Source: Raillietiella orientalis (Eukaryota). Taken from it: DNA of 64,000 bases. Below the pieces are notes generated by a model. The model was not told the origin of the DNA and did no database searches. It was given only the letters and a program-made list of their open reading frames with translations. Below are positions 1 through 64,000 of this stretch, one piece after another. Within the stretch, counting starts at the first letter, position 1. Every line of letters begins with the position of its first letter. Location: the NCBI GenBank assembly GCA_036172245.1, contig JAYWIR010000019.1:2480001-2544000 (forward strand), read 5' to 3'. The position numbers and the translations under genes were made by a program.

Positions 1-1489
1 TATCAGCTCCCCATTGTAAACAAATTACTGCTGGAGAGACGGACACCTGGAGGGAAAAATTCCACCTTTCGGGAGGGAGTAACCGGGCAACGAATTCGAA
101 ACCAAGGCGAAAATTGCCAGAAGTCCAATTACGCAGAAATTCCGTGGTCAGATGAACTGCGTGCGCGGTAGGCGATGGTTTTTTCCTCACCTGACGTAAC
201 TTCCCGAATTTCAAACGACGTACGTGGCAGGGTGGTACTATCTCGTCCGCTCTCTGAGATCCCCCCACCTATGGGAATCCCGGATTTCCCGGGGGGAAGG
301 AGAAGACCGCGCAAAGGTTATCTGGAGCTTGCTGGCTTCGGGAGTTGCGAAAATTGTTTCTTCTTCTTCTTCTTCTTTTCCCGGCGCGTTCTGCTCCATT
401 TGATGCAGCCGTTTCGGCGAGCCTTGAAGAATGTCAACCTGCTGCTGCTGCTTGCATGCGAAGACTGCACAAAGGCCGGGGCAGCTCGAAATCAAAAGGT
501 CTGCCATCACTTTTCGGGTTCGGGAATGTGTTTTTGGATAAAGTCCGTTTTTTCCTCTCTCTCTCTCTCTTTTCCTTGAGGGAGAGGAGGAAGAGGGAGA
601 AATTACTCATGCCTACGAGAACACTTCGTATCCTGGCTGGTGCTAAGTGCACTGCTGTTTTCGTGGGGTTGTTAAAATAATAGGAGCGAATCAGATAATC
701 ACGACGTTTAGTGACAGGCTCCTTTGTTTCCGATCTGGACACGGAGGGATGCAGGCTTTCTGGTTTCCCTTACCGAAACATCCCCCCCCCCCCACACTTC
801 TCCGCTCGAATTAATTGACCCATATAATATCCTCTACATAAATGTTTGATTGCTTTTATGACTTTCTGACTTTAATTTCATTCGGATCGACAGACCCTAA
901 CCACCGTCATTTATTCATTATCGGCGTGTTGTTGACTGAGCAGGAACTTCACCCTCCCCCCCATTTCTGATTCCCATCGACGCCGTGGTGATTTTTGTTG
1001 GGATGATGTGATGGACGTTCTTTGAATACTAAGGAAGACGAAAGCGTGCCTGCGCTTTTGTCATCGTTAATTGCAATGATGCTCTCGCTCCGCGGCCTGG
1101 TCCTTCCCAAGTTGTCAGTCGGGATAGAATGAGTAGTTGCACGATTACTTTGCTATCACTGTAATTAGGGGATGCATGGATGCGGCGGTCTCCGGCATAT
1201 CCATGGACCTCGTGCTTAAGAAAGTCTTCATGCGGGAGATTCGTAAGCGACGAGCTGTTTTCCGTGCTGAGAGCACGAATTATCTCATTAAGCGGGAAGA
1301 TGATTACAGGATTCATTAGAACGTAATAGCTTCAAGTATTTGCAATAGTAGTAGCTTTTTCATCTTTTTAGTTGTGGGCCGAAAACATGTCATGGAGCAG
1401 CCATGTTGGTGTTGGTACATGGAGATGGATTTATTTTTGGAAACTGAACCGCTTCTCCCGTCTCCTCGTTTTCCTTTCCCTAAGGGAGG

Positions 1490-2775
1490 ATCACGGAGAT
1501 CCAGGTCGAAATCGTAATGGACCCTGCAGCGCGGCAGGTCTTTCGCGGAGAGGGGAGCGAGTGTCACCGTGCCCCGGAGCTCGGGAGCTCCCTGTGGATT
1601 GTGGACAAGTAGATCGATCGACGGTACTGGCATGCGTCCGGGTTCTGGGGTTGGGCTGTGAGCGGCTGCGGGCAGCCTCGCGTGCCGCTGGGCCGTCCCT
1701 CCTCTTGTCTCGGGGACATGCACCCGTTGCCCGGACAACTCCCAAGTTTCCTATCCCGGAAGCTCTTCGGATCTGGTTCCTGGGAGGGGCCTCGACCCCG
1801 GAAGGAAATGTCCCAGTAGTCCGCTCTTCGATCGCGCGAACAATGCGCTCTTCACCGAATCTCACTCCTTGCAGCAACCCGGAAGCGAGGGATTCCACGG
1901 CAAAAAAATATCCCGGGAACGAAGGGAAGGAAGGGTGCGTCTTCTGTTATCGCTCCTCGCGCTCACCCCACTCCCCCAAGAGAACCTGCAGGCCGGCGCT
2001 TCCCCGGCATCCTGATTCTTTCTTGGTCTTTTTGGGTGCCCGTGTGAATCGCAAGCTGCTGTTTCCGAGAGTCATCCGGGAAAGGGGACACAAGAGCCTC
2101 TGGCATCGGAGGATAGAAGCTGACGACAATGGTTCGCCCTGTGAGGCGGGAGATGAAAGGGGAGAGGGAGAGAGGCTACAGATACTATAGGGCGAGGAAT
2201 ATCCTTCCGGGGCACTATTGGACTCTTCAACCCGCGAGAGAACCCTGCTACTGCGGTCTCCGGTGGGCGTTGTCAACTGTCCTCCGCTCTGGACCGCTCT
2301 CTCTAAGAGACCGGCAGTAGTCCCCATCTCCTCCCCCATCCCTCTTTTCGGAGCAACCGGACACCGCCTCCCCGAGGGAACCCTCTAGGGAAGAAGCTGC
2401 CAAGGGGGAAGCAGAAGTCGCCTCCCTTATCTGAGCTGACAGGTGCCCTTTGGATTCCCAATCCATTCGGTTCCGGAGAAGGCGCGAGGAGCGACTTCTG
2501 GAAGGACTGGGCAGGAAGCAGAACTTTGGGAGGGGCGAGGAAAGTCGGGATCGGCTTCTGAGAGGGGGGAGGAGGAGAAGGGCGCATGAAAGAACTGGAT
2601 TTCTAGGTGAACGGGTAAAGTCATCATCTCCTGCCTTCACCTCCCCTTCTGACCTTTTAGAGATCCCGGCCTGCGTGTTGGCGGACCCTTCTCCCCAACT
2701 TCTTTTGTCTTCTGTTGGGGAACCAGCGGGTTCCCAGCGGGTTCCAACCTCTCCGACGTGACCGGGTAAAAAAAA
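1490..2775 (+). mobile_element. Degenerate 5'-truncated L1/Tx1-like LINE (post-RT region to 3' end)
   Basis: ctgtggattgtggac (LWIVD, ~1592-1606) matches ttatggaaaattgtggac (LWKIVD) in the 19.1-20.9 kb copy. Ends in ccgacgtgaccgggt + A8 (2753-2775), the family terminal motif. Confidence 0.6.
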
Positions 2776-2779
2776 CCTC

Positions 2780-4450
2780 CTGCTCGTGTGACTGCCGCCA
2801 CTTCCCTTCCCTCCATGCGCTGCTCTCTCGTCTGCCGCTAGGAGGGGCACCGGGAGAGAAGTCGACCCGCTGGTCTGTCCGTCCGAAGCGCGGATCCAAC
2901 GGGAGACCCCAGGAAGGCACGGCACTCCTGCCTTCTCCGGGACCGCTCGTGGGTCCGGGACACACGCACGTCCAGAGAACTGCTCCTCCCACCTCCGGCG
3001 GAGCACGACCCTTGCTTGTCGCCGCCGGCACGGCTGCCGCCTCTGCGCAACCTGGACTTGAGCGGGGTCAGAGTTAAAAACGCCTAGCGACCGTAGTGCG
3101 CGCCGCGCTTTCTGCAAGATCGTGCTCTCAGGTCCCCCATCAGCCTTTCTCGAGCCTTCTGGGCATGCATTCGGAGCCGGCACGCCGCTCGGGGCCAACG
3201 GACATGCAGGAGAGAGAGAGCAGATGGGCTGGAATGGCCCGCCAGCATCCTTCCCTGTGGACTTCTGAGGGCGTCTGCCTCCTAAAGCTTCATAGTGGCC
3301 CAGGAGCGCTCAGCACTGGGACGGCTCAGGACTGGGACGTCAGACGTGGTCTTGGCGACTCGAAGAAAGATTTCCCGGAAGTCACTCTGGACGGTCGTCT
3401 GGAAGCGCCTCGGTCTTTCTCATGAGCATTCTCGTGGCCTCGGGCCTTTCTCGGCAGGTCGGCTTTCGGAAGAAGGTCACCACGATGTCTTCCTTGCCAT
3501 TGGCGTTTCTGGAGTGAGGTGCGTTGCTTGCGGCGGCCGCATAGAGAGCCGCTATGACTCCGATACCTTTGGTAGTAGGGACGGCCGAGCGAACGCCGGA
3601 CATGGTGCGAATCAGGAACGGTCGGGAACCGTCTCCCGGAGTCGTTTAAACCGAACAGGAAAGAGATTCTCGCAGCATCACAGCCACCAGGCGATGACCT
3701 GTTGCCTCCGGTGGGCGTGTTGCACGATCGCGGAATGGCGCTCGTTTGCGCCTTCCGGTTCTCAAGGAGTCATCTGAAATGCTCGATCGAGTCGAGTTCG
3801 GACGATAATTTCGGAAAAAGACCCTCAGGGACCCCCCTTGGTTCCTCTCTCGTCCCTCCGAATCCCTTCGCGAGCCACCGCCTCTCCTGGAGCAGAGAGG
3901 CCCCTTTACGCGCCTTCCCTCCCGTTCCCGCCCTCCCGATTGGACTCGGCTCATCCTTTCGTCACGCGTCGATGCCACCTGGGAGTTGTCTCCGCGCGAG
4001 CGCCCGCAGGGACCACGAAGGGAAGAAGAGAAGGGGGGGATGAGGGGGAAGTGACTCGATCGAATTTTCCCGCCGCCACCTCTGCGACCTGCGGTCTTTG
4101 TCCCGGACGGATGGGGGATGCCGTCAAACCCTCGCCATGGTCGGCCGCACGGAACACAGCAAGTGCTCCGCCGAATGCCAACGAAAGAGACGGATGCTGC
4201 GGGAGGCAGCAGCCCAGCTCGGAGTACGACGTCTTATCGATTCCCCATCTTCCGTCGGCAGCGGTGCTGCTCCTCCTCCCCGGAACGGCGCTTCTCCCGC
4301 TCACCTCACCCCTTCCCGCCTACCTGCTGCTGCACGGATGACTCGCCCGGATCGCGCGTCCCGGGAAAGGCGCTCGCTGTCCTTGCAAGTCCTTTGGCGG
4401 TGGCAGTCCTTCCCGATCGCCTGTGAGCGTGCGGCGGCCCCGGAGAAGGG
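2780..4450 (+). mobile_element. Degenerate LINE reverse-transcriptase region
   Basis: RT-like motifs in the correct order: KTPSDRSARRAFCK (3077-3118, ~KTPGPDGxxxEFYK), NGPPASFPVDF (3233-3265, ~NWRPISLLNVDY), DSKKDFPEV (3357-3383, ~DxEKAFDxV), ILVASGLSR, SRLNRTGK (~3640). The 3' limit is uncertain. Confidence 0.55.
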
Positions 4451-6179
4451 GGTGTGGTGAACCGGACCTTGGAAGACACCCCCAGCCTACACCTTCCTTT
4501 TGATCCGCCCTCTGGCGCTGCCGACGCGGTTCCTGGGAGCTTCTTTAGGTGTGCTTAGGGAATTCACGGTCCCATGCACCGGGACAGCGCATTTGTCGGA
4601 TCCTCCTAACGTCCTCTTCCCTCGAGGACTCTTCCTTTCACTTCTTTCACCTTTCCCGTCAGGCCCAGGGAAGAAGCCCGGGAATGACAAGGGGGTTCTC
4701 CTCCCCTCTCCACGAGCCTCTTTCCCTCGGGGCATTGGGAAAGCCTCCCCGGGAAATTAGAAGTTCGTCTTCCGGGATCATCTCCTGCCGGTTCCTCTCG
4801 GCAGTGCGTTCAAGGATGAGTGGAAAAAAGAGTGAGGTGGAGTAGGAGACGTTCTATTGTTCGGGGGTCTTTAGGGGATGATGAAGGGGGAAGCTGAGTT
4901 TCCTCTCCCGTGGTTCTCTCTCCCCCTCCTCCTGTGGATCGGGAGCTCGCCGGGGATTCTCTCAGCCTTGCAAGACCCGGTCTTTCGGCCGAGATCGGGG
5001 TGGAAAGTCCTCCTGGAAAGAGGGAGGGGGCCCACTGCCTCCCGGTTGGTCGTGGAGGTGCGCTTAGCGCCGGCGACCCGTGCTTCTCGCCGCGCGTCAC
5101 CACAGCGAGTCCTCCTCGCGTGGAGGAAACACGAAAAGGGAGAAAGGGACGGGAGGGCCAAGTCCCCTTTTCCTCCTCCTCGCATGCGAACGGCGCACCT
5201 CCTCCCTCGGCGGACTTCCTCCTCCGGGATGACGTCCCACACGCGTTCCGACGCCTCACCCCCGCCCCGCCTTAGCTGCGGAATCCCAGAGGGAAAGTCG
5301 GTCTTTTTCTCCCAGTCCCGGCCTTTCCTCTGCCTTTTCCCGGGTGTCCCGACTATCCGACCTCGAAGGAGAGGGGGCGAGAAGGAGCAGGAAGAGGATA
5401 CCGAGGTTCCGGGGCACTGGCAGGAAGCGTCTGGGACCTTGCAGCTCGATCCCTCCCGGGCAGAACGCCTCCTCAGCGGAGTCCCGGACCGTCGAGAGAG
5501 CGCATCCGAGGGTTGGTTTGTCTTCCGGCGGTGGCAAACCTCTCGGCGCTGGCTGCAGCGTCTTCGCCTCTACATCCGTCAGGTAGCGCTCCCGGGAAGG
5601 TCCAGGACAGTGTCCGGTCGTTTCTCATAAATACACAACGAGGAGATCCCTCCGCGAGAGGTTCTGAGCCGTGGATGGCCTCCTCGCCTCATCCCCCACC
5701 TTGAGGGCCGCGCTCGGAGATGACGGGTCGGAGAGGAAATGCCTTCTGACGTTCGGAGCGGAGGCGCCTGGCTCAAGCGCGCAGGGAGTGATGGGACAGA
5801 TGGCTGGCACGCTCTTGTGCTAAGTCGTAGGTGGACTGGGGGTGTGAGAGAGCGGAAGTGGTCTCGGTGAGCTGGAGCCCGGTTTTGATCGGGGATGAGG
5901 GCAGAGGGAGTGGGGAGAGAATGCGAGTGCACCCACGCAGCTACCTCAGTAGAAGGTGCTGCTGATACGAGCACCTCCCAACGAGGAGGTATTCGCAGCA
6001 GGAGGAGGACCAGCATTCCAGAGAGTGTCGCAGGGGATGAATTCTCAAGCACAGATGCGCCTATCCTGCCGCTTACGGCAAAGTCCTCCCAGAAGTTTAC
6101 ATAAAATAAATAAACGCTGACGATAACCCGATCCTTCTTAGTGTACTAAGAAAGGGGGCCGACACGCGCTGGTCCGGTG

Positions 6180-8000
6180 GGAAGAGGGACCCTTCGGCTT
6201 CTTCACTGTCCCTCTCCTCCTGGTTTTACCCGTCCGTCTGAGACCAGCGGCGCGTCCCGGCAGCACCGCTTCCAGTGGGACTCTCCTGTTCGCCCTCCTC
6301 CTTCTGCGCTTCCTCTTGAGGATGCTGCGAAATTCTCATCCCCGACCGCCGAGCCTACCGGTGGGAAGAGGAGCCCTTCGGCAGAAGAGGAAAGGCGGCA
6401 GGGACGGGCCGGCCTCACGGTGGCGATCCCACGAGTCTCCTTCTCCCCAGAGGTTCGGAAGGAGGAAGGATGCGGTGCTGTTGCCGCTGCTGCGGTCAGG
6501 GGGATCCGACCCGGCCCGACCGAGGGCGGTGTCCCGACGCTGTTTTGCCCTTCGACCCCCCAGTTCTGGTCGCAGCCGTCCGGGGCTGTCTGCGGCGCTA
6601 ACCACGACGTCCTTCCTCGGCTGCAGGAGGCCAGTCCGGAGGCGGCCAGAGAGCCCGGAGAGGTGGACGTCCTTCGGACCGAAAGGCAGCGAAAGCTGTC
6701 CCTTGGAGCACACCCCCCCCTGCCACGCCCTCCCTGCCCCCTGCTGTTGCAGTCCGGAGCAACACCTGCAAGATGGAGGGGCGCCAGTGGCGAGCAAGCG
6801 AGGGGGCGCGAGTAGGGAGTGGGGGGGGAAGAGGCGAACGGGGACGCAGAGGCGCGCGTCATGCAGCCCGCGATCCCGAAGTGGCCTCAGGGAATGCAAA
6901 GTCGCTCTCCCCGCCCCGCGGGCCAGGAGAGAGGGTGTTTGTTCGGGAGCTGCTCCGTGAGTCGGCCGAGACGCGCTTCCCCTCGGGCAGCGGGTTTGGT
7001 CACCCCTGTGACCCGACGAGTCGCCTCCACCTCCCTCTCTTCAGGAGAACTCACTTCTCCGTCGTCCCGCCGAGGTGAAGGGAAAGGTCGCGCGGCGACC
7101 TGGATGGCCTCGATTTGGGCCCCGGAGAGCGGGTCGGCGTCGCCCAGGGGTGTCTACCCGAGGGGGAGTTTCCCCTCGGGCGGGGCTGCTGGAGGGGCCC
7201 CTCCTTACGGCTACACGGAGGACGCAGGCAGGCGCCACCCGGAGGATCGAGACTTTGCTCCGGAGATTCCGATGCTGCGCCGAGGACTCGGGCGCCATAT
7301 TGGAAACTGAGGCACTACTCCGGGGGCGAGGACGTCAGGAAGAGAGCACTGTCGCGTGTGCCATGGTACGTGCATCGAGGAACCTCTTTGTGCCTTCGTG
7401 CCTTCCCTCCATCTTTCCCTCTCGCGCCAGCAGCAGTGGTGGCGCAGGACTCTGGCGTCACTCCGAGGACTAAAGAGTCATCTCAAAATGGGATGGGGCG
7501 GGACACTTCTTACCCCGCACCGCCTCCACAGAGTGTCGGTCCGGAGGCGGCCGGCGAGTCCAAAGGAGTGGACGTCCTTCCGAGCGGCTGCCGAGGGGCA
7601 GCGTTCGGCCCTTGGAGTGCCACCGCTGCGACCTTCCACCCTCTGCTGCAGCTCGTCGCATTCTATCGTCGGCGGGCCGGACGGCGCCTCGGAGGGGATA
7701 GACGCTCCTCGCTGGGGAGTGGTCACGCCCCTCTTGCCGCGGCTCTCCACCATCTCGCGGTGACGAGAAGGCGGAGCGACGGCAGCGTGAGGAGGAAGGA
7801 CACGAAGTGCCTCCATGACCCCCGGAAAGTCGAACCACCTCTATGGGGCGACTCGGGAGGTCCTCCTTGTGACAGCCGCACTGTTCCGCGCCTCTCCCTC
7901 ATCCCTTCGCGTGGGAGCGGTCGCGCAGATTTCGAGAGGTCGCGCGGGTGCTCCCTGGGGAGCGCAGGTTCCAAAGAACATCCGAGGTAGCCGTGGTTCC
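6180..8000 (+). mobile_element. Two tandem short LINE 3'-region fragments (~6180-7080 and ~7085-8000)
   Basis: WKLRHYSGGEDVRKRALSRVPWYV (7301-7372) resembles L1/Tx1 WxxRxLSxxGxxxVxKxLxxSxxWYV. A diverged direct repeat (gtccggaggcggcc...gtggacgtccttc...cccttggag) occurs at ~6634-6750 and ~7539-7650. Confidence 0.5.
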
Positions 8001-8049
8001 CCATTAAAAGGGAGGGATCGGGGGAAAGGGGGGGAAAGTTTCCTGCCGA

Positions 8050-10167
8050 TTCGCCAAGTCAATCCGAGAGGTGGAGGATCGACTACGAACACGGCAACCC
8101 AGGAGGTTTATATGCAGGCGACCGAGGTGGAGCAGCTGCACGGAGGCGGTAGAAGAGCGGATCCCACGCGGGAAACCAGACGAACCTGCCGCTCCGGAAA
8201 AGGAGCTTCCCCGAGGAGAGAGCGGTCACCTCCTCCCCATCCGCAAGTTTTCGCTGCTCCTTCGGGATCGACCGATCGAAAGTGCCGCTCGTCCGCGTTC
8301 TTAGCCGGGCCCACGCTCTTCACGCTCCTCCCGTTCCCCCTTCTCCTCCTCTTCCTCCCTTTTTCCTGCATGTCCCAGTGCCAGAGATCCAGTGAAACGG
8401 TGGGATCGTTCTCCAGGGATTGGACTGCGGCTTTCGACTCCGTAACCCAGTCCTGGGTCACAGCACGCACGGGCAAGGCCTCCGGCGATGCGCGCATGAC
8501 CCTGTTGATGAGCATCTAGGACGCAAGCGAGTTTCGGAGGGCTGCCTTGCCCTCGCGTACCTCGCGTGGAACTCATCATTTGAAGGCGGAAGGAGAGTGC
8601 AGCGTTTTCGTTTCTGCGACGCCCTTGCCAGCCTCCCCTCCCCTCCCCTTCTCCTTCCCTTCTTTCCTCCAGCAAAATGGCACGCTGGGAGGTCCCCTCG
8701 GGGGTCGAGCCGGGCCATTCTCGATGCGAGCGGCGCCGTCTGCCAGCGTAAGGGAATAGGACGAAAAGACCGTCTGAAGACGCGCGCGTGCTCTGCGTGT
8801 GTGGGGGGGAAGTCGGTAAGACGGCTGCCGCGGGTGCAGTCCGGACGTTTCCTCCTTCGTGAGGGCGGAAAGAGTCCTGGGAATGCACGCGCGGCAGCTC
8901 AAGGCATCTCCCAGATCGCGCGGCAGGCTGGAGGAATGCGATAGCTGCTGAGGACCAACGCCATGAGTCGGGGTTTCCCGGTGTGGGAGAAACCGGGGAA
9001 GCCTCAAGGCCCCATCCCCCATGATCCCCTCGTGCTCCGGAGGCGCATGGAGACTTCTGGGAAATGGGTCCACCTCTTGGGGCTCTTCCCCGGCGGGTTC
9101 TTTCTCGGTGACCGACCGCAAAACCCGCTCTGCTGGTAGACCAGTCCAGAAGGAAATGCTTCACCCGTGAGAGCAAGGAAACATGAGCGCCGCTCCCTCG
9201 CTTGGCTGCTGACAGTCCCGTGGAGGAATCCCCTCTTCAAGATGCTGCCAGGTATCCTGTATCGTCCAGCGAACGGGAAGTCCCACCAGCGACGTCGGCA
9301 GTAGGGGCTCAGAGCTCTCGGCTGGTAGCCTCCGTCCCTTTCGCTTCTAACGTGGCGGTGACTCCCTTTCTTCTTTCCCTTGAGGCACGGCGCGGTGGAA
9401 ACGGAGGCTTCCTGCCTCCCAGGACTCCGAATCTCCTCCAAGATTTGGCGGCACCCGTGGGAGAGGAGAGGAAAGGGGAGAACTCCCGTCGTAGGGACCT
9501 GACGAGCACCCATCAAGTGGAAAGCACCTCCCTGGAGGGTCCGGGAAGTGCTCAGTCTTCCTCCGCCCCTTGCAGAACGCACGATCGGCTGGAGGTACGT
9601 TCGGGACCCGCCCCCGCTCTTCTTTCCTCAGGGAGGAGGAGAGGAGAGGGGAAGGAGGAATGGTGAGAGAGGGACGGATGAGAGGAGAGCAGTCCACCAC
9701 GCAGCTCCCTCGGAGACGCTCTGCAGGAGGCGGTCGAGTGGCGTGTCGGCGGAGGCGCCTCGGGGCGAGACTTGCTCCGCCTTCGGGATCCTATGCGGAG
9801 CGGAAATCGAAGCACTCCTCCTCCCTCTTCCATCAGAAGGTGGCGGAGAGAGGGAGAGACAGGCGCGCGAGCATCGGGCCACACCCAGGCAATGCGGGTT
9901 CGAGCAGGAGGGGTCGTAGCATTCAATGGCTGGAGCTCCCCCAGGCAGAGCCTTTTGCGTGGCAGAGAGCGTGAAGTGGCGGCGGAGGAAAAAGGTGGAG
10001 CTACGCGAAGAGAGGAGGGAGATGGTGCCTCCCACAGGAGCAGAAGAAACGGTACCGGGAGCAGCCGCATCGCCTCAATCGCCCGAGAAAAATGGGACCA
10101 GGAGAAAAGAGTAGCCTCTTTGTTTCATGGAACTCGAGGGAAATACGTCGGCCGTGACCTTGGAAAA
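8050..10167 (+). mobile_element. Degenerate L1/Tx1-like LINE, RT domain to 3' end
   Basis: SRDWTAAFDSVTQSW (8412-8456, RT DxxKAFDSV), VSEGCLALAY (8531-8560), RFCDAL (~FADD), DASGAVCQRK (8723-8752). Terminal-motif variant aaatacgtcggccgtgaccttggaaaa at 10141-10167. Confidence 0.7.
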
Positions 10168-11040
10168 TGCCTCAGCTGCGATGCGGAGGTCACTACTCGT
10201 CCAGAGAGACCCCATCGAGATCGCCCAACGAGGTCCCCCGTTCTTCTGAGGAGCAGGCGAATCCCTTCAATCTGAGGAGTCACGCACCGCTCGGGGCCAA
10301 ATCCCGTCGGCCCGAGACCAGCAGCTCATCCCAACCGCTTCCCGCTTCCCCAAGTCATGCATTTCCCCCCCCCTCTCTCCCTTAACTCCTTTTTAATTTC
10401 GTGCGCCGTCACAAAAGAGGGGGACCTGAAACTCAATTTTCCCAGGATTTTCGGATCGGAACGGGCGACTGTACTTCTGTGGATCTCCGGACATCTTCCA
10501 ATACTTAAGTTTTAACGAACACTATCCCTCATCAGCTTTAAGAAAGCTGTGATAAAAGAAACTGCTCGGGCTTAGCATTTTCGAACGAATGAGTTAATGA
10601 TGGGATCGCATTTTAATTGGAAGCGAGGGCAGCTTTATCTTCGTTGTCAAGGAAGGGAAGAAAAAAAACCAGCACATAAAAAAGAAGCAGGAAACAGCAC
10701 GAGAAGCCCCAGCCGGTGCAAGGAGGCCACAATATCCTCACTGGTATCCCAGATGTCGGAGAGGTCCAACAGCGCCCGTTTATTTTCGTTAGCGTTCCAG
10801 TGAAATGATCCTCGGTGTATTTCATTTCAGACAAGAAGCATGCCGGGCCTAGGGAACAGCATGTGCCGGAAGATACCGTGAGCCGAAGCAGGGGTTTCTC
10901 GAAAACAAAAAACAGCAGTCCGGCTGGGCGAAGACTTTCTCTTAGGAGAGCGCCAACGCGTATACCCTCCTCGCACACGGAGAGCCTCTTTCATACGTCC
11001 TCATGATTTCGAAAGAAAAAGCCCAATAATAAATGCTGCA

Positions 11041-11198
11041 TTCTTCCACGATGCTTGCGGAATTCTTCAACAATGAACGAGGATTCGCTCAACAATGCAC
11101 GCCGGGATCCTCAACAATGCACGCGGGGATCCTCAACAATGCATGCGGGGATGGCCGACAATGCAAGCGGAAATCGCCAACAATGCAAGCGGAAATCC
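11041..11198. repeat. 22-bp minisatellite, ~7 diverged copies (consensus ~ tcctcaacaatgcacgcgggga)
   Basis: A c(a/c/g)ac(a/g)atg core recurs at 11046, 11068, 11090, 11112, 11134, 11156 and 11178, an exact 22-nt period. Confidence 0.95.
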
Positions 11199-11289
11199 TT
11201 AGTCTCTCAAAAGAAACAAAAGGGCTCGTCTCCCTGACGCAACAGAAAACAGGCATGAAGCCACGTCTAATTAATTGAGAGGTCCATCA

Positions 11290-13228
11290 CGCAACCACTA
11301 GTGCGCCCAGCATGTGACACTTCAACCAGCACATGGCGTGTCTGTCTGTCATTTTTTTCCACAGGAACACTGCAGGTTTATGACTTTTCCGTGGGCCACG
11401 AGACAGAATGCTGCCTTCGTCCGCCATCCACCCGCTCATACCTAGTCGCCGAGCTCGCGCTCTCGGAACTTTTCTGCCAAGAGAGCAGAGATCCTTCCCA
11501 AAGGCCAAATTCCCTCGACTCCCGCTTTCTCTTCACGACGCGAAGATCCTTCGTTTCCAGAACATCCGTCCCCGTCGCGATTCCTCTCGTCCGCCGATTC
11601 CCAGCAACCATTTCTCTTCCTGCTGGGAAAGAAGTGACGCGATTTCCACAGAGCATACTCTCGGTCCCCTCGGTTCCCTCTTAGCCCGTTCCAGACGGTC
11701 GAGACTCGCCGTCCTGCCGCGCTCCCATCTGTGGCACCGCGGGAGTTCCGCCCCTTCTCTCACCAGACTCGGACAAGTTTCTCGGAGTCGTTTCTTCACT
11801 CCTGCCGGAGGGCCTTCTCAGCCGTCGCCGATCACCTCCCTCCTCCGGCGCGAGGCTCTCGTTTCCGTGGCTCCCGAGCTTCCGGTTGCTGGTGCTCAAC
11901 GCGACCCAGGACCCGGAGAATAGCAGGGTCGGGCCACGAGAGGGCGAAGTCACCAGGACAGGATCGACAAATCGGAATAGCGCACTCCCGCCCTAGGGGA
12001 CGAGCGTCCTGAAGGTTTCTAGGTGTTCTCTGTTTCTTGTCGGGATTTCATCCCTTCCTTCCCTGTCCCGCATGATCTCTCCAAGAGGGAAGGTGATGGA
12101 AGGCCGACCTCGGTCTCCGGAAGCTTCTAAACGCATTTGAATTACTCCCTCCCTTCCCTTCATCTCCACCTCTCCCCAATGGGATCTTCCTCCCAGAACG
12201 GGCGCCCTACCAGCATTCCACGCACCCAGTCCCGCGTGTAAATGGCGGGAAACGAAATGGGAGCATGGAAGGCGAAGGGTGGCTGCAAAGGCCGACCGTC
12301 ACGCAGCCCTAAAGAGATTCCAAGGGAAGAAGCGTGAGCTATGGGACGAGGACAAGTTCATCCGGAGGCTCCCGAGGACCCTAGGGAGGACCCCACCTCT
12401 TCCTTCGCTCTTTTAGCGGAGGGCCTTTCGGTCCCTGCGCTCGGGAAAACGACGACGGGAGCGCGGACGGGTCTCGGAAAGCACATCTCAAGGGACGGAG
12501 CCCTCTCGGGGGCCACAGGAGACCCGCCGGTATGGAGCCACCCTCCACCTCCCCTCAGGGTGGCTTCCCATCGCCATGGAGACGGGGTCCGCTCTCTTTC
12601 CGGGAGCTCTCTGGAAGCCTTCTGACCTTGCTGGGGTGGTGGACGCCATGGGGGCTTGGCATCAGTTCGGCAACGCGACCCCTAGCGCCCCGGGCTGGTC
12701 CTCTCACCCTTCCCTCTCCTCGGGCGCCCTTGAGCGCCCCCCAGCGGCGCGTAGGTAAAGACCTCGAAGAGGTGCATGCCCTCTGCGTCGAGGTGCAACA
12801 GCCAAGCTTCTTCCCCACCTCTTGATCCACAACCGAGAATTCCTGGGGACCGCTTCCTGGAATCAACGAGTCGCTTCTCTCTCCCTTCTTTCCGCTTCCG
12901 GGAGCTTGGAGTCTGGAGCAGAAGTCGTCTTTCCCGGCGTACCCGGACTCTTCCCTCCGTATGGTCACGAAGGGAGGTCTCTGGTTCTCCGGAATGTCGA
13001 GCAGCGAGACGTCCGGGATTCTCCGCGGAGGGCTCCGGAGTCTGGAGCTCTCGGGCAGCTGCCACAGTGCTTCGGTACTACCGCAGCCGAGAGGTCATCA
13101 TATCTCCCTCCTCCCTTCTTCCTATTCCTTTTTCTTTCTCCCTCTTCCTTTCTGCTTCCTCCTCCTTTGCTTCCCCTTTTTTCTTTCCTCCTCCACCGCA
13201 TCTGGTAGACCGCGACGCACTTGAGAAA
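11290..13228 (+). mobile_element. Degenerate L1/Tx1-like LINE (end of RT to 3' UTR)
   Basis: In ORF 11408-11923: ARALGTFLPREQRS (~ASGxxLNxEKS), AKILRF and SLLARS...SHLWHRGSSAP...LGQVSRSRFF (~SLxGR..SKLWH....IQRxxF). Followed by a pyrimidine-rich tail at 13100-13195. Confidence 0.55.
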
Positions 13229-13229
13229 T

Positions 13230-15000
13230 CGCCAATTATGGAAGGATGAAGAGCCGGGCAGCGGGCGCGGGATCATGGAACGGCGTCGAGGCTATGGTGA
13301 ATCCCGGTCCTCTTGGATGCATCTGTACAGGGAACGGGCAAAGAATTTCTTCGTCGCCAGGAGCAGGGGGAGGGATGGGGAAAGCAGACGATTCCCGAAA
13401 GGCTCCCCGGGGATATCTGCCTCCCTCACTCGGGAGAAGGCCGAGCGAGGTTCAGCTCCTGCTTTCCCACCTCCCTGCCAGAGTCTCCCCGGCGTGGTCA
13501 TCCTCTCCGAACATCGGTAAGCGGGAGGACACCTGCTCCCGGGACAACGGCGCGTGCGCGCGTTCGGCCGCAGGAAGGCACCAGCGGAGAGGGGCGAGCG
13601 TTTCCCCAAAGAGGGAAACCCACATCAACCCAACACCTCCCATCCTCTTCCTTGCTCGTGGTTTCCCTTTCCCTTCGAGGGACGAGGCGCGCGTTTCCAG
13701 CCCTCCTACGGCACCAACCTGCACGCCAAGCTGGCCGTTCCCTCTCGGGGATGCGCGCCTCGCGGCGTAGCAGCGAGTGCGTCCGGGAGTGATCAGAAAC
13801 GCCACCCCCAACTCCTCTCTCCTGGGCCGTCTGCCGAACGGACAAAGAAGGAGACTCTGCGGGGTCGCGATCGCGAAGAATTTTCGAGGAACGCCCTTCC
13901 CATGGCGCGCTGTCGGGAGTAGGAAGAGTGACACTAGAGGGAGTTGGGGGAGGAGGAAGAGGAGGAGGAGGGAAGGAAGACAAGGAAGAGGAGACGAGAA
14001 AAAACCTCCCAGTTCCCCTCTTCCTCCTCACATTCTCTTCTGCTGCTGTTTTCCTGGAGACTTTCCGCTTCCTCGGGACGAGGCCTCGCAAGGTTGAACT
14101 CCGCTATCGAATCCGCAGAAAGAGGGGCCTGAGGGGCTTCCAGTGAGGACATGTGAAGCGGAGTCCTCGGGTTGGGTGGGGTGCAGGGGCGTGGCTGTGT
14201 GGAGGGGGGTGCGGCCAGACCGCCACAGCAGGGCTCTCGCGGTCGCAGCACCTGGAAATCTCCCGAGGGACGGATCGCACTCTCCAGCAGAGACGCGCCC
14301 CGCCTCCTGGTCGGAAGTGGGGCAGGAGGAGTAGATTCTCCGCGTGTAGGGAGGTGACCTCAGAACTGTGTGCCTCCGAAGGTGTTCCTGGGGGGAAGAG
14401 ACCCATTGCCCCCTGGAGGGCGTGCCGCACTGCAGTGTGCGTGGCACGGGCGAGACCGCTCCCGGGAGCGTTTCTTCCCGAATCTTTCCGCAGCGGTGGC
14501 TGCCGAACCCGGAGCTCGCAACTGACCTCGAAGTTGCCTCGGGCGTCTGCCGCTCTGGCTGGCTTCCGCTTCGCACCCTCGAGGTGTAGCATCCCGATCG
14601 GACTCCTCCTCTTTTCCCCATAAGGGGCCAGCAGGAAGGAATGTCGGAGAGAAGAAGCGTCGAGACATGGCGCATGGCGCGCCGCATGAGAGGGTCCGCG
14701 GAGCTAGCCGAGGGTGTGGCCAGCGGGGAAGGGAGCGAATCCTCAGCGAGGTCAGCCGGGGAGTCGTCGTCGGCGATCCTCGGCTCGTGCAGGGGTCTCT
14801 CTTCCAGGAAACTCAACACTTCCAGGCAACAACCGAAGGGCCGCCCACCCTTCGCATGAGCGGCGCTACCACCCCGCGTCCTCCAGCAGCTTCTGTCCTT
14901 CTTCCTCCTCCTCCTACCTGCCCTTTCGCCACCTAGGGGGAGGGAGGATGAAGCTATCCTTCCGCACTCCTCCACCGGGCATGCAGCCAGGAGCAACTTC
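13230..15000 (+). mobile_element. Degenerate LINE RT fragment
   Basis: GYGESRSSWMHLY (13290-13328, ~GFGxxFISWIxLLY), RRFPKGSPGIS (~RGVRQGCPLS), HQRRGASVSPK (~SGAxVNxxK), and GG-LPNPE near 14500. Confidence 0.55.
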
Positions 15001-16228
15001 TCTCTGTGTCCTGATGAAAATCTTGGATGGGACTTTCGGATGCGGCAGAACGGCAGCGGCTGCCTCCTCCATCCGGTGATCACATGGCGCCTGGAACTCA
15101 GGCCTTCCGGGAGCCACTGGAGCTGTCTTCGGGGAGGAGGGGATCGGACCCTTCGGTGACTGGCTTGCAGGGTGCCCGACGGAATGATCCTGGACGACTT
15201 CGTTGTGGCGTCCGGCTGGAGCAATCAGCAGCTGCGCACGCATCCAGCCCGGAGGCTTGCGCGGGCCGGGAGTCGGCGGGAATCGCTGCCATTCCCGCTA
15301 GGGTCCCCCCCCCCTTTCCCAGCTTCCTGGAGGGGAGCCATTGTCTTTTTCCCGTAGCACGATGAGTGGTCCGGCTCTGAGCGGAGGCCACTGAAGGGCG
15401 ACGTGGTTCTCCCGCGACCTCTTGCGGATCGATGCTGGTCCAGCCAACTCCTTTTGGCGTTTTCGAAGCCTCCCGAGAGGCCGATAGCTGGCCCAGCTAC
15501 CGCCCACGGCCGCTTCCCCTCCCCGTGGGTCCAGCAGAAGGAGGCACGGCTGACGCACTTCTTCCCGCGTCTCGTGCAGATCCTCCTCCGTCCTTTCGAT
15601 CCTTTCGTGTCCAGCCTGATCAAAAGAACCGCCCCCCTTTGCAGATGTGGGGTGGATCCGATCCCTGAATCCCCGGCCCTCAATCATAGCGGACCCTGCA
15701 TTCCTCCGCATGTAGCGCCGACTCCCGTTATGGCTTTTTCGTAATTTCCTTCCCTTCTCTCCCGAGCGACGGATGGAGGCATCGCCCTTGCCCCAAGGCT
15801 TCCCTCCCTTTCATCCTACACGTTTCCATGGATCCCGGAAGAGGAAGATCGCAGCGTTCCGTCTCTTCGAGGGGAGAAGAAAATCGCTTCCTCCTCTCGT
15901 CCTTGCAGGACAGGGTCCCTCTGGGGCTGTAACCCGACCAGAAAGATCAGCCTTGGCCAGGACACGACCCCTTTCCCGCTGCACCTTGCAAGTGTCCTGA
16001 AGGAAGACCCGGATGCACGTGAGAATCCGTCACTCCTGCTGCCAAGGACGTGGGAGCCACCGTTTCCGCTACTGCCGCACTCCTGAGCGGCCACGCTCAG
16101 CCATCTTTTCTTCGTATCCAGGAGATGCGGAGCAAAGATGCTTCTTTTCCAGCGAGCCTCCGGCATGGATCCTGCAGGTGCTGCGAGCATGCCGCGGCGG
16201 AAACTGTCTGCCTCCTTTTCTTTGATCC

Positions 16229-16401
16229 CAGCAGCAGTAGCAGCAGCAGCAGCAACAACAACAACAAGAGCATCAAAAGAAGCAGTAGCAGCAGAACAGC
16301 AACAATAGCAACAACAGGAACAAGAGGAAGAAGAATCAGCAACAACAAGAACAGCAAGGACAGTAACAGCAGCAGCAGCAACAACAGCAACAGAAGCAGC
16401 C
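16229..16401. repeat. Degenerate (CAG/CAA) trinucleotide microsatellite
   Basis: Directly visible. The poly-Gln frame contains TAG/TAA stops. Confidence 0.95.
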
Positions 16402-16949
16402 ATACCATTGGATGTCGATGGCGAGGGCACCTTCTCTCGATCCAGCGAAGCTCACGCAGAGTCTGGCTGGTCTTTGGGGTTTCCTCCGCTCCTCAATCAG
16501 ATGCCAGACCGATGGCAAGGAGAGGGGAAGACTGTCCCCTCCCTTTCTCCTCCCTCCCTGAATGACTCTCGGTTCCCGCGCGCACTCGAGGCGCACCCGC
16601 ATGTTCTGGGCCGAGAGAAGAGGGCTGCTGCTCCTGCCATGCTCGGTAGCACGAGTCACCCTTAGCTCTTGGACCTCCGCCAGATTTCTGACCTCCCTCT
16701 TCCCCGGAGCACCAGCACAGTAGAGCCACGTGGCACGGGAACCGCGTTGTGAGTGCGCGCAGCAACTGCACATCGCGAGCCGCCAAATCCCTCGCGCCCG
16801 CTGCCTGCTCCTCCTCTTGGAGCAGAGCTGCCTGTCCCTCTAGACTCGCTTGTGCGCGCCCGCAAAGGCAGGGCTGCCATCACACCTGTAGGCGGAGCGG
16901 CGAGGCGGCTGCTGTCACGTCCTCTGCCTGTTAGAATGTCTGGAAATGG

Positions 16950-19064
16950 GGTAGGAACGGAGGGGGAGAAGGAAGGGGGCTCTATCGCGCCCCGGAGCAG
17001 GCATGCCTCCTGTTTTCCCGACAGGTGGTGCTGCGAGACGGTCGCGGGAACCCTGCTGCTTCTAGGAGCGCGCGTCCCACGGAACAGCCGGCGGAAGGGG
17101 ACAGGTGCTTCAAGACTCTCCCCGACAGGACGCTGGCCTGGGGCTTCGATCCTGAGATTGGTAAGGTTGGGGCACTCGCTGGGATCCAACACCTGGGCTC
17201 TCTCCGGAGGGAGGGGAGGGAAGGCATGTTTTCCGAGAGATGAAACCAAGCTGCAAGACGGAGGGGAGTCCGCGCCTGAGTCTATCATCCGCGCGGGGTG
17301 GCGGCCTTATGTGGATCTCCTTCTGTGCAAGAAATGCACGATGAGGGCGTGAGAGCGAGAAAGAGGCAGGCGACGGCTGCTTGGTGGTGAACCCTTGAGG
17401 GGAAGTGACGTCATGCGCCCCTGCACACGCCTCCGCTTGGGCGCTGAGGTCTTCTCGAGGAAGGAACGAGCACTTCCTAGGGTCGAAGAGAGAATCCTGG
17501 CGGTCCATATAGGACGAGGAACCTCAATTCGCTTGAACTTTCCCCTTCCAATAGAGAGGTGACCACGCCCTCCGATAAATCTCCGGTCGGCACGGCCACT
17601 GGTGGGATGCTCTGGGAGGGAGCTGCTCCTGACGAGAACTGTGGGCAGCAGGCGAAGGGTCGGGTGTGCGTTCTCTCCCTTGCGTTACTCGTCGTCTCCC
17701 GTGCGCGCGCCACTTCCGGTCCCGGTCTCTTCTGAGGAGGGCTGCCCGAGCAACAGCAGACGGATGTTGGCGCCTCATTCCTGGAGTCGCTCTGAAGGTC
17801 TGGTGTCGAGCCTTCTTCTCCATCTCCTGAACCTTTGTGCTGACCGAATCTTCTAGAGAGCGCAAAAGAAAAGGAGGGGAAAAAAAAACTGCAGGCGCGA
17901 CACGCTGATCTCGGGAGGTTCTTTCCTGTTTGGTCGCTTCTCACGCCTTACTGTTCCCAATGCCTGGAGGCGGCGTCCGACGTGTCTTCAGTACTCCATG
18001 CTCCATCATCTCTTGTCTCCGTATTTCTCCCGGCCACGCGAGCCGCTTCCCTTCCCCTCTCTACCAGTGGAGCAGCATCCTTACGGCTAGGTCTTCCGGG
18101 ATCCGGGAGATCCTGGAAAATCCCGTGAAGATGCATGGGCAAACAGAACCTTCCTCGCCTCCTCGCTGCCCTGTCTTAAGGGACATATGGGCAGCAGTCT
18201 TATGAATAGATAGGAGATTGCTGCGGGAATCTCCGGAAGAAGGAAAGGACGGGCAAGCTCACCGACGCTGCAACCCCGATTACCCGACCTCGTGGACTTT
18301 TGCTCTGGGGCGTGCAACTGGGTATTCCGGTGGAAGACCTTCAGTGGACCCCGGTACTTCAGTGGACATCCGTACCCCCCCTTTAAAGTGGCAGTAGTCG
18401 GAGTTGATGCTGTTGCACTGGGGCCTCCCGGCATCATTGGACATGGGAGTGTGTGAATCCAAACTTGTGTGCAAGATGCGGGTAGCGGGGATCCCTCTCA
18501 CACCTCCTAGTGGACCGTGTTGCCCTCCGACCGCTGTGAGGATGCTTTGCCGCGCCCCTTGGAACTCCCTGCGTCAACTCCGTAGATGTGTTAAAGTGTC
18601 TCTTCCTGCACGACTCCCTCACGACGGCCATACCCCCAGCAGCACTTTGCTGCCCACGCGGCGGGATCGTGGCTGCATGGAGCAGCAATGCCAGAGGAGG
18701 CCAGGACGACAGGGACGTCATCTATTTTGCTGTCCTCTTCATGAGGGCAGCGTCAAGATGGCCCCATCTGGGAGTCTTGAAACAGAAACTTGCCGGTATC
18801 CTTACAAGGATGCAGAGGACACCCTCCAGCACACGGTGATCCCTTCCCGAACCCCTCCATTTTTTTGACTGTATGTTTTTCGTTTTATTTTTTTCTTTTT
18901 GTTTGTCTCCCCTTCCCCTGTACTGCCGAAGCGAACCCCGCTGTCCTGTGTGCCAGTTCCCGGCAGGTTTCTCTTCGTATTTACAAGTAACGAGACAGGA
19001 TCAAACGTCCTGCCACTGACATGTATGTTTATTTCATAAATAAACGACCCGGCGTGGCCGGGTG
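16950..19064 (+). mobile_element. Degenerate L1/Tx1-like LINE, RT + zinc knuckle + 3' UTR
   Basis: GWRPYVDLLLCK (17296-17331), RGDHAL (~RVDH), GCAFSPLRY (17662-17688), LLFPMPGGGV, zinc knuckle PNLCARCG*RGSLSHLLVD (~18459-18515), T-rich UTR, AATAAA at 19039-19044 and hairpin acccggc-gtg-gccgggt at 19047-19063. Confidence 0.75.
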
Positions 19065-20896
19065 TCAACCAGTGGAGCAGTAGAGCGGCGGGTGCTTGGA
19101 AACGGGAGTAAAAGAGATCTGCTCTGAACATCCGAGAAGTGTGGGAGGGACTTTCGATTTCCTCATCGTGCCCAGCGCACGAGGGTGGACTCTGGCGATT
19201 CCCACGGCAGGATCTCATCGCCTCCGGGGAGTTGCGGAGAGACGTGCGCTCCCGTAGGAATTATCCATGGTCCGTTCCGATCATGTATCGAGAAAAGTGG
19301 TCCATTTTACTCTGCCTCTCTCTCCTAGCGGATCTGAGAGTTCCCTTCACGTCTTCGGTAGCGTCATTCCTGAAGAGGACCATTCGGCAACTTCCCAGCT
19401 GCTTGCCTACCTAGCTCCCAAGTCTTTCCGGACCCGACTGAAACAATTGGTACGCCGCGCCAGGATGCTGGCTAGGTATCCTGCCCATCCTCAAGATCGG
19501 ACTGCAGGTGCAGTTCCGATTTTTGACCTTTTATGGAAAATTGTGGACTTGCCACTGGTGTGTTCCGGCACGCCACAACCTACGGCGATTAGCTGGAAGC
19601 GAAGGCTTCTTTTGCTGCTGCTGCGCAACCCACATTGGGGGACTGGACCTGGCTACCTCCTGAAGCATCTGTCCTTATTTCTGGTAGCTCACTCATGGAT
19701 TTTCTGCCGCACTCCAAGCTGGAAGGCCTTGCGGGAGGAGGCACTGGAGTTCCGGGTTGCCACTCCGGAAGTGCTCTCAGAGGAACTTCGTCCGCAGCGA
19801 AGCAGTTTGCAAACCGCTGGAAGATCTCCTTCAGGACTGGACGCAGTGGCAACGGATAGCCATCACATCTCTGCCTTCCCCCAGGAAAAACAAAGAGAGC
19901 AGCCAGCCGGCGTGGTGGGAATTGTCCTGCAGCATTGCAGGAGTCGACAGGCTCTTCGACGGCTGCAACACGAGAAAGTTGGTGGACGTCCCCACTCCTA
20001 GTTCCCGGACCAAGGGAATCCTTCGGTGGAATGACCTGCCCGATGTGTCCCCCGAAGAATACGTGGTCCCTTCCCTGTGTGCGGACACCTTCGTGTTCTT
20101 ACTCCGCTGGAAACGGGATGTCCTACTGTAACTACATTTGGGATTCCAGTGCAATCAGCTCAGGCCCCTGCTTTCCCGAGGAGTTGCCTCCCCAAACTGT
20201 TTAAGGTGCGGAGTGACGGAATCGTTTCCACACCTCCTGCTGGACTACAGTGCTCTGGAGGACTTGTGTCAGAGACTCGTTTCCGCGCTCCCTCGACTGC
20301 AGGACCCTCCCCGCTGCAGACTTGCTGCGGCGCTTCTTCATTCGAGGCGGGCTGAAGATGGGCGAGTGCGCCGTGGCGTTCATTTCTCTTAGAGGGCTCA
20401 TCGATTCCAATTATTGCGTTAAAACTAAGGGGAGGCCAGCGAGGTCCATCACGTTCACGAAGGGGAAGAGGGATAAGACAAAACTAGAAAACAAAAAACA
20501 AACGGGCACTCTGATCGCAACGATCTGTTGCATCCGCGCCATGGTTGGAGTCTTGTTCTCAGCGAAGGGAGGCCACCAGCATGGCAGCTGCCTTCATGAG
20601 GACAGCTGCAAGGTGGCCTCACCAGCCAGAATTCATCAGTGAGATCGCCACCATACACAGCCGCTGCTAGAAAGGAACAAATAAAACCAAAGATCCCTGC
20701 CCTCCCTTCTTTTTTTTATTTATTTACTGTCTTCTCCTTCCGTTCCCAACTTCCTTAGAAGCCGAACTGCGTGCTGCTGGTCATCCTCAACGAACTTTTG
20801 TTTTGTTTTTTTCCATTCGGCAACTCTTATTCAGGAGACACTGTTCCCCTCTGACTGCTTCATTTTTTTAAATAAACGTCCCGATGTCACCGGTTA
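19065..20896 (+). mobile_element. 5'-truncated L1/Tx1-like LINE, post-RT region + zinc knuckle + 3' UTR
   Basis: AAGAWKRE*KRSAL (RT end), WYAA..ILPI, HIGGLDL, KRDVLL*LHLG and SPNCLRCGVTESFPHLLLDY (zf-RVT-like, ~20190-20248). Nucleotide homology to 50.6-51.0 kb and 52.3-52.5 kb. Terminal aataaacgtcccgatgtcaccggtta at 20871-20896. Confidence 0.8.
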
Positions 20897-20899
20897 GCA

Positions 20900-21700
20900 A
20901 ACTTTCCAAATCTTATCGCCGATTTTGATCAGGATCGACCCAGCTTTTCGAGCGGCGGAAGGGCGTCTATTGGACTGCAGGACGTTGAGAATCTTGGCGC
21001 GCGCGCCCACCAAGTGGAGGCTATCTGCTGCACCCGGTGGAGTGGCCGGAACACGTGGATAGCGCACCCCGGCTGTCCCGACCCCGGGGCGGCTGTGCTC
21101 GATCCCGAAACGCGCACTTCCTGTTCGCGTGGCGTCCTGCGGAGGCTCGCGGGTCCAGGAACAAACGGATTCAACGTCGCTGCAGACGTCGAGGAGGGTG
21201 GACGCGGCGACCTTTGGCTCTTGCCAGGTACTTTCCGCATCGTCGTGGGACCAGCCGCATTGGAAATCCTTTCAGAACAACTTTCAGCTGAGGAGTCTGA
21301 CGGAGTGACGGGTCTTCCCGGCTTCAGCAAATGCTTGGTACGAATGATGATGACCACGTCAGGCCGTCTTTGACGCAACTGCTTTGTTCAATAGGGTTTG
21401 CTTCCCTAGGAAGGAGATCGACCTTCCCAAGCACAAGCCTTCGCACCGCCCTATGAGGTCGCGCTCCAAGGGGAGCCGCATGGGGTCTTCTTTGGCTTCC
21501 GGCACCAGATGAGACCCATTGCCGCGGAGACGAGTCCCCACTGCAAAGATGAAGTTCGTTCCTCAAGTCACTCCCTCCTCTCCCTGGTCCGCACAGGAGA
21601 AAAACAGAACGCAATTTTCGTCGTTTAAACGGAACAGACGATCTCTTTCTTATCTGCTTCGGAGTCGAGGTGCTGGTCATGATGCTCATTCCAGGTCGCC
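20900..21700 (+). mobile_element. Short degenerate LINE 3' fragment
   Basis: NLIADF...GGRASIGLQDVE (~GGLGLPDIE) begins immediately after the preceding terminal motif. A decayed knuckle, FSKC-GTNDDDHV, lies at ~21320-21360. Confidence 0.4.
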
Positions 21701-23344
21701 AAGAGTCAGCCTCGGCAGCTGCCCGCGGAAAATACGGCGCCGATGTGCCTCGCAGTGCGATCCCGCATCTGGGATGATTTCCCTCCTCTAAGTGCACCAT
21801 CGAGGAGCAGACTGAGGTGGGTGGCGCGATCTGTTCGTGCAGAGACCTAAGCTAAACAGTAGGCGACGCTTTCATCGAAGAACCGAACCGAAGGGATGTT
21901 AGCAAAAACAATTCTTCCCCCCCCCTCACACAAAGCATCCTTTTTATAGGGCTATAAACAGGAGAGGATAGAGTAAGCCGAACGTTACAACGAGCGCGAT
22001 GGTAACCCTGCTTCTTTCTTCATGACTTCTTTCTACAGAACGGGAGGAACATCATTTCTTCTTCATAACCTTTCCGCATTGCTTTGCTAATTGAAAAAAA
22101 TTCCTGAAATTTCCTCTTAAGCGTTTTTCTGGAAATTACGAAAAGACGGATCCGAAAGGAAAAAGAAAAAAAAGGAAAAAAAGATCCAGTCTCCGTTTCA
22201 TCAAGCAATCAGACCACTGCATCTGCAGCAATCCTAGATGATTTTCCTAGATGATTTCTTTCAGCGTTGGTGCTCCTCCAGTAACGCGACTGACTTCATT
22301 TTCTTGCCATTGGGAGCAGGAGAAATTCAGATGAGGTGAAAACACTGGGGGGAGGGGGGGGGGAGAAGAAACGAAGCTCTTTTTCAATTTAGTTCAAGGA
22401 TGAAGCGCCAGTGAGGCGAAGCATCTTCTCGCTGATCTTATGGAACCCGGAATATGCATCAAACCACCGTGCTGAATGCTGTGCGAATGCAAAGCGCACG
22501 GGTAAAGAGAGGCGTGGCTGCGCCAGGCAACCCTGGCATCCCCGTCCCCGGAGCTAATCCAAAGCGACCTCGTCACAAGCGCAAGTGTCGATCAGCTGAT
22601 CTTTGACTGGCAGTCAAGATCTCCGAAACCTCTGAGGATATTCCCGGAAGACCCGACTACGCTTGCCAGCCGCACGAGCGCGCTAATGGAAGTCTCATCC
22701 CAGACTCCCTGTCCGGAAGTTTTCGCTTCGCAGAGGTGCCAAGGGCGAAAGCTCCAGAGGAAGCTTCTCGGAGCTTCAGAGAGACGAGTGCGGCCATCAA
22801 GGTGGAGTCCTCCACCACCACCACAGAGAAAAATCACCTCCACGTTCTCTGCTCATTGAAGGGCAGTTCGTGCACTTAAAGAAGAGCGGAAGAGGCTGCA
22901 CTTTCTGGAGCGCACTCTTCTCAATTTCACTAAATAAATCTCAACCTTCAATTAAGACTGAAGACTCCAAATTAATGAATTCGTTCGTCTCATTCCACTC
23001 CGAGGGAAGATTTGCCATCGTCCTCGCCAGAAATGCTTGGGAGATGAATTCACATTCTGGGAATATTTCCTTAATGACGCGCGAAACAAATGGCGAAATC
23101 ATTGATCACGTGGAACATGAAACTCCAATTAGGAGCTCCACCCGGAGGAAATTTTAATTGTCCCGGAATTTGCACACCTCGCAGGAAAACCGACCCGCGG
23201 AACTATCATCAAACTTTCACCAACGCATTCATCAGTCACATGGGATGCATTCACTTGACTCACACATACGCCTGTTGAATTAGATGGGATGACGTACGGA
23301 AGCTCGCTGGGAACGTGTTTGTCCGCCTCTGTGAGTCCCACTCT

Positions 23345-23512
23345 ATTTTCCCTTCGCCTCCTTTTTCCTCCATCTCTTCCTCCCTTCTTCCTCCCATCCT
23401 CCTCCTGCTCCTTTCCTTAGCCTCCTCTTCCTCTTCCTCCCCCTCCCTTCCTCCACCTCTTCCACTTCCCTTACTCCACCTCTTCCTCCCTTCTTCCTCC
23501 TATCTTCCTTCC
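23345..23512. repeat. Polypyrimidine (CCT/CTT) low-complexity tract
   Basis: Directly visible. Confidence 0.9.
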
Positions 23513-23514
23513 GC

Positions 23515-23900
23515 CTCTGTGACTCTTCCAGGGATATACGGCACCCGATGCAGTAGGTGGAAGCGCAACTTTTGACAGAGAGGCCGTCGCCTGCGATTGA
23601 AAGTAGCTGCCCCCGGCGCTGGGCGGTAGGGATTCCGATAGAGTCCAGCCCCATAGGGAATCCGAAGGAATACTAGAGTAAGTCTGCGACCTCGGGAGTG
23701 AATACCTTCCGGTGCGGAAGCTGTGAGGTGTGCCGCAGGGATGAGCTTGGTCGGTGATCCTTTGACCCACGCGGCCAGCCGGCATTCCTGCTCGCATGCG
23801 CTGCTGCCTTGTTGCCGCTTTCTACATCTTCCAGGTCCCACCGCGGGGCATTGGCAACCCTGCCGCTAGTCCCTTCCCTCCAGGGTAACCCGCCAGCGAG
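23515..23900 (+). mobile_element. LINE RT fragment
   Basis: ATFDRE (23565-23582, ~KAFDRV), AVGIP, NTRVSL and GVPQG*AWSVIL (23727-23762), in RT order. Confidence 0.6.
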
Positions 23901-24699
23901 TCCCACGGCCACTGTGCGTTCCACAGCGTTTTCCAGGAAAAACGCCTCTCTCTCCTTCGTTTCTCTTTTCCATTCTTCCTCCCCTTCCTCCTCATCCCTT
24001 CGTCCTCCCCTTCTGCTGTTAGTGCTACGCTTTCCGGGCGGCGCGCCATGGAAACGACTCTCCTTGAAAATTCCCCGCAGCCTCCTCGAAAATTCCCCGC
24101 AGCTTCCCCCGCTCCACCCCTTTCTCGGATGAAGGGGGGGGAGAAGGGGTGGACGTGACCCTGCGGGGTCTCCTCCGCCCCGCCCCGGAAGCGGATCAGA
24201 AGGAAGGGGGGAGGATGCGTCCCTACTCGCTCCCGGACGCACTCGCCGCAGAGGCGCCGGGAAGGCTGCCCGTCCTCGCGCACGCGATCTATCGATCCCT
24301 TTCGCCTCCGCCCGCCGCGACGAGCATAGGGAGGTGATGAATGCAAGAGCGGAGATCGCTCTTTCTTCCTTAGCCTCCTCATCTCCGACGCGCCAAAAAA
24401 AAAAAGTTAGAAAGGAGAAACTGAAGACGGGGAGGGGCGACAGGAGGAAGCATCTGCACGGGAGCGAAGGGGAAAAGGCAGGGGAGCCGAGGGCGCTGGC
24501 GCGCGCGCAGGGGGCGCTATCTGCGGGCGACAGCCTGAGCCGGCGAACCGCCCACGAAAGCGGGCCCCTTTGATCCCCTCCCTCGCTGCCTCTCCAAGAG
24601 CGGGAGCGCGGAGCAGGGGGAGGGAGAACAGGAGAGGACTCCCCCCCCCGCCTCATCTCTGCCCCTCCCTGTGGGTACTCGCTCCCGAGAACCCCTCTG

Positions 24700-26100
24700 T
24701 TGCTGCTGCTGCGGAGAAAGTGTCCCCCGCGGGAGATCTCTTTCCTGACTCTTCGCCCCTCTCCTATGCTCGTGCACGAGGAAACCTCCGAGTCTGCGTT
24801 GCTTGGCAACCGCATGCCCCCCTCCCTTCCTCTCAGGAGCTCCGCTGCAACGGATTCGGAGCAGGCGACGAACGGGAGGTTCCCCTCCTTACTTTCCTCC
24901 CCTCACTTCCGGTTCCCTGCGCCGACACGGCAGCGGCCAGCAGTCTCTTCCTCCCCCCCTTCTCCCCTTGTCTCTGCCGGAGGGCGTTTTCCCCATCTGC
25001 TCCCGTGCTTCGTGGAGGCGACCGGGTCCGCCTCCACCTCCTGCGCGGCTTCTCCTAGCAGTAGCAGCCTTGCCACCGCATGCTCGATCTCCATGCACAT
25101 TTCCCCTTTCGTCACCATGGAAGCGGCCTCTCCGTCGGAGGAGGCCTCCCGAGTCTTTCTCCCCTGGAAGGGACCGGAGTCCCCCTGCCGACGTGGAGGG
25201 GAGAAGAAAGAGGGTCTCTCAGCCCCAGGAACCACTTTGGAGTCGAAATCCAGGGGCACCACGTGATCAGGAGAGGGCGCTTCCGGGTTCAGCCGGATGC
25301 TCGCCGGGAAGAAGAGGGCGAAGGGCCTTGTTTGGGGGAGGAGGAAGGGAGGAACGAAGGAGGAAGAGGAAGGGAGCAGAAGAACGAGAAAGGAAGGGAC
25401 TCCAAGCGGCGGCCCCATCCAAAGTCTTTGGGCACCGGGAGCATCGAGAATCAGGTCAAAGCCACGATGACTTTCGCCTGTCGGATGCGGATGACCGACA
25501 GATTGCTGAGAGCGAGCCCCAGAGGCGGTCTCCGTGGCTGCGGCACACTTCCCGGCTGTGGGAAAAGAGCAAAGTCGAGGACACGCCATCAGTCCGGCTT
25601 TTCAAGAGGAGAGAGACAGTAAGGGAAAGGGCGAATGGACCGGATGCGGCGATGCCTCCTCATCTCGTGATCAGCAGCGGCTGAAGAGGTACAGGAGGCG
25701 TGCTGGAGGCATCCTCCTGGACCCGCAACGGGACCTCCTCGCCCCGGATCGCCGGACCAGCCATCGCAAGGAAAAGAATCACGTAGCTGGAGGAGGTCCG
25801 GCGCGCACCACGGCCCACAAACGGAGGGGACTCGAACTTGCCTGGGGCGGAACCGGAGAAAACTGCAGGGGGGGCAAGGAGCTCCCATCGGTCAGCTGAT
25901 CAGTGGACTGACCCCACGGTAGAGAACTCAGCCCCTGCGGGCCCGAGTGGAGCCGGAACGACAGGAGTGGGAGGTGGAGTGGTCGTCCCGAAGTCCTCCT
26001 CGAGCCACCGATCTATTCCTGGACTACTATGCAGCCCTGCGCATGCAAACGGCTTCCCGGAGCAGCGTCGCGTGCTCTTTCCATCCCGTATTGGGCGCAA
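24700..26100 (+). mobile_element. Degenerate LINE post-RT fragment
   Basis: LLRASPRGGL (25503-25532, ~LxxPxxxGGL). LELAWGGTG lies at the position equivalent to WELSCSIAG in the 19.9 kb copy. Confidence 0.35.
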
Positions 26101-27584
26101 GAGGGGAAAAGAGGGAAGAATGAGGAAGAAGGGCCGGGTGGGAGGGGGCAAGGGAGAAGATAGAAGGAGGAAGAGGAGGAGTGGTGCTGAGGAACGAGAA
26201 AGGAAGTGACGTTTCTCCGGAACGCACGGTGGCCTGGGGACTCACTAGCGGATGGTCCTGGAGAAGAAGGGCACGCACGGGGAGAAGTTGGCCACAGGCG
26301 GAGGAGGCGGCTTCGGGTGGCCTCGATGGTCCCCCGCTGGAAACCGTTGACGGGCCCTATATGGGGGCGCGCAGGGGAGCGAGGAGCCCGGGTCCTCCGT
26401 TCGTCGCGGGGTGATCGAGAGCAGTGGGAAGAAAGCATCCCTGGAGCTCCTCGGCGTGTTGCTCTCCGCTGCTTTCCGTTTCCGGGGGCGCGCGAGAGGC
26501 TCGGTCGCCCGGGAAACCGCCTTCTCCCGGAAAGCCTGCCGAAATGCGGACGTTGGAGCTACGAGACGAGAGGCGTCGCTCTCCCTCCCCTTCTTCCCCC
26601 TCTCTCCGGCTGGCTTCCCATGTTCCCGGGTGGGAGAGCACCTCCTTTCCCTCTCCAGAGCTCGAAGGAAGGGGACGCTCCCGCAGACGGCGGGAGGAGC
26701 TAGGGAGCGAGGAGGGATAGGGGACGAGGACTCTTCCAGAGGCAGCGAGGCGAAGCGGGGGAAGCGCTCTCGTGTCTCCGAGATTCCCTCTCCAGGGAGC
26801 GGAGAGGGAGTCCCCTGTTTCCTTCCCCTGCTCCGAAGAGGGGCGGGGGAAAGGAGGACCGGAGATAGGACCGAGGGGCTGGGGAGCAGGGAGGGAAGCT
26901 GTACGGCATCCTGCCCTCAGCCCGAGGGAGGCGTTTGCTCCTACTTCCCTTCTTTCAGGTGGGGAAGTGTCCCAGGAGACGCCCTCCGGGAAGGAGCGGG
27001 CGGAGGGGGTCAGTGCTTCTCCTTGGAGACCAACTCGGGGCACGCCCTCCCGCGATGACCCCCGGCGCGTTCCCACGGCGCGGCAACCGCCGGATTCGGG
27101 AGGAGGGATGGCTGGTAGGGGGGTTGCGTGAGCGTGACGCGGACCTCCCACTTCCGCGCAGACGTCGGGGGAGGACGGCGTGCAGGTCGAGCCGCGGCCA
27201 GAGTCTCCCGGTGGTCTCCGGGGAGAAGGGGGCGCCTCCGGGACGGCAAGTGCACCGCGCGGGCACAGCACCCACGAGCGTGGCGTTCTCCGGAACCGCG
27301 TCCCCCTTCCCCCGTGATGGATGGGCTCCCCCGCCTCCGACCAATCATGGGGTCGCGCCCGGCACTCCTCACTGGCCTCCCCATAAATCCCCCCGAGGAT
27401 TTCCGGAACGTTAATTAAATTCCATCTTCTTATTTATGGGCTGCCTCTGGACCACTTCTCCTGAAGGATAGGGGGGAAGCGGTGAGGCAGGCGCGTGTCC
27501 TCCCTAAGCGCGTGGCGGCTGGACGACCTGGCCATTCCCACGGTGAGGACCCTTCGGCAATTGCGAGGAGGAACGGAGGGTTCC

Positions 27585-27790
27585 AGGAGGAGGAAGGGCT
27601 GAGGAGGAGGAGGAGGGGAAAAAAAGGACGAAATGCGGAGGACGAAGAGAGGAAAGAAGAGAAGGAAGGGAGGAGGACAAAGGGAAAGCAAAGAGGAGAT
27701 GGAAGAGCAAGAAAAAATAGAGGTGGAGGAGGAAGAAAAAGACAAAAAGAAGACAAGCAGGAGGAGGAAGAAAAAGAAATGGAAGGGAAG
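27585..27790. repeat. Polypurine (GAG/GAA) low-complexity tract
   Basis: Directly visible. Confidence 0.9.
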
Positions 27791-27999
27791 ATGCTGGACG
27801 CAGCCAAAGAGGCCCTCGCTGCTCAGCTCAGCTCCCGCTCCTCGCCATGACGACGGGGTTCCCCGCGAAACCAGGGCGCCATCCCGGTCAAGCAGCCGCC
27901 GGCGCGGAAGATGCTCCCTGGAGATGCGGATGACTTGCTTCCCACGCACACTTCTCCCCTCTCCTCTCACCCCGCTTCGCGGGACGTAGCCATGCTCTT

Positions 28000-29900
28000 C
28001 GCCGAAGAAGCGTCCCGGAGCTTCTCCGGCTCCGTGACCACTGGTCTGCGTCCGTCCGTCGGGCCCCTGGCGGACGTTTCCGCAGACGCGGAGGCGCCGG
28101 CTTTGCTCGCGACGCTCATCCATCCATCACGTCGGAGGGTGCGCGCTGACAAGGGGACGATCGTTCCCGTGCGCTCCGGGGGGGAAGGGTCGCCGCTCTC
28201 GGGACGCTCGGACTGGCGTAGGATGGGATTCGCCCCGGGCGCGGAGCCACCACGCGTACGTGTCCGAGCGTGGGAGCGCGTGCCGGGACTCTTTGCACAT
28301 CCGGAACGCGCTACCGGAGGAGAGGTGGGGGCTGCTCTTTCCCTTCCCCTCTCTCTTCTTCTTGCCATTCCCTCCCATTCCATCCTCTCCCACCACAACT
28401 GCGCGTTCCCACCGGACTTCTTTGCCCCGTGTCCGAGGTGGCGCCGGACAATTCGGGAATCCAGCCCCTCCCCTGGACCGGATGGGACTGCAGACGGACG
28501 ATGGATGGGCATCCTAGAAGCCCAGGCGGGATGCTCCGGTGTCTTCATCCTGACTCCCTGGGCGCGAGATGCCGGGGCATCGCCGAGAGGACGTGAAAGA
28601 TTCCCTATCTTTCCTACCTGCATTCATCCCTTCGCCTCCTTTGTTCCCGACCACTCTGGAAATTCCTGTCGAGTGGCCGTTCGGACGTGGAGCCGGCGAT
28701 GCTAGCCGGAAAGAGATTCTTAAGTCTCCAGGCAGCAGCGGACGGGAGTGCGACCCAGCAGGAGACCAACCGCTTCGGCGGGGAGGCGGAAGGAACGGCT
28801 CAAAACTTTTCAGCCCACTTTTTTTTGAGATGCAGCTCCCCCCAGTGCATTCTCCAGCGCGCATTTACCCTGCATCTTCCTCGAGGGTGCTATGCTTTTC
28901 GGTATGGAAATGATGGCACACCTTCCTGGAGCAGCGCCGCAGCAAGGCATGGCTGCCTCGTCCTCCGGGCGTCAGCGGATCAGCATGGACCGAGTGCTTG
29001 GGAGGTCCTCGGTGTCCTCGAACATCTTCGAAAATATCGCGTGCGGCTCTCCCGTGCGTCTTCCTAAGCAACGTGGAAATCGGCTTTTTGAGGGTTACCC
29101 TCAATTTTCGTCCTTCTTTCTCTTAGATAATCCAGTGAGAAATCCGGCAACGCTTCCTTGGCAGGTCCGAGGCCAAAGCATTCCCTCTGTGGGGAGCGCC
29201 ACTTCGCACTGGAGGAGTGGCCTACGTGGTTGTGAGTGTGCCTGACCAGGATCAAGTCGTCCGCTGAAACTCCAGCAGAGTTCGAGGGCGAAGGCTGCGT
29301 CTCGAGACTGCAGAGCAGAGAGCGGATAAAAATGAGGATGCGCGGCTCACGAGGGCTGAACGCGTCGCGTGGTCCGAGACGCCGGCAGAGTCTCGTTATC
29401 GATCGGGAGAGCGTCCTTACGGATACTGCTCGACGCGTCTCCCGGGAAACTGGTGCGCCTCGCTGTGGGCCCTTCGGGGTTCGCCTCTGGACAGGAGTGA
29501 CGTCACTGGCGCCCCTCGGCTTTGCCGAGACCTCGACCACGGGATGGTCGCTGCAGAGGAACCTTCCTCACGAGCGCCCGTGGTCACCGTCGAGGTCGCC
29601 GTTCGCCGTTCTGCCCGATTTCCCATTCTGCCGCCGGCGAGGAAGGGGAGGGACAGCGCCTTCCCCCTCCCGACGGCAGCGGCAGCCTGGGCGTCGCGCG
29701 CATCCGGAGCTGCGGGATGAAATGCACCCTGCTGATGACTGCATCCCCGTCTCGGGCACTCCCTCCCATTCGTTTTCGCAAGGACGCTCCCGCTCTCCCG
29801 CGTGCTCGGCGAAAGGCGCGCTGCAGCGGGAGGAGAGGCGCTCCCCTGCCAACACCTGAATGCTGCGAACATCATTCATCCCCTCCTCCCTCCCTCCCTC
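28000..29900 (+). mobile_element. Degenerate LINE RT region
   Basis: Exact SPGPDG (28469-28486), then RCRGIA/EDVK, PFGRGAGD, APQQGMAAS, IFENIACG and FLRVTL in RT order. Confidence 0.6.
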
Positions 29901-30949
29901 CCTCCCTCCGCGCACGCCCTGGAAGCGGCCACGAGCCCGGCTGACGCTCCGCTGACAGCGCGCGCGCGCCCTCGCGAGAAAGGCGAGCAGCGGGATCACG
30001 CTGCAAAGGGGGGCATGGAGGGAGGGGTGGGAGAGAGGAAAGCAAATCGGGAATGCTGGAAGCAAGCAAGAGGCGGAAGCCAGAAGAAACGAGTTGCTCC
30101 CCCCTCTCCCGATGGGGACTCTTCCCGAGCGCACGTGGCGCCTCGTTCGACCCAGCGCGCCATGGGTGCTCAACTTCCCTCCCCAGGAAGAAACGCCTCC
30201 TATCCTTCCTCCCGGACACTTCAGGAATGAAGCGCATGCTTTGCATCCGTTTGGGGAGCATCCCAACGGCGCGCTATCAAAATCGAAGTCCTCGAATGAT
30301 CCTCCTCCTCCTCCCTTTGTCCTCCTCCTCCTCCTACCCGCTACTCTTCCTACTCATGGGCAGTGCGCCATGGGTACGGCGCTCATTGTGAATTTCTCGC
30401 GGCCTCTCCTGCTGTGACCCTTTCTCGGCTGGGGTGAGAGGAGAAAGGGGCGGTCGCGATCCTGCGGGATCTCCTCCCTGCTCCACAGGCGGATCAGGAG
30501 GGAAGGGGGTCCAGGGGGCGTACCATTTCTCTCTTCCTCTTCCTTCGTCCCCTCCTCGCGCCACTCGCAGCTTCCGAGATCCGACCTTCAGCAGCCTCCG
30601 TGCTCTTCTCCCCTCTCGTCAGCGGCGCTGATGGCCGGGATGAGAGGCATCAATTAGGGAACGCGTGTGAAGGATTGGGAGAGCGCGTCGGAGCGCGGGG
30701 GATCAGTAGGGGGACGGCAGATTCCTCTCTCCGAGAAACCCAGGAGATCTTCCCGATGCGCGGAATTTCGACGCCCTTTTTTGCCGCCCGCGCCGGAGGG
30801 AGAGACGAGAGTAGGCGGCGCACGAGGCGCGCTTGGGATCACTCGAGATCCTCTCAGGTTCCGCCGGGCGCTTTCCTGCTCTTTCGCTCCCGCCTCTCCT
30901 CCCGCCTCAGCTCCAGAAACTTCCCCCCCCCCCCCTCCCTCCACCTTCC

Positions 30950-31420
30950 TCATCATTTCGAGTTCCGCGTGCGCCGCGCGCCGCTTTCGCCCAGCAAGGA
31001 CGGGCCAAGGGGAAAGTGGGGCCATCCCCCTCCGGATGGAAGCATTCCGGGAAGTCGGAGGTGGAGAGCGCCACGTCCCTCCCTTCGGCGCGGAGGAGCC
31101 GAGAGGGCGGCATGCTGATGCACCGAGCAGGAGGAGGTGGGACAGAGGGCAGTACCGACCGCTGATCTGTCTCCGTCCGATCCCAGGAAGTATACGTGGG
31201 CGCGGCACTGCCACCTACCCAGAGAGTCCCCCTCCCCTGTCAGGGACGGGTTGTGCCGCCTCGAGAGGGCTCTTCTGGCCCGATTTGGTCCCGAGACTGG
31301 TGCGCGGCGGACATGCCTTCCTCCATTCCTCCACCTGACCCAGCTGGGAGGGGCCCCAAAGCCGTCACAAGATAGGAAAAGGTGAACAGCGGCACAGCGA
31401 AGCCGGCCGTGACCTTTTTT
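30950..31420 (+). mobile_element. Possible LINE RT N-terminal fragment
   Basis: QYRPLICL (31150-31173, ~NYRPISL). Little other support. Confidence 0.3.
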
Positions 31421-33549
31421 TCCTTTCCCCTTCCTCGATCTCTCTCTTCCTCCCCCCTACCTCCTCCATCTCTCCCTCTCTTCCTCCTCGATTCCCCGCG
31501 GGCTCTCCGTTGACTCCTCTCTGAGGGAAGCGAAAGCAGTTGACTTTCCGGTTGCCTCCGGATCCTTCTCGCACATCGGCCAGTCGAGAAGGGTCTTCAT
31601 CAGCCTGTCCCGCTTGGGGGGAGGAGGGGAGCATGGAGGGAAGATCTGTGGATCGCGCTGCTGCCTCTCGAGGGTTTTCTCCAGGGTCCTCGGGGCGTTT
31701 CCAGGGTGTTCCTGTTTCCCCCGGGCATGGCCTCAGTACGAGTAGCTGCCCTCTTCCTTTTCTTCCCGAAGCTCGCTCCGGGAAGAAGGGAAGGTGGAGG
31801 AGAGAAAGATTGCCCCTGCCACATCCAGGAAGCTGCAGCCCGGATCCGCGTCCCGGGGAGACCGTGACGTCGGCGAGGCGCAGGCGTATTCCAGCCTGGA
31901 GCCTCCGATGCCACCATCCCTCGGGGAAGTGAGGGGGGAGGTAGGAGGAGGAGGATGAATCTCCCGCTCCCTTTTCTTGCAGCTGCTGCTGTTTTCCGGG
32001 AAGGCTCACGTTCCTCCCTTGCGGAGCTTCCAGGACGTCTGCGAAGATCCTTCGTTGCGCATTCCTGGAATTCCTGCTCCCAGGAGGAGGGATTAGTGGA
32101 GGGAGAGCGGCGGCTGCATCCGCGGAGGAGCCAAGTCCCCCGCTGGTATTTTGGATGCTCCCGTCATGGCAGCGGTCGCTCCCGGCGCGCCGTTGCTGAC
32201 GGACCGCGGCGGAGGAGCACTGATGGGTAGCCGAAGATGCGCGTCTCCGAGTCGCCTGCCCTTCCTCGCCCCCCATCCATGGCCCGCGGTCTCCTTCCAG
32301 CGGGCGCGCAAGAGCCTCCCGACCTCAGCGGTTGCCAGAGAGGGTCCCTCGTTGCCCTTCCTTGCAGGGGCGGCTCGAACCAGCGACGCGGGCGGATCCA
32401 GGAAGAGAGGACAGTGGCAGTAAGTCATCCAGAGTCAAACTCAGGGACTCTCCAGGCGCGCAGACCTTCGGATTTTGGCCCATCTTCCTTGAGAGCCTCC
32501 TCGTTAAGGGGGACCGTTAAGTGGACTTACAGCTGAATGGAAGCTGCCCCAGATCTTGACTCCTTAAATGCAGAATCGATCCCTGCAGGGTTGCCAGCGT
32601 AAAATTGCCGTCGAGATAGAGTGGCAAAAAAAGGAAGAAAAAAAAAAAAACGCCTAAGAAGGAGAGGAAGACAAGGAGGAGGAGGAGAAGGAGGAGAGAA
32701 AGCGGAAGAAAATCTCTCTGGATCGTGTTTTTGTTGAGCTTGTGGTCAGGCGCGCGTGCACCCGCGCATTGGAGGATGCGCGCGCGCCTCCATGTTTTCT
32801 TTTTTTTCTTTCCTTCCCCTCCCCCCCCTTCTTCCTCCGGCGGGGAACACGTTAATTGAAAAGCACGTCCGACTGCCTCGCTGATGGACCGCCAGAGGGA
32901 GCTCCTTAAATGCGAGAAGAACCAGCGTTCATGCATGCGCGGTCGTCCTCCAGGAGGCTCGCATCTGGAGCCAGGAACGGAGCGGGCCAAGGCTTCCCCA
33001 TCCCTTGCTCGCTCCCTCCGCGAGCCGAGCACGGAACGCGAGTTGTCCGCCTGGTCCGCGTTGCCCTTACACGGTTAGGGGATGGGGGGGGGGGGGGGAC
33101 GCTCCACCCCTTCGGCGACCACCTCGCCCTGTCAAGTTCCAGGCGTGCATCCACGAGGATGCGGCGGTTGCCCGTTTGACGCTCGAGTCCAGACGGCGCC
33201 CCTCCGGAATCCACGTGGTCCAGACGCCAGCTGGAAGGACGGGTGGTAGAGGGACCGGTCCGGTGCGCGAAGGGAGCTCTTCGGCAGGGGAGGGAGGGCA
33301 GGAAGGAAAGGCCGGTCCTGCAGCGGCGATCCTACAAGCTCCCCCGGAGGGACGGGGGGCTCCGACCCGGACCGACCGCGCACGGCGCGCACCCTTCACG
33401 TTCGGATGAGCGCGTCGCTCCCGGGAGCGAGCGAGGAGCTGGACTATTCCGCTTAACGGCGGAGCGTCCCCCGGGGTCGGCCGGTCGCAGAGGCGCGCGT
33501 AGGGATCCCCGCGCAACGGAGGGACTCTCGGCGCGAAGGGAGAAAGTTC

Positions 33550-33750
33550 CCGCGCCGTGATTTACAGCGGGGAAAGAGACACGGGCAGAGGGCGCTGCTC
33601 CAACAATCTAATTAAGGGGGAGGGGACATCTCCGTCGTTTGTTAAGGGCGCTGCAGCCCCCGACCGCTCGGCGGAAGAAGGGCGCGCCGAGTGGGTCCCC
33701 CCCGCGCGCGCGTGATTACGGGGGCTGTGATTTACAGGTTTACGGCCGTC
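33550..33750. promoter_or_regulatory. Putative enhancer: cluster of homeodomain/Hox-Pbx(Exd)-type and Sox-type sites in CpG-rich DNA
   Basis: TGATTTAC at 33558-33565 and 33728-33735, TTTACGGCC at 33739-33747, TGATTACG at 33713-33720, AACAAT at 33602-33607 and CTAATTAAG at 33608-33616. Motif match only. Confidence 0.35.
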
Positions 33751-34894
33751 GCTCGCCTCGGTCGCTCTCGCTACGTCACGCGGGAACCGGCTGCGCGCGC
33801 GTCACCGAGCGGCGCTGCCATCGCCGGGTGGAGGCTAGCGGAAGGCACGGCGCGCGCGCGCGCGCGCGCACCGGGGGCGCTCTCCCGCAGGCGCCACCAG
33901 GGCCCCTCGCCGGAGAGCGAAAGCCCCTGGCGCGCGCGCCTGGGGGCAAAGTGACGACACGACCCTCCGGCCGGCCAGATGCGAGGGAGGGCTCCCCGTC
34001 GGGAACAGGCAGGAGGTGCAGACAGCAGCTCCTCCTCGGTGGAGGACAGCCGGGGCGTTCCCGGAGAGTCGGGTGGCGGCGGCGGGGTGGAGCAAGCCGG
34101 CCCCGGAACTGGCCGGGACGCTCCTTCCTCCCGCTGGAGCGTCCTATTTCCCCCTGAGCGGAGGTGGAGAGGAAGGGGGGGGGGGGGCGTGGCGAAGAAA
34201 CCCTGCGGAGGATGCGCTTCCGCAGCGTTTGGGTTCCGCGTCCGGCCCTCCTCCTTGTTAACAGCCCGTAGTCTTGTTCCCGGGAGGGGGAAAAGGCGAG
34301 GTGTCTGTCAGCGCCGAGCGTCCCCGCGCGCTCGCTCGCGCGGCATCTGCGCCGCGCGCCGTCACTCAACCTCGGGACGAAAACCCGATCGATGCGTCCA
34401 CAGGAAAGGGGGAAGGGAGGGAAGGGGGGAGAGCACTTCCTGCGCGCAGAGGCACCCCGCCACGAAATTGCTCGCAGGTGCGTCTCCGGCTGCACAAAGG
34501 AGCGGCTGACCAGCGCGCTCCCCCGTTGCCAGGAGTCGGGAGCGCGCACCCAGAGCCAAATTAAACGCGCCCGGGATGGAGACGATCCCTCGCTGACACG
34601 TAAGAAAATATCCTTTTTCCTCCGGGAACTTATTAAAGCTAACAATGGGGAGTGGGGGAGTTTCCGCGAGGGAGGGAGGCTCGCTCGGGGCATCCTCCTT
34701 CCCAAAAGAGCCCCATGAAGCGCACGCCGGGAGGCAGGCCAGGCGACGCGCCCCAGCAGGTCACGCGTCCGAAATCCGTACTTCTCTTTCTCCCCGGATT
34801 TGGGATTTGTCAAGGGAGCGCTTTCCTCCCCCCTGGTGCGCGCCGGCTTGAGGGGAACCGACCAGTGCCGAAGAGCCAAGAGTCCTCGGACTCC

Positions 34895-35025
34895 CTTCCT
34901 CATCGTCCATCCTTTCCTTCTTCCCTTCTTTACTCTCTTCCTCCTTTTCTTCCTTCTTGCGTCCTCCTCCTTCCTTCCTTCCTTCCTTCCCTCGTCCTTC
35001 TTTTTTCTCTTCTTTCCCGTCTTCT
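34895..35025. repeat. Polypyrimidine low-complexity tract
   Basis: Directly visible (CCTT/CTT). Confidence 0.9.
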
Positions 35026-35965
35026 CCCGGCATGCACCGTGTCCTGGGGAGCCTTCGGCCGCAGCCAGCAGACACCTTACCCCGCGGAGGAAGCGAGGCG
35101 CCGGCTTTCTCGCCTGCCCGTCCCTTCCCGTCAGTACAGCCTCTCGGAGGAACCGCGAGTGGATGGGAGGGAGGAGGTGGGGGGTGATCGAGTCAAGCCA
35201 CCCCACCAGTTTCCGCCGTTTCTTCTGACCGTATGTGGGCAGCGTCCTTCCGACTCCCTTTGCGCGCTCGCGAGCTCTTTCCAGGACCCACCTTGACGGG
35301 AGGTGAAGGGAAGAGGAAGAAGAAAGGAGGGAGGCGGGGAAAAATCGCAGATTTGGATGGTTTCCCCCCTCCGTCTCCGGTTGAGGGCGCTGCCCTCCCC
35401 ACGCCCGCATCGCCGCCGCTCGGACGATCCGTGCGGAACCTCCAGCCATTTTTCTTCCTTTCCTTTTTTTTTTTTTCTTTTTTTATGCCGAGCTGCCCTC
35501 CGCATCCTTCATAGCTGCAGTCGCGGAGATCTCTTAATCATCTGCTCACCGGAGGAGCTCCTTGTCTGGGAGCACCGCGGCGAACTGGGAGGGAGCAAAA
35601 CAAACACCTCCCGCGCGACCTTCTCAGGGCTGGGGGAGGCTCACGCCTTCTCGGAGACCGACGCCCTCTGGGGTGGCCGGAGGAAGGGCGCGCGAGGGGA
35701 GGGAGGCGACTGCGGCTCGCCTCGAAGGGCATGTCCGTGCCGCCGCCGAGCCCCGCTCGGCGAAGAAGGCGGGCGGAGGCCGGGAAGGCTCACGCCGAGA
35801 GTGGCGGGGATGCCCTCGGGGCTTCACGAGCAAAGCGTCTTCCACAGACGCCTCAACAATTCATTTTCATTTTGGGGGAGCCGATGAAGAGCGAAGCTGT
35901 TTTCCAAGGACCAGTCGCAGCCGACGAGGCGTGTTGCCTCCGGGAAGGAAGGGGAGTCCTCAGCC

Positions 35966-36135
35966 GCCTTTCCTCTTCCTCCACCTCCTCCCTTTCTCCT
36001 CTTTCTTCTCATCTTCCCCTTCATCCTCCTCTCCTTCTTCCCTTATACCTCCTTCTCCTGCTCCACAATTCTTCCTTCCCTTTTCTTTCTCTTTCTTTCA
36101 TCCTCTTTCCTCTCCCCTCTTTATTTCTTCCTTCT
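35966..36135. repeat. Polypyrimidine low-complexity tract
   Basis: Directly visible. Confidence 0.9.
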
Positions 36136-36949
36136 TGTACTCCTCGTCCCACGCCTCCGGTTTCTCTGGCCGTAAAATGCGTTCCCGGAACAGACGTGGC
36201 ATGTGGGGTTCGCGTTTCCTTGGAGACAGCAGACATGGTGGGGGCATCTTCGTGGGATATCTGTGTAGTCCCTGCGCAGCCCTTCCGATCACGTGCAGCT
36301 GAGAATCCCTGGAAGCCTCCTTCGCGTCGGGCTCTGCTCCCCGGCCTCGCACAAAGGGGACCCTCTCTCCCACGGTCCCGCGAAGGGGACTCCTGGAAGA
36401 GGTGCGCTCTTCCCGCGATGCAACCAGCGACTGGAACCGAAAATGCGGTCCAAATGAGTCTCCTTTCAGGAAGACTGAGTTTCAGATCTTTGGGGAGGAC
36501 TGGGAAATAAAGAAGGGGGGGATGGAGGAGGAGGAGACGGAAGGAAGAGGACGCAGAGGAGCGCGAACGAAGGGGCTCCATGACAACGATGCTCCCGAGG
36601 CGAACGGCTGTTCCCATGGAAGAGCAACTCTGCCGCCACCGCCTCCTCTTCCCCCCGCAATCCTCCCGTGAGGACGGCGGCTGCCGCTGACACTGTGGAA
36701 CCTCCTGGGCCAGGCAGCCTCCTCGGTCTCCAAGGAGCGGACGTATAAATAACTCTCGTTGCCACGGGTGCGTCCTGCGTATACTGCGAAGCGCGCGAGC
36801 GCATCCCGAGGGCGGTCTGAGCCTCACCCGCTGCCGCCACCCTCCTGGAGGAGTGAGAGGAATTCTGGACCCGGAAATCTCTCGGGATCCCCCGTTAAAA
36901 TATTCATCGCTTCCGGAAGACTTCGCGCAGGTCCTGGCAGGCGCCGTCG

Positions 36950-37800
36950 CGCTGGCGACGCCAGCTGTTGCGCGAGCCTCTTGCACGCGTACTCTGGTGC
37001 GTGCGCGCGCATCCGGATGATTGCAGGCGTGTGAAAGGAGGCAAGTGGGAGGGAAAGAGGAAGGAGGAGCAGCAGCGACAGGGGGGCGCTCTGGGAGCGA
37101 CCTCATCGTGGGCGGACGGTGCTGCCCGGAGAACTCCTGTAGGTTCGTTCGCAACATATGAGTCCAGTCCAGAGCGGAAGCGCCCGCGGTGGAAGGCATC
37201 CCTCCCTTCCCGCCTTGTCGCCACCGGTGCTCATCTTTCCTCTGCGTCCTCCGTAGCATCCCTCGCTCTCCTCGACGACGTTTCCATTTCTGCTCGCGGA
37301 AGCGGAGTCTCCTCCACTGTGAGTCTTCCCTTCGAAACGCTCAGTGGCAACTGGTCGGTGCAACACCGTCTGGAAACCTTCCAGGACGGTGAAGAGGGGA
37401 TCTGCCCCTCTAGAGCAGATCGCCTCCAGCATCCCTCCTGGCAACTCTGCCGCCGCGGTTTCCTCCTCCTTCGAGCATTCCAAGAGAGATCGCCCCTCGG
37501 AAGAGGCCCGCAAGGACGACCGCTTCCGGAGCAGCTCCGAGGAAAGCACTCCTAAGGCAACCGCACTAGAGCTTCGATCCAAAGATTCCGTGACCCGTGA
37601 CCCCGCCGGCAGCTACCGCGACCGGACAGCTGCCGGCGAAAGAAGCGTGTCTTTCTCTCCCTCCCTCTTTTATCCCCCCCCCTTCCTGCTGAACGTGCGC
37701 GTGGTCCCCAAGGAAAAGAGTTGCAGCCGATGTCGCAGAGACGTCTCGGAGCTTCGGCGTTTCTCTACAGGCGGCAGGAGCGTCGACGAGGCGCGCGAGC
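36950..37800 (+). mobile_element. Degenerate LINE RT catalytic region
   Basis: SLALLDDVSISA (~37259-37294, ~SAYADDVTI) followed at the expected spacing by FETLSG (37331-37348, ~FExASG). Confidence 0.55.
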
Positions 37801-38183
37801 CGTCCGACCCGTGAGGTTCCGCAAGGGAACTCGCCGCTCGTCCGCTGAGAGGACGCGAGCGACCCGTCGCCCACCACGCTGCTTGCCTTCCTGACATACC
37901 CCTTTTCCCATTGACGCCATCCTTTCCCCATGCTGGCGTCCATCCATTTCGTTATCCCGGCGGAGCCGACGTCCCACCGATATAACGAAATCCGGTCCAA
38001 TCGCAAGCCTCCGCTCACTTTCCGGTCGGGGGAGGGGGGGAAGGCAAGAAACGCCTTCAGGCACATCCTGACTCCGGAGAACGCCGTCGTCACCCCTCTG
38101 AAAGTTGATCGATCGACTCTCCTGCAGCCTCCAAGTCGGCAGTCGCTCCTCCAGTCGCTCCGAGTTCCAGCAAGGCAGTTCCG

Positions 38184-38600
38184 CGAAGAAGAGAAGCGCA
38201 AGAAGGGAGGAGGAAAAGGAAGAGGAAGGGAGGAAAGGGAGGAGGAAGGAAAGAAGAAAAGGTAAAGGAGGAGGAAAGAGGAGGGGAAGAGGGAGGAAGG
38301 GAAGAGCATGGGGAAAGGAAGGGGAGGAACAAGAAGGGAGGTGGAAGGGGAAGAAGAAAGGAAGGAAAGGGAGGAGAAAGAGGAAGAGAGGAAAAGAGAG
38401 AAGAGGAGGCGGAGGAGGAAGAGGAAGGAAAGAATAAGGGAAGGGAAAGGGGAGGAACAAAAAGGGAGGTGGAAGAGGAAGAGGAAGAGAGAAGGAAGGG
38501 AGGAAGAAAGAAGGAAGTGGAAGGGAACAGGAAGGAGAAAGAGGAAGACGACAAGCAAGCAGGAGAGAGGAGGATGGGAGAACAAAAAGAGAAAGAAAAA
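38184..38600. repeat. Long polypurine (GGA/GAA/AGG) tract, ~400 bp
   Basis: Directly visible. Almost pyrimidine-free. Confidence 0.95.
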
Positions 38601-40599
38601 CCCTTCAAGGAGGTGCAGCAGCAGCGGCAGCAGCTGTGCTTCTCGGGGGCGCCTCTCCGAGCCGCGCGACGGAGCGCAGCCGCTGGGCTCACGGGAAAGC
38701 GCGCGCCAATTTGGTGCGGGAGCATTTTTCAGTCCTCCCTCCTTCCCGCCCGCCTCTTTAAAGAAATATCGATCTCGATACCTCGTTTGCCAGATGTCGC
38801 TGCGAGAGGAAGACATCTGGCAAGCGGGATTGATCGCGGTGCACGATGATGCAAGGAGGAGAAGGAGGAGGAGAGAAAAAAAAAAGGAAGTGCTCCCGGA
38901 ATCTCCATCCGGCCGCAGGTGCCGGGGAACCCTGACGGCAGCGCGCGCGCGTCCCCGACGGTTTCCGTTGAGGAGCGGGAGAGAAGGGAGAACAGAAGCC
39001 GCCGCCGCCGCCGCTCCCGTGCGGCGCCCCAGGAGCTCTCCGCAGTCTCCGGAGCGTCCCAGAAGGAAAATCGGGCTGATGCGGCGGTGAGGCGAGAGCT
39101 CCCTCGAGATGCCAGGGAGTGCCGCCATCCTCGTCGGAGCGGGAGCCACGCTCCCCGTCTTCTCGCCACCTCCCTCGCGCGTGCGCACGCGCCCGAACAG
39201 ACGTTCCTGAAGCGACGCGAGCGCCGGCGGCGGCGCGCGCAGCTCCGGCTCCCTCGGGTCCCGCTAGTCGCACCCTGGGCTTCTTCCTACGGGATCGAGC
39301 GCTTCCGGATCCTCTCCAGTGCCGGGAGAGGGCAGGGCTGGAGCGGCGTTCCTACTGCCACCTCCGAGAGCGGCCCATGGGCTGCCGGAAGACTCTGGGC
39401 GCGGGTGGAGAGAGGTCAGCGCTGCCCTCTCGAATGGGGTCAGTGAGGACCAGAAGGCAGGGAAGCTGCTAGCCTCCCGAAAAGCGCGCGTGGCTTCGTC
39501 TCGAGACCTTCCAGGAGCGTATCCCGGATTCCCGGACGTAGAGACGGCAGGGACTCGGAATGCTGCCCTCTTCTGCGTTCCCGGACCCGCGCGCTCCCGG
39601 ATGAACCTCCTCGAGGGAATAAGATTTATGCGTGGGTGCAACCAGCTGCGACGCGCCACGCTCACCTCCCCCGCCGCTTCCGTCTCCATGGAGACGACCT
39701 CGATCTCCGGAATGTCCCGTCGACGCCCTCCTCCGCCGGCGACGCCTTCAGCACGGAAATTCCAGACTCCTGGAACGAATCCCGGCCCGCGGTATCCTCC
39801 TCCCGCCGTCTTAATGGAGACGGCCCCTTCCCCCCTCTCCGCTTGCCTGCCTGCAGGAGCACGCGGTGGCGCCGCGCCCGTCCGCTCTCCCCTTTCCGGG
39901 AGGCGCGAGGAAAGGGATAAGGTTCCTCTGAGAACGGGAACGACCCCAACGCTTTCTCCGGGAAGAGGGGAGCCGAGACCCCTGGAGACGCCGGTAGTCC
40001 TTGCACCTTTCACACGAAGAGACACAGGAAGGGGAGGGGGAATCGGAAGTCTCCTCTGCCGGTATTCCCAGATTCTTCTCCTTCCGTCTTTTCCCGCGGC
40101 CGGGAACCGTCCCGGACGCTCCACCGCTGCCCCCGCAGCCGCTGATGCAGACTTCCTCCGGGAAGCGATAATTGGGGGCGTGTCCCGGGACGAGCGCCTT
40201 CCCGTGACCCATCCTTCACGCCCGGATTTTTCGCCGCGTCCCGGGAGCTGGGCGCACTCCCCTGAAAAATGGGATCTTCCGGCAGGAAATGAGAATTTTC
40301 CCTCCCCTCTCCGCCGATTCCGGACCCGTGCGCGCGCCCGCATCTCCCGTCAGGGAGCGTCTATCCCCCCTTCCTTTCCCAGACGGGAATTTCCCGGGAA
40401 CGGCACTCGTTTTCCCGGAAGGCGAAAGCCATTCGGCCGTCGCCTGGACGAACGAGTTTCCTTCTCAGGAATCCGGCCTGCAGGGAACTCCTTGCCTTTC
40501 CCTTTCGGGCACTCTTCGAGCACCCTACGAAGGGGACGTGGGGACGTTCCCGAGGGAAGAGAGGGAAAAACGCGCGCCCACTGGCCTCCGATGACGCCG

Positions 40600-41400
40600 C
40601 ACATCCAACGGCGATAACGAGAACGCGTCCCGAGACTCCGGGATGGCGCCGTCGCCATCCCGAAGACCCGAAGGATCTTTCCGCGCCGACTCGAATTCTC
40701 AAACCTCCCCTCCCTTCCGGAAGCCACTGGCAGAATAACAGAGTCCTCCCGGTGCGTCTCCAAGGAAACGGCCGTGCGGTTCTCGGGGCGGTTGTGCTGG
40801 GTGGTACCTTGCCCCTCCCACTAGTCCAGAACTACCCGGAGAGCTCTCTCCGCCGCCCTTGGGAATCGTCCCACCGCGGGAGGAGCCGCCCGGGAGCGTC
40901 CCGGCAGCGGCCGTGGACACTCGGCCCGGATCGCCTCCCGGAGAGGAGTTGTTTCCCAGGAGAGCCGTCTCCTCTCCCGCCCCGCCCCATACAGGGAAGA
41001 CACTCGCTCTCTCCAAAAGTCTAGCCCTCCTTGGGGGGCGCAGCTTCTGGGGAGGGTCCCCTCGTGCGGGAGGTAGGGAAGGGGAGCGAACTGGGCCGAG
41101 CCACTGGGCGGCCCCGCCCAGCGGCGGCTTGGGAGCTGCCGTCGGCGGGTCCCTCAGGGTGCCACCCAGGTTCGCGAGAGCGGGGTCGTCGCCCAGTGCC
41201 CAAGCAGAGGGGGGGCATCTCTGGGGCGGCTGAGACGAAGATGCCCGCTTGAATGCCTCCAGATACCGCGTGCGCCCCCCTAGCCGCTGCTGCATCCTCC
41301 CAGGGCCTCCTCCGCATCCGGCCCCGGCCTCTTTCTTTCCAGAGCAGCTTCGAGAAAGACGCGTGCGGGGGAGGAGGGACCTTTCCGTGGTCTCGCATGG
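40600..41400 (+). mobile_element. Degenerate LINE post-RT fragment
   Basis: LQGNGRAVL..GWYLAP (~40758-40815) followed by PPSGGLG (41114-41134). Confidence 0.4.
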
Positions 41401-42547
41401 GGAAACGGCGGCGGCTGCGGAAGAGCCGCCCAACTCTTGGCGGTCGCCCCGAGAGGAACTTTGCCGGCTCTTCTTTCGGTCCGGGTTCAGGTCAATCTAG
41501 CATCCGTCTTCCGCCCTGCGAGATGGTGGGTCGAGCGAGGAGGGGAGGGGGACAGAGACAGGGGAGCGGGAAGGAAGGGAAAAGGGAGGACGCAGCCGCA
41601 CTGACAGGAGAAGCCGGGGAACCGATCGGGGAATACCGCGCTCTTCGCCGAGCCAGGGATCGGACTGCCTGCCAGCTTGCCCAGACCCACTCCGAGGGGA
41701 GAGAGAGGGCTAGCGGAGCAGAGAGGATATTTCGAAGGAGGGGCAACCCGACCGCAGGGACCGCCCGAGGGGCGAAGGGAGGCCGACGTCCAGCCGAGGA
41801 AGCGGCAAAAGGGCGCTCTCTGATTGCTGGGGAAACCCACCGGAGGCAGAGAGGGCGCCACTATGGGCAAGAAGAGAGAGGAAGGGTTGCGCTGGAAGGG
41901 AGGCGGCGGGCAGGTTGCCGACGACGACTGCAGGCGCTATCTACTTTCGGATCTAGCGCGACGTTTGCGCACCGTCCCAACTCCAGGCCCGCAGCGCTTC
42001 TTCGGAGGGCAAGTCGTTGCCCGCGCGCCCCGCAGCGGCGGCTTCCTGCTGCTCTTGGCAAAAGGCACCTTGGCCTAGGATGAGACGGGCACGCCGGTAT
42101 CTGCGTTCGGTTCGTCCCTCGGCACCACCTCTTCTCACCGCTGCGGGTCCACCGGGTGACACTCGGCGACCCGCATCAGCATTCGAGGCGAGGCGGGATG
42201 CTCGCCATCTCGATGCTGGAGATAAGGTCTAGACCCTCTGGTCGAAGACCCTCCTTTCGCCTTCTCTTCGACGGGATCCAGCTGCCCTGAGGAAAAATTC
42301 CAAAAAATTCAGAGCAAGAGACTGCCAGATGGTTCGATTTGCCTTCCACCTGACCCCCTATGGGTGACCTCGGAGTCCCTGCAGACCTCCGCCACAGTCG
42401 TCTCTTCTGACTTTGTCCTGGCCAGGCAAGGTTGACCATCTTTCGGATGAAACTGCTGCTGCCTGCAGGCAGAAACGCTTCCGGGTCATCGGATGCACAT
42501 GGGAGTTCCCTCTTCAGCACACCAGAAGGGATGGAGACCGCGTCGAT

Positions 42548-42646
42548 GCTGCTACTGTTGCCGTTGCTACTGCTGCTGTTGCCCCTGCTATTGCGATTGC
42601 TGCTGCTGCTGCGGCGGCTATTGTTGTTGCTGCTGTTGCTGCTGCC
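42548..42646. repeat. Degenerate (TGC/TGT) trinucleotide microsatellite
   Basis: Directly visible. Confidence 0.95.
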
Positions 42647-42749
42647 TGAGCACTGCCCGCCTCATCAGGAAGGAATCCACGAATGGACGACATCTGATAC
42701 AGAGAGGAGAGGTGCTGGATGCAGCTCTCAACGCTGACCAGAGATGAGG

Positions 42750-44850
42750 ACCACTGCCGGGTCTCCCCGGAGCCGAAGAGATGCACCAACCGGCACCACA
42801 GGAATGATACGCGCGCGACGGAGCACTACGCCCACCGTAGCAGCAAACGGAGTGACGCGAGCAAGTTGCGGGCGTGCTAGCACCGCGATATCGCTCCTCC
42901 TTTGAAGCTCCCGTCCCGCCTCCCTGAAGGAGCGGCGATGGCGATGGCGACCAAGGAATTTCGAGGGAGGCAGCAGCTACCTCAGGGGAGCTTTGCAAGG
43001 GCCGATGGCCTCGCGCAGAGCGCGCAACCTCAAGTGCTTCCCAGTCGTGTACGTCTCCTTCTCCCCCATCCCGTCTTTGGCGCAGAATCTTCCTCTCCTT
43101 TTCCGCCTTCCACCCTCCAGCAAACTTGGAACCTTGCTCTGCTCCGGCCGAGGAGGCCAGAAGAGCCATGGAGCATCGTCGCCTTGGCAACAGAGCCCTC
43201 TGCGCGCTTTCTCCGCGGCATTTCTCTCTCTCGTCGCCTGGCAAACGGCAAACTCGGGAAGGACCGCGCTCGTAACCCCATCGCCCCCACTTGAGTTCTG
43301 TCGACAGCTCCGTCAAGAGGGCGCGTCGCCGTAGGGAGCTTGCCAGCGTGACCGGCTGCCAAGCGACCAACGCTAGACTTGCCTAGGACTTTAAGAGTTT
43401 CCGTGGTCGCTGAACTTCCGACCATGGCTCTTTGGGACGACTCCCTCGCGTCTCTCAAGCTCTCTGAAGAGCAGCAGGCCTGGGAAGAGCAATGAACCAC
43501 TCAAAGCGAACATTTTCGCCAGACAAAAGAGAGCCGCCATGGCAACCTGACGGTAGCATAATGTAGATGTTTCGCTTTCTTCCAGCGTTCATCTCAGACC
43601 GGGTGCAGGGTGCGCGAACCACCAGCAGAAGACCTCGGAACGAATTGCCAACAGTCGTCACGAGAGAACACATTGAGACGGAATCCAAGGTCTCTCCTCT
43701 CCAGGCGACAGTCCGCTTCGCTGCCATTCCATCGAGGAGTCCTTGATAGCACACCCCTTGTCGTTTCGAATCACCTAAAGGAGTCACCCGCTCGATGGAG
43801 CCAGCGACAACCCTTAAAAGCCGAGATATCCCAGCAGAGATCTGGCTGGTTCCTCTTCCCTTCAAACCCGATCCTCCTACCAGTACTCTTGTCTGCATTC
43901 CCTATCCGCCCCCTTCGTTCCGAATCCTCTGCGGCCGATGCCCAATCACCCCGACGAAAACCTTGTACACCCATCGAGTCCTGGGGTTCCTCCTTCCTTC
44001 CTGAGCAACCAGGCAGCACCCATCATCTCGTAATGGGGTTCCCCATCGCGGCCTGTCAGCTGTTCCAGGGCTGGAAGCGCCACAAAGGAGCGGTCAGGGG
44101 AAGACCTTCAGCTCCCTTGTCTCGAGAAATCTGCGCCTGTGATGAGCTCTCCCATGGCAGCCGCAGGCAGCTGATTTACGGACCAGTCGATGTTGTCGGG
44201 TCAGCTGCGCCTATCTTCCCTGCTCATCAACAGGTGGGACCCCCCACTCGCCTCACAAGTCGCCCTGCATCCCGGGAAGGCTGCGGAGAAGGAACGGCCT
44301 TTTTCAGCACTCCCTGCCTGTCCGACCTGCGCGCCGGCGAATCCTCCCCGAGGACTTCCGTTCGTTTCCCTCCTGGAGACGCGTCTCCCGAGACTTTCCA
44401 TGTTTATTTTTAAAGAGAGAAATGCCCTGGTGATTCCTCCCGGATGGATCGCTGAGGCACCTGTCGGCAATACGGCCTTACCTTGAATGCCCCTCTCATC
44501 TCCGCCCGGCTGCGATGAAACGTTTCTGGTCCAGAAGTCATCGGGACGCAGAATGGTAAGACCCGTGCGCTTATCTGTTCTCGCGGTGCAGGGATGTCTC
44601 ATTCGTCTCTGGGCACAGCCACTGCTGGAGCCGAACACGGCTTGCGTGGCTTTAAGCAGACCTCTGGCAGAGAACGGCGAGCCAGGGCTTCCGGATCTCT
44701 CCGAACTGGTCCAGGATTTGAGAATTCTTTGTGAGCTTGTGGCTCTCCGCGAACGAAGAGGCCCCGAGGAAACCTTTGTTCCCTTCATCCTACCGTGATA
44801 CCTTCTTTGATAGCGTTTTCGTTGGTGAGCTGTTCAAATCACTTTGAACG
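42750..44850 (+). mobile_element. Degenerate L1/Tx1-like LINE RT and downstream region (possibly two pieces)
   Basis: WRP (42945-42953), LANGKLG, LRQEGASP (43308-43331), AAGLGRAMNHSK (43471-43506), EIWL..P and TKTLYTHRVLG, in the canonical order. Confidence 0.6.
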
Positions 44851-44879
44851 GAATGGAATTTGGGTCCTGGATCGCTTCC

Positions 44880-45500
44880 TAGGTCAGAGGGATCGTCTGC
44901 AGCGAATGAGAATCCTCAAGGCATTCCTTCGTTGGCGGCCGTGTGACTACAGTCTCCTCCACGCGTGGCGCCAGGAGTCGCGGGTTCGAATCCCGCCTCG
45001 GAGAAGGATCGACGGCGAGAATATGGGGTACGTCGTGGGTTTCGAGTTTCCGCGCAGGACGGCGCTGGTTGGCCTATTCGGGATGGCTCCGTTGACTGGC
45101 CTCCGGGGTCCTTCCAGGATTCAAGGAGCCTTTCAGGGTTACCCTCCGGTTGTGCAAATTGAGCCGTCTCCTCCCCCCCCCCCTTCCCCGAAGAGGGAGA
45201 CCATGGAGCTAGTGGATTGATACCTCTCCAGAATGTCAAGAAGTGCGCTGTTCCCTTCGGGGAGCACCTTCCAGAGAAAATGGGAAATGTTCCTTCGGGG
45301 TTCTCTTCAGAGGAGGAAACAGGGAGCGCATCCTTTCAGGGTTCCTTCCGAAGAAGGAATGAGGATCGGCTCCCTCTGGGGGATCCCTTCGGAGACAACC
45401 AGGGATTCAGTGGAACCCTTCGGGGTTCCCGCCCAAGAATGAGAGGAACGGACTCCTTCCTCCGGAACCCTTCTTGAGATTCATAGGATGGTCCCCTCTC
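44880..45500 (+). mobile_element. LINE RT fragment, second subfamily (copy 1 of 3)
   Basis: Homologous to 53860-54270 and 58790-59120. LLHAWRQESRVRIP, GVRRGFRVS, ALVGLFGMA. Confidence 0.6.
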
Positions 45501-46689
45501 GGGGTACTCCGGGTGGTGTGGAACGGTGTTAAAGAGCTTCGTGAACCCCTAGCCCTTCCCTCAAGATATCAGGGGGAAACCCCTCCGCTTTCCATGAGAC
45601 CAGCCTCGCCGTTTTTTGTTCTTTCGAATAGACCTGGACTCTTTTACGACCCGTGCCAGATTCCAGAAGAACATCTCACAGCCGTTACTGGATACTTAGG
45701 AATGCGTGTGTGTTCTTTAGATTATTTTTGTGTGTGTGTGTTTTGCTTTGTTTTGTTCCTCTTGATCCACTTTCACGCCAAGGGCTGTGGATCCATTCCA
45801 GCCACAAGAGCCGGGTTCTCGATGAAGAAGTAAACAAGAGTTAGGCTCTGAGACAGCAGCATGCATTTTTAGCCAGTCTCGAAAAGCAGTCACGTGATGT
45901 TTGTGCTTCGGGAGAGCTTTTGCATCTCGGCTGAGAGCCTTTGACAGCCGCGTCAGAGTCTACAAACTGACCGTGACTCAGATGAATAAACCGTGGAATT
46001 TACGGTTCATTCATTTCCAAAATTCTTCCATGATGGGGAACTTCCGTGCGAATATCGGCAGAGAACGTCTGTTTTTTTTTTTTCTTTCTCGGCAGCCCAC
46101 ATACACATTTGAAGTGTTGCAGTCGCACAAGCATGGAAAACTTCAAGCATCCCTGCTCCGAGCCGTCTGTCTCAAAGGAATCAGGCGTGCTGCACCTCAC
46201 GTTCTGGGTTATTCTTGTTGCTGCGTCGGACAGCAGCCGTGCCCACTTCTTCCTGTTGCTGCGTCGAAAAACAACAGTGTCCACGGGTGATTTGATGTTG
46301 CAGCGAACGGCCCTGAATCGGAGACAGTTCTTCGTCGGAACTCAGTGAAGAATGGCAGCGGTTTTCGAAATGTGGAGCAGCAGTCATCACGCAACAAGCG
46401 CCGAATTCACAGCAGAACTTCTTCTGGGACTTCCGAGAGACGTCTGCCAGGAGGAGGAAACACGCCGATGGGACGCTGTTCTCGATACACCGTTGCCGCT
46501 ACTTGGGTCCCTAGATCGACGTTGACATGGCAGTAAGAAATGCGCTAGGGAGTCAGCTGTCTCGATACTTGGCTACCTTCCACTTCTAAAAGGGAAACAC
46601 CGTGTTTCTTGCGGGAGATGCACGTGTCAGAGACTCAGAAAGAGGTCTCGTTACATTTTCTGGAACCCCTTTCGGAAGTCACTGCAGGT

Positions 46690-47110
46690 TCGTTGTGGTG
46701 AGAGGAGCGGCAACCACGCTGTCAATGATCCACTCTGCAAACTCGTCCATCGTTGCCAATTCTTGAACATGTGAAGAATCGGAAGGTCAGCCATGTGAAC
46801 CGTTGAACCGTCTAGCGTCAAATGTGCCTCCTTCCTGGCGCACCCGTAGAGCTCCACCATCTTGCGGAAGGTGAAACGCAGGCCGCTCACGCTCAGGTGC
46901 TTCCCCCACGTGGACGCTCGTGTGGATCTTCGAGTCCAGCCGCGCCAGGGTCAGGTCTCATTTCCTGACTCATGTCCATGATGTGCTCCATCGACTGGGA
47001 GCGGGACAACAGCCCGTACCTCGTACCAGTCGGTCTCCTTGGGGATCAGCACCTCCACGTCCGTCGTCATCCTGGATCTGGGGTTCGACAGCTTCTTGAG
47101 CTGGGACGCC
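46690..47110 (-). pseudogene. Frameshifted coding-like fragment of unknown identity
   Basis: GC3-rich segments joined by frameshifts read QLKKLSNPRSRMTTDVEVLIPKETDWY / YGLLSRSQSMEHIMDM / LTLARLDSKIHTSV / WGKHLSVSGLRFTFRKMVELYGCARKE. No family recognised. Confidence 0.35.
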
Positions 47111-49800
47111 GGTGGCGAAGAGCGGAACTCACCCCGATCGAATGCCCTCGGAGGCGACTGGGGCGAGGCGGTTGCAGCCAGGAGCTCGGAGCCCTTTTGG
47201 TGAGAGGGCTGGGGGCGAAATAGGAAAAGCGCCCAATGTCCTCAGGACCTCGCGATGGGAGGTTCTCGTTTCCGTCCTCTTTCGGAAAGCAAAGAAACGC
47301 TTGGCCATTTCTCCTGCGGTGTCTGGGACTCTTGGCGGCGCTCAGACTGAAAGAAGAATGAAGCAACTCATCCGGCATTTTGTTCTTTGTCTTCGAGAGA
47401 GTCCAGCCGAATTCCTTCCACGAGCTGAAGTGGTCCTGCGATGCTAATCTAGAGGAATTCGCGGGAATCGCTTCCGGCATACGGAGCTCCGAGCTCGTGG
47501 AGCATCTCTGCTTCATCTGCAGCCCCATCCCCATTCCAGGAGTCGGCGACCTTTTGCTTTTTCCTCTTCCTCCTGTGTCTCATTCGCTTCTCATCTCGCG
47601 TTCCCATTGACTTTTTTTCCTTTTTTAAAAATAAGAATGAAAAAAATTCACGCGACGGAATCGGTTTGGTTTCGGGTTTGGGCGGGCGTGCTTCGTCCCT
47701 CCTTCGCCCGCTTCCGGGCGCAGCAGCAGCAGCCTCTCGTTTCGTTTCACCTTCCGCGACGCTCCTGCGCGAGAGAGGCCTTCCTTCCGGGCCTTTCGGC
47801 ACGCGGACTCGGTCGCTCATTGCTGCTGATCGAAGGGCAGGTACGCTCTGGGATGATGGATGAGAAGACGAGGGAGGGAAAAAAAAAAATAATAATGATG
47901 ATGATAATAAAGAAGAAAAAAAAAAAGATGGGAGGTCCCTGAGAATCTTTCGGTCTCGGAAAAACTTCAGATCCTCCTGATTTATCTTTACTGCTCGTCG
48001 TAAACGGCTTTCGCTTGCATGCTAACGAGGTGGAGCTCTTTCTGCTGCGAACTCGTTAATCCCTGAGCCGCTGCGCAGCCGAGGGCTTCTCCCGAGTGAC
48101 TCGCCGTTCGGATGCTCTCGTTAAGCCCCCTGCATCCCGCGTGGGGAGACCCACGCTGAGGGAGAGAAAAAAAAAACCTTCCTCCCGCGCGGGCGCGCAT
48201 CGGATAGCGCTGCCGACCCGTGACGTCTCACACCCACAGCTCCCTCCCCGCTCGCGCCGCCACCGGTCAGGTGCGGACCCGGATCTCCCGTTAAGCAAGG
48301 CGACGTGCGTCCCCCGAGTCCTATGGGCCGTAGGGCGAATTTCTTCCCCCTGTAAGTACAGCACGTCTTCCTTTCTTTCGTCTCACAGAGTTTTTCTTCC
48401 TCAGACCAGCAAATCTTTAAGCAGTTGAGGGTTGTTGCTTGTCTTTACCCCCCCTCCTTTTCTTTTTCTTTTTTTTGTTTAGGGGGCAGGGAGCAACTCA
48501 CGCTCCTTGATCGCATCTGCTGACCTCCCCTCCCCCCCTTTCGCCTTCCTTAACTTCCTCTCGTGTTTGTCGCTCTCGCGGCTGTAGTCCACGCAACTTG
48601 CGGAATGGCGGCGTAGATCCTGGAAAAATGAAGATGCAGGAGAGGGATGCTATGTCAGCAGAGAGGAAGAGGGGGTGAAGGGGACGATGCCATCAGGTCA
48701 CTGAGGAAGCAATTGGGACGCTGGGTGGTCGTCCGAAGAATGAGCGGCTTTCGCCTTCCGAAAGCGTCATGACCTCCGACGTCGTTCCTCGGCTCCAGAT
48801 TTCTCCGTCTGCAGTCTGCACAGCTTCCGAAAGCCGCAGTATTGACCCCCTGCCCGTTGCGGATGGATTAAAAACACGAAACGGGGCCCGAAGAGGCTGA
48901 TCCGAGGAAGAGTGGGTCGGGAACTTCCACCCTTCTGAAGCTCCTCTTTGCCGTGACGGTCATGCCGGCGGATGAGGGCGGAGAAAAGCGCGCCTGCACC
49001 CCTTTTTTTTCAAAGCACAGACCCTTTGCCTTAGGGTGAACCTCCACCCCCCCATCGACCTCACTTGACCTCATCTGAGTTCCTCACCGAATCGTGGCTC
49101 TTGAAAGACCGAACGAACACACCCTTGGGGATGACTCCCACCGCAGCATCCTCGCAAGGATGGAAGGGGACGCCTTCCCAGAGGGTGATCCTCGACGGTG
49201 CGAGGAAGTGGAAGACCGCTGTCACAGCAGCGCGGGAAGCACTTTGTGCGGCGCGCGTGCAATCTCGAAACTCCGGCGTTTTGTTGCAATGCGCTGCGCT
49301 TGATATGAGTCGGTCGTCCGAGCTTCTGTCACAGATGGAGAGGAGGAAAGGCGCGTAGCGACCGTCGAAAACGATCGAAAGTTTTCCCAGAAGTGGTAGG
49401 TCACCCCTCACTCACCTGGGCAGGGGTTGCTGGATGACGGCATGGGAAGCAGAGTGGTGACTCCAATGGGAATCTCTCCGGAGCGTCTCCATCTCATCAG
49501 TGGCTTTCCCCACGGTGGATTCCATGAGGTTGAAGGCTGGAAGGATCGTCGAGAATCAAGGGTCTCTTCAGAAGCGGGGACGTTTGAAGCCCCCGTCCCT
49601 TCCGAAGCGATCTCGATCGATGAGAAGTTGCTCATCACGGAGGACTGCTGAGATCCCCGACCACATGTCCTCTCTGCTCGACGCAATCATCGATGAGGAA
49701 AAAAAAAGGCCCACTGACTAGATTTTGGCGCACGGTCGCCTTTACTCAATGAAGCATCCGGACGCGAAGGAAGGAGCGCGAAAGAAAAGATTTTTTTGTA

Positions 49801-49823
49801 AAATCAAATCAAATCAAATCAAA
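49801..49823. repeat. (AAATC)n microsatellite
   Basis: aaatcaaatcaaatcaaatcaaa. Confidence 0.9.
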
Positions 49824-50379
49824 GGCAAGCAGAAACGCAACAACGGAGGCTGCATCAGGAAAAGTAGCGAGACAGAGGAAACTCGGGAAATTCGCGAATC
49901 GGGAAGCCGGAAAATCCTGCATTCATGGCACGCGCTGCCTGAGCATCATCTGCACTTGATGGTGCCCGCGCTTGAAGGGAGGGAAGATGAACAGAAGGGT
50001 GCCTGCCGAACGAATTCGAAATCACACGTAACCCTGCACGTGACACTTAGAAACGCGACAGACTCCGCGGCGCGGGCACCGCTTCCAAGAGAGCAGCGCT
50101 ACTGTGGTGCCAGCGGGCACCCCACACATGAGATCCACTAGAGAAAGAACGGCTGCCCTAACGTGAAAACAAACCGATGGGTTTCTTCCGTTTCCCGCCG
50201 CTTGCCGACCGGTCCTCAGGGTCGAGCACTTCTCGCTGGTGGAGGCGCCTCCTCTGATGGCTCACCTGGGGTCATGGGAGCGTGCCACGAAGCAGGTGGG
50301 CTAACCGAGGAATGCATTGGTTCCAAGAAACGATTCCCCTCTGACTTCGAACACTTCTTTCTCTTTCCTCCTCTTTGCA

Positions 50380-51582
50380 ACTTGTTTGCCTGCCCGCTTG
50401 CATCTCGCGTTGCGTCATCCACGATCATTTGCTCTCTTTAAAACCCGAAGCACCTACGGCGGCAGCAGCACCGTCTGCATGCGCACAATTCTGCGTCTGC
50501 GCTGTCTCCCTCTTGGAAGCGCAGCCTTGGATCTGCCTCCCGCCCAACGAACCCGGATGTCTGGAGGAGGGAAGAGGTTGTGACCTCTGGGCTTCCACGT
50601 TTGCAATCAGCCCAGAAGCACTTCGTCCCCTGTGCTCCTCTCCATACCCTTCCTCTGGAAGATGTCCTGCAGGACTCGACGAAGTTCTCACCGCCCAACC
50701 GTCGCACCCCTTGCCGCAGAGCTGTCTGTCCTAAGGACAAGAAACGATAGTTGCCTACAAGACGGGAAGAGGGGGGATTTATCCTGAAACATTGCAGGAG
50801 TTACGAAACTCTTAAGTGGCCGGAAGGCATATGAACATCTCGAGAATGTCATTCCCTATTGTCGGTAGAGGGACTTCTCCGCTGGAGGGACCTCAGTGTG
50901 TTTCAAGGAACTCGCTGTCCCTCCTTTGCGCCTTAGCACTTCGGCGTTCCCCTTGAGGTAGAAACAGGACGTCTTGCTGCTTCTGCACTGAGGCACAGAC
51001 GCCCTGGTTCCCCAAGCTGCTCAAGCTGCGGGGCGATGGAATCGTTCCCTGCACCTCTTGATCAACTGCGATGCCCTCCAGGAACTTTGGCGTCGGCTGG
51101 CTCCAGCACGCCTCCGCACCGTTGTCACCATCGAGGACTCGCTGCTGCGATGCTTCTTCACCAGGGGCGGAAGATTCTTGATAGGCGCCGTGATTGCGAC
51201 GATGAGTCGCATCCGCGGCATGGTCACGGCGCGCCATGTGCTGGAGTCTCGGGCACGGCGAGGGGAGGTCCCCCGCATGGCAGCCACCCTACGCGCGAGG
51301 GAGGCCGCGAGGGAATGACCGGGAATCGACGGCACTCTACTCAGACAGGAAGAAACGACTAAAACAAAAGAACCCCCAGATAAGGACCCTCCTTGCTCTC
51401 CCTCTATTTCTTTATTTCCTGTTCCCTTCCCTCCCGCTCCGAACTGCCCCAGCGAACGACCTGAGTCTCGGTGAATCTTCCCCACGAGCTTCTTTGCTGT
51501 TGTTGTGGTTTCGGGAACTGCGCTCCCAACTCCTGTTTTTTTATGTTCATAGAAGAAACACCGCGGCGTGACCGGGTGAAAA
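50380..51582 (+). mobile_element. 5'-truncated L1/Tx1-like LINE 3' end
   Basis: Nucleotide matches to the 19.7-20.1 kb copy (ctggaagatgtcctgcaggactcgacg vs ctggaagatctccttcaggactggacg). KQDVLLLLH, zinc knuckle SPSCSSCGAMESF-HLLINC (~51010-51069), T-rich UTR and terminal accgcggcgtgaccgggtgaaaa at 51560-51582. Confidence 0.8.
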
Positions 51583-52551
51583 TCTGTGCTCGCGGAAGTG
51601 CTCAAAAGTCAAGGCGGCAAGGTAGCGCAGTCGCTGGATCCTTCCAGAACCGTCAACGGCGTCGGCATCCCTCAACGGAAATCCAGGACGATCGAAGCAT
51701 CTCCTTGTTGCTCCCTCTGTGGTTCGACGCTCTTCCCCGAGAGCAACCCCGAGTCCAAAACAGCGACATCCCCCTTCTTCGACGCGCTCAATCCCGGCAA
51801 GTAACACCAGCCCTGCAAAAAAAGAGTCCGCTGCGGATTCTCCGTTCGTCCCTCGTCGAATGCGGTAGAATCGTTCTATCCCGTAGAAGAAAGCGCACGC
51901 ACAACCATCCGGTTGTTGGTTGCATTCTACTTCCCTCGCTCCGTTAGGGAGCGCTGAGCACGACTCCCTCAAGCAGGAGAATTTTTCCTTTTCCCAATCC
52001 TCAGCATCCCGTCTCGTTACAGGAGCTTCCTCTACTCCGCGTCGAACAGGACTTATTGTTTCCTGTTGCGGCATCTGAGCGCCTTTCCCCCGTTCCCTCC
52101 GTACGTCCGGGTTCGCCGCCGCCATCCGCCTCCGAATTCAAGCGTCGTTACAGGCAGACTGAGAGCTGGGTCCCACCTGTTGGCTGCTGAGCGGTCTGGG
52201 AGAGCCCGTCGGACACGGTGACGGAGCGGCACCACTCCGTTTTCTTCCTGCGCCAGTCGCTCTGTCAGCGCTTGGCCCCGGATAGCTGTCGCGCCGCCCT
52301 TGCCGCAGCGCCGCCCGCCCTAGGGGCAAGAAATGACAGCACTCTCCTACCAGGGAAAGAGCTCTCCTGCACCGTTGCGGGAGTCGCGAAACTCCCGGAC
52401 GGTTGGAAGGTGAGCGAGCCGGGTGGACGCCTCCACTCCGCGTTACCGGGCAGCGGTGTGGAAAGGGTATCGCCTCCCTTCTCGAAGAACTCGTGATCCC
52501 TGGTTCTCTTGAAGGAACCCGTCCCGGGGCGACCTGGTGAAAAAAAAAAAA
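51583..52551 (+). mobile_element. LINE fragment of the same family lacking zinc knuckle and 3' UTR, ending in terminal motif + A12
   Basis: ELSCTVAGVAKLPDG (from 52359) matches ELSCSIAGVDRLFDG (from 19919). cgaagaactcgtgatccct matches cgaagaatacgtggtccct. Then cgtcccggggcgacctggtg + A12 (52520-52551). Confidence 0.75.
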
Positions 52552-52807
52552 GTTCCACGTCGATTTCCTCGTAGTTTCGTTTGTCCCGCCCCACACCGTC
52601 GTGGCTTCTCTGCAGATCATCGGGACGAATGGAATTTTTCGGATCGAAATTCTCGCCACGTGTCATTCCCCTCCCTTTCGTGGTTCCCGACTTCTCCCGT
52701 CTCTTCGGCCTCTCCGTGCGTTCGCTGCTTCGGTTCCACTCTCTGCCGCCGTGCTGGATAACACGCTGTGATGCAAACCGTGTATTTACAATTGATGATG
52801 AAAGAAC

Positions 52808-53404
52808 ATGGTTCAACTACATGGAATCAGCATATTTCATAAGGAAAATGGCGTCATCTGCCTGACGTCATTGCTCTGACTTGCAGTCTTTTGGTTCTTT
52901 TTCATAGTTAAAGAATTTATGGAGTTCGCATCAAACTAGTGGTGGAGAGATCCATTATGCCCTCTCAACAGTCTGTAAAGGAAGGAGAGTACATGTGCCA
53001 TGCATACATTAGAGATGACGGACTTGGAGGATGGTTATATCATATTTAGAGTACCCTACTCGAGTCGGGCATAGGCCTTTGAAAAGGATTTTAGATGAAC
53101 TTATTGCCAAAGTACCACAGAATGAATGGTTAACTGAGAAACCGGTTTCCTTCGATAAACTGGAAGTTATGCTAAACACATATCAAAATCCTCAAGAGGC
53201 GGATGCTATGGCAAAGATTCGAAGTGTTCTGGATGAAACAAAGATAATCCCACACAATGCTGTTGAAGCTGCTGAGCTTCCCCGAAGGGGAAGAGCTGAA
53301 ACAACTTAGACGATCTTGCAGCAAAATCAGAAATGCCAAGTCTCCTATCAAAGACATTCTATGAAACAGCTAAGGAAACCAATGGTTACTGTAGTTATGG
53401 TTGA
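52808..53404 (+). pseudogene. YKT6: Processed pseudogene of the R-SNARE synaptobrevin homolog Ykt6
   Basis: ATG 52808 MVQLHGISIFHK...DLQSFG..VKEFMEFAS/KLVVERS...SVKEGEYMCHAYIRDDGLGG/MVISYLEYPTRV...YQNPQEADAMAKIRSVLDETKII...LDDLAAKSE...SKTFYETAKETNGYCSYG*. The 597 bp equal the ~199-codon Ykt6 CDS with no introns. Several frameshifts and stops. Confidence 0.95.
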
Positions 53405-53544
53405 ATACCATTCCAGACTAACCTGCTATTCTCGCATTCATTTATCGATATTTCAGCATATACGGAAGGAATGGAATCATGAAACCATGATGCATAACAA
53501 CGTTCATCGTCGACTCTCTGGGAGCATGGGATCCCGGTAATGAA

Positions 53545-55172
53545 AAAGTGTTAGAAAATCTAGAAATGCCAAAGAAGAAGACGGTGGAACTGAGGCGCCG
53601 GATGGTGGCTTCGTGCATCCGGTTCTCAAGCGATATGTACGCAGCCCATGTCGCAAGGAAAACCGACAGCCAGCCGGAGAATCCAGACAATCTTCTCCCA
53701 CCATACGAAAGCCAGGGAGAGGAGGAGGAAGCGCCATGAAGATGGGGCGAAGAACGCACAGAGTAAACAGAGGAGTAGCTGCGGAAGAACCGCGGAATAG
53801 TGGGCCCCTGGCAACCCAGCCCCGCACAAACAGGTCCCAAACAGGTCCTTACTCAGATCTGTTGTGCGAAATCCTCGAACTGCGTCGGCGTCCGTGTGGT
53901 GGCTGCGGCCTCCTCCGCGCGTGGCACCGACCGTCGAAGGTGCGGATGCCGCACGGGGGAGGATCGACGCCGAGAATGGGGGATGCGTAGTGGGTTTCGA
54001 GTTCCCCCGCAGGACGGCGCTGGTTGGCCTATTTGGGATGGCCACGTTGACTGGCCTCCGGGGTCCTTTCAGGAATCAAGGAGTCCTTCGGGTTTCCCCT
54101 CAGGTTGTGGAATGGAGTCGTCCCTCCCCTTTCGGGGAGGGACCCTCCGTCTCGTACCATGGAGCTGCTGGACTGATGCCTCTCCAATGTGCAAAGAAGC
54201 GTTCTGTTCCCTTCGGGGAGCTACTGAGGCGGAACGGCTCTTCAGTACCTAGCGAACCAAGAAAAGGAAAATCCTCAAGCCGCGGGACCAAATTGCAGTG
54301 GAAGACGGTGAGAGGCGCGTGCGTGCGCTCCGGAGACTTGAGAAACACGGAAGCTGCATCGGCTCGCTCGCGGACCGAAGTCTCTACGGATGGGGTTCCG
54401 CGCCGAGGCGGCCCCTGTGGTACCCGGGACGATTCGATCGATCTACAAGTATCCTTCCGAGATGCAACGATCCCACTCTGTAAAAGATTTCGCTGTTGAC
54501 GTTGCAGATAGTATCCCGAAAGGTGCGGAGCCGGAAGACAAGGCAGGGCCGGAACAGCCGGCGTGCCGCCTCGAAGGTGGACTCGAAGTCCGCTGCATCC
54601 ACAGCCGCATCTACGTGCAGCGCGGGTCCAAGTGGGCACCCGTACCACCTCACGAGGAAGGAAGGTCCCGGGCGGCTGCGTAAGGTGTGCTGCCACTTTG
54701 CACGCCGCGTGCGTGCGTCCTGGCTGGTTCTTCAGCCGGTAGAAAATCACCCGCTCGTTCTGCGATTTCTCTGTTCGTCCGGAAGGAGAAGAAGAAGAAG
54801 AAGAAAAAAACGAACGCGGGGAGAAATCGCTGTTGGTTCCTGGGAATCAACAGAACGGGCGAAACGGACAAAGACATCGAGGACGGGAATTTTCCTGGAG
54901 CAAACTTGTTTCTCCGGACGGAACAGTAGAAACGTGGCATGGTGTAGGAAGACCGGAAAAGAAGGGAGGGGCGAAAATGCGTTTTGCCGAGCGTACCGGG
55001 AGGTAATTGAAAATTTCGCTGCGCCACGGAAGCTCTGTGCGACGGCGGAGTGACCAGTGGTTGCCGGGACACCTCATTGCCGTTATGAATCACACCATCA
55101 CCTTGACAGCTTTCCCAGATCGGCATCATTCTGCGATTGGAAATAGAAGGAAATAGATGACGTGCCCGGTGT
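53545..55172 (+). mobile_element. Degenerate LINE RT + downstream, second subfamily (copy 2 of 3)
   Basis: EAPDG, LCEILELR..GLLRAWHRPSKVRMP, GMRSG, CWTDAS, AAG-KLQWK, RSLYG...PLWY (54376-54423), EGGLEV (54573-54590). Weak terminal-motif variant aaatagatgacgtgcccggtg at 55151-55171. Confidence 0.65.
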
Positions 55173-56199
55173 TCGCTATTTGTAAGATGTTCGAGATGAA
55201 TAGGTAACGAGTGGTTTCGGAATTTCGGTGCACGGCATCGTGTATTCTACTGGTTTCGAGCAGAGCATATAGATGCATGGAATTTGTATGTGCACGTGTG
55301 CGCGTGGGAATTCCATAAAGCAATATTTGATATTTATTTCAGGTGTAATTTAATTCCGTGCAATAATAACTGTAATTCCTTCACCATGAATTTCATTTTT
55401 CTTGCTCGGGGACTGTCAAGAACCAAAAATCTTTGGAGGTGGAAGCGACTGGACACTCCTCCTGGAATGTATGTACAGGAAGGAAAAGCCAAACCATGCC
55501 TATCTTAGCCCAAGAAACATACAGCAGGGTCACCCAGTCTTGTACATTGTGTTTGTAATATCTTGATGAGATAAATTTGTTCTTTTCGGCTTGATATCAG
55601 CTTTGAGAGTGTTTCCAAGCGTTTCAATGTCCAAGAACTTCTGTGTCACCGTTTGTCCATTGCAAGAAATAAAATACGACATGACGACGTAGAAAAAGTC
55701 GCGGACAAGTACGAAAATCCGTAGTGCCAGACTACTTTTATTTACTTGCTTTTACTTATTTGCAGTCATTTTTTATTTTACATTTTTTGCAGGGTCTTCA
55801 TTTATTTGCTCATTTTTCAATTTTTTGTGTGAGTTTCCGTAACTTATTCGTGCGTTAAATTTATTTGAATTCTTTCGATCACTTGTATCTTGTTTGGTTT
55901 GCCTGTCTTCCCCAAATCCTGATAAATTTAATTTTTCCTTCGTAGATTTCATGTTGCCGTGACATGTATTTCTTCTGTTTCTAATCTGACTGCTTGCTTG
56001 TCTTTTCACATTTTTGCTTTTATTTGTAGGTGTTTTAATGTGTGTTTTTTTTTTAATGTTTGCTTTGGTCTTTTTCGTGTTGCTGTTGCTTTGATTTGTT
56101 CGAGTCAAGTTGGGTATGAAAGTACGGCTGGGGTCACGACGGTGACTGTGGATAGGAAAGTTGAGAAAAAACTGTTTGTCCTTTTTTTTTATTCTCAGC

Positions 56200-57700
56200 T
56201 GTGGAATTCCCTGCTTAGCAACCGATTTCTGGGAGAGCGTCGGAAAGTACTGAACGGCCTTCGGCGGAACAAAAGATGCAAGCGCTTGAGGCGATTCCTG
56301 CCAAACACTGATCACACGACTGCAAAAACTCAGGAAAAGGGGGAAAAAGGAAAAAGAAATGAATGAGTAGTGAGATAGCTGCAGCTGAAGATTTTCGATA
56401 AAACAGGTCAACATCTACACGTCTAGCCGTGCGTTGCAGATGGAGAAGTCGGGATAAATCCGAAAGGTTCTTTCGATGAGCCAACATGAGAAGCGCCGAT
56501 ATTCGTAGGCTTACGAAGGATGGAAGGGCAGGGCCCACGGATTCGAGGTAGCATCTTTTGTGTACCAAGAAAGAGCCATGATCACTTCTTTGTTCCTCAG
56601 AGAGATAGACTGCGTGTGCAAAGAGGCAGGGAGGTGAAAACAGGCTAACAATTACGGCGATGAAAGAGTGACTTCACAGGAACTTTTGGTAAACTGATCT
56701 CGCACAAGGTGCAGGATGCATGGTGACGCTGCAGGTGTCCAAAGAACGGTCCTCACAGCAGCCCCTGCATGACCTTGTAGCAGAATGAGACACTTGTCTC
56801 AGGAGTGTCGCATCGACTTCCGCCTACTAAAATGAGGTCCCTACTTCTTAACCGGTCTCCTTTCCTTTTTGAAACCGTACGCAGGTCCCAGCATCTTCTG
56901 GAAAGCGCTGAAGAGGAAAAATTCCTCACTGGGCACCTTGGAGGAAAGGAAAGCCTGCACGCCGTTCTCTGAGGGGGTGAAGATTTGAGGAACCGAGTAC
57001 TCCCGCACTTCTTGAACAGAGCTTGTGCCGAGCATCAGCGGCATGATTCCTCCAAAGGCAGGATTGCCGCCATTCCTTACAACCTCTCATTAATCTCCTT
57101 CCAATGTCGCTTCAAGCTTACGAGCTCTCCTTCCGTTTTCATGGGGAGCCTTGTTGATTTATCCTGTGTTTGCGTCAGTAGCTGCATTTGCTGGTTCTGC
57201 CACTCTTCACACTGTCACGGATGGTCCCTGTCTTCCTGGCCGGAATTCGGCTCGGATGCATTCCGACAAGTGAGACCATTGCGTTCGTAAACCTCAGCGG
57301 ACCAGCGACGAGTTCCCGAATGCTTGGCGAATTCAAATGGAACCACGGCGCGCACTTGGTCAGGAAAGCACTTTTCCACAAGAGCAGGCGATTGAGACCG
57401 CCCCCATCGAGCCATGAACGACTTGTGCTCGGAGCAGTGTTGCCAGTCTGGCCCAAAAAAGCAGTGCTTTGCCATCAAAAATCACTGCGTCATGCGCACC
57501 GCACCAGTAATTTAGGCTCCTGGACAATCTAGCGGATATCAAGAAGCAGCTTCTTTTGCTTGCAGGGAAGAAAAGAATGGGTAGGGAAATGGCTGCAACT
57601 GAATCGCTTGAAGATCTGGCCCATTCTGATTCCTGAAAGTGGTTTACATCTCTGATTTCGAGGTACGAAGGATCGATGTGAAATCATTCTTATAAAGTAT
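56200..57700 (+). mobile_element. Degenerate LINE RT region
   Basis: EAIPAKH (~DGIPAEF), CVPRKSHD, DFTGTFGKL (56670-56696, ~DFxKAFDKL) and GPYFLTGLLS in RT order. Confidence 0.5.
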
Positions 57701-58789
57701 TTTGAAGCTTCCCACTTCTCCTAAATCTTGGGTCATCTTTCTCTGTGCAAAAAGAAATTCCAATATCCTTAAATCTATTCTCAATGATTTGTGGATTCGG
57801 AATAGATCCGTTAAATTTATTTAGAGGATGTATAATTGACTGGGGGATTGGTTAGGAAACAATTATTGATTGGGAAACGTACAAGAAGGACTCTCAATAT
57901 AAATGCTGTAAAAAAAATTCAGGAAAACACTTTTAAGCAATTGCTGAAGGTCACTTATTCGATGCATTTGCACAGCTTCCATGTATTTACAAGTGTTTTT
58001 GTATTTTTTGTTCATAATACATTCGTAATAACGTCTACTGTGGCACTATGCGGGCGATACACATTCGCAACCTCGAATTAAAATTACCTACGATATTAAA
58101 AATAAACAACGTGCTCCGTTACTCGACTGAGACGAAGTAATCAGACTGATACGTGTCAATTTGTTTAATTTATTCTATCCACTGGAATGCAATCCAGTTG
58201 AAGCGAATGGATATTCCACGGCAATCGGACGTTACCCACAATTCCCTGCCGCTTGCTTCCCGTGATGTCTCAATTCCGGTGATGCTCCGTGTTCACCTGG
58301 TGCACGCTCAGCTGCCTCGTCTGCATTCCACTTCAGTGGACATTGTTCTTGGAATTCAAGCCATCCAATTAATTCATCATTTTTGAAAGACTGCTTTATC
58401 CTGCGCTTTCTTTATTTCGTTCACGTCCTCTTCCACAGGACGGTATTCTCGATTTCATTGCATGCCCCGAAAGATTACAGATTGATGGTAACACCTATTC
58501 GGTTTCCGTTCACGGTGAGTTCTTTCCTCGTAAATTCTGAAGATGGTCATTATGGTCTGACTTTGTAAGTGGAGCTTTGGATTCTGTGAAGTTGATTGCT
58601 TAGTTGGCATTGCCGAGGATGACTGCTCGGAATACCAAATTGAAAAAAAATATACGGTCCGCGTCGTTCGTGCTCGAAAAAAGATTTATTAAACCAGTTA
58701 CTTTCAGGCCGTTGATTAAAAATTGCATCTCGTGTTTGATTAACCAGACGAATTTTCCTCCTCCGTTGTCATTGGATACAGCGAGCTCG

Positions 58790-59160
58790 AGCTGGCCGCC
58801 GTGAGGCTGCGGCGGCGCTCTGCACGACACCTAGCGTCCCGGGTTTGAGTACCCACGAAGGGGGATCGACGCCGTGTCGGATCGGCCGTGGGTCCGCAGT
58901 CCCGACGCGAAGGCCCCGCGGGTGGGGCCTTCGCGTCGGTGTGCACCGCGACCGGGCGCCCCGGGGAAGAGCCGGGAGCGCACCCTCCGGGGTCCTCGTC
59001 CAGCACTCCCGATGCCATCACGCGCACCTGGAGACTGCGTGGGGCGTTTGCCGAGCTGCTCCGACGAGGTCCCTGCGAGGGGAAGCAACGGTTCCTAAGC
59101 ACCCGGGGAACGAAAAGGAAAGGTGCTTTCCGGACCTCCTCCTGCACGGAAAGGACCGCT
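58790..59160 (+). mobile_element. LINE RT fragment, second subfamily (copy 3 of 3)
   Basis: Shares ggatcgacgccg, ggcct...ccgggg and aacggttcctaagcacc..gaaaaggaaa with the 53.9-54.3 kb copy. SRV*VP, GGSTPCRIGRG, GAFAEL. Confidence 0.55.
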
Positions 59161-60469
59161 GCAGCCCCACCCTCGTATACGCACCACCGTCCTGGGCATC
59201 TTTGTCTCGGGCGCTCAGCTCTTCCCCTGCGTGATGACTCACTCCTGTCAGTGGATGACCGTAATTTCCTCTATTATGACAGCGGTCGAAGAGTCGGTCT
59301 CTGGCGCCGCCATCTTAACAACACACGAGCGCTATTGGGCGCACACGTTCACGTTGCATTCGGAATTGGTGTTCAGATAACATCGCTCTTGTGTATCACG
59401 TAGCCCAGTAAATTACTCTCATCAGCAACGGTTCATGATTCTGGGTACAAGCATTTACAAGGGAAGCAAAAATTTCGTCGCTTGAATGCTTGGATCGACA
59501 AACCGGTGCGCGTTCGCAATTACCTGAACAAAGACGTAATTTCTCCTTTGTTCCGTGAGCGGAACTTTCATTCTTCCTGAGTACGCTTCCTGTCGCTGCA
59601 GAGAGTAATAATCAAAGGAAAAGAAGGAGAGAGAGGGGGGGGGGGGGAAGAAGAAAAAAAAAAAAGAAGGAAGGAAATTAAAGAAAGGGAAAAAGAAACC
59701 TCCGCAAATCGCAGCTCGGAACGAAGCGGAGGAAACATTAATTGCAGGCGTGCTCCCGCCAGTTGTCGGAGGTGGATCGGCCGCTCCACTCCCTCTCACC
59801 TTTGCTCGACCGAGTCCCCTGATTAATTCCGTTCTAATAAACAGTTGCCCGCGCTCTGCCCCCGCTTCCCTCCTGCCTCCCGACGAGGACCTCTCTGCGC
59901 CGATCGCTGATCTCTTCTTCGTCCGAGGCGAACACGCTTGGGCTTCCCACGCCCGCGTGGCTCGACTTCCAGCTCGCAGACATCCCACGTGCTCCCTCCC
60001 GCGTTCCCTTCTGGGGAACATGACCTTGTTTGAAGTTCCTTTTTTTTTTTTTTTTTTTTGTTTTTAGTGACCTCAGCATGGGTAATAATTCTTTCCCTCC
60101 AATTTCCCTCCGAAAACAAAAAACTCTCTGCAGACCCCCTACGAGCTCGCATTCATTCAGCACGTCACGTCGGCAACGCGACTGCAGCTGCTGTTCCGAA
60201 ATACTTTCGTCCAAGTGTCACTTTAAGTGTGACTGCTCTCTCTCAATAAAACTTGACCTTTTGTCTTCCTCGGAGCGAGAACCCTTTCCTCCGTTATCTT
60301 ATTTCCCCCAGGAAAAAAATCCTCAGTTTCGCTCATCGTACTTGAGGACTCGCCCGCGCTCGAGGTGATGTCCGCCTGCTAAGGGGTCGCTCTTTCGGAG
60401 CGACACTTTAGTTGACGTCCCAATTAGGAATCAGGAACTTCCCAATTAGGAAGTTCCCGTTTGGAAGCC

Positions 60470-60840
60470 GAGGGTCATGTTGGCTTCTCAAAAAACGCTC
60501 TTCGTGCAGAAGGTGCGGAATTTCTGGAGCAGAAGAAGCAAACGTTGTGGCAAAGACGACGATTTCTTAGCGGACTGCAGCCGAAATCGACCTCTGCTGG
60601 ACCTTCGAGGGGACTCCCGTCTTGAACCGGCCTGGCCGCGACCCGCGTCCATCACCCTTCCTCGTCCACGAACTCTTCCGAAATCACTCTTCCCAGGCGG
60701 ACACTTCTTTCGCCTCTGCCGACGCTCTGGAAAGAAAGAGAGACGCCTACGCATCGCAGAGTCCCTGCAAGAAGTCGCCGACGCTGCTAAGTCTGCCGCA
60801 TGGATGAAATTCTTGCGGAAATGCAACAGAAGAAGCTGAG
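60470..60840 (+). mobile_element. LINE zinc-knuckle/C-terminal fragment
   Basis: RCGKDDDFLADCSRNRPL (60543-60596) resembles the CxxCG..HLLxDCxxLRPLW knuckle of the other copies. Confidence 0.4.
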
Positions 60841-61079
60841 CTCTTCCTCTTTATTTCGTCCGGATTCCCATTACTACTTTAATTTGTTTTGGATTCGCCG
60901 TCTCCCTAGGGAGGGGAAAAGTTCCCGAATGCTCTTGTGCTGCTTTGGGAAATTGTTGATTTTCATCTTCAGATTCTATCGATGGAAGTGCTTCCATTTT
61001 TTTTTCTTCTTCTTCTTCTTCTTCTCTCGGGCAGATGGGGGGGGGGGGGGGGGAGGGCACAATTGCTCTACAAATTTCT

Positions 61080-62200
61080 TAGACGCGCTGCGTGTTCTCA
61101 GTTAGACCCACAGCATCCGCGAGCCTCGAGCACGCAGGGGAGCACACCGATGCGGTTCTTTCCGGCCCGCTCAACACGTGCGAAGGACGAACCAAGTTCC
61201 AAAATCCTTAAGTAGTGTACTTGTTCCCGGAATCCTTCTCCAGACCTAATGTTCCTCCGCTGACATGTCGCTTGATTGTGGAACACTCACTGCTATCAAT
61301 CACACAAACATTATTAGAATTCGCTCCTACTGCTCGAATTTTCGCCATCAATCGCCTTCAGTTGTTTCTGCTCCTCTCTTTCCTTGAGCTCCCTGTTTCC
61401 CTTGCCTTTGCGGTCCCCGGGAGATGATTTCCTGCCACCACGTAAAATGCGTGTCCAGGAATGGCATCCGTGACAACTATTCCCTGCTTCCTTCTGTGCA
61501 GTGAGAAAGAGAAACTGACGAATGGAAGCTATAAATAGAAACGCCCTGCAAACTCACCGACTAGCTGGTTTGGATGCAGTTTCAGGAGCCGGGACTCTTC
61601 AGAAAGCATCCGGTCAGTTTGCTGACCTCCTACTGAAATCTAACTTCAGTTAGGGGCTCCCGATGTTGTACACAGCAGCCCGTCTTTCTGAATCCGTGAT
61701 ATGCCGTTAGCTTTCGAGAGACATTTCAGCACCACTAGTGCGATCACAGGGAGCAGCGGATGAATGGACCTCCACTGAATGAGCGACGGAGGTTAGAAGA
61801 GTGGAAGAAGCGTTCCGCTTTGGAAACATTTGAGCCCATTCCAAGGAGACGCCGAGGAGACATTTGTCCTCCATACTGCATGTTTAACATACAGTGTTGT
61901 CTGCCCCTTTGTACAGCTTGAGGAAGTCTACTGCATTTGCTTTGATCCAGACCTCACAGCATCCTAAAGATTTATTCAAAAGGAGGGTCATGGCTCAAAA
62001 ACGTGCGATCAAATCTGAAAGATTACGGGCAAGTGCCTTTCTCAGGGGGTCGGAACCCTCACTAATATGTGTTTTTGTCGTGCAGCAGACCCCCGAACGA
62101 GTCAGATTATATCGTATAACGCGACGACAGAATGCCGGAAGACCTCGTATAACGCTGTGAGAGAACCTCAGCTTTGTGGTACAGTGCCAGTTCACCCCTT
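61080..62200 (+). mobile_element. Degenerate LINE RT and downstream region
   Basis: FFPARS, GIRDNYSLLP (from 61463), QKASGQFADLLLKS, WKKRSAL and LSAPLY in canonical order. Confidence 0.5.
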
Positions 62201-63349
62201 TTAAAAAAGAACACCAACATGTGATTTAAGTAGGCTGAATTTTATTTTATTCAAATTGTCATGATGTAAAGCAGCTCAGGAAGGTACATCTTTCAAGAAC
62301 GAGAATGATGGAGCGGAAACCGTAGAAATTGTTTAAATCGATGAGATGTCAACACAAATCCAAGAGCTTTTTTTTTTCTTCTTTACTTTAAACAAGAACT
62401 GATTTTGATTTTTTTTTCCTTTTTGTTATAAAGTCGAGGGGCGAATATTCTACATTCAATATGTCTTGTACATCCTTTCATAATCACAATCACATGATCG
62501 ACGTATAACGCTCGTAGAGAGCGCCACGTGTCCCTCGCGTTAGACAGGGACCTGTTATATCTCGATTGCCTTGAGAAAACAACAGGTCCAGTAGAGTTCC
62601 TTTGTTGTTGTTGTTGTTGTTGTGTCGTTTCCAGGATATTGTTCCACAGAAGCGAAAACAGCACGAAAGTAAAATACGGATAGGTTGCGAGAGGAACAGT
62701 GCTCTGGGAATAGCTGATTTTCTAATGATGCACTGATTTTCTAAAGATGCGCTGGAGTTCAGTTTGGCAACACTGCACAACAAATCATTTGCGATTCGAG
62801 AGATCCCATAAACTCCTCGTTGAACCTCCATTGCACTCTTCTCGTGTTCGTTATTAACGGCTTTCCCATTAAAAAGCGCACACACACTCTTTCAAGCGAG
62901 AATTTGCTGCTGACCCGGGAATCGAGGAGGTGAATTCGTACCTGGAATTTTTATGGATTGCAAACCCTAGAAACAATAGGCTGAGGCGGAAAGCGGAATT
63001 CAGGGAGAAATCCAGGAGGATATCCGGGGCAGGTCACCTTGGTGGCTTTCAAGGGAAACCTCGCTCCGGCGGACGTCAGCTCTCTCAAGTGCCTCGGACG
63101 TGCGAGTGAGCTCGCTGCACGGATTTTTTTTTTTTTTTTTTTTTTATCTCAAAGAGAATGGTCCCGATTGCTCAGCAAGCAGACCCCCTCCAAGAACGAT
63201 CAAATCATGACCTACTTCCCGAAAACCGAAGGTTTTCATTCTTCGCGTACCTTCTATTTGGAGGAAAAAAAGAATGAAAAATATTTTTCCCTCTTTTTTC
63301 TGGCTCTTAAGCTGATGTCACGCAAGACAAAGTCAAGCTGTGTTTCATA

Positions 63350-63900
63350 CGAAAGAACCTGGCGCTGTTTTTGCACAAGAGGTCAGTTGTTTTGACACTC
63401 GAAACCCAAATTGGGCAGCTGGCGCGTTGCCTTCCTGATGTGAAGTCATTTGCATGGAACCCGGGTTCTTTTCTTTGTACGTCTCCCAAGCACTGAACCC
63501 ACTTGAGTGCATTCGTGCCGGAGGTTCTATGTTGGTCTTCTTCGTTGGCATGGCAGTTTAGCAGAAAGCTTTGATGTCGAAGGTTTTCTGAGCTGCAGGG
63601 AGTTTGTTCTCTTCCTTTTTCGGTGAAATATCAAAACGAGGAGAAGCACAATAGAGTGCTCCGGGAATTGGAACTGGATAGACAAGCTGGAAGCTGCTAA
63701 GATTTGGCTCAGTTGCACTGTTTGGCAAAAGCAGTCCAAATTACATAAACACTAAGATTGATAAGTCGTATTAGCAACAGCACCCTCTCATCTCCGTGAC
63801 GGTTTCTGATTTCACGAGGGCCCTATTTGTGGTAAGGACTCTAATCATAAGGACTATGTGTGTGGTAGGGACTCATAAGGACTCTAATCCCTGTTCCTTT
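63350..63900 (+). mobile_element. Degenerate LINE RT fragment
   Basis: AFVP, gaaagctttgatgtc (EKAFD with a 1-nt loss, ~63564-63578), FLISRG. Confidence 0.45.
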
Positions 63901-64000
63901 TAACTTGCCCATTAAAGTGTTTCCGAAGCTGCTCAGCTCGACGATGGGCCCTACATCACCGGATTTAGAGAGCATTAGAAACGATTACCTGGAATTTCGC

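Follow-up and report, generated by a model that had tools for sequence, protein, structure and literature searches.

Elements of the UnaL2/ZfL2 type end in short non-A repeats, and UnaL2 is represented by a family in Rfam. For eel UnaL2 and zebrafish ZfL2, a 3'-terminal stem-loop has been proposed as the recognition site of the ORF2 protein (Hayashi et al. 2014, PMC4176376). Within the L1 clade, LINE1-1_ZM of maize and L1-1_CR of Chlamydomonas have stringent 3'-end recognition (Ohshima 2012, PMC3472496); that paper gives a divergence of 0.144 in the last 45 nt vs 0.570 overall, and reports compensatory stem mutations as well as partner SINEs with a common tail. For the human L1/Alu 3' UTR, a stem-loop near the poly(A) end has been proposed to aid RT recognition, a role that is only proposed there (PMC5135761). 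Ancient, highly diverged LINE remnants have also been described from the coccidian genomes of Sarcocystis neurona and Eimeria tenella (PMC4337577).

The locus described here is a 64-kb stretch of DNA (the window) with a recurrent hairpin motif, which an earlier note had read either as a 3'-terminal RNA signal or as a DNA target regenerated by each insertion. Like UnaL2 and ZfL2, it has a 3'-terminal stem-loop proposed as a recognition site; unlike these elements with their short non-A repeat ends, it has no matching Rfam family. The resemblance to the lineages of PMC3472496 lies in the conserved last tens of nucleotides, the diverged body and the stem-loop before a poly(A) or A-rich tail, and the divergence contrast reported there has a parallel in a motif identity of 0.70 vs a UTR identity of 0.43-0.48 in two of three copy pairs. 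Unlike in those lineages, there are no compensatory pairs and no tail-sharing SINE here, nor an RT for placement in the L1 clade. The earlier note had called a 3' stem-loop atypical for that clade, a remark overtaken by the same paper, which describes lineages of the L1 clade that combine a conserved 3' stem-loop with poly(A) (PMC3472496). The stem-loop near the poly(A) end also recalls human L1/Alu, a likeness of description (PMC5135761). The copies resemble the coccidian LINE remnants (PMC4337577) in being old, diverged and inactive and in lying in GC-rich, gene-poor, low-complexity DNA, although nothing links the window to Sarcocystis neurona or Eimeria tenella.

Results

Five motif instances end homologous copies of one diverged repeat family

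Sequence comparison shows that, at five of the six main instances, the motif closes the 3' end of a copy of one diverged repeat family. The five copies are homologous, shortened to varying degrees at the 5' end, colinear and all on the + strand. Copies d (19682-20899, ~1.2 kb) and e (50514-51582, ~1.07 kb) are colinear over ~1.2 kb at 57-62% identity; copy d ends in AAATAAACGTCCCGATGTCACCGGTTAGCA with a decayed hairpin, and copy e in AAGAAACACCGCGGCGTGACCGGGTG plus A4 with a hairpin that has a one-base bulge. An HMM built from these two copies (19.7-20.9 kb and 50.5-51.6 kb) and run with nhmmer found copy c in two pieces, 18228-18608 (E 3e-8) and 18711-19073 (E 3e-11), copy f at 52272-52502 (E 5e-18, and E 1.8e-18 in a repeat nhmmer search) and copy a at 2624-2773 (E 1.5e-5, score 15.0, colinear with HMM positions 1621-1804). 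The top score among 10 decoy windows was -1.7. A second nhmmer run matched copy c over 18105-18621 plus 18622-19067.

Copy c (18076-19067, ~990 nt) is 5'-shortened, bounded by a target-site duplication (TSD) and ends in ...AAATAAACGACCCGGCGTGGCCGGGTGTCA, and copy a (2624-2775, also from nhmmer) holds the last ~150 nt of the family and ends in CCGACGTGACCGGGT plus A8. Copy f (52274-52551) joins an internal piece (HMM 174-435), homologous to 19847-20072 in copy d and 50634-50834 in copy e, to the terminal motif CGTCCCGGGGCGACCTGGTG plus A12 and is, from this alignment, an internally deleted family copy. The 3' end at the motif is common to all five copies, and their 5' ends fall at HMM columns ~1, 1, ~115, 174 and ~1139, those of d, e, c and f lying within about 175 columns of one another. 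Overall pairwise identity of the copies is 33-48%. Where copies a, e and f have A runs, the motif is followed by no more than 1-3 A in copies c and d, and the endings read GTCA, AGCA, and TG or TA then the A runs.

The copies stand apart. A stacked array, in which the next copy would follow directly after the motif, had been proposed for this locus; instead, 614 nt of unrelated sequence separate c from d, and about 650-690 nt of it separate e from f, and we rejected a nested or stacked arrangement on account of these unrelated spacers. A segmental duplication of d and e was likewise discarded, because their flanks share no homology.

All of the motif strings listed in the earlier note are present where it placed them, and five of its six main instances (2753, 19039, 20871, 51553 and 52520) proved by flank homology to be homologous 3' ends. 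The sixth, instance b at 10141-10167 on the + strand (CGTCGGCCGTGACCTTGG plus A4), is similar by eye, but it has no flank homology, does not appear in the 10 matches of a covariance model at E<=10 and is without support as a family member. The model spans 32 positions, with copies a and f part of its training data. None of four weaker variants (7063, 7975, 13209, 55151) turned up in any search, and we do not retain them. The CCCGGCGTGACCGGGTG pattern with up to 3 mismatches has 5 matches in the window, all on the + strand (2752, 19048, 43342, 51562, 52523), vs 0.22 expected and with none of 100 shuffles reaching 5, a count inflated because the pattern was taken from the same sequences; flank homology supports the instances independently of it. 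Possible extra copies at 44318-44434 (E 0.11), 42130 (covariance model E 0.16) and 43342 (E 1) were not significant. A metagenome scan with a 20-nt motif pattern gave 11 loci, about the chance number, none with family homology beyond the motif (nhmmer E >=0.8). No partner SINE with the same tail was found in the 64 kb; the sole other repeat pair (44927-45265 and 53880-54221) ends without the motif.

The terminal 30 nt are more conserved than the UTR in two of three pairs

The two best conserved 30-nt windows of the c/d/e alignment are a Cys/His coding remnant (mean pair identity 0.71) and the terminal 30 nt (0.69), a value reached by only 0.4% of windows. The statement that the motif is better conserved than the adjoining UTR stands for two of the three pairs: motif vs UTR identity is 21/30 (0.70) vs 132/308 (0.43) for c-d (p 0.004) and 21/30 (0.70) vs 148/307 (0.48) for c-e (p 0.018). 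For d-e there is no excess (18/30, 0.60, vs 180/286, 0.63; p 0.7). Identity at codon position 3 is below that at positions 1/2 in all three pairs (0.54 vs 0.65/0.64; 0.43 vs 0.49/0.50; 0.41 vs 0.51/0.56), a weak hint that the copies may have diverged while still coding.

The target-site duplication of copy c encloses the motif

Copy c is flanked by a perfect 13-bp TSD, the left copy, ACCAGTGGAGCAG, at 18063-18075 being repeated exactly at 19068-19080, both on the + strand; same-geometry matches of at least 13 nt occurred at 20 of 5000 random anchors. The right copy begins directly after ...CCGGGTGTCA, with no A tail between motif and TSD, which fits priming at the terminal motif and not on poly(A). 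The TSD search on copies a, d, e and f, instance b and candidate h gave nothing convincing, leaving c as the one copy of five that has a detectable TSD. Because this TSD encloses the motif and has no resemblance to it, the motif lies inside the insertion. At copy c, where the question is testable, the motif is therefore element sequence and not a regenerated DNA target.

The motif combines a hexamer with a GC-rich hairpin

The motif of copy c (19039-19064, + strand) consists of AATAAA (19039-19044) and a 7-bp GC hairpin, ACCCGGC-GTG-GCCGGGT (19047-19063), 3 nt before the element end. The 7-bp stem seen earlier at this position is real, at -13.3 kcal/mol and z -2.17, with 7 of 200 shuffles folding equally well. 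The hairpin is intact only in copy c, bulged in copy e (z -1.0) and broken in the other three copies, and the folds in copies d, f and a and in instance b, four of the six instances folded, do not rise above shuffles. None of the six stem pairs changes on both sides and 70% of cells are paired, with shuffles equal; the covariation score was reached by 392 of 500 shuffles, a weak test here because dead copies decay neutrally.

AATAAA is perfect in copies c and d, 23 nt before the element end, and both of these copies end in CA. Copy e has AAGAAA, and the hexamer is missing in copies a and f. Among the 10 invariant columns of the five-copy alignment, 7 fall in the hairpin part and 1 in the hexamer. 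A search of Rfam at gathering scores returned no match anywhere in the window. In 18000-21000 and 50400-52700, which hold four of the copies, a search at E<=5 placed no match on any motif, and a tRNA scan found nothing.

A Cys/His coding remnant is a lead to a retroelement domain

Translated comparison (tblastx) revealed a conserved Cys/His remnant in copy d (20168-20266, + strand, …SPNCLRCGVTESFPHLLLDYSALEDL…), with equivalents of the CxxCG…H pattern on the + strand in copy c (18468-18536) and copy e (50988-51050). This remnant may represent a zinc knuckle at the C-terminus of a retroelement ORF. A zf-RVT-like identity is only a lead: in an Atlas search, zf-RVT (PF13966) appeared in 18 of 30 named matches at a score of 0.93, with a recognition value of 2184, below the 2300 mark. 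The 147 aa upstream of the peptide gave F-box clusters at 0.88 or below, which is the chance level, in the same kind of search. Neither the peptide nor these 147 aa matched a Pfam family at E<=10, and a PDB sequence search with the peptide returned calcium-channel matches only (E>=0.8). When the 234-aa remnant of copy d was compared by phmmer with 1.84 billion representatives, the sole match (E 1.7e-5) was set aside as spurious because it is a hypothetical protein of tandem repeats.

Neither RT nor EN was found among the 148 stop-to-stop ORFs of at least 150 aa in six frames, which matched no Pfam family, or in + strand read-through translations of 1-25600 and 46501-51600, the DNA upstream of all five copies. 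The read-through Pfam matches were chance low-complexity ones only (Connexin, NST1; E>=0.04). For the + strand at 25601-46500 and 51601-64000 and for the whole - strand, coverage consisted of the ORFs of at least 150 aa and a regular expression for RT motifs, which found no clusters. Since no RT/EN was found in the scanned parts, assignment of the family as a LINE of the L1 clade is unproven; none of the copies is long enough to extend into an RT, and RT membership thus lies beyond what the window can show.

Discussion

We read the motif as the conserved 3' terminus of a non-LTR retroposon family that is old and has diverged strongly. The reading that we favor, and to which we give about an even chance, is that this terminus acts as an RNA element for 3'-end recognition. 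Its layout is an AAUAAA-like hexamer, a spacer of ~3 nt, a GC-rich stem-loop of 6-7 bp (ACCCGG-CGUGR-CCGGGU), 1-4 nt and a short or absent A run. As part of the element transcript, the terminus is carried into every new insertion; the hexamer would serve 3'-end formation. The 3'-terminal stem-loop would be the site on the element's own RNA that its reverse transcriptase engages to start target-primed reverse transcription, in a 'stringent' mode like that of UnaL2/L2-type LINEs and of LINE1-1_ZM and L1-1_CR in the L1 clade. Such recognition by the reverse transcriptase is roughly an even bet, and the family is probably the tail end of a LINE.

Part of the conservation could be explained by a polyadenylation cassette, given AATAAA 23 nt before the end and the CA ends in copies c and d. 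In its full form, which we consider fairly unlikely, this explanation would reduce the motif to AAUAAA, a ~20-nt spacer and a CA cleavage site in a relaxed, poly(A)-primed L1-like element, with the hairpin incidental. It accommodates the hexamers of c, d and e at 20-23 nt before the end, the A runs in a, e and f and the absence of stem covariation. However, the GC part is better conserved (7 of the 10 invariant columns) than the hexamer (1 of 10), which is missing in a and f, and copy c inserted without an A tail before its TSD; poly(A)-site spacers are not normally conserved, yet the spacer here lies in one of the two most conserved stretches. A host origin in place of a transposable element is quite unlikely. 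It would make the copies retrocopies (processed pseudogenes) of a host mRNA, or else the diverged 3' ends of a host gene family, and the motif the end of a gene's 3' UTR. Retrocopies would likewise have a common 3' end, 5' shortening, A tails and TSDs, no RT/EN was found in or beside any copy, and the 5' ends of d, e, c and f, within about 175 columns, are placed as if from a source RNA of ~1.2-1.3 kb. Against this stand five copies in 64 kb at 33-48% identity, one of them with a perfect TSD, since diverged copies together with a still-perfect TSD imply that several source lineages had diverged, as they do in transposon families. In addition, the sole functional lead for the coding remnant, zf-RVT, is a retroelement domain, and no homologous host protein was found among the 1.84 billion representatives.

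One of the models in the earlier note takes the motif for a DNA target of the element, cut by its endonuclease and regenerated with each insertion so that copies keep stacking. This would suit the location of all five copies on the + strand and the two close pairs (c-d ~0.6 kb and e-f ~0.65-0.7 kb apart). Yet a two-sided binomial test for five copies out of five on one strand gives p 0.06, and two close pairs of ten are not unusual. The model fails for copy c, the one testable copy, because its TSD encloses the motif and differs from it, the target and the 5' flank being without the motif. Across the five copies, the motif never stands at a 5' flank, the 3' flanks have no sequence in common, and no copy begins at another's motif, so that we regard a regenerated target as highly improbable. 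Helitrons end in a 3' hairpin followed by CTRR, insert at A/T and are not known to make a target-site duplication. A GC-rich hairpin a few nucleotides before a conserved 3' end, combined with variable 5' extents, would be in keeping with the 3' end of such a rolling-circle transposon, but a CTRR end is missing from all five copies, a 13-bp TSD flanks copy c and A runs follow three copies, which makes this reading very hard to credit.

The other model of the earlier note, a 3'-terminal RNA signal, corresponds to the terminal RNA element that we favor, and it is upheld in the position of the motif, inside the copy c TSD, and in its conservation. Since none of the stem pairs is compensated, the RNA function, like the RNA structure, the recognition by a protein and the LINE identity, is something that we infer, here from five copies in one 64-kb window. 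It is also conceivable, though unlikely, that the tail of an L1-like LINE with a zf-RVT domain gave rise, in a GC-rich, protist-like genome, to this family as a short, non-autonomous retroposon of ~1.2-1.3 kb, mobilised via the terminal GC stem-loop and not poly(A). This would explain why the start points of four copies out of five lie within about 175 columns and why the TSD-bearing copy has no A tail. If this reading is true, the family would extend stringent, hairpin-primed L1-type systems beyond plants and green algae.

A conserved 3' tip inside the element is an ordinary feature of such retroposons. As a marker, the retroposon 3' end can anchor repeat annotation and separate insertions from the flanking DNA. 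If the stem-loop is required, the family would join the LINE-like elements that have a poly(A) tail and yet a 3' end recognised by its sequence. Such a case would bear on whether stringent recognition is ancestral for these elements, although the mechanism itself would not be of a new kind.

Five motif instances are 3' ends of one repeat family

The strings quoted in the earlier note for the conserved ending of AATAAA plus a GC hairpin were present where it had placed them, and the consensus CCCGGCGTGACCGGGTG, allowing at most 3 mismatches, occurred 5 times in the window, all on the + strand (expected 0.22; 0 of 100 shuffles reached 5). Since this pattern was derived from the same sequences, the count is post hoc; independent support for the motif comes from homology in its upstream DNA. 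Two repeat copies, d (end 20899) and e (end 51582), were colinear over ~1.2 kb at 57-62% identity. A family HMM trained on d and e only matched copy c at 18228-18608 (E 3e-8) and 18711-19073 (E 3e-11), copy f at 52272-52502 (E 5e-18) and copy a at 2624-2773 (E 1.5e-5, score 15.0), in each case on the + strand, colinear and ending at the motif; the best decoy score in ten windows was -1.7. The top non-training matches of a second HMM, trained on just the terminal 76 nt of c, d and e, were f (E 0.12, score 8.9) and a (E 0.13, score 8.7), barely above the best decoy (8.3).

The upstream homology of c, f and a with d and e therefore identifies five of the six main instances that had been grouped together (2753, 19039, 20871, 51553 and 52520) as 3' ends of one family. 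The sixth, at 10141, drops out: it resembles the motif by eye only, has no flank homology and was absent among ten covariance-model matches at E<=10. None of the four weaker variants (~7063, ~7975, ~13209 and 55151) was recovered by any search, and neither a further motif-like site at 43342 nor weak matches at 42130 and 44318-44434 were significant. Scanning metagenomes with the motif gave only 11 chance matches, none with flank homology.

Copy c is bounded by a target-site duplication

An exact 13-bp direct repeat, ACCAGTGGAGCAG, flanked copy c at 18063-18075 and 19068-19080, and the sequence outside these repeats differed on the two sides; random anchors of the same geometry gave a repeat of at least 13 nt in 20 of 5000 cases. 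Family homology sets in 29 nt past the left repeat, and the right repeat begins 3 nt after ...GGCCGGGTG. This repeat is a target-site duplication, and the insertion is 18076-19067, with the motif as its last 29 nt. Both the target and the 5' flank of copy c were without the motif, so the proposal that the motif is a DNA target regenerated by each insertion fails for the sole testable copy; elsewhere it is unsupported, and we consider it one of the less likely readings. The five 3' flanks were mutually unrelated. Stacking of the copies into an array, also suggested earlier, was contradicted by unrelated DNA between c and d (614 nt) and between e and f (~650-690 nt). All five copies lay on one strand (two-sided p 0.06 by our own arithmetic).

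The family is probably a LINE

In structure the copies fit a non-LTR retroposon: they share their 3' end, differ in where they start, and include A runs and one target-site duplication. A CxxCG...H remnant, kept in all three long copies ~580-650 nt upstream of the end (for example SPNCLRCGVTESFPHLLL in d), is similar to the C-terminal zinc knuckle of LINE ORF2. A protein atlas search with this Cys/His remnant returned zf-RVT (PF13966) in 18 of 30 named matches at 0.93, with recognition below threshold; Pfam, PDB and exhaustive phmmer searches gave nothing usable. Neither the long ORFs nor read-through translations of the + strand at 1-25600 and 46501-51600, which take in the DNA upstream of all five copies, contained an RT or EN, so the family is only a probable LINE. 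Processed pseudogenes of a host gene are a less likely source of the copies, as is a Helitron end for the tip.

The 5' ends of four copies fell within ~175 alignment columns (d and e at column 1, c at ~115, f at 174). In the window these starts are 18076, 19682, 50514 and ~52274, and d and e seem to start at one point. The clustering may be accidental, since copies usually tend to be short, or could reflect a source RNA or unit only ~1.2-1.3 kb long rather than random 5' truncation.

Conservation of the tip

Overall pair identity in the c/d/e alignment was 0.33-0.48 with gaps counted. Among its 30-nt windows the Cys/His coding remnant ranked first (0.71) and the terminal motif second (0.69, a value that only 0.4% of windows reached). 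Over ungapped columns, the claim that the motif is better conserved than the 3' UTR held for c-d (21/30 versus 132/308, p 0.004) and c-e (21/30 versus 148/307, p 0.018), both involving the most distant copy, c, but not for d-e (18/30 versus 180/286, p 0.7). Copy c lies within a duplication that is still perfect, yet c differs from d and e at about half of its positions. Much of this divergence probably goes back to differences between source lineages; tail conservation would then reflect constraint on active elements. Third codon positions had slightly lower identity in all three pairs, which agrees weakly with divergence between active source lineages.

Other features of the window

The window looks eukaryotic and has a high GC content (0.44-0.65 across 2-kb bins). 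tRNA and Rfam scans of it gave 0 matches, and Pfam 0 families in its 148 stop-to-stop ORFs of at least 150 aa. Stop-free frames of 568, 565, 449, 439 and 361 aa overlapped on opposite strands at 33776-40617; their translations were low-complexity, R/S/P-rich and without Pfam match. Purine/pyrimidine-rich low-complexity tracts lay at 38185-38600, 23344-23517 (-), 27585-27790 and 35957-36136 (-), with mutual identity of 69-79% and internal repetition around 38.2-38.6 kb. CAG/CAA-type trinucleotide tracts at ~16230-16430 (+) and 42505-42644 (-), in inverted orientation, translate as poly-Q/N/S. Self-blastn gave imperfect palindromes at 8824-8898, 58902-58939 and 63266-63299 (self-reverse-complement matches of 78, 38 and 34 nt). 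A second repeat family, which may be a SINE-like element, had direct copies of ~345 nt at 44927-45265 and 53880-54221 (+; 76% identity, 8955 nt apart), whose 3' ends were without the motif; the first copy held a tRNA T-arm-like hairpin, GCGGGTTCGAATCCCGC, at 44980-44996, without a tRNA model match in ARAGORN or Rfam.

A possible RNA stem-loop at the 3' end

The consensus of the five ends was AAnAAACGnCCCGGCGTGACCGGGTGAAA, with the hexamer 20-23 nt before the end (perfect AATAAA in c and d, AAGAAA in e); the terminal dinucleotide of c and d is CA. The stem ACCCGG/CCGGGU was perfect in c and lengthened there to 7 bp (-13.3 kcal/mol, z -2.17; 7 of 200 shuffles folded as well), and bulged in e (z -1.0); folds of d, f, a and the 10141 site were no better than shuffles. 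The stem covariation that the earlier note had looked to as a mark of an RNA signal did not appear, with 0 pairs showing compensatory change and 70% of cells paired, equal to shuffles, although this is weak evidence either way because dead copies decay neutrally.

We infer, with the chances about evenly balanced, that the tip is a 3'-terminal RNA stem-loop, which would let the element's reverse transcriptase begin on its own transcript, and that the hexamer would serve 3'-end formation. Its strongest competitor is a relaxed element whose tip is a plain polyadenylation cassette. The motif is followed by 4 A in e, 8 in a and 12 in f. Spacers at poly(A) sites are normally not conserved, and this, together with the stronger conservation of the GC part than of the hexamer (7 versus 1 of 10 invariant columns in the five ends) and the insertion of copy c without an A tail between motif and duplication, favours the RNA stem-loop.

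Stringent-type LINEs as a rule carry conserved 3' stem-loops. Poly(A)-tailed L1-clade lineages with such stem-loops, and with the same contrast as here between conserved tail and diverged body, are also on record (PMC3472496); PMC4176376 and PMC5135761 are related papers. The motif sequence matches no Rfam family. The finding is real but modest: in a decayed retroposon family the 3' tip has stayed conserved, and conserved 3' stem-loop tips are already known in LINEs.
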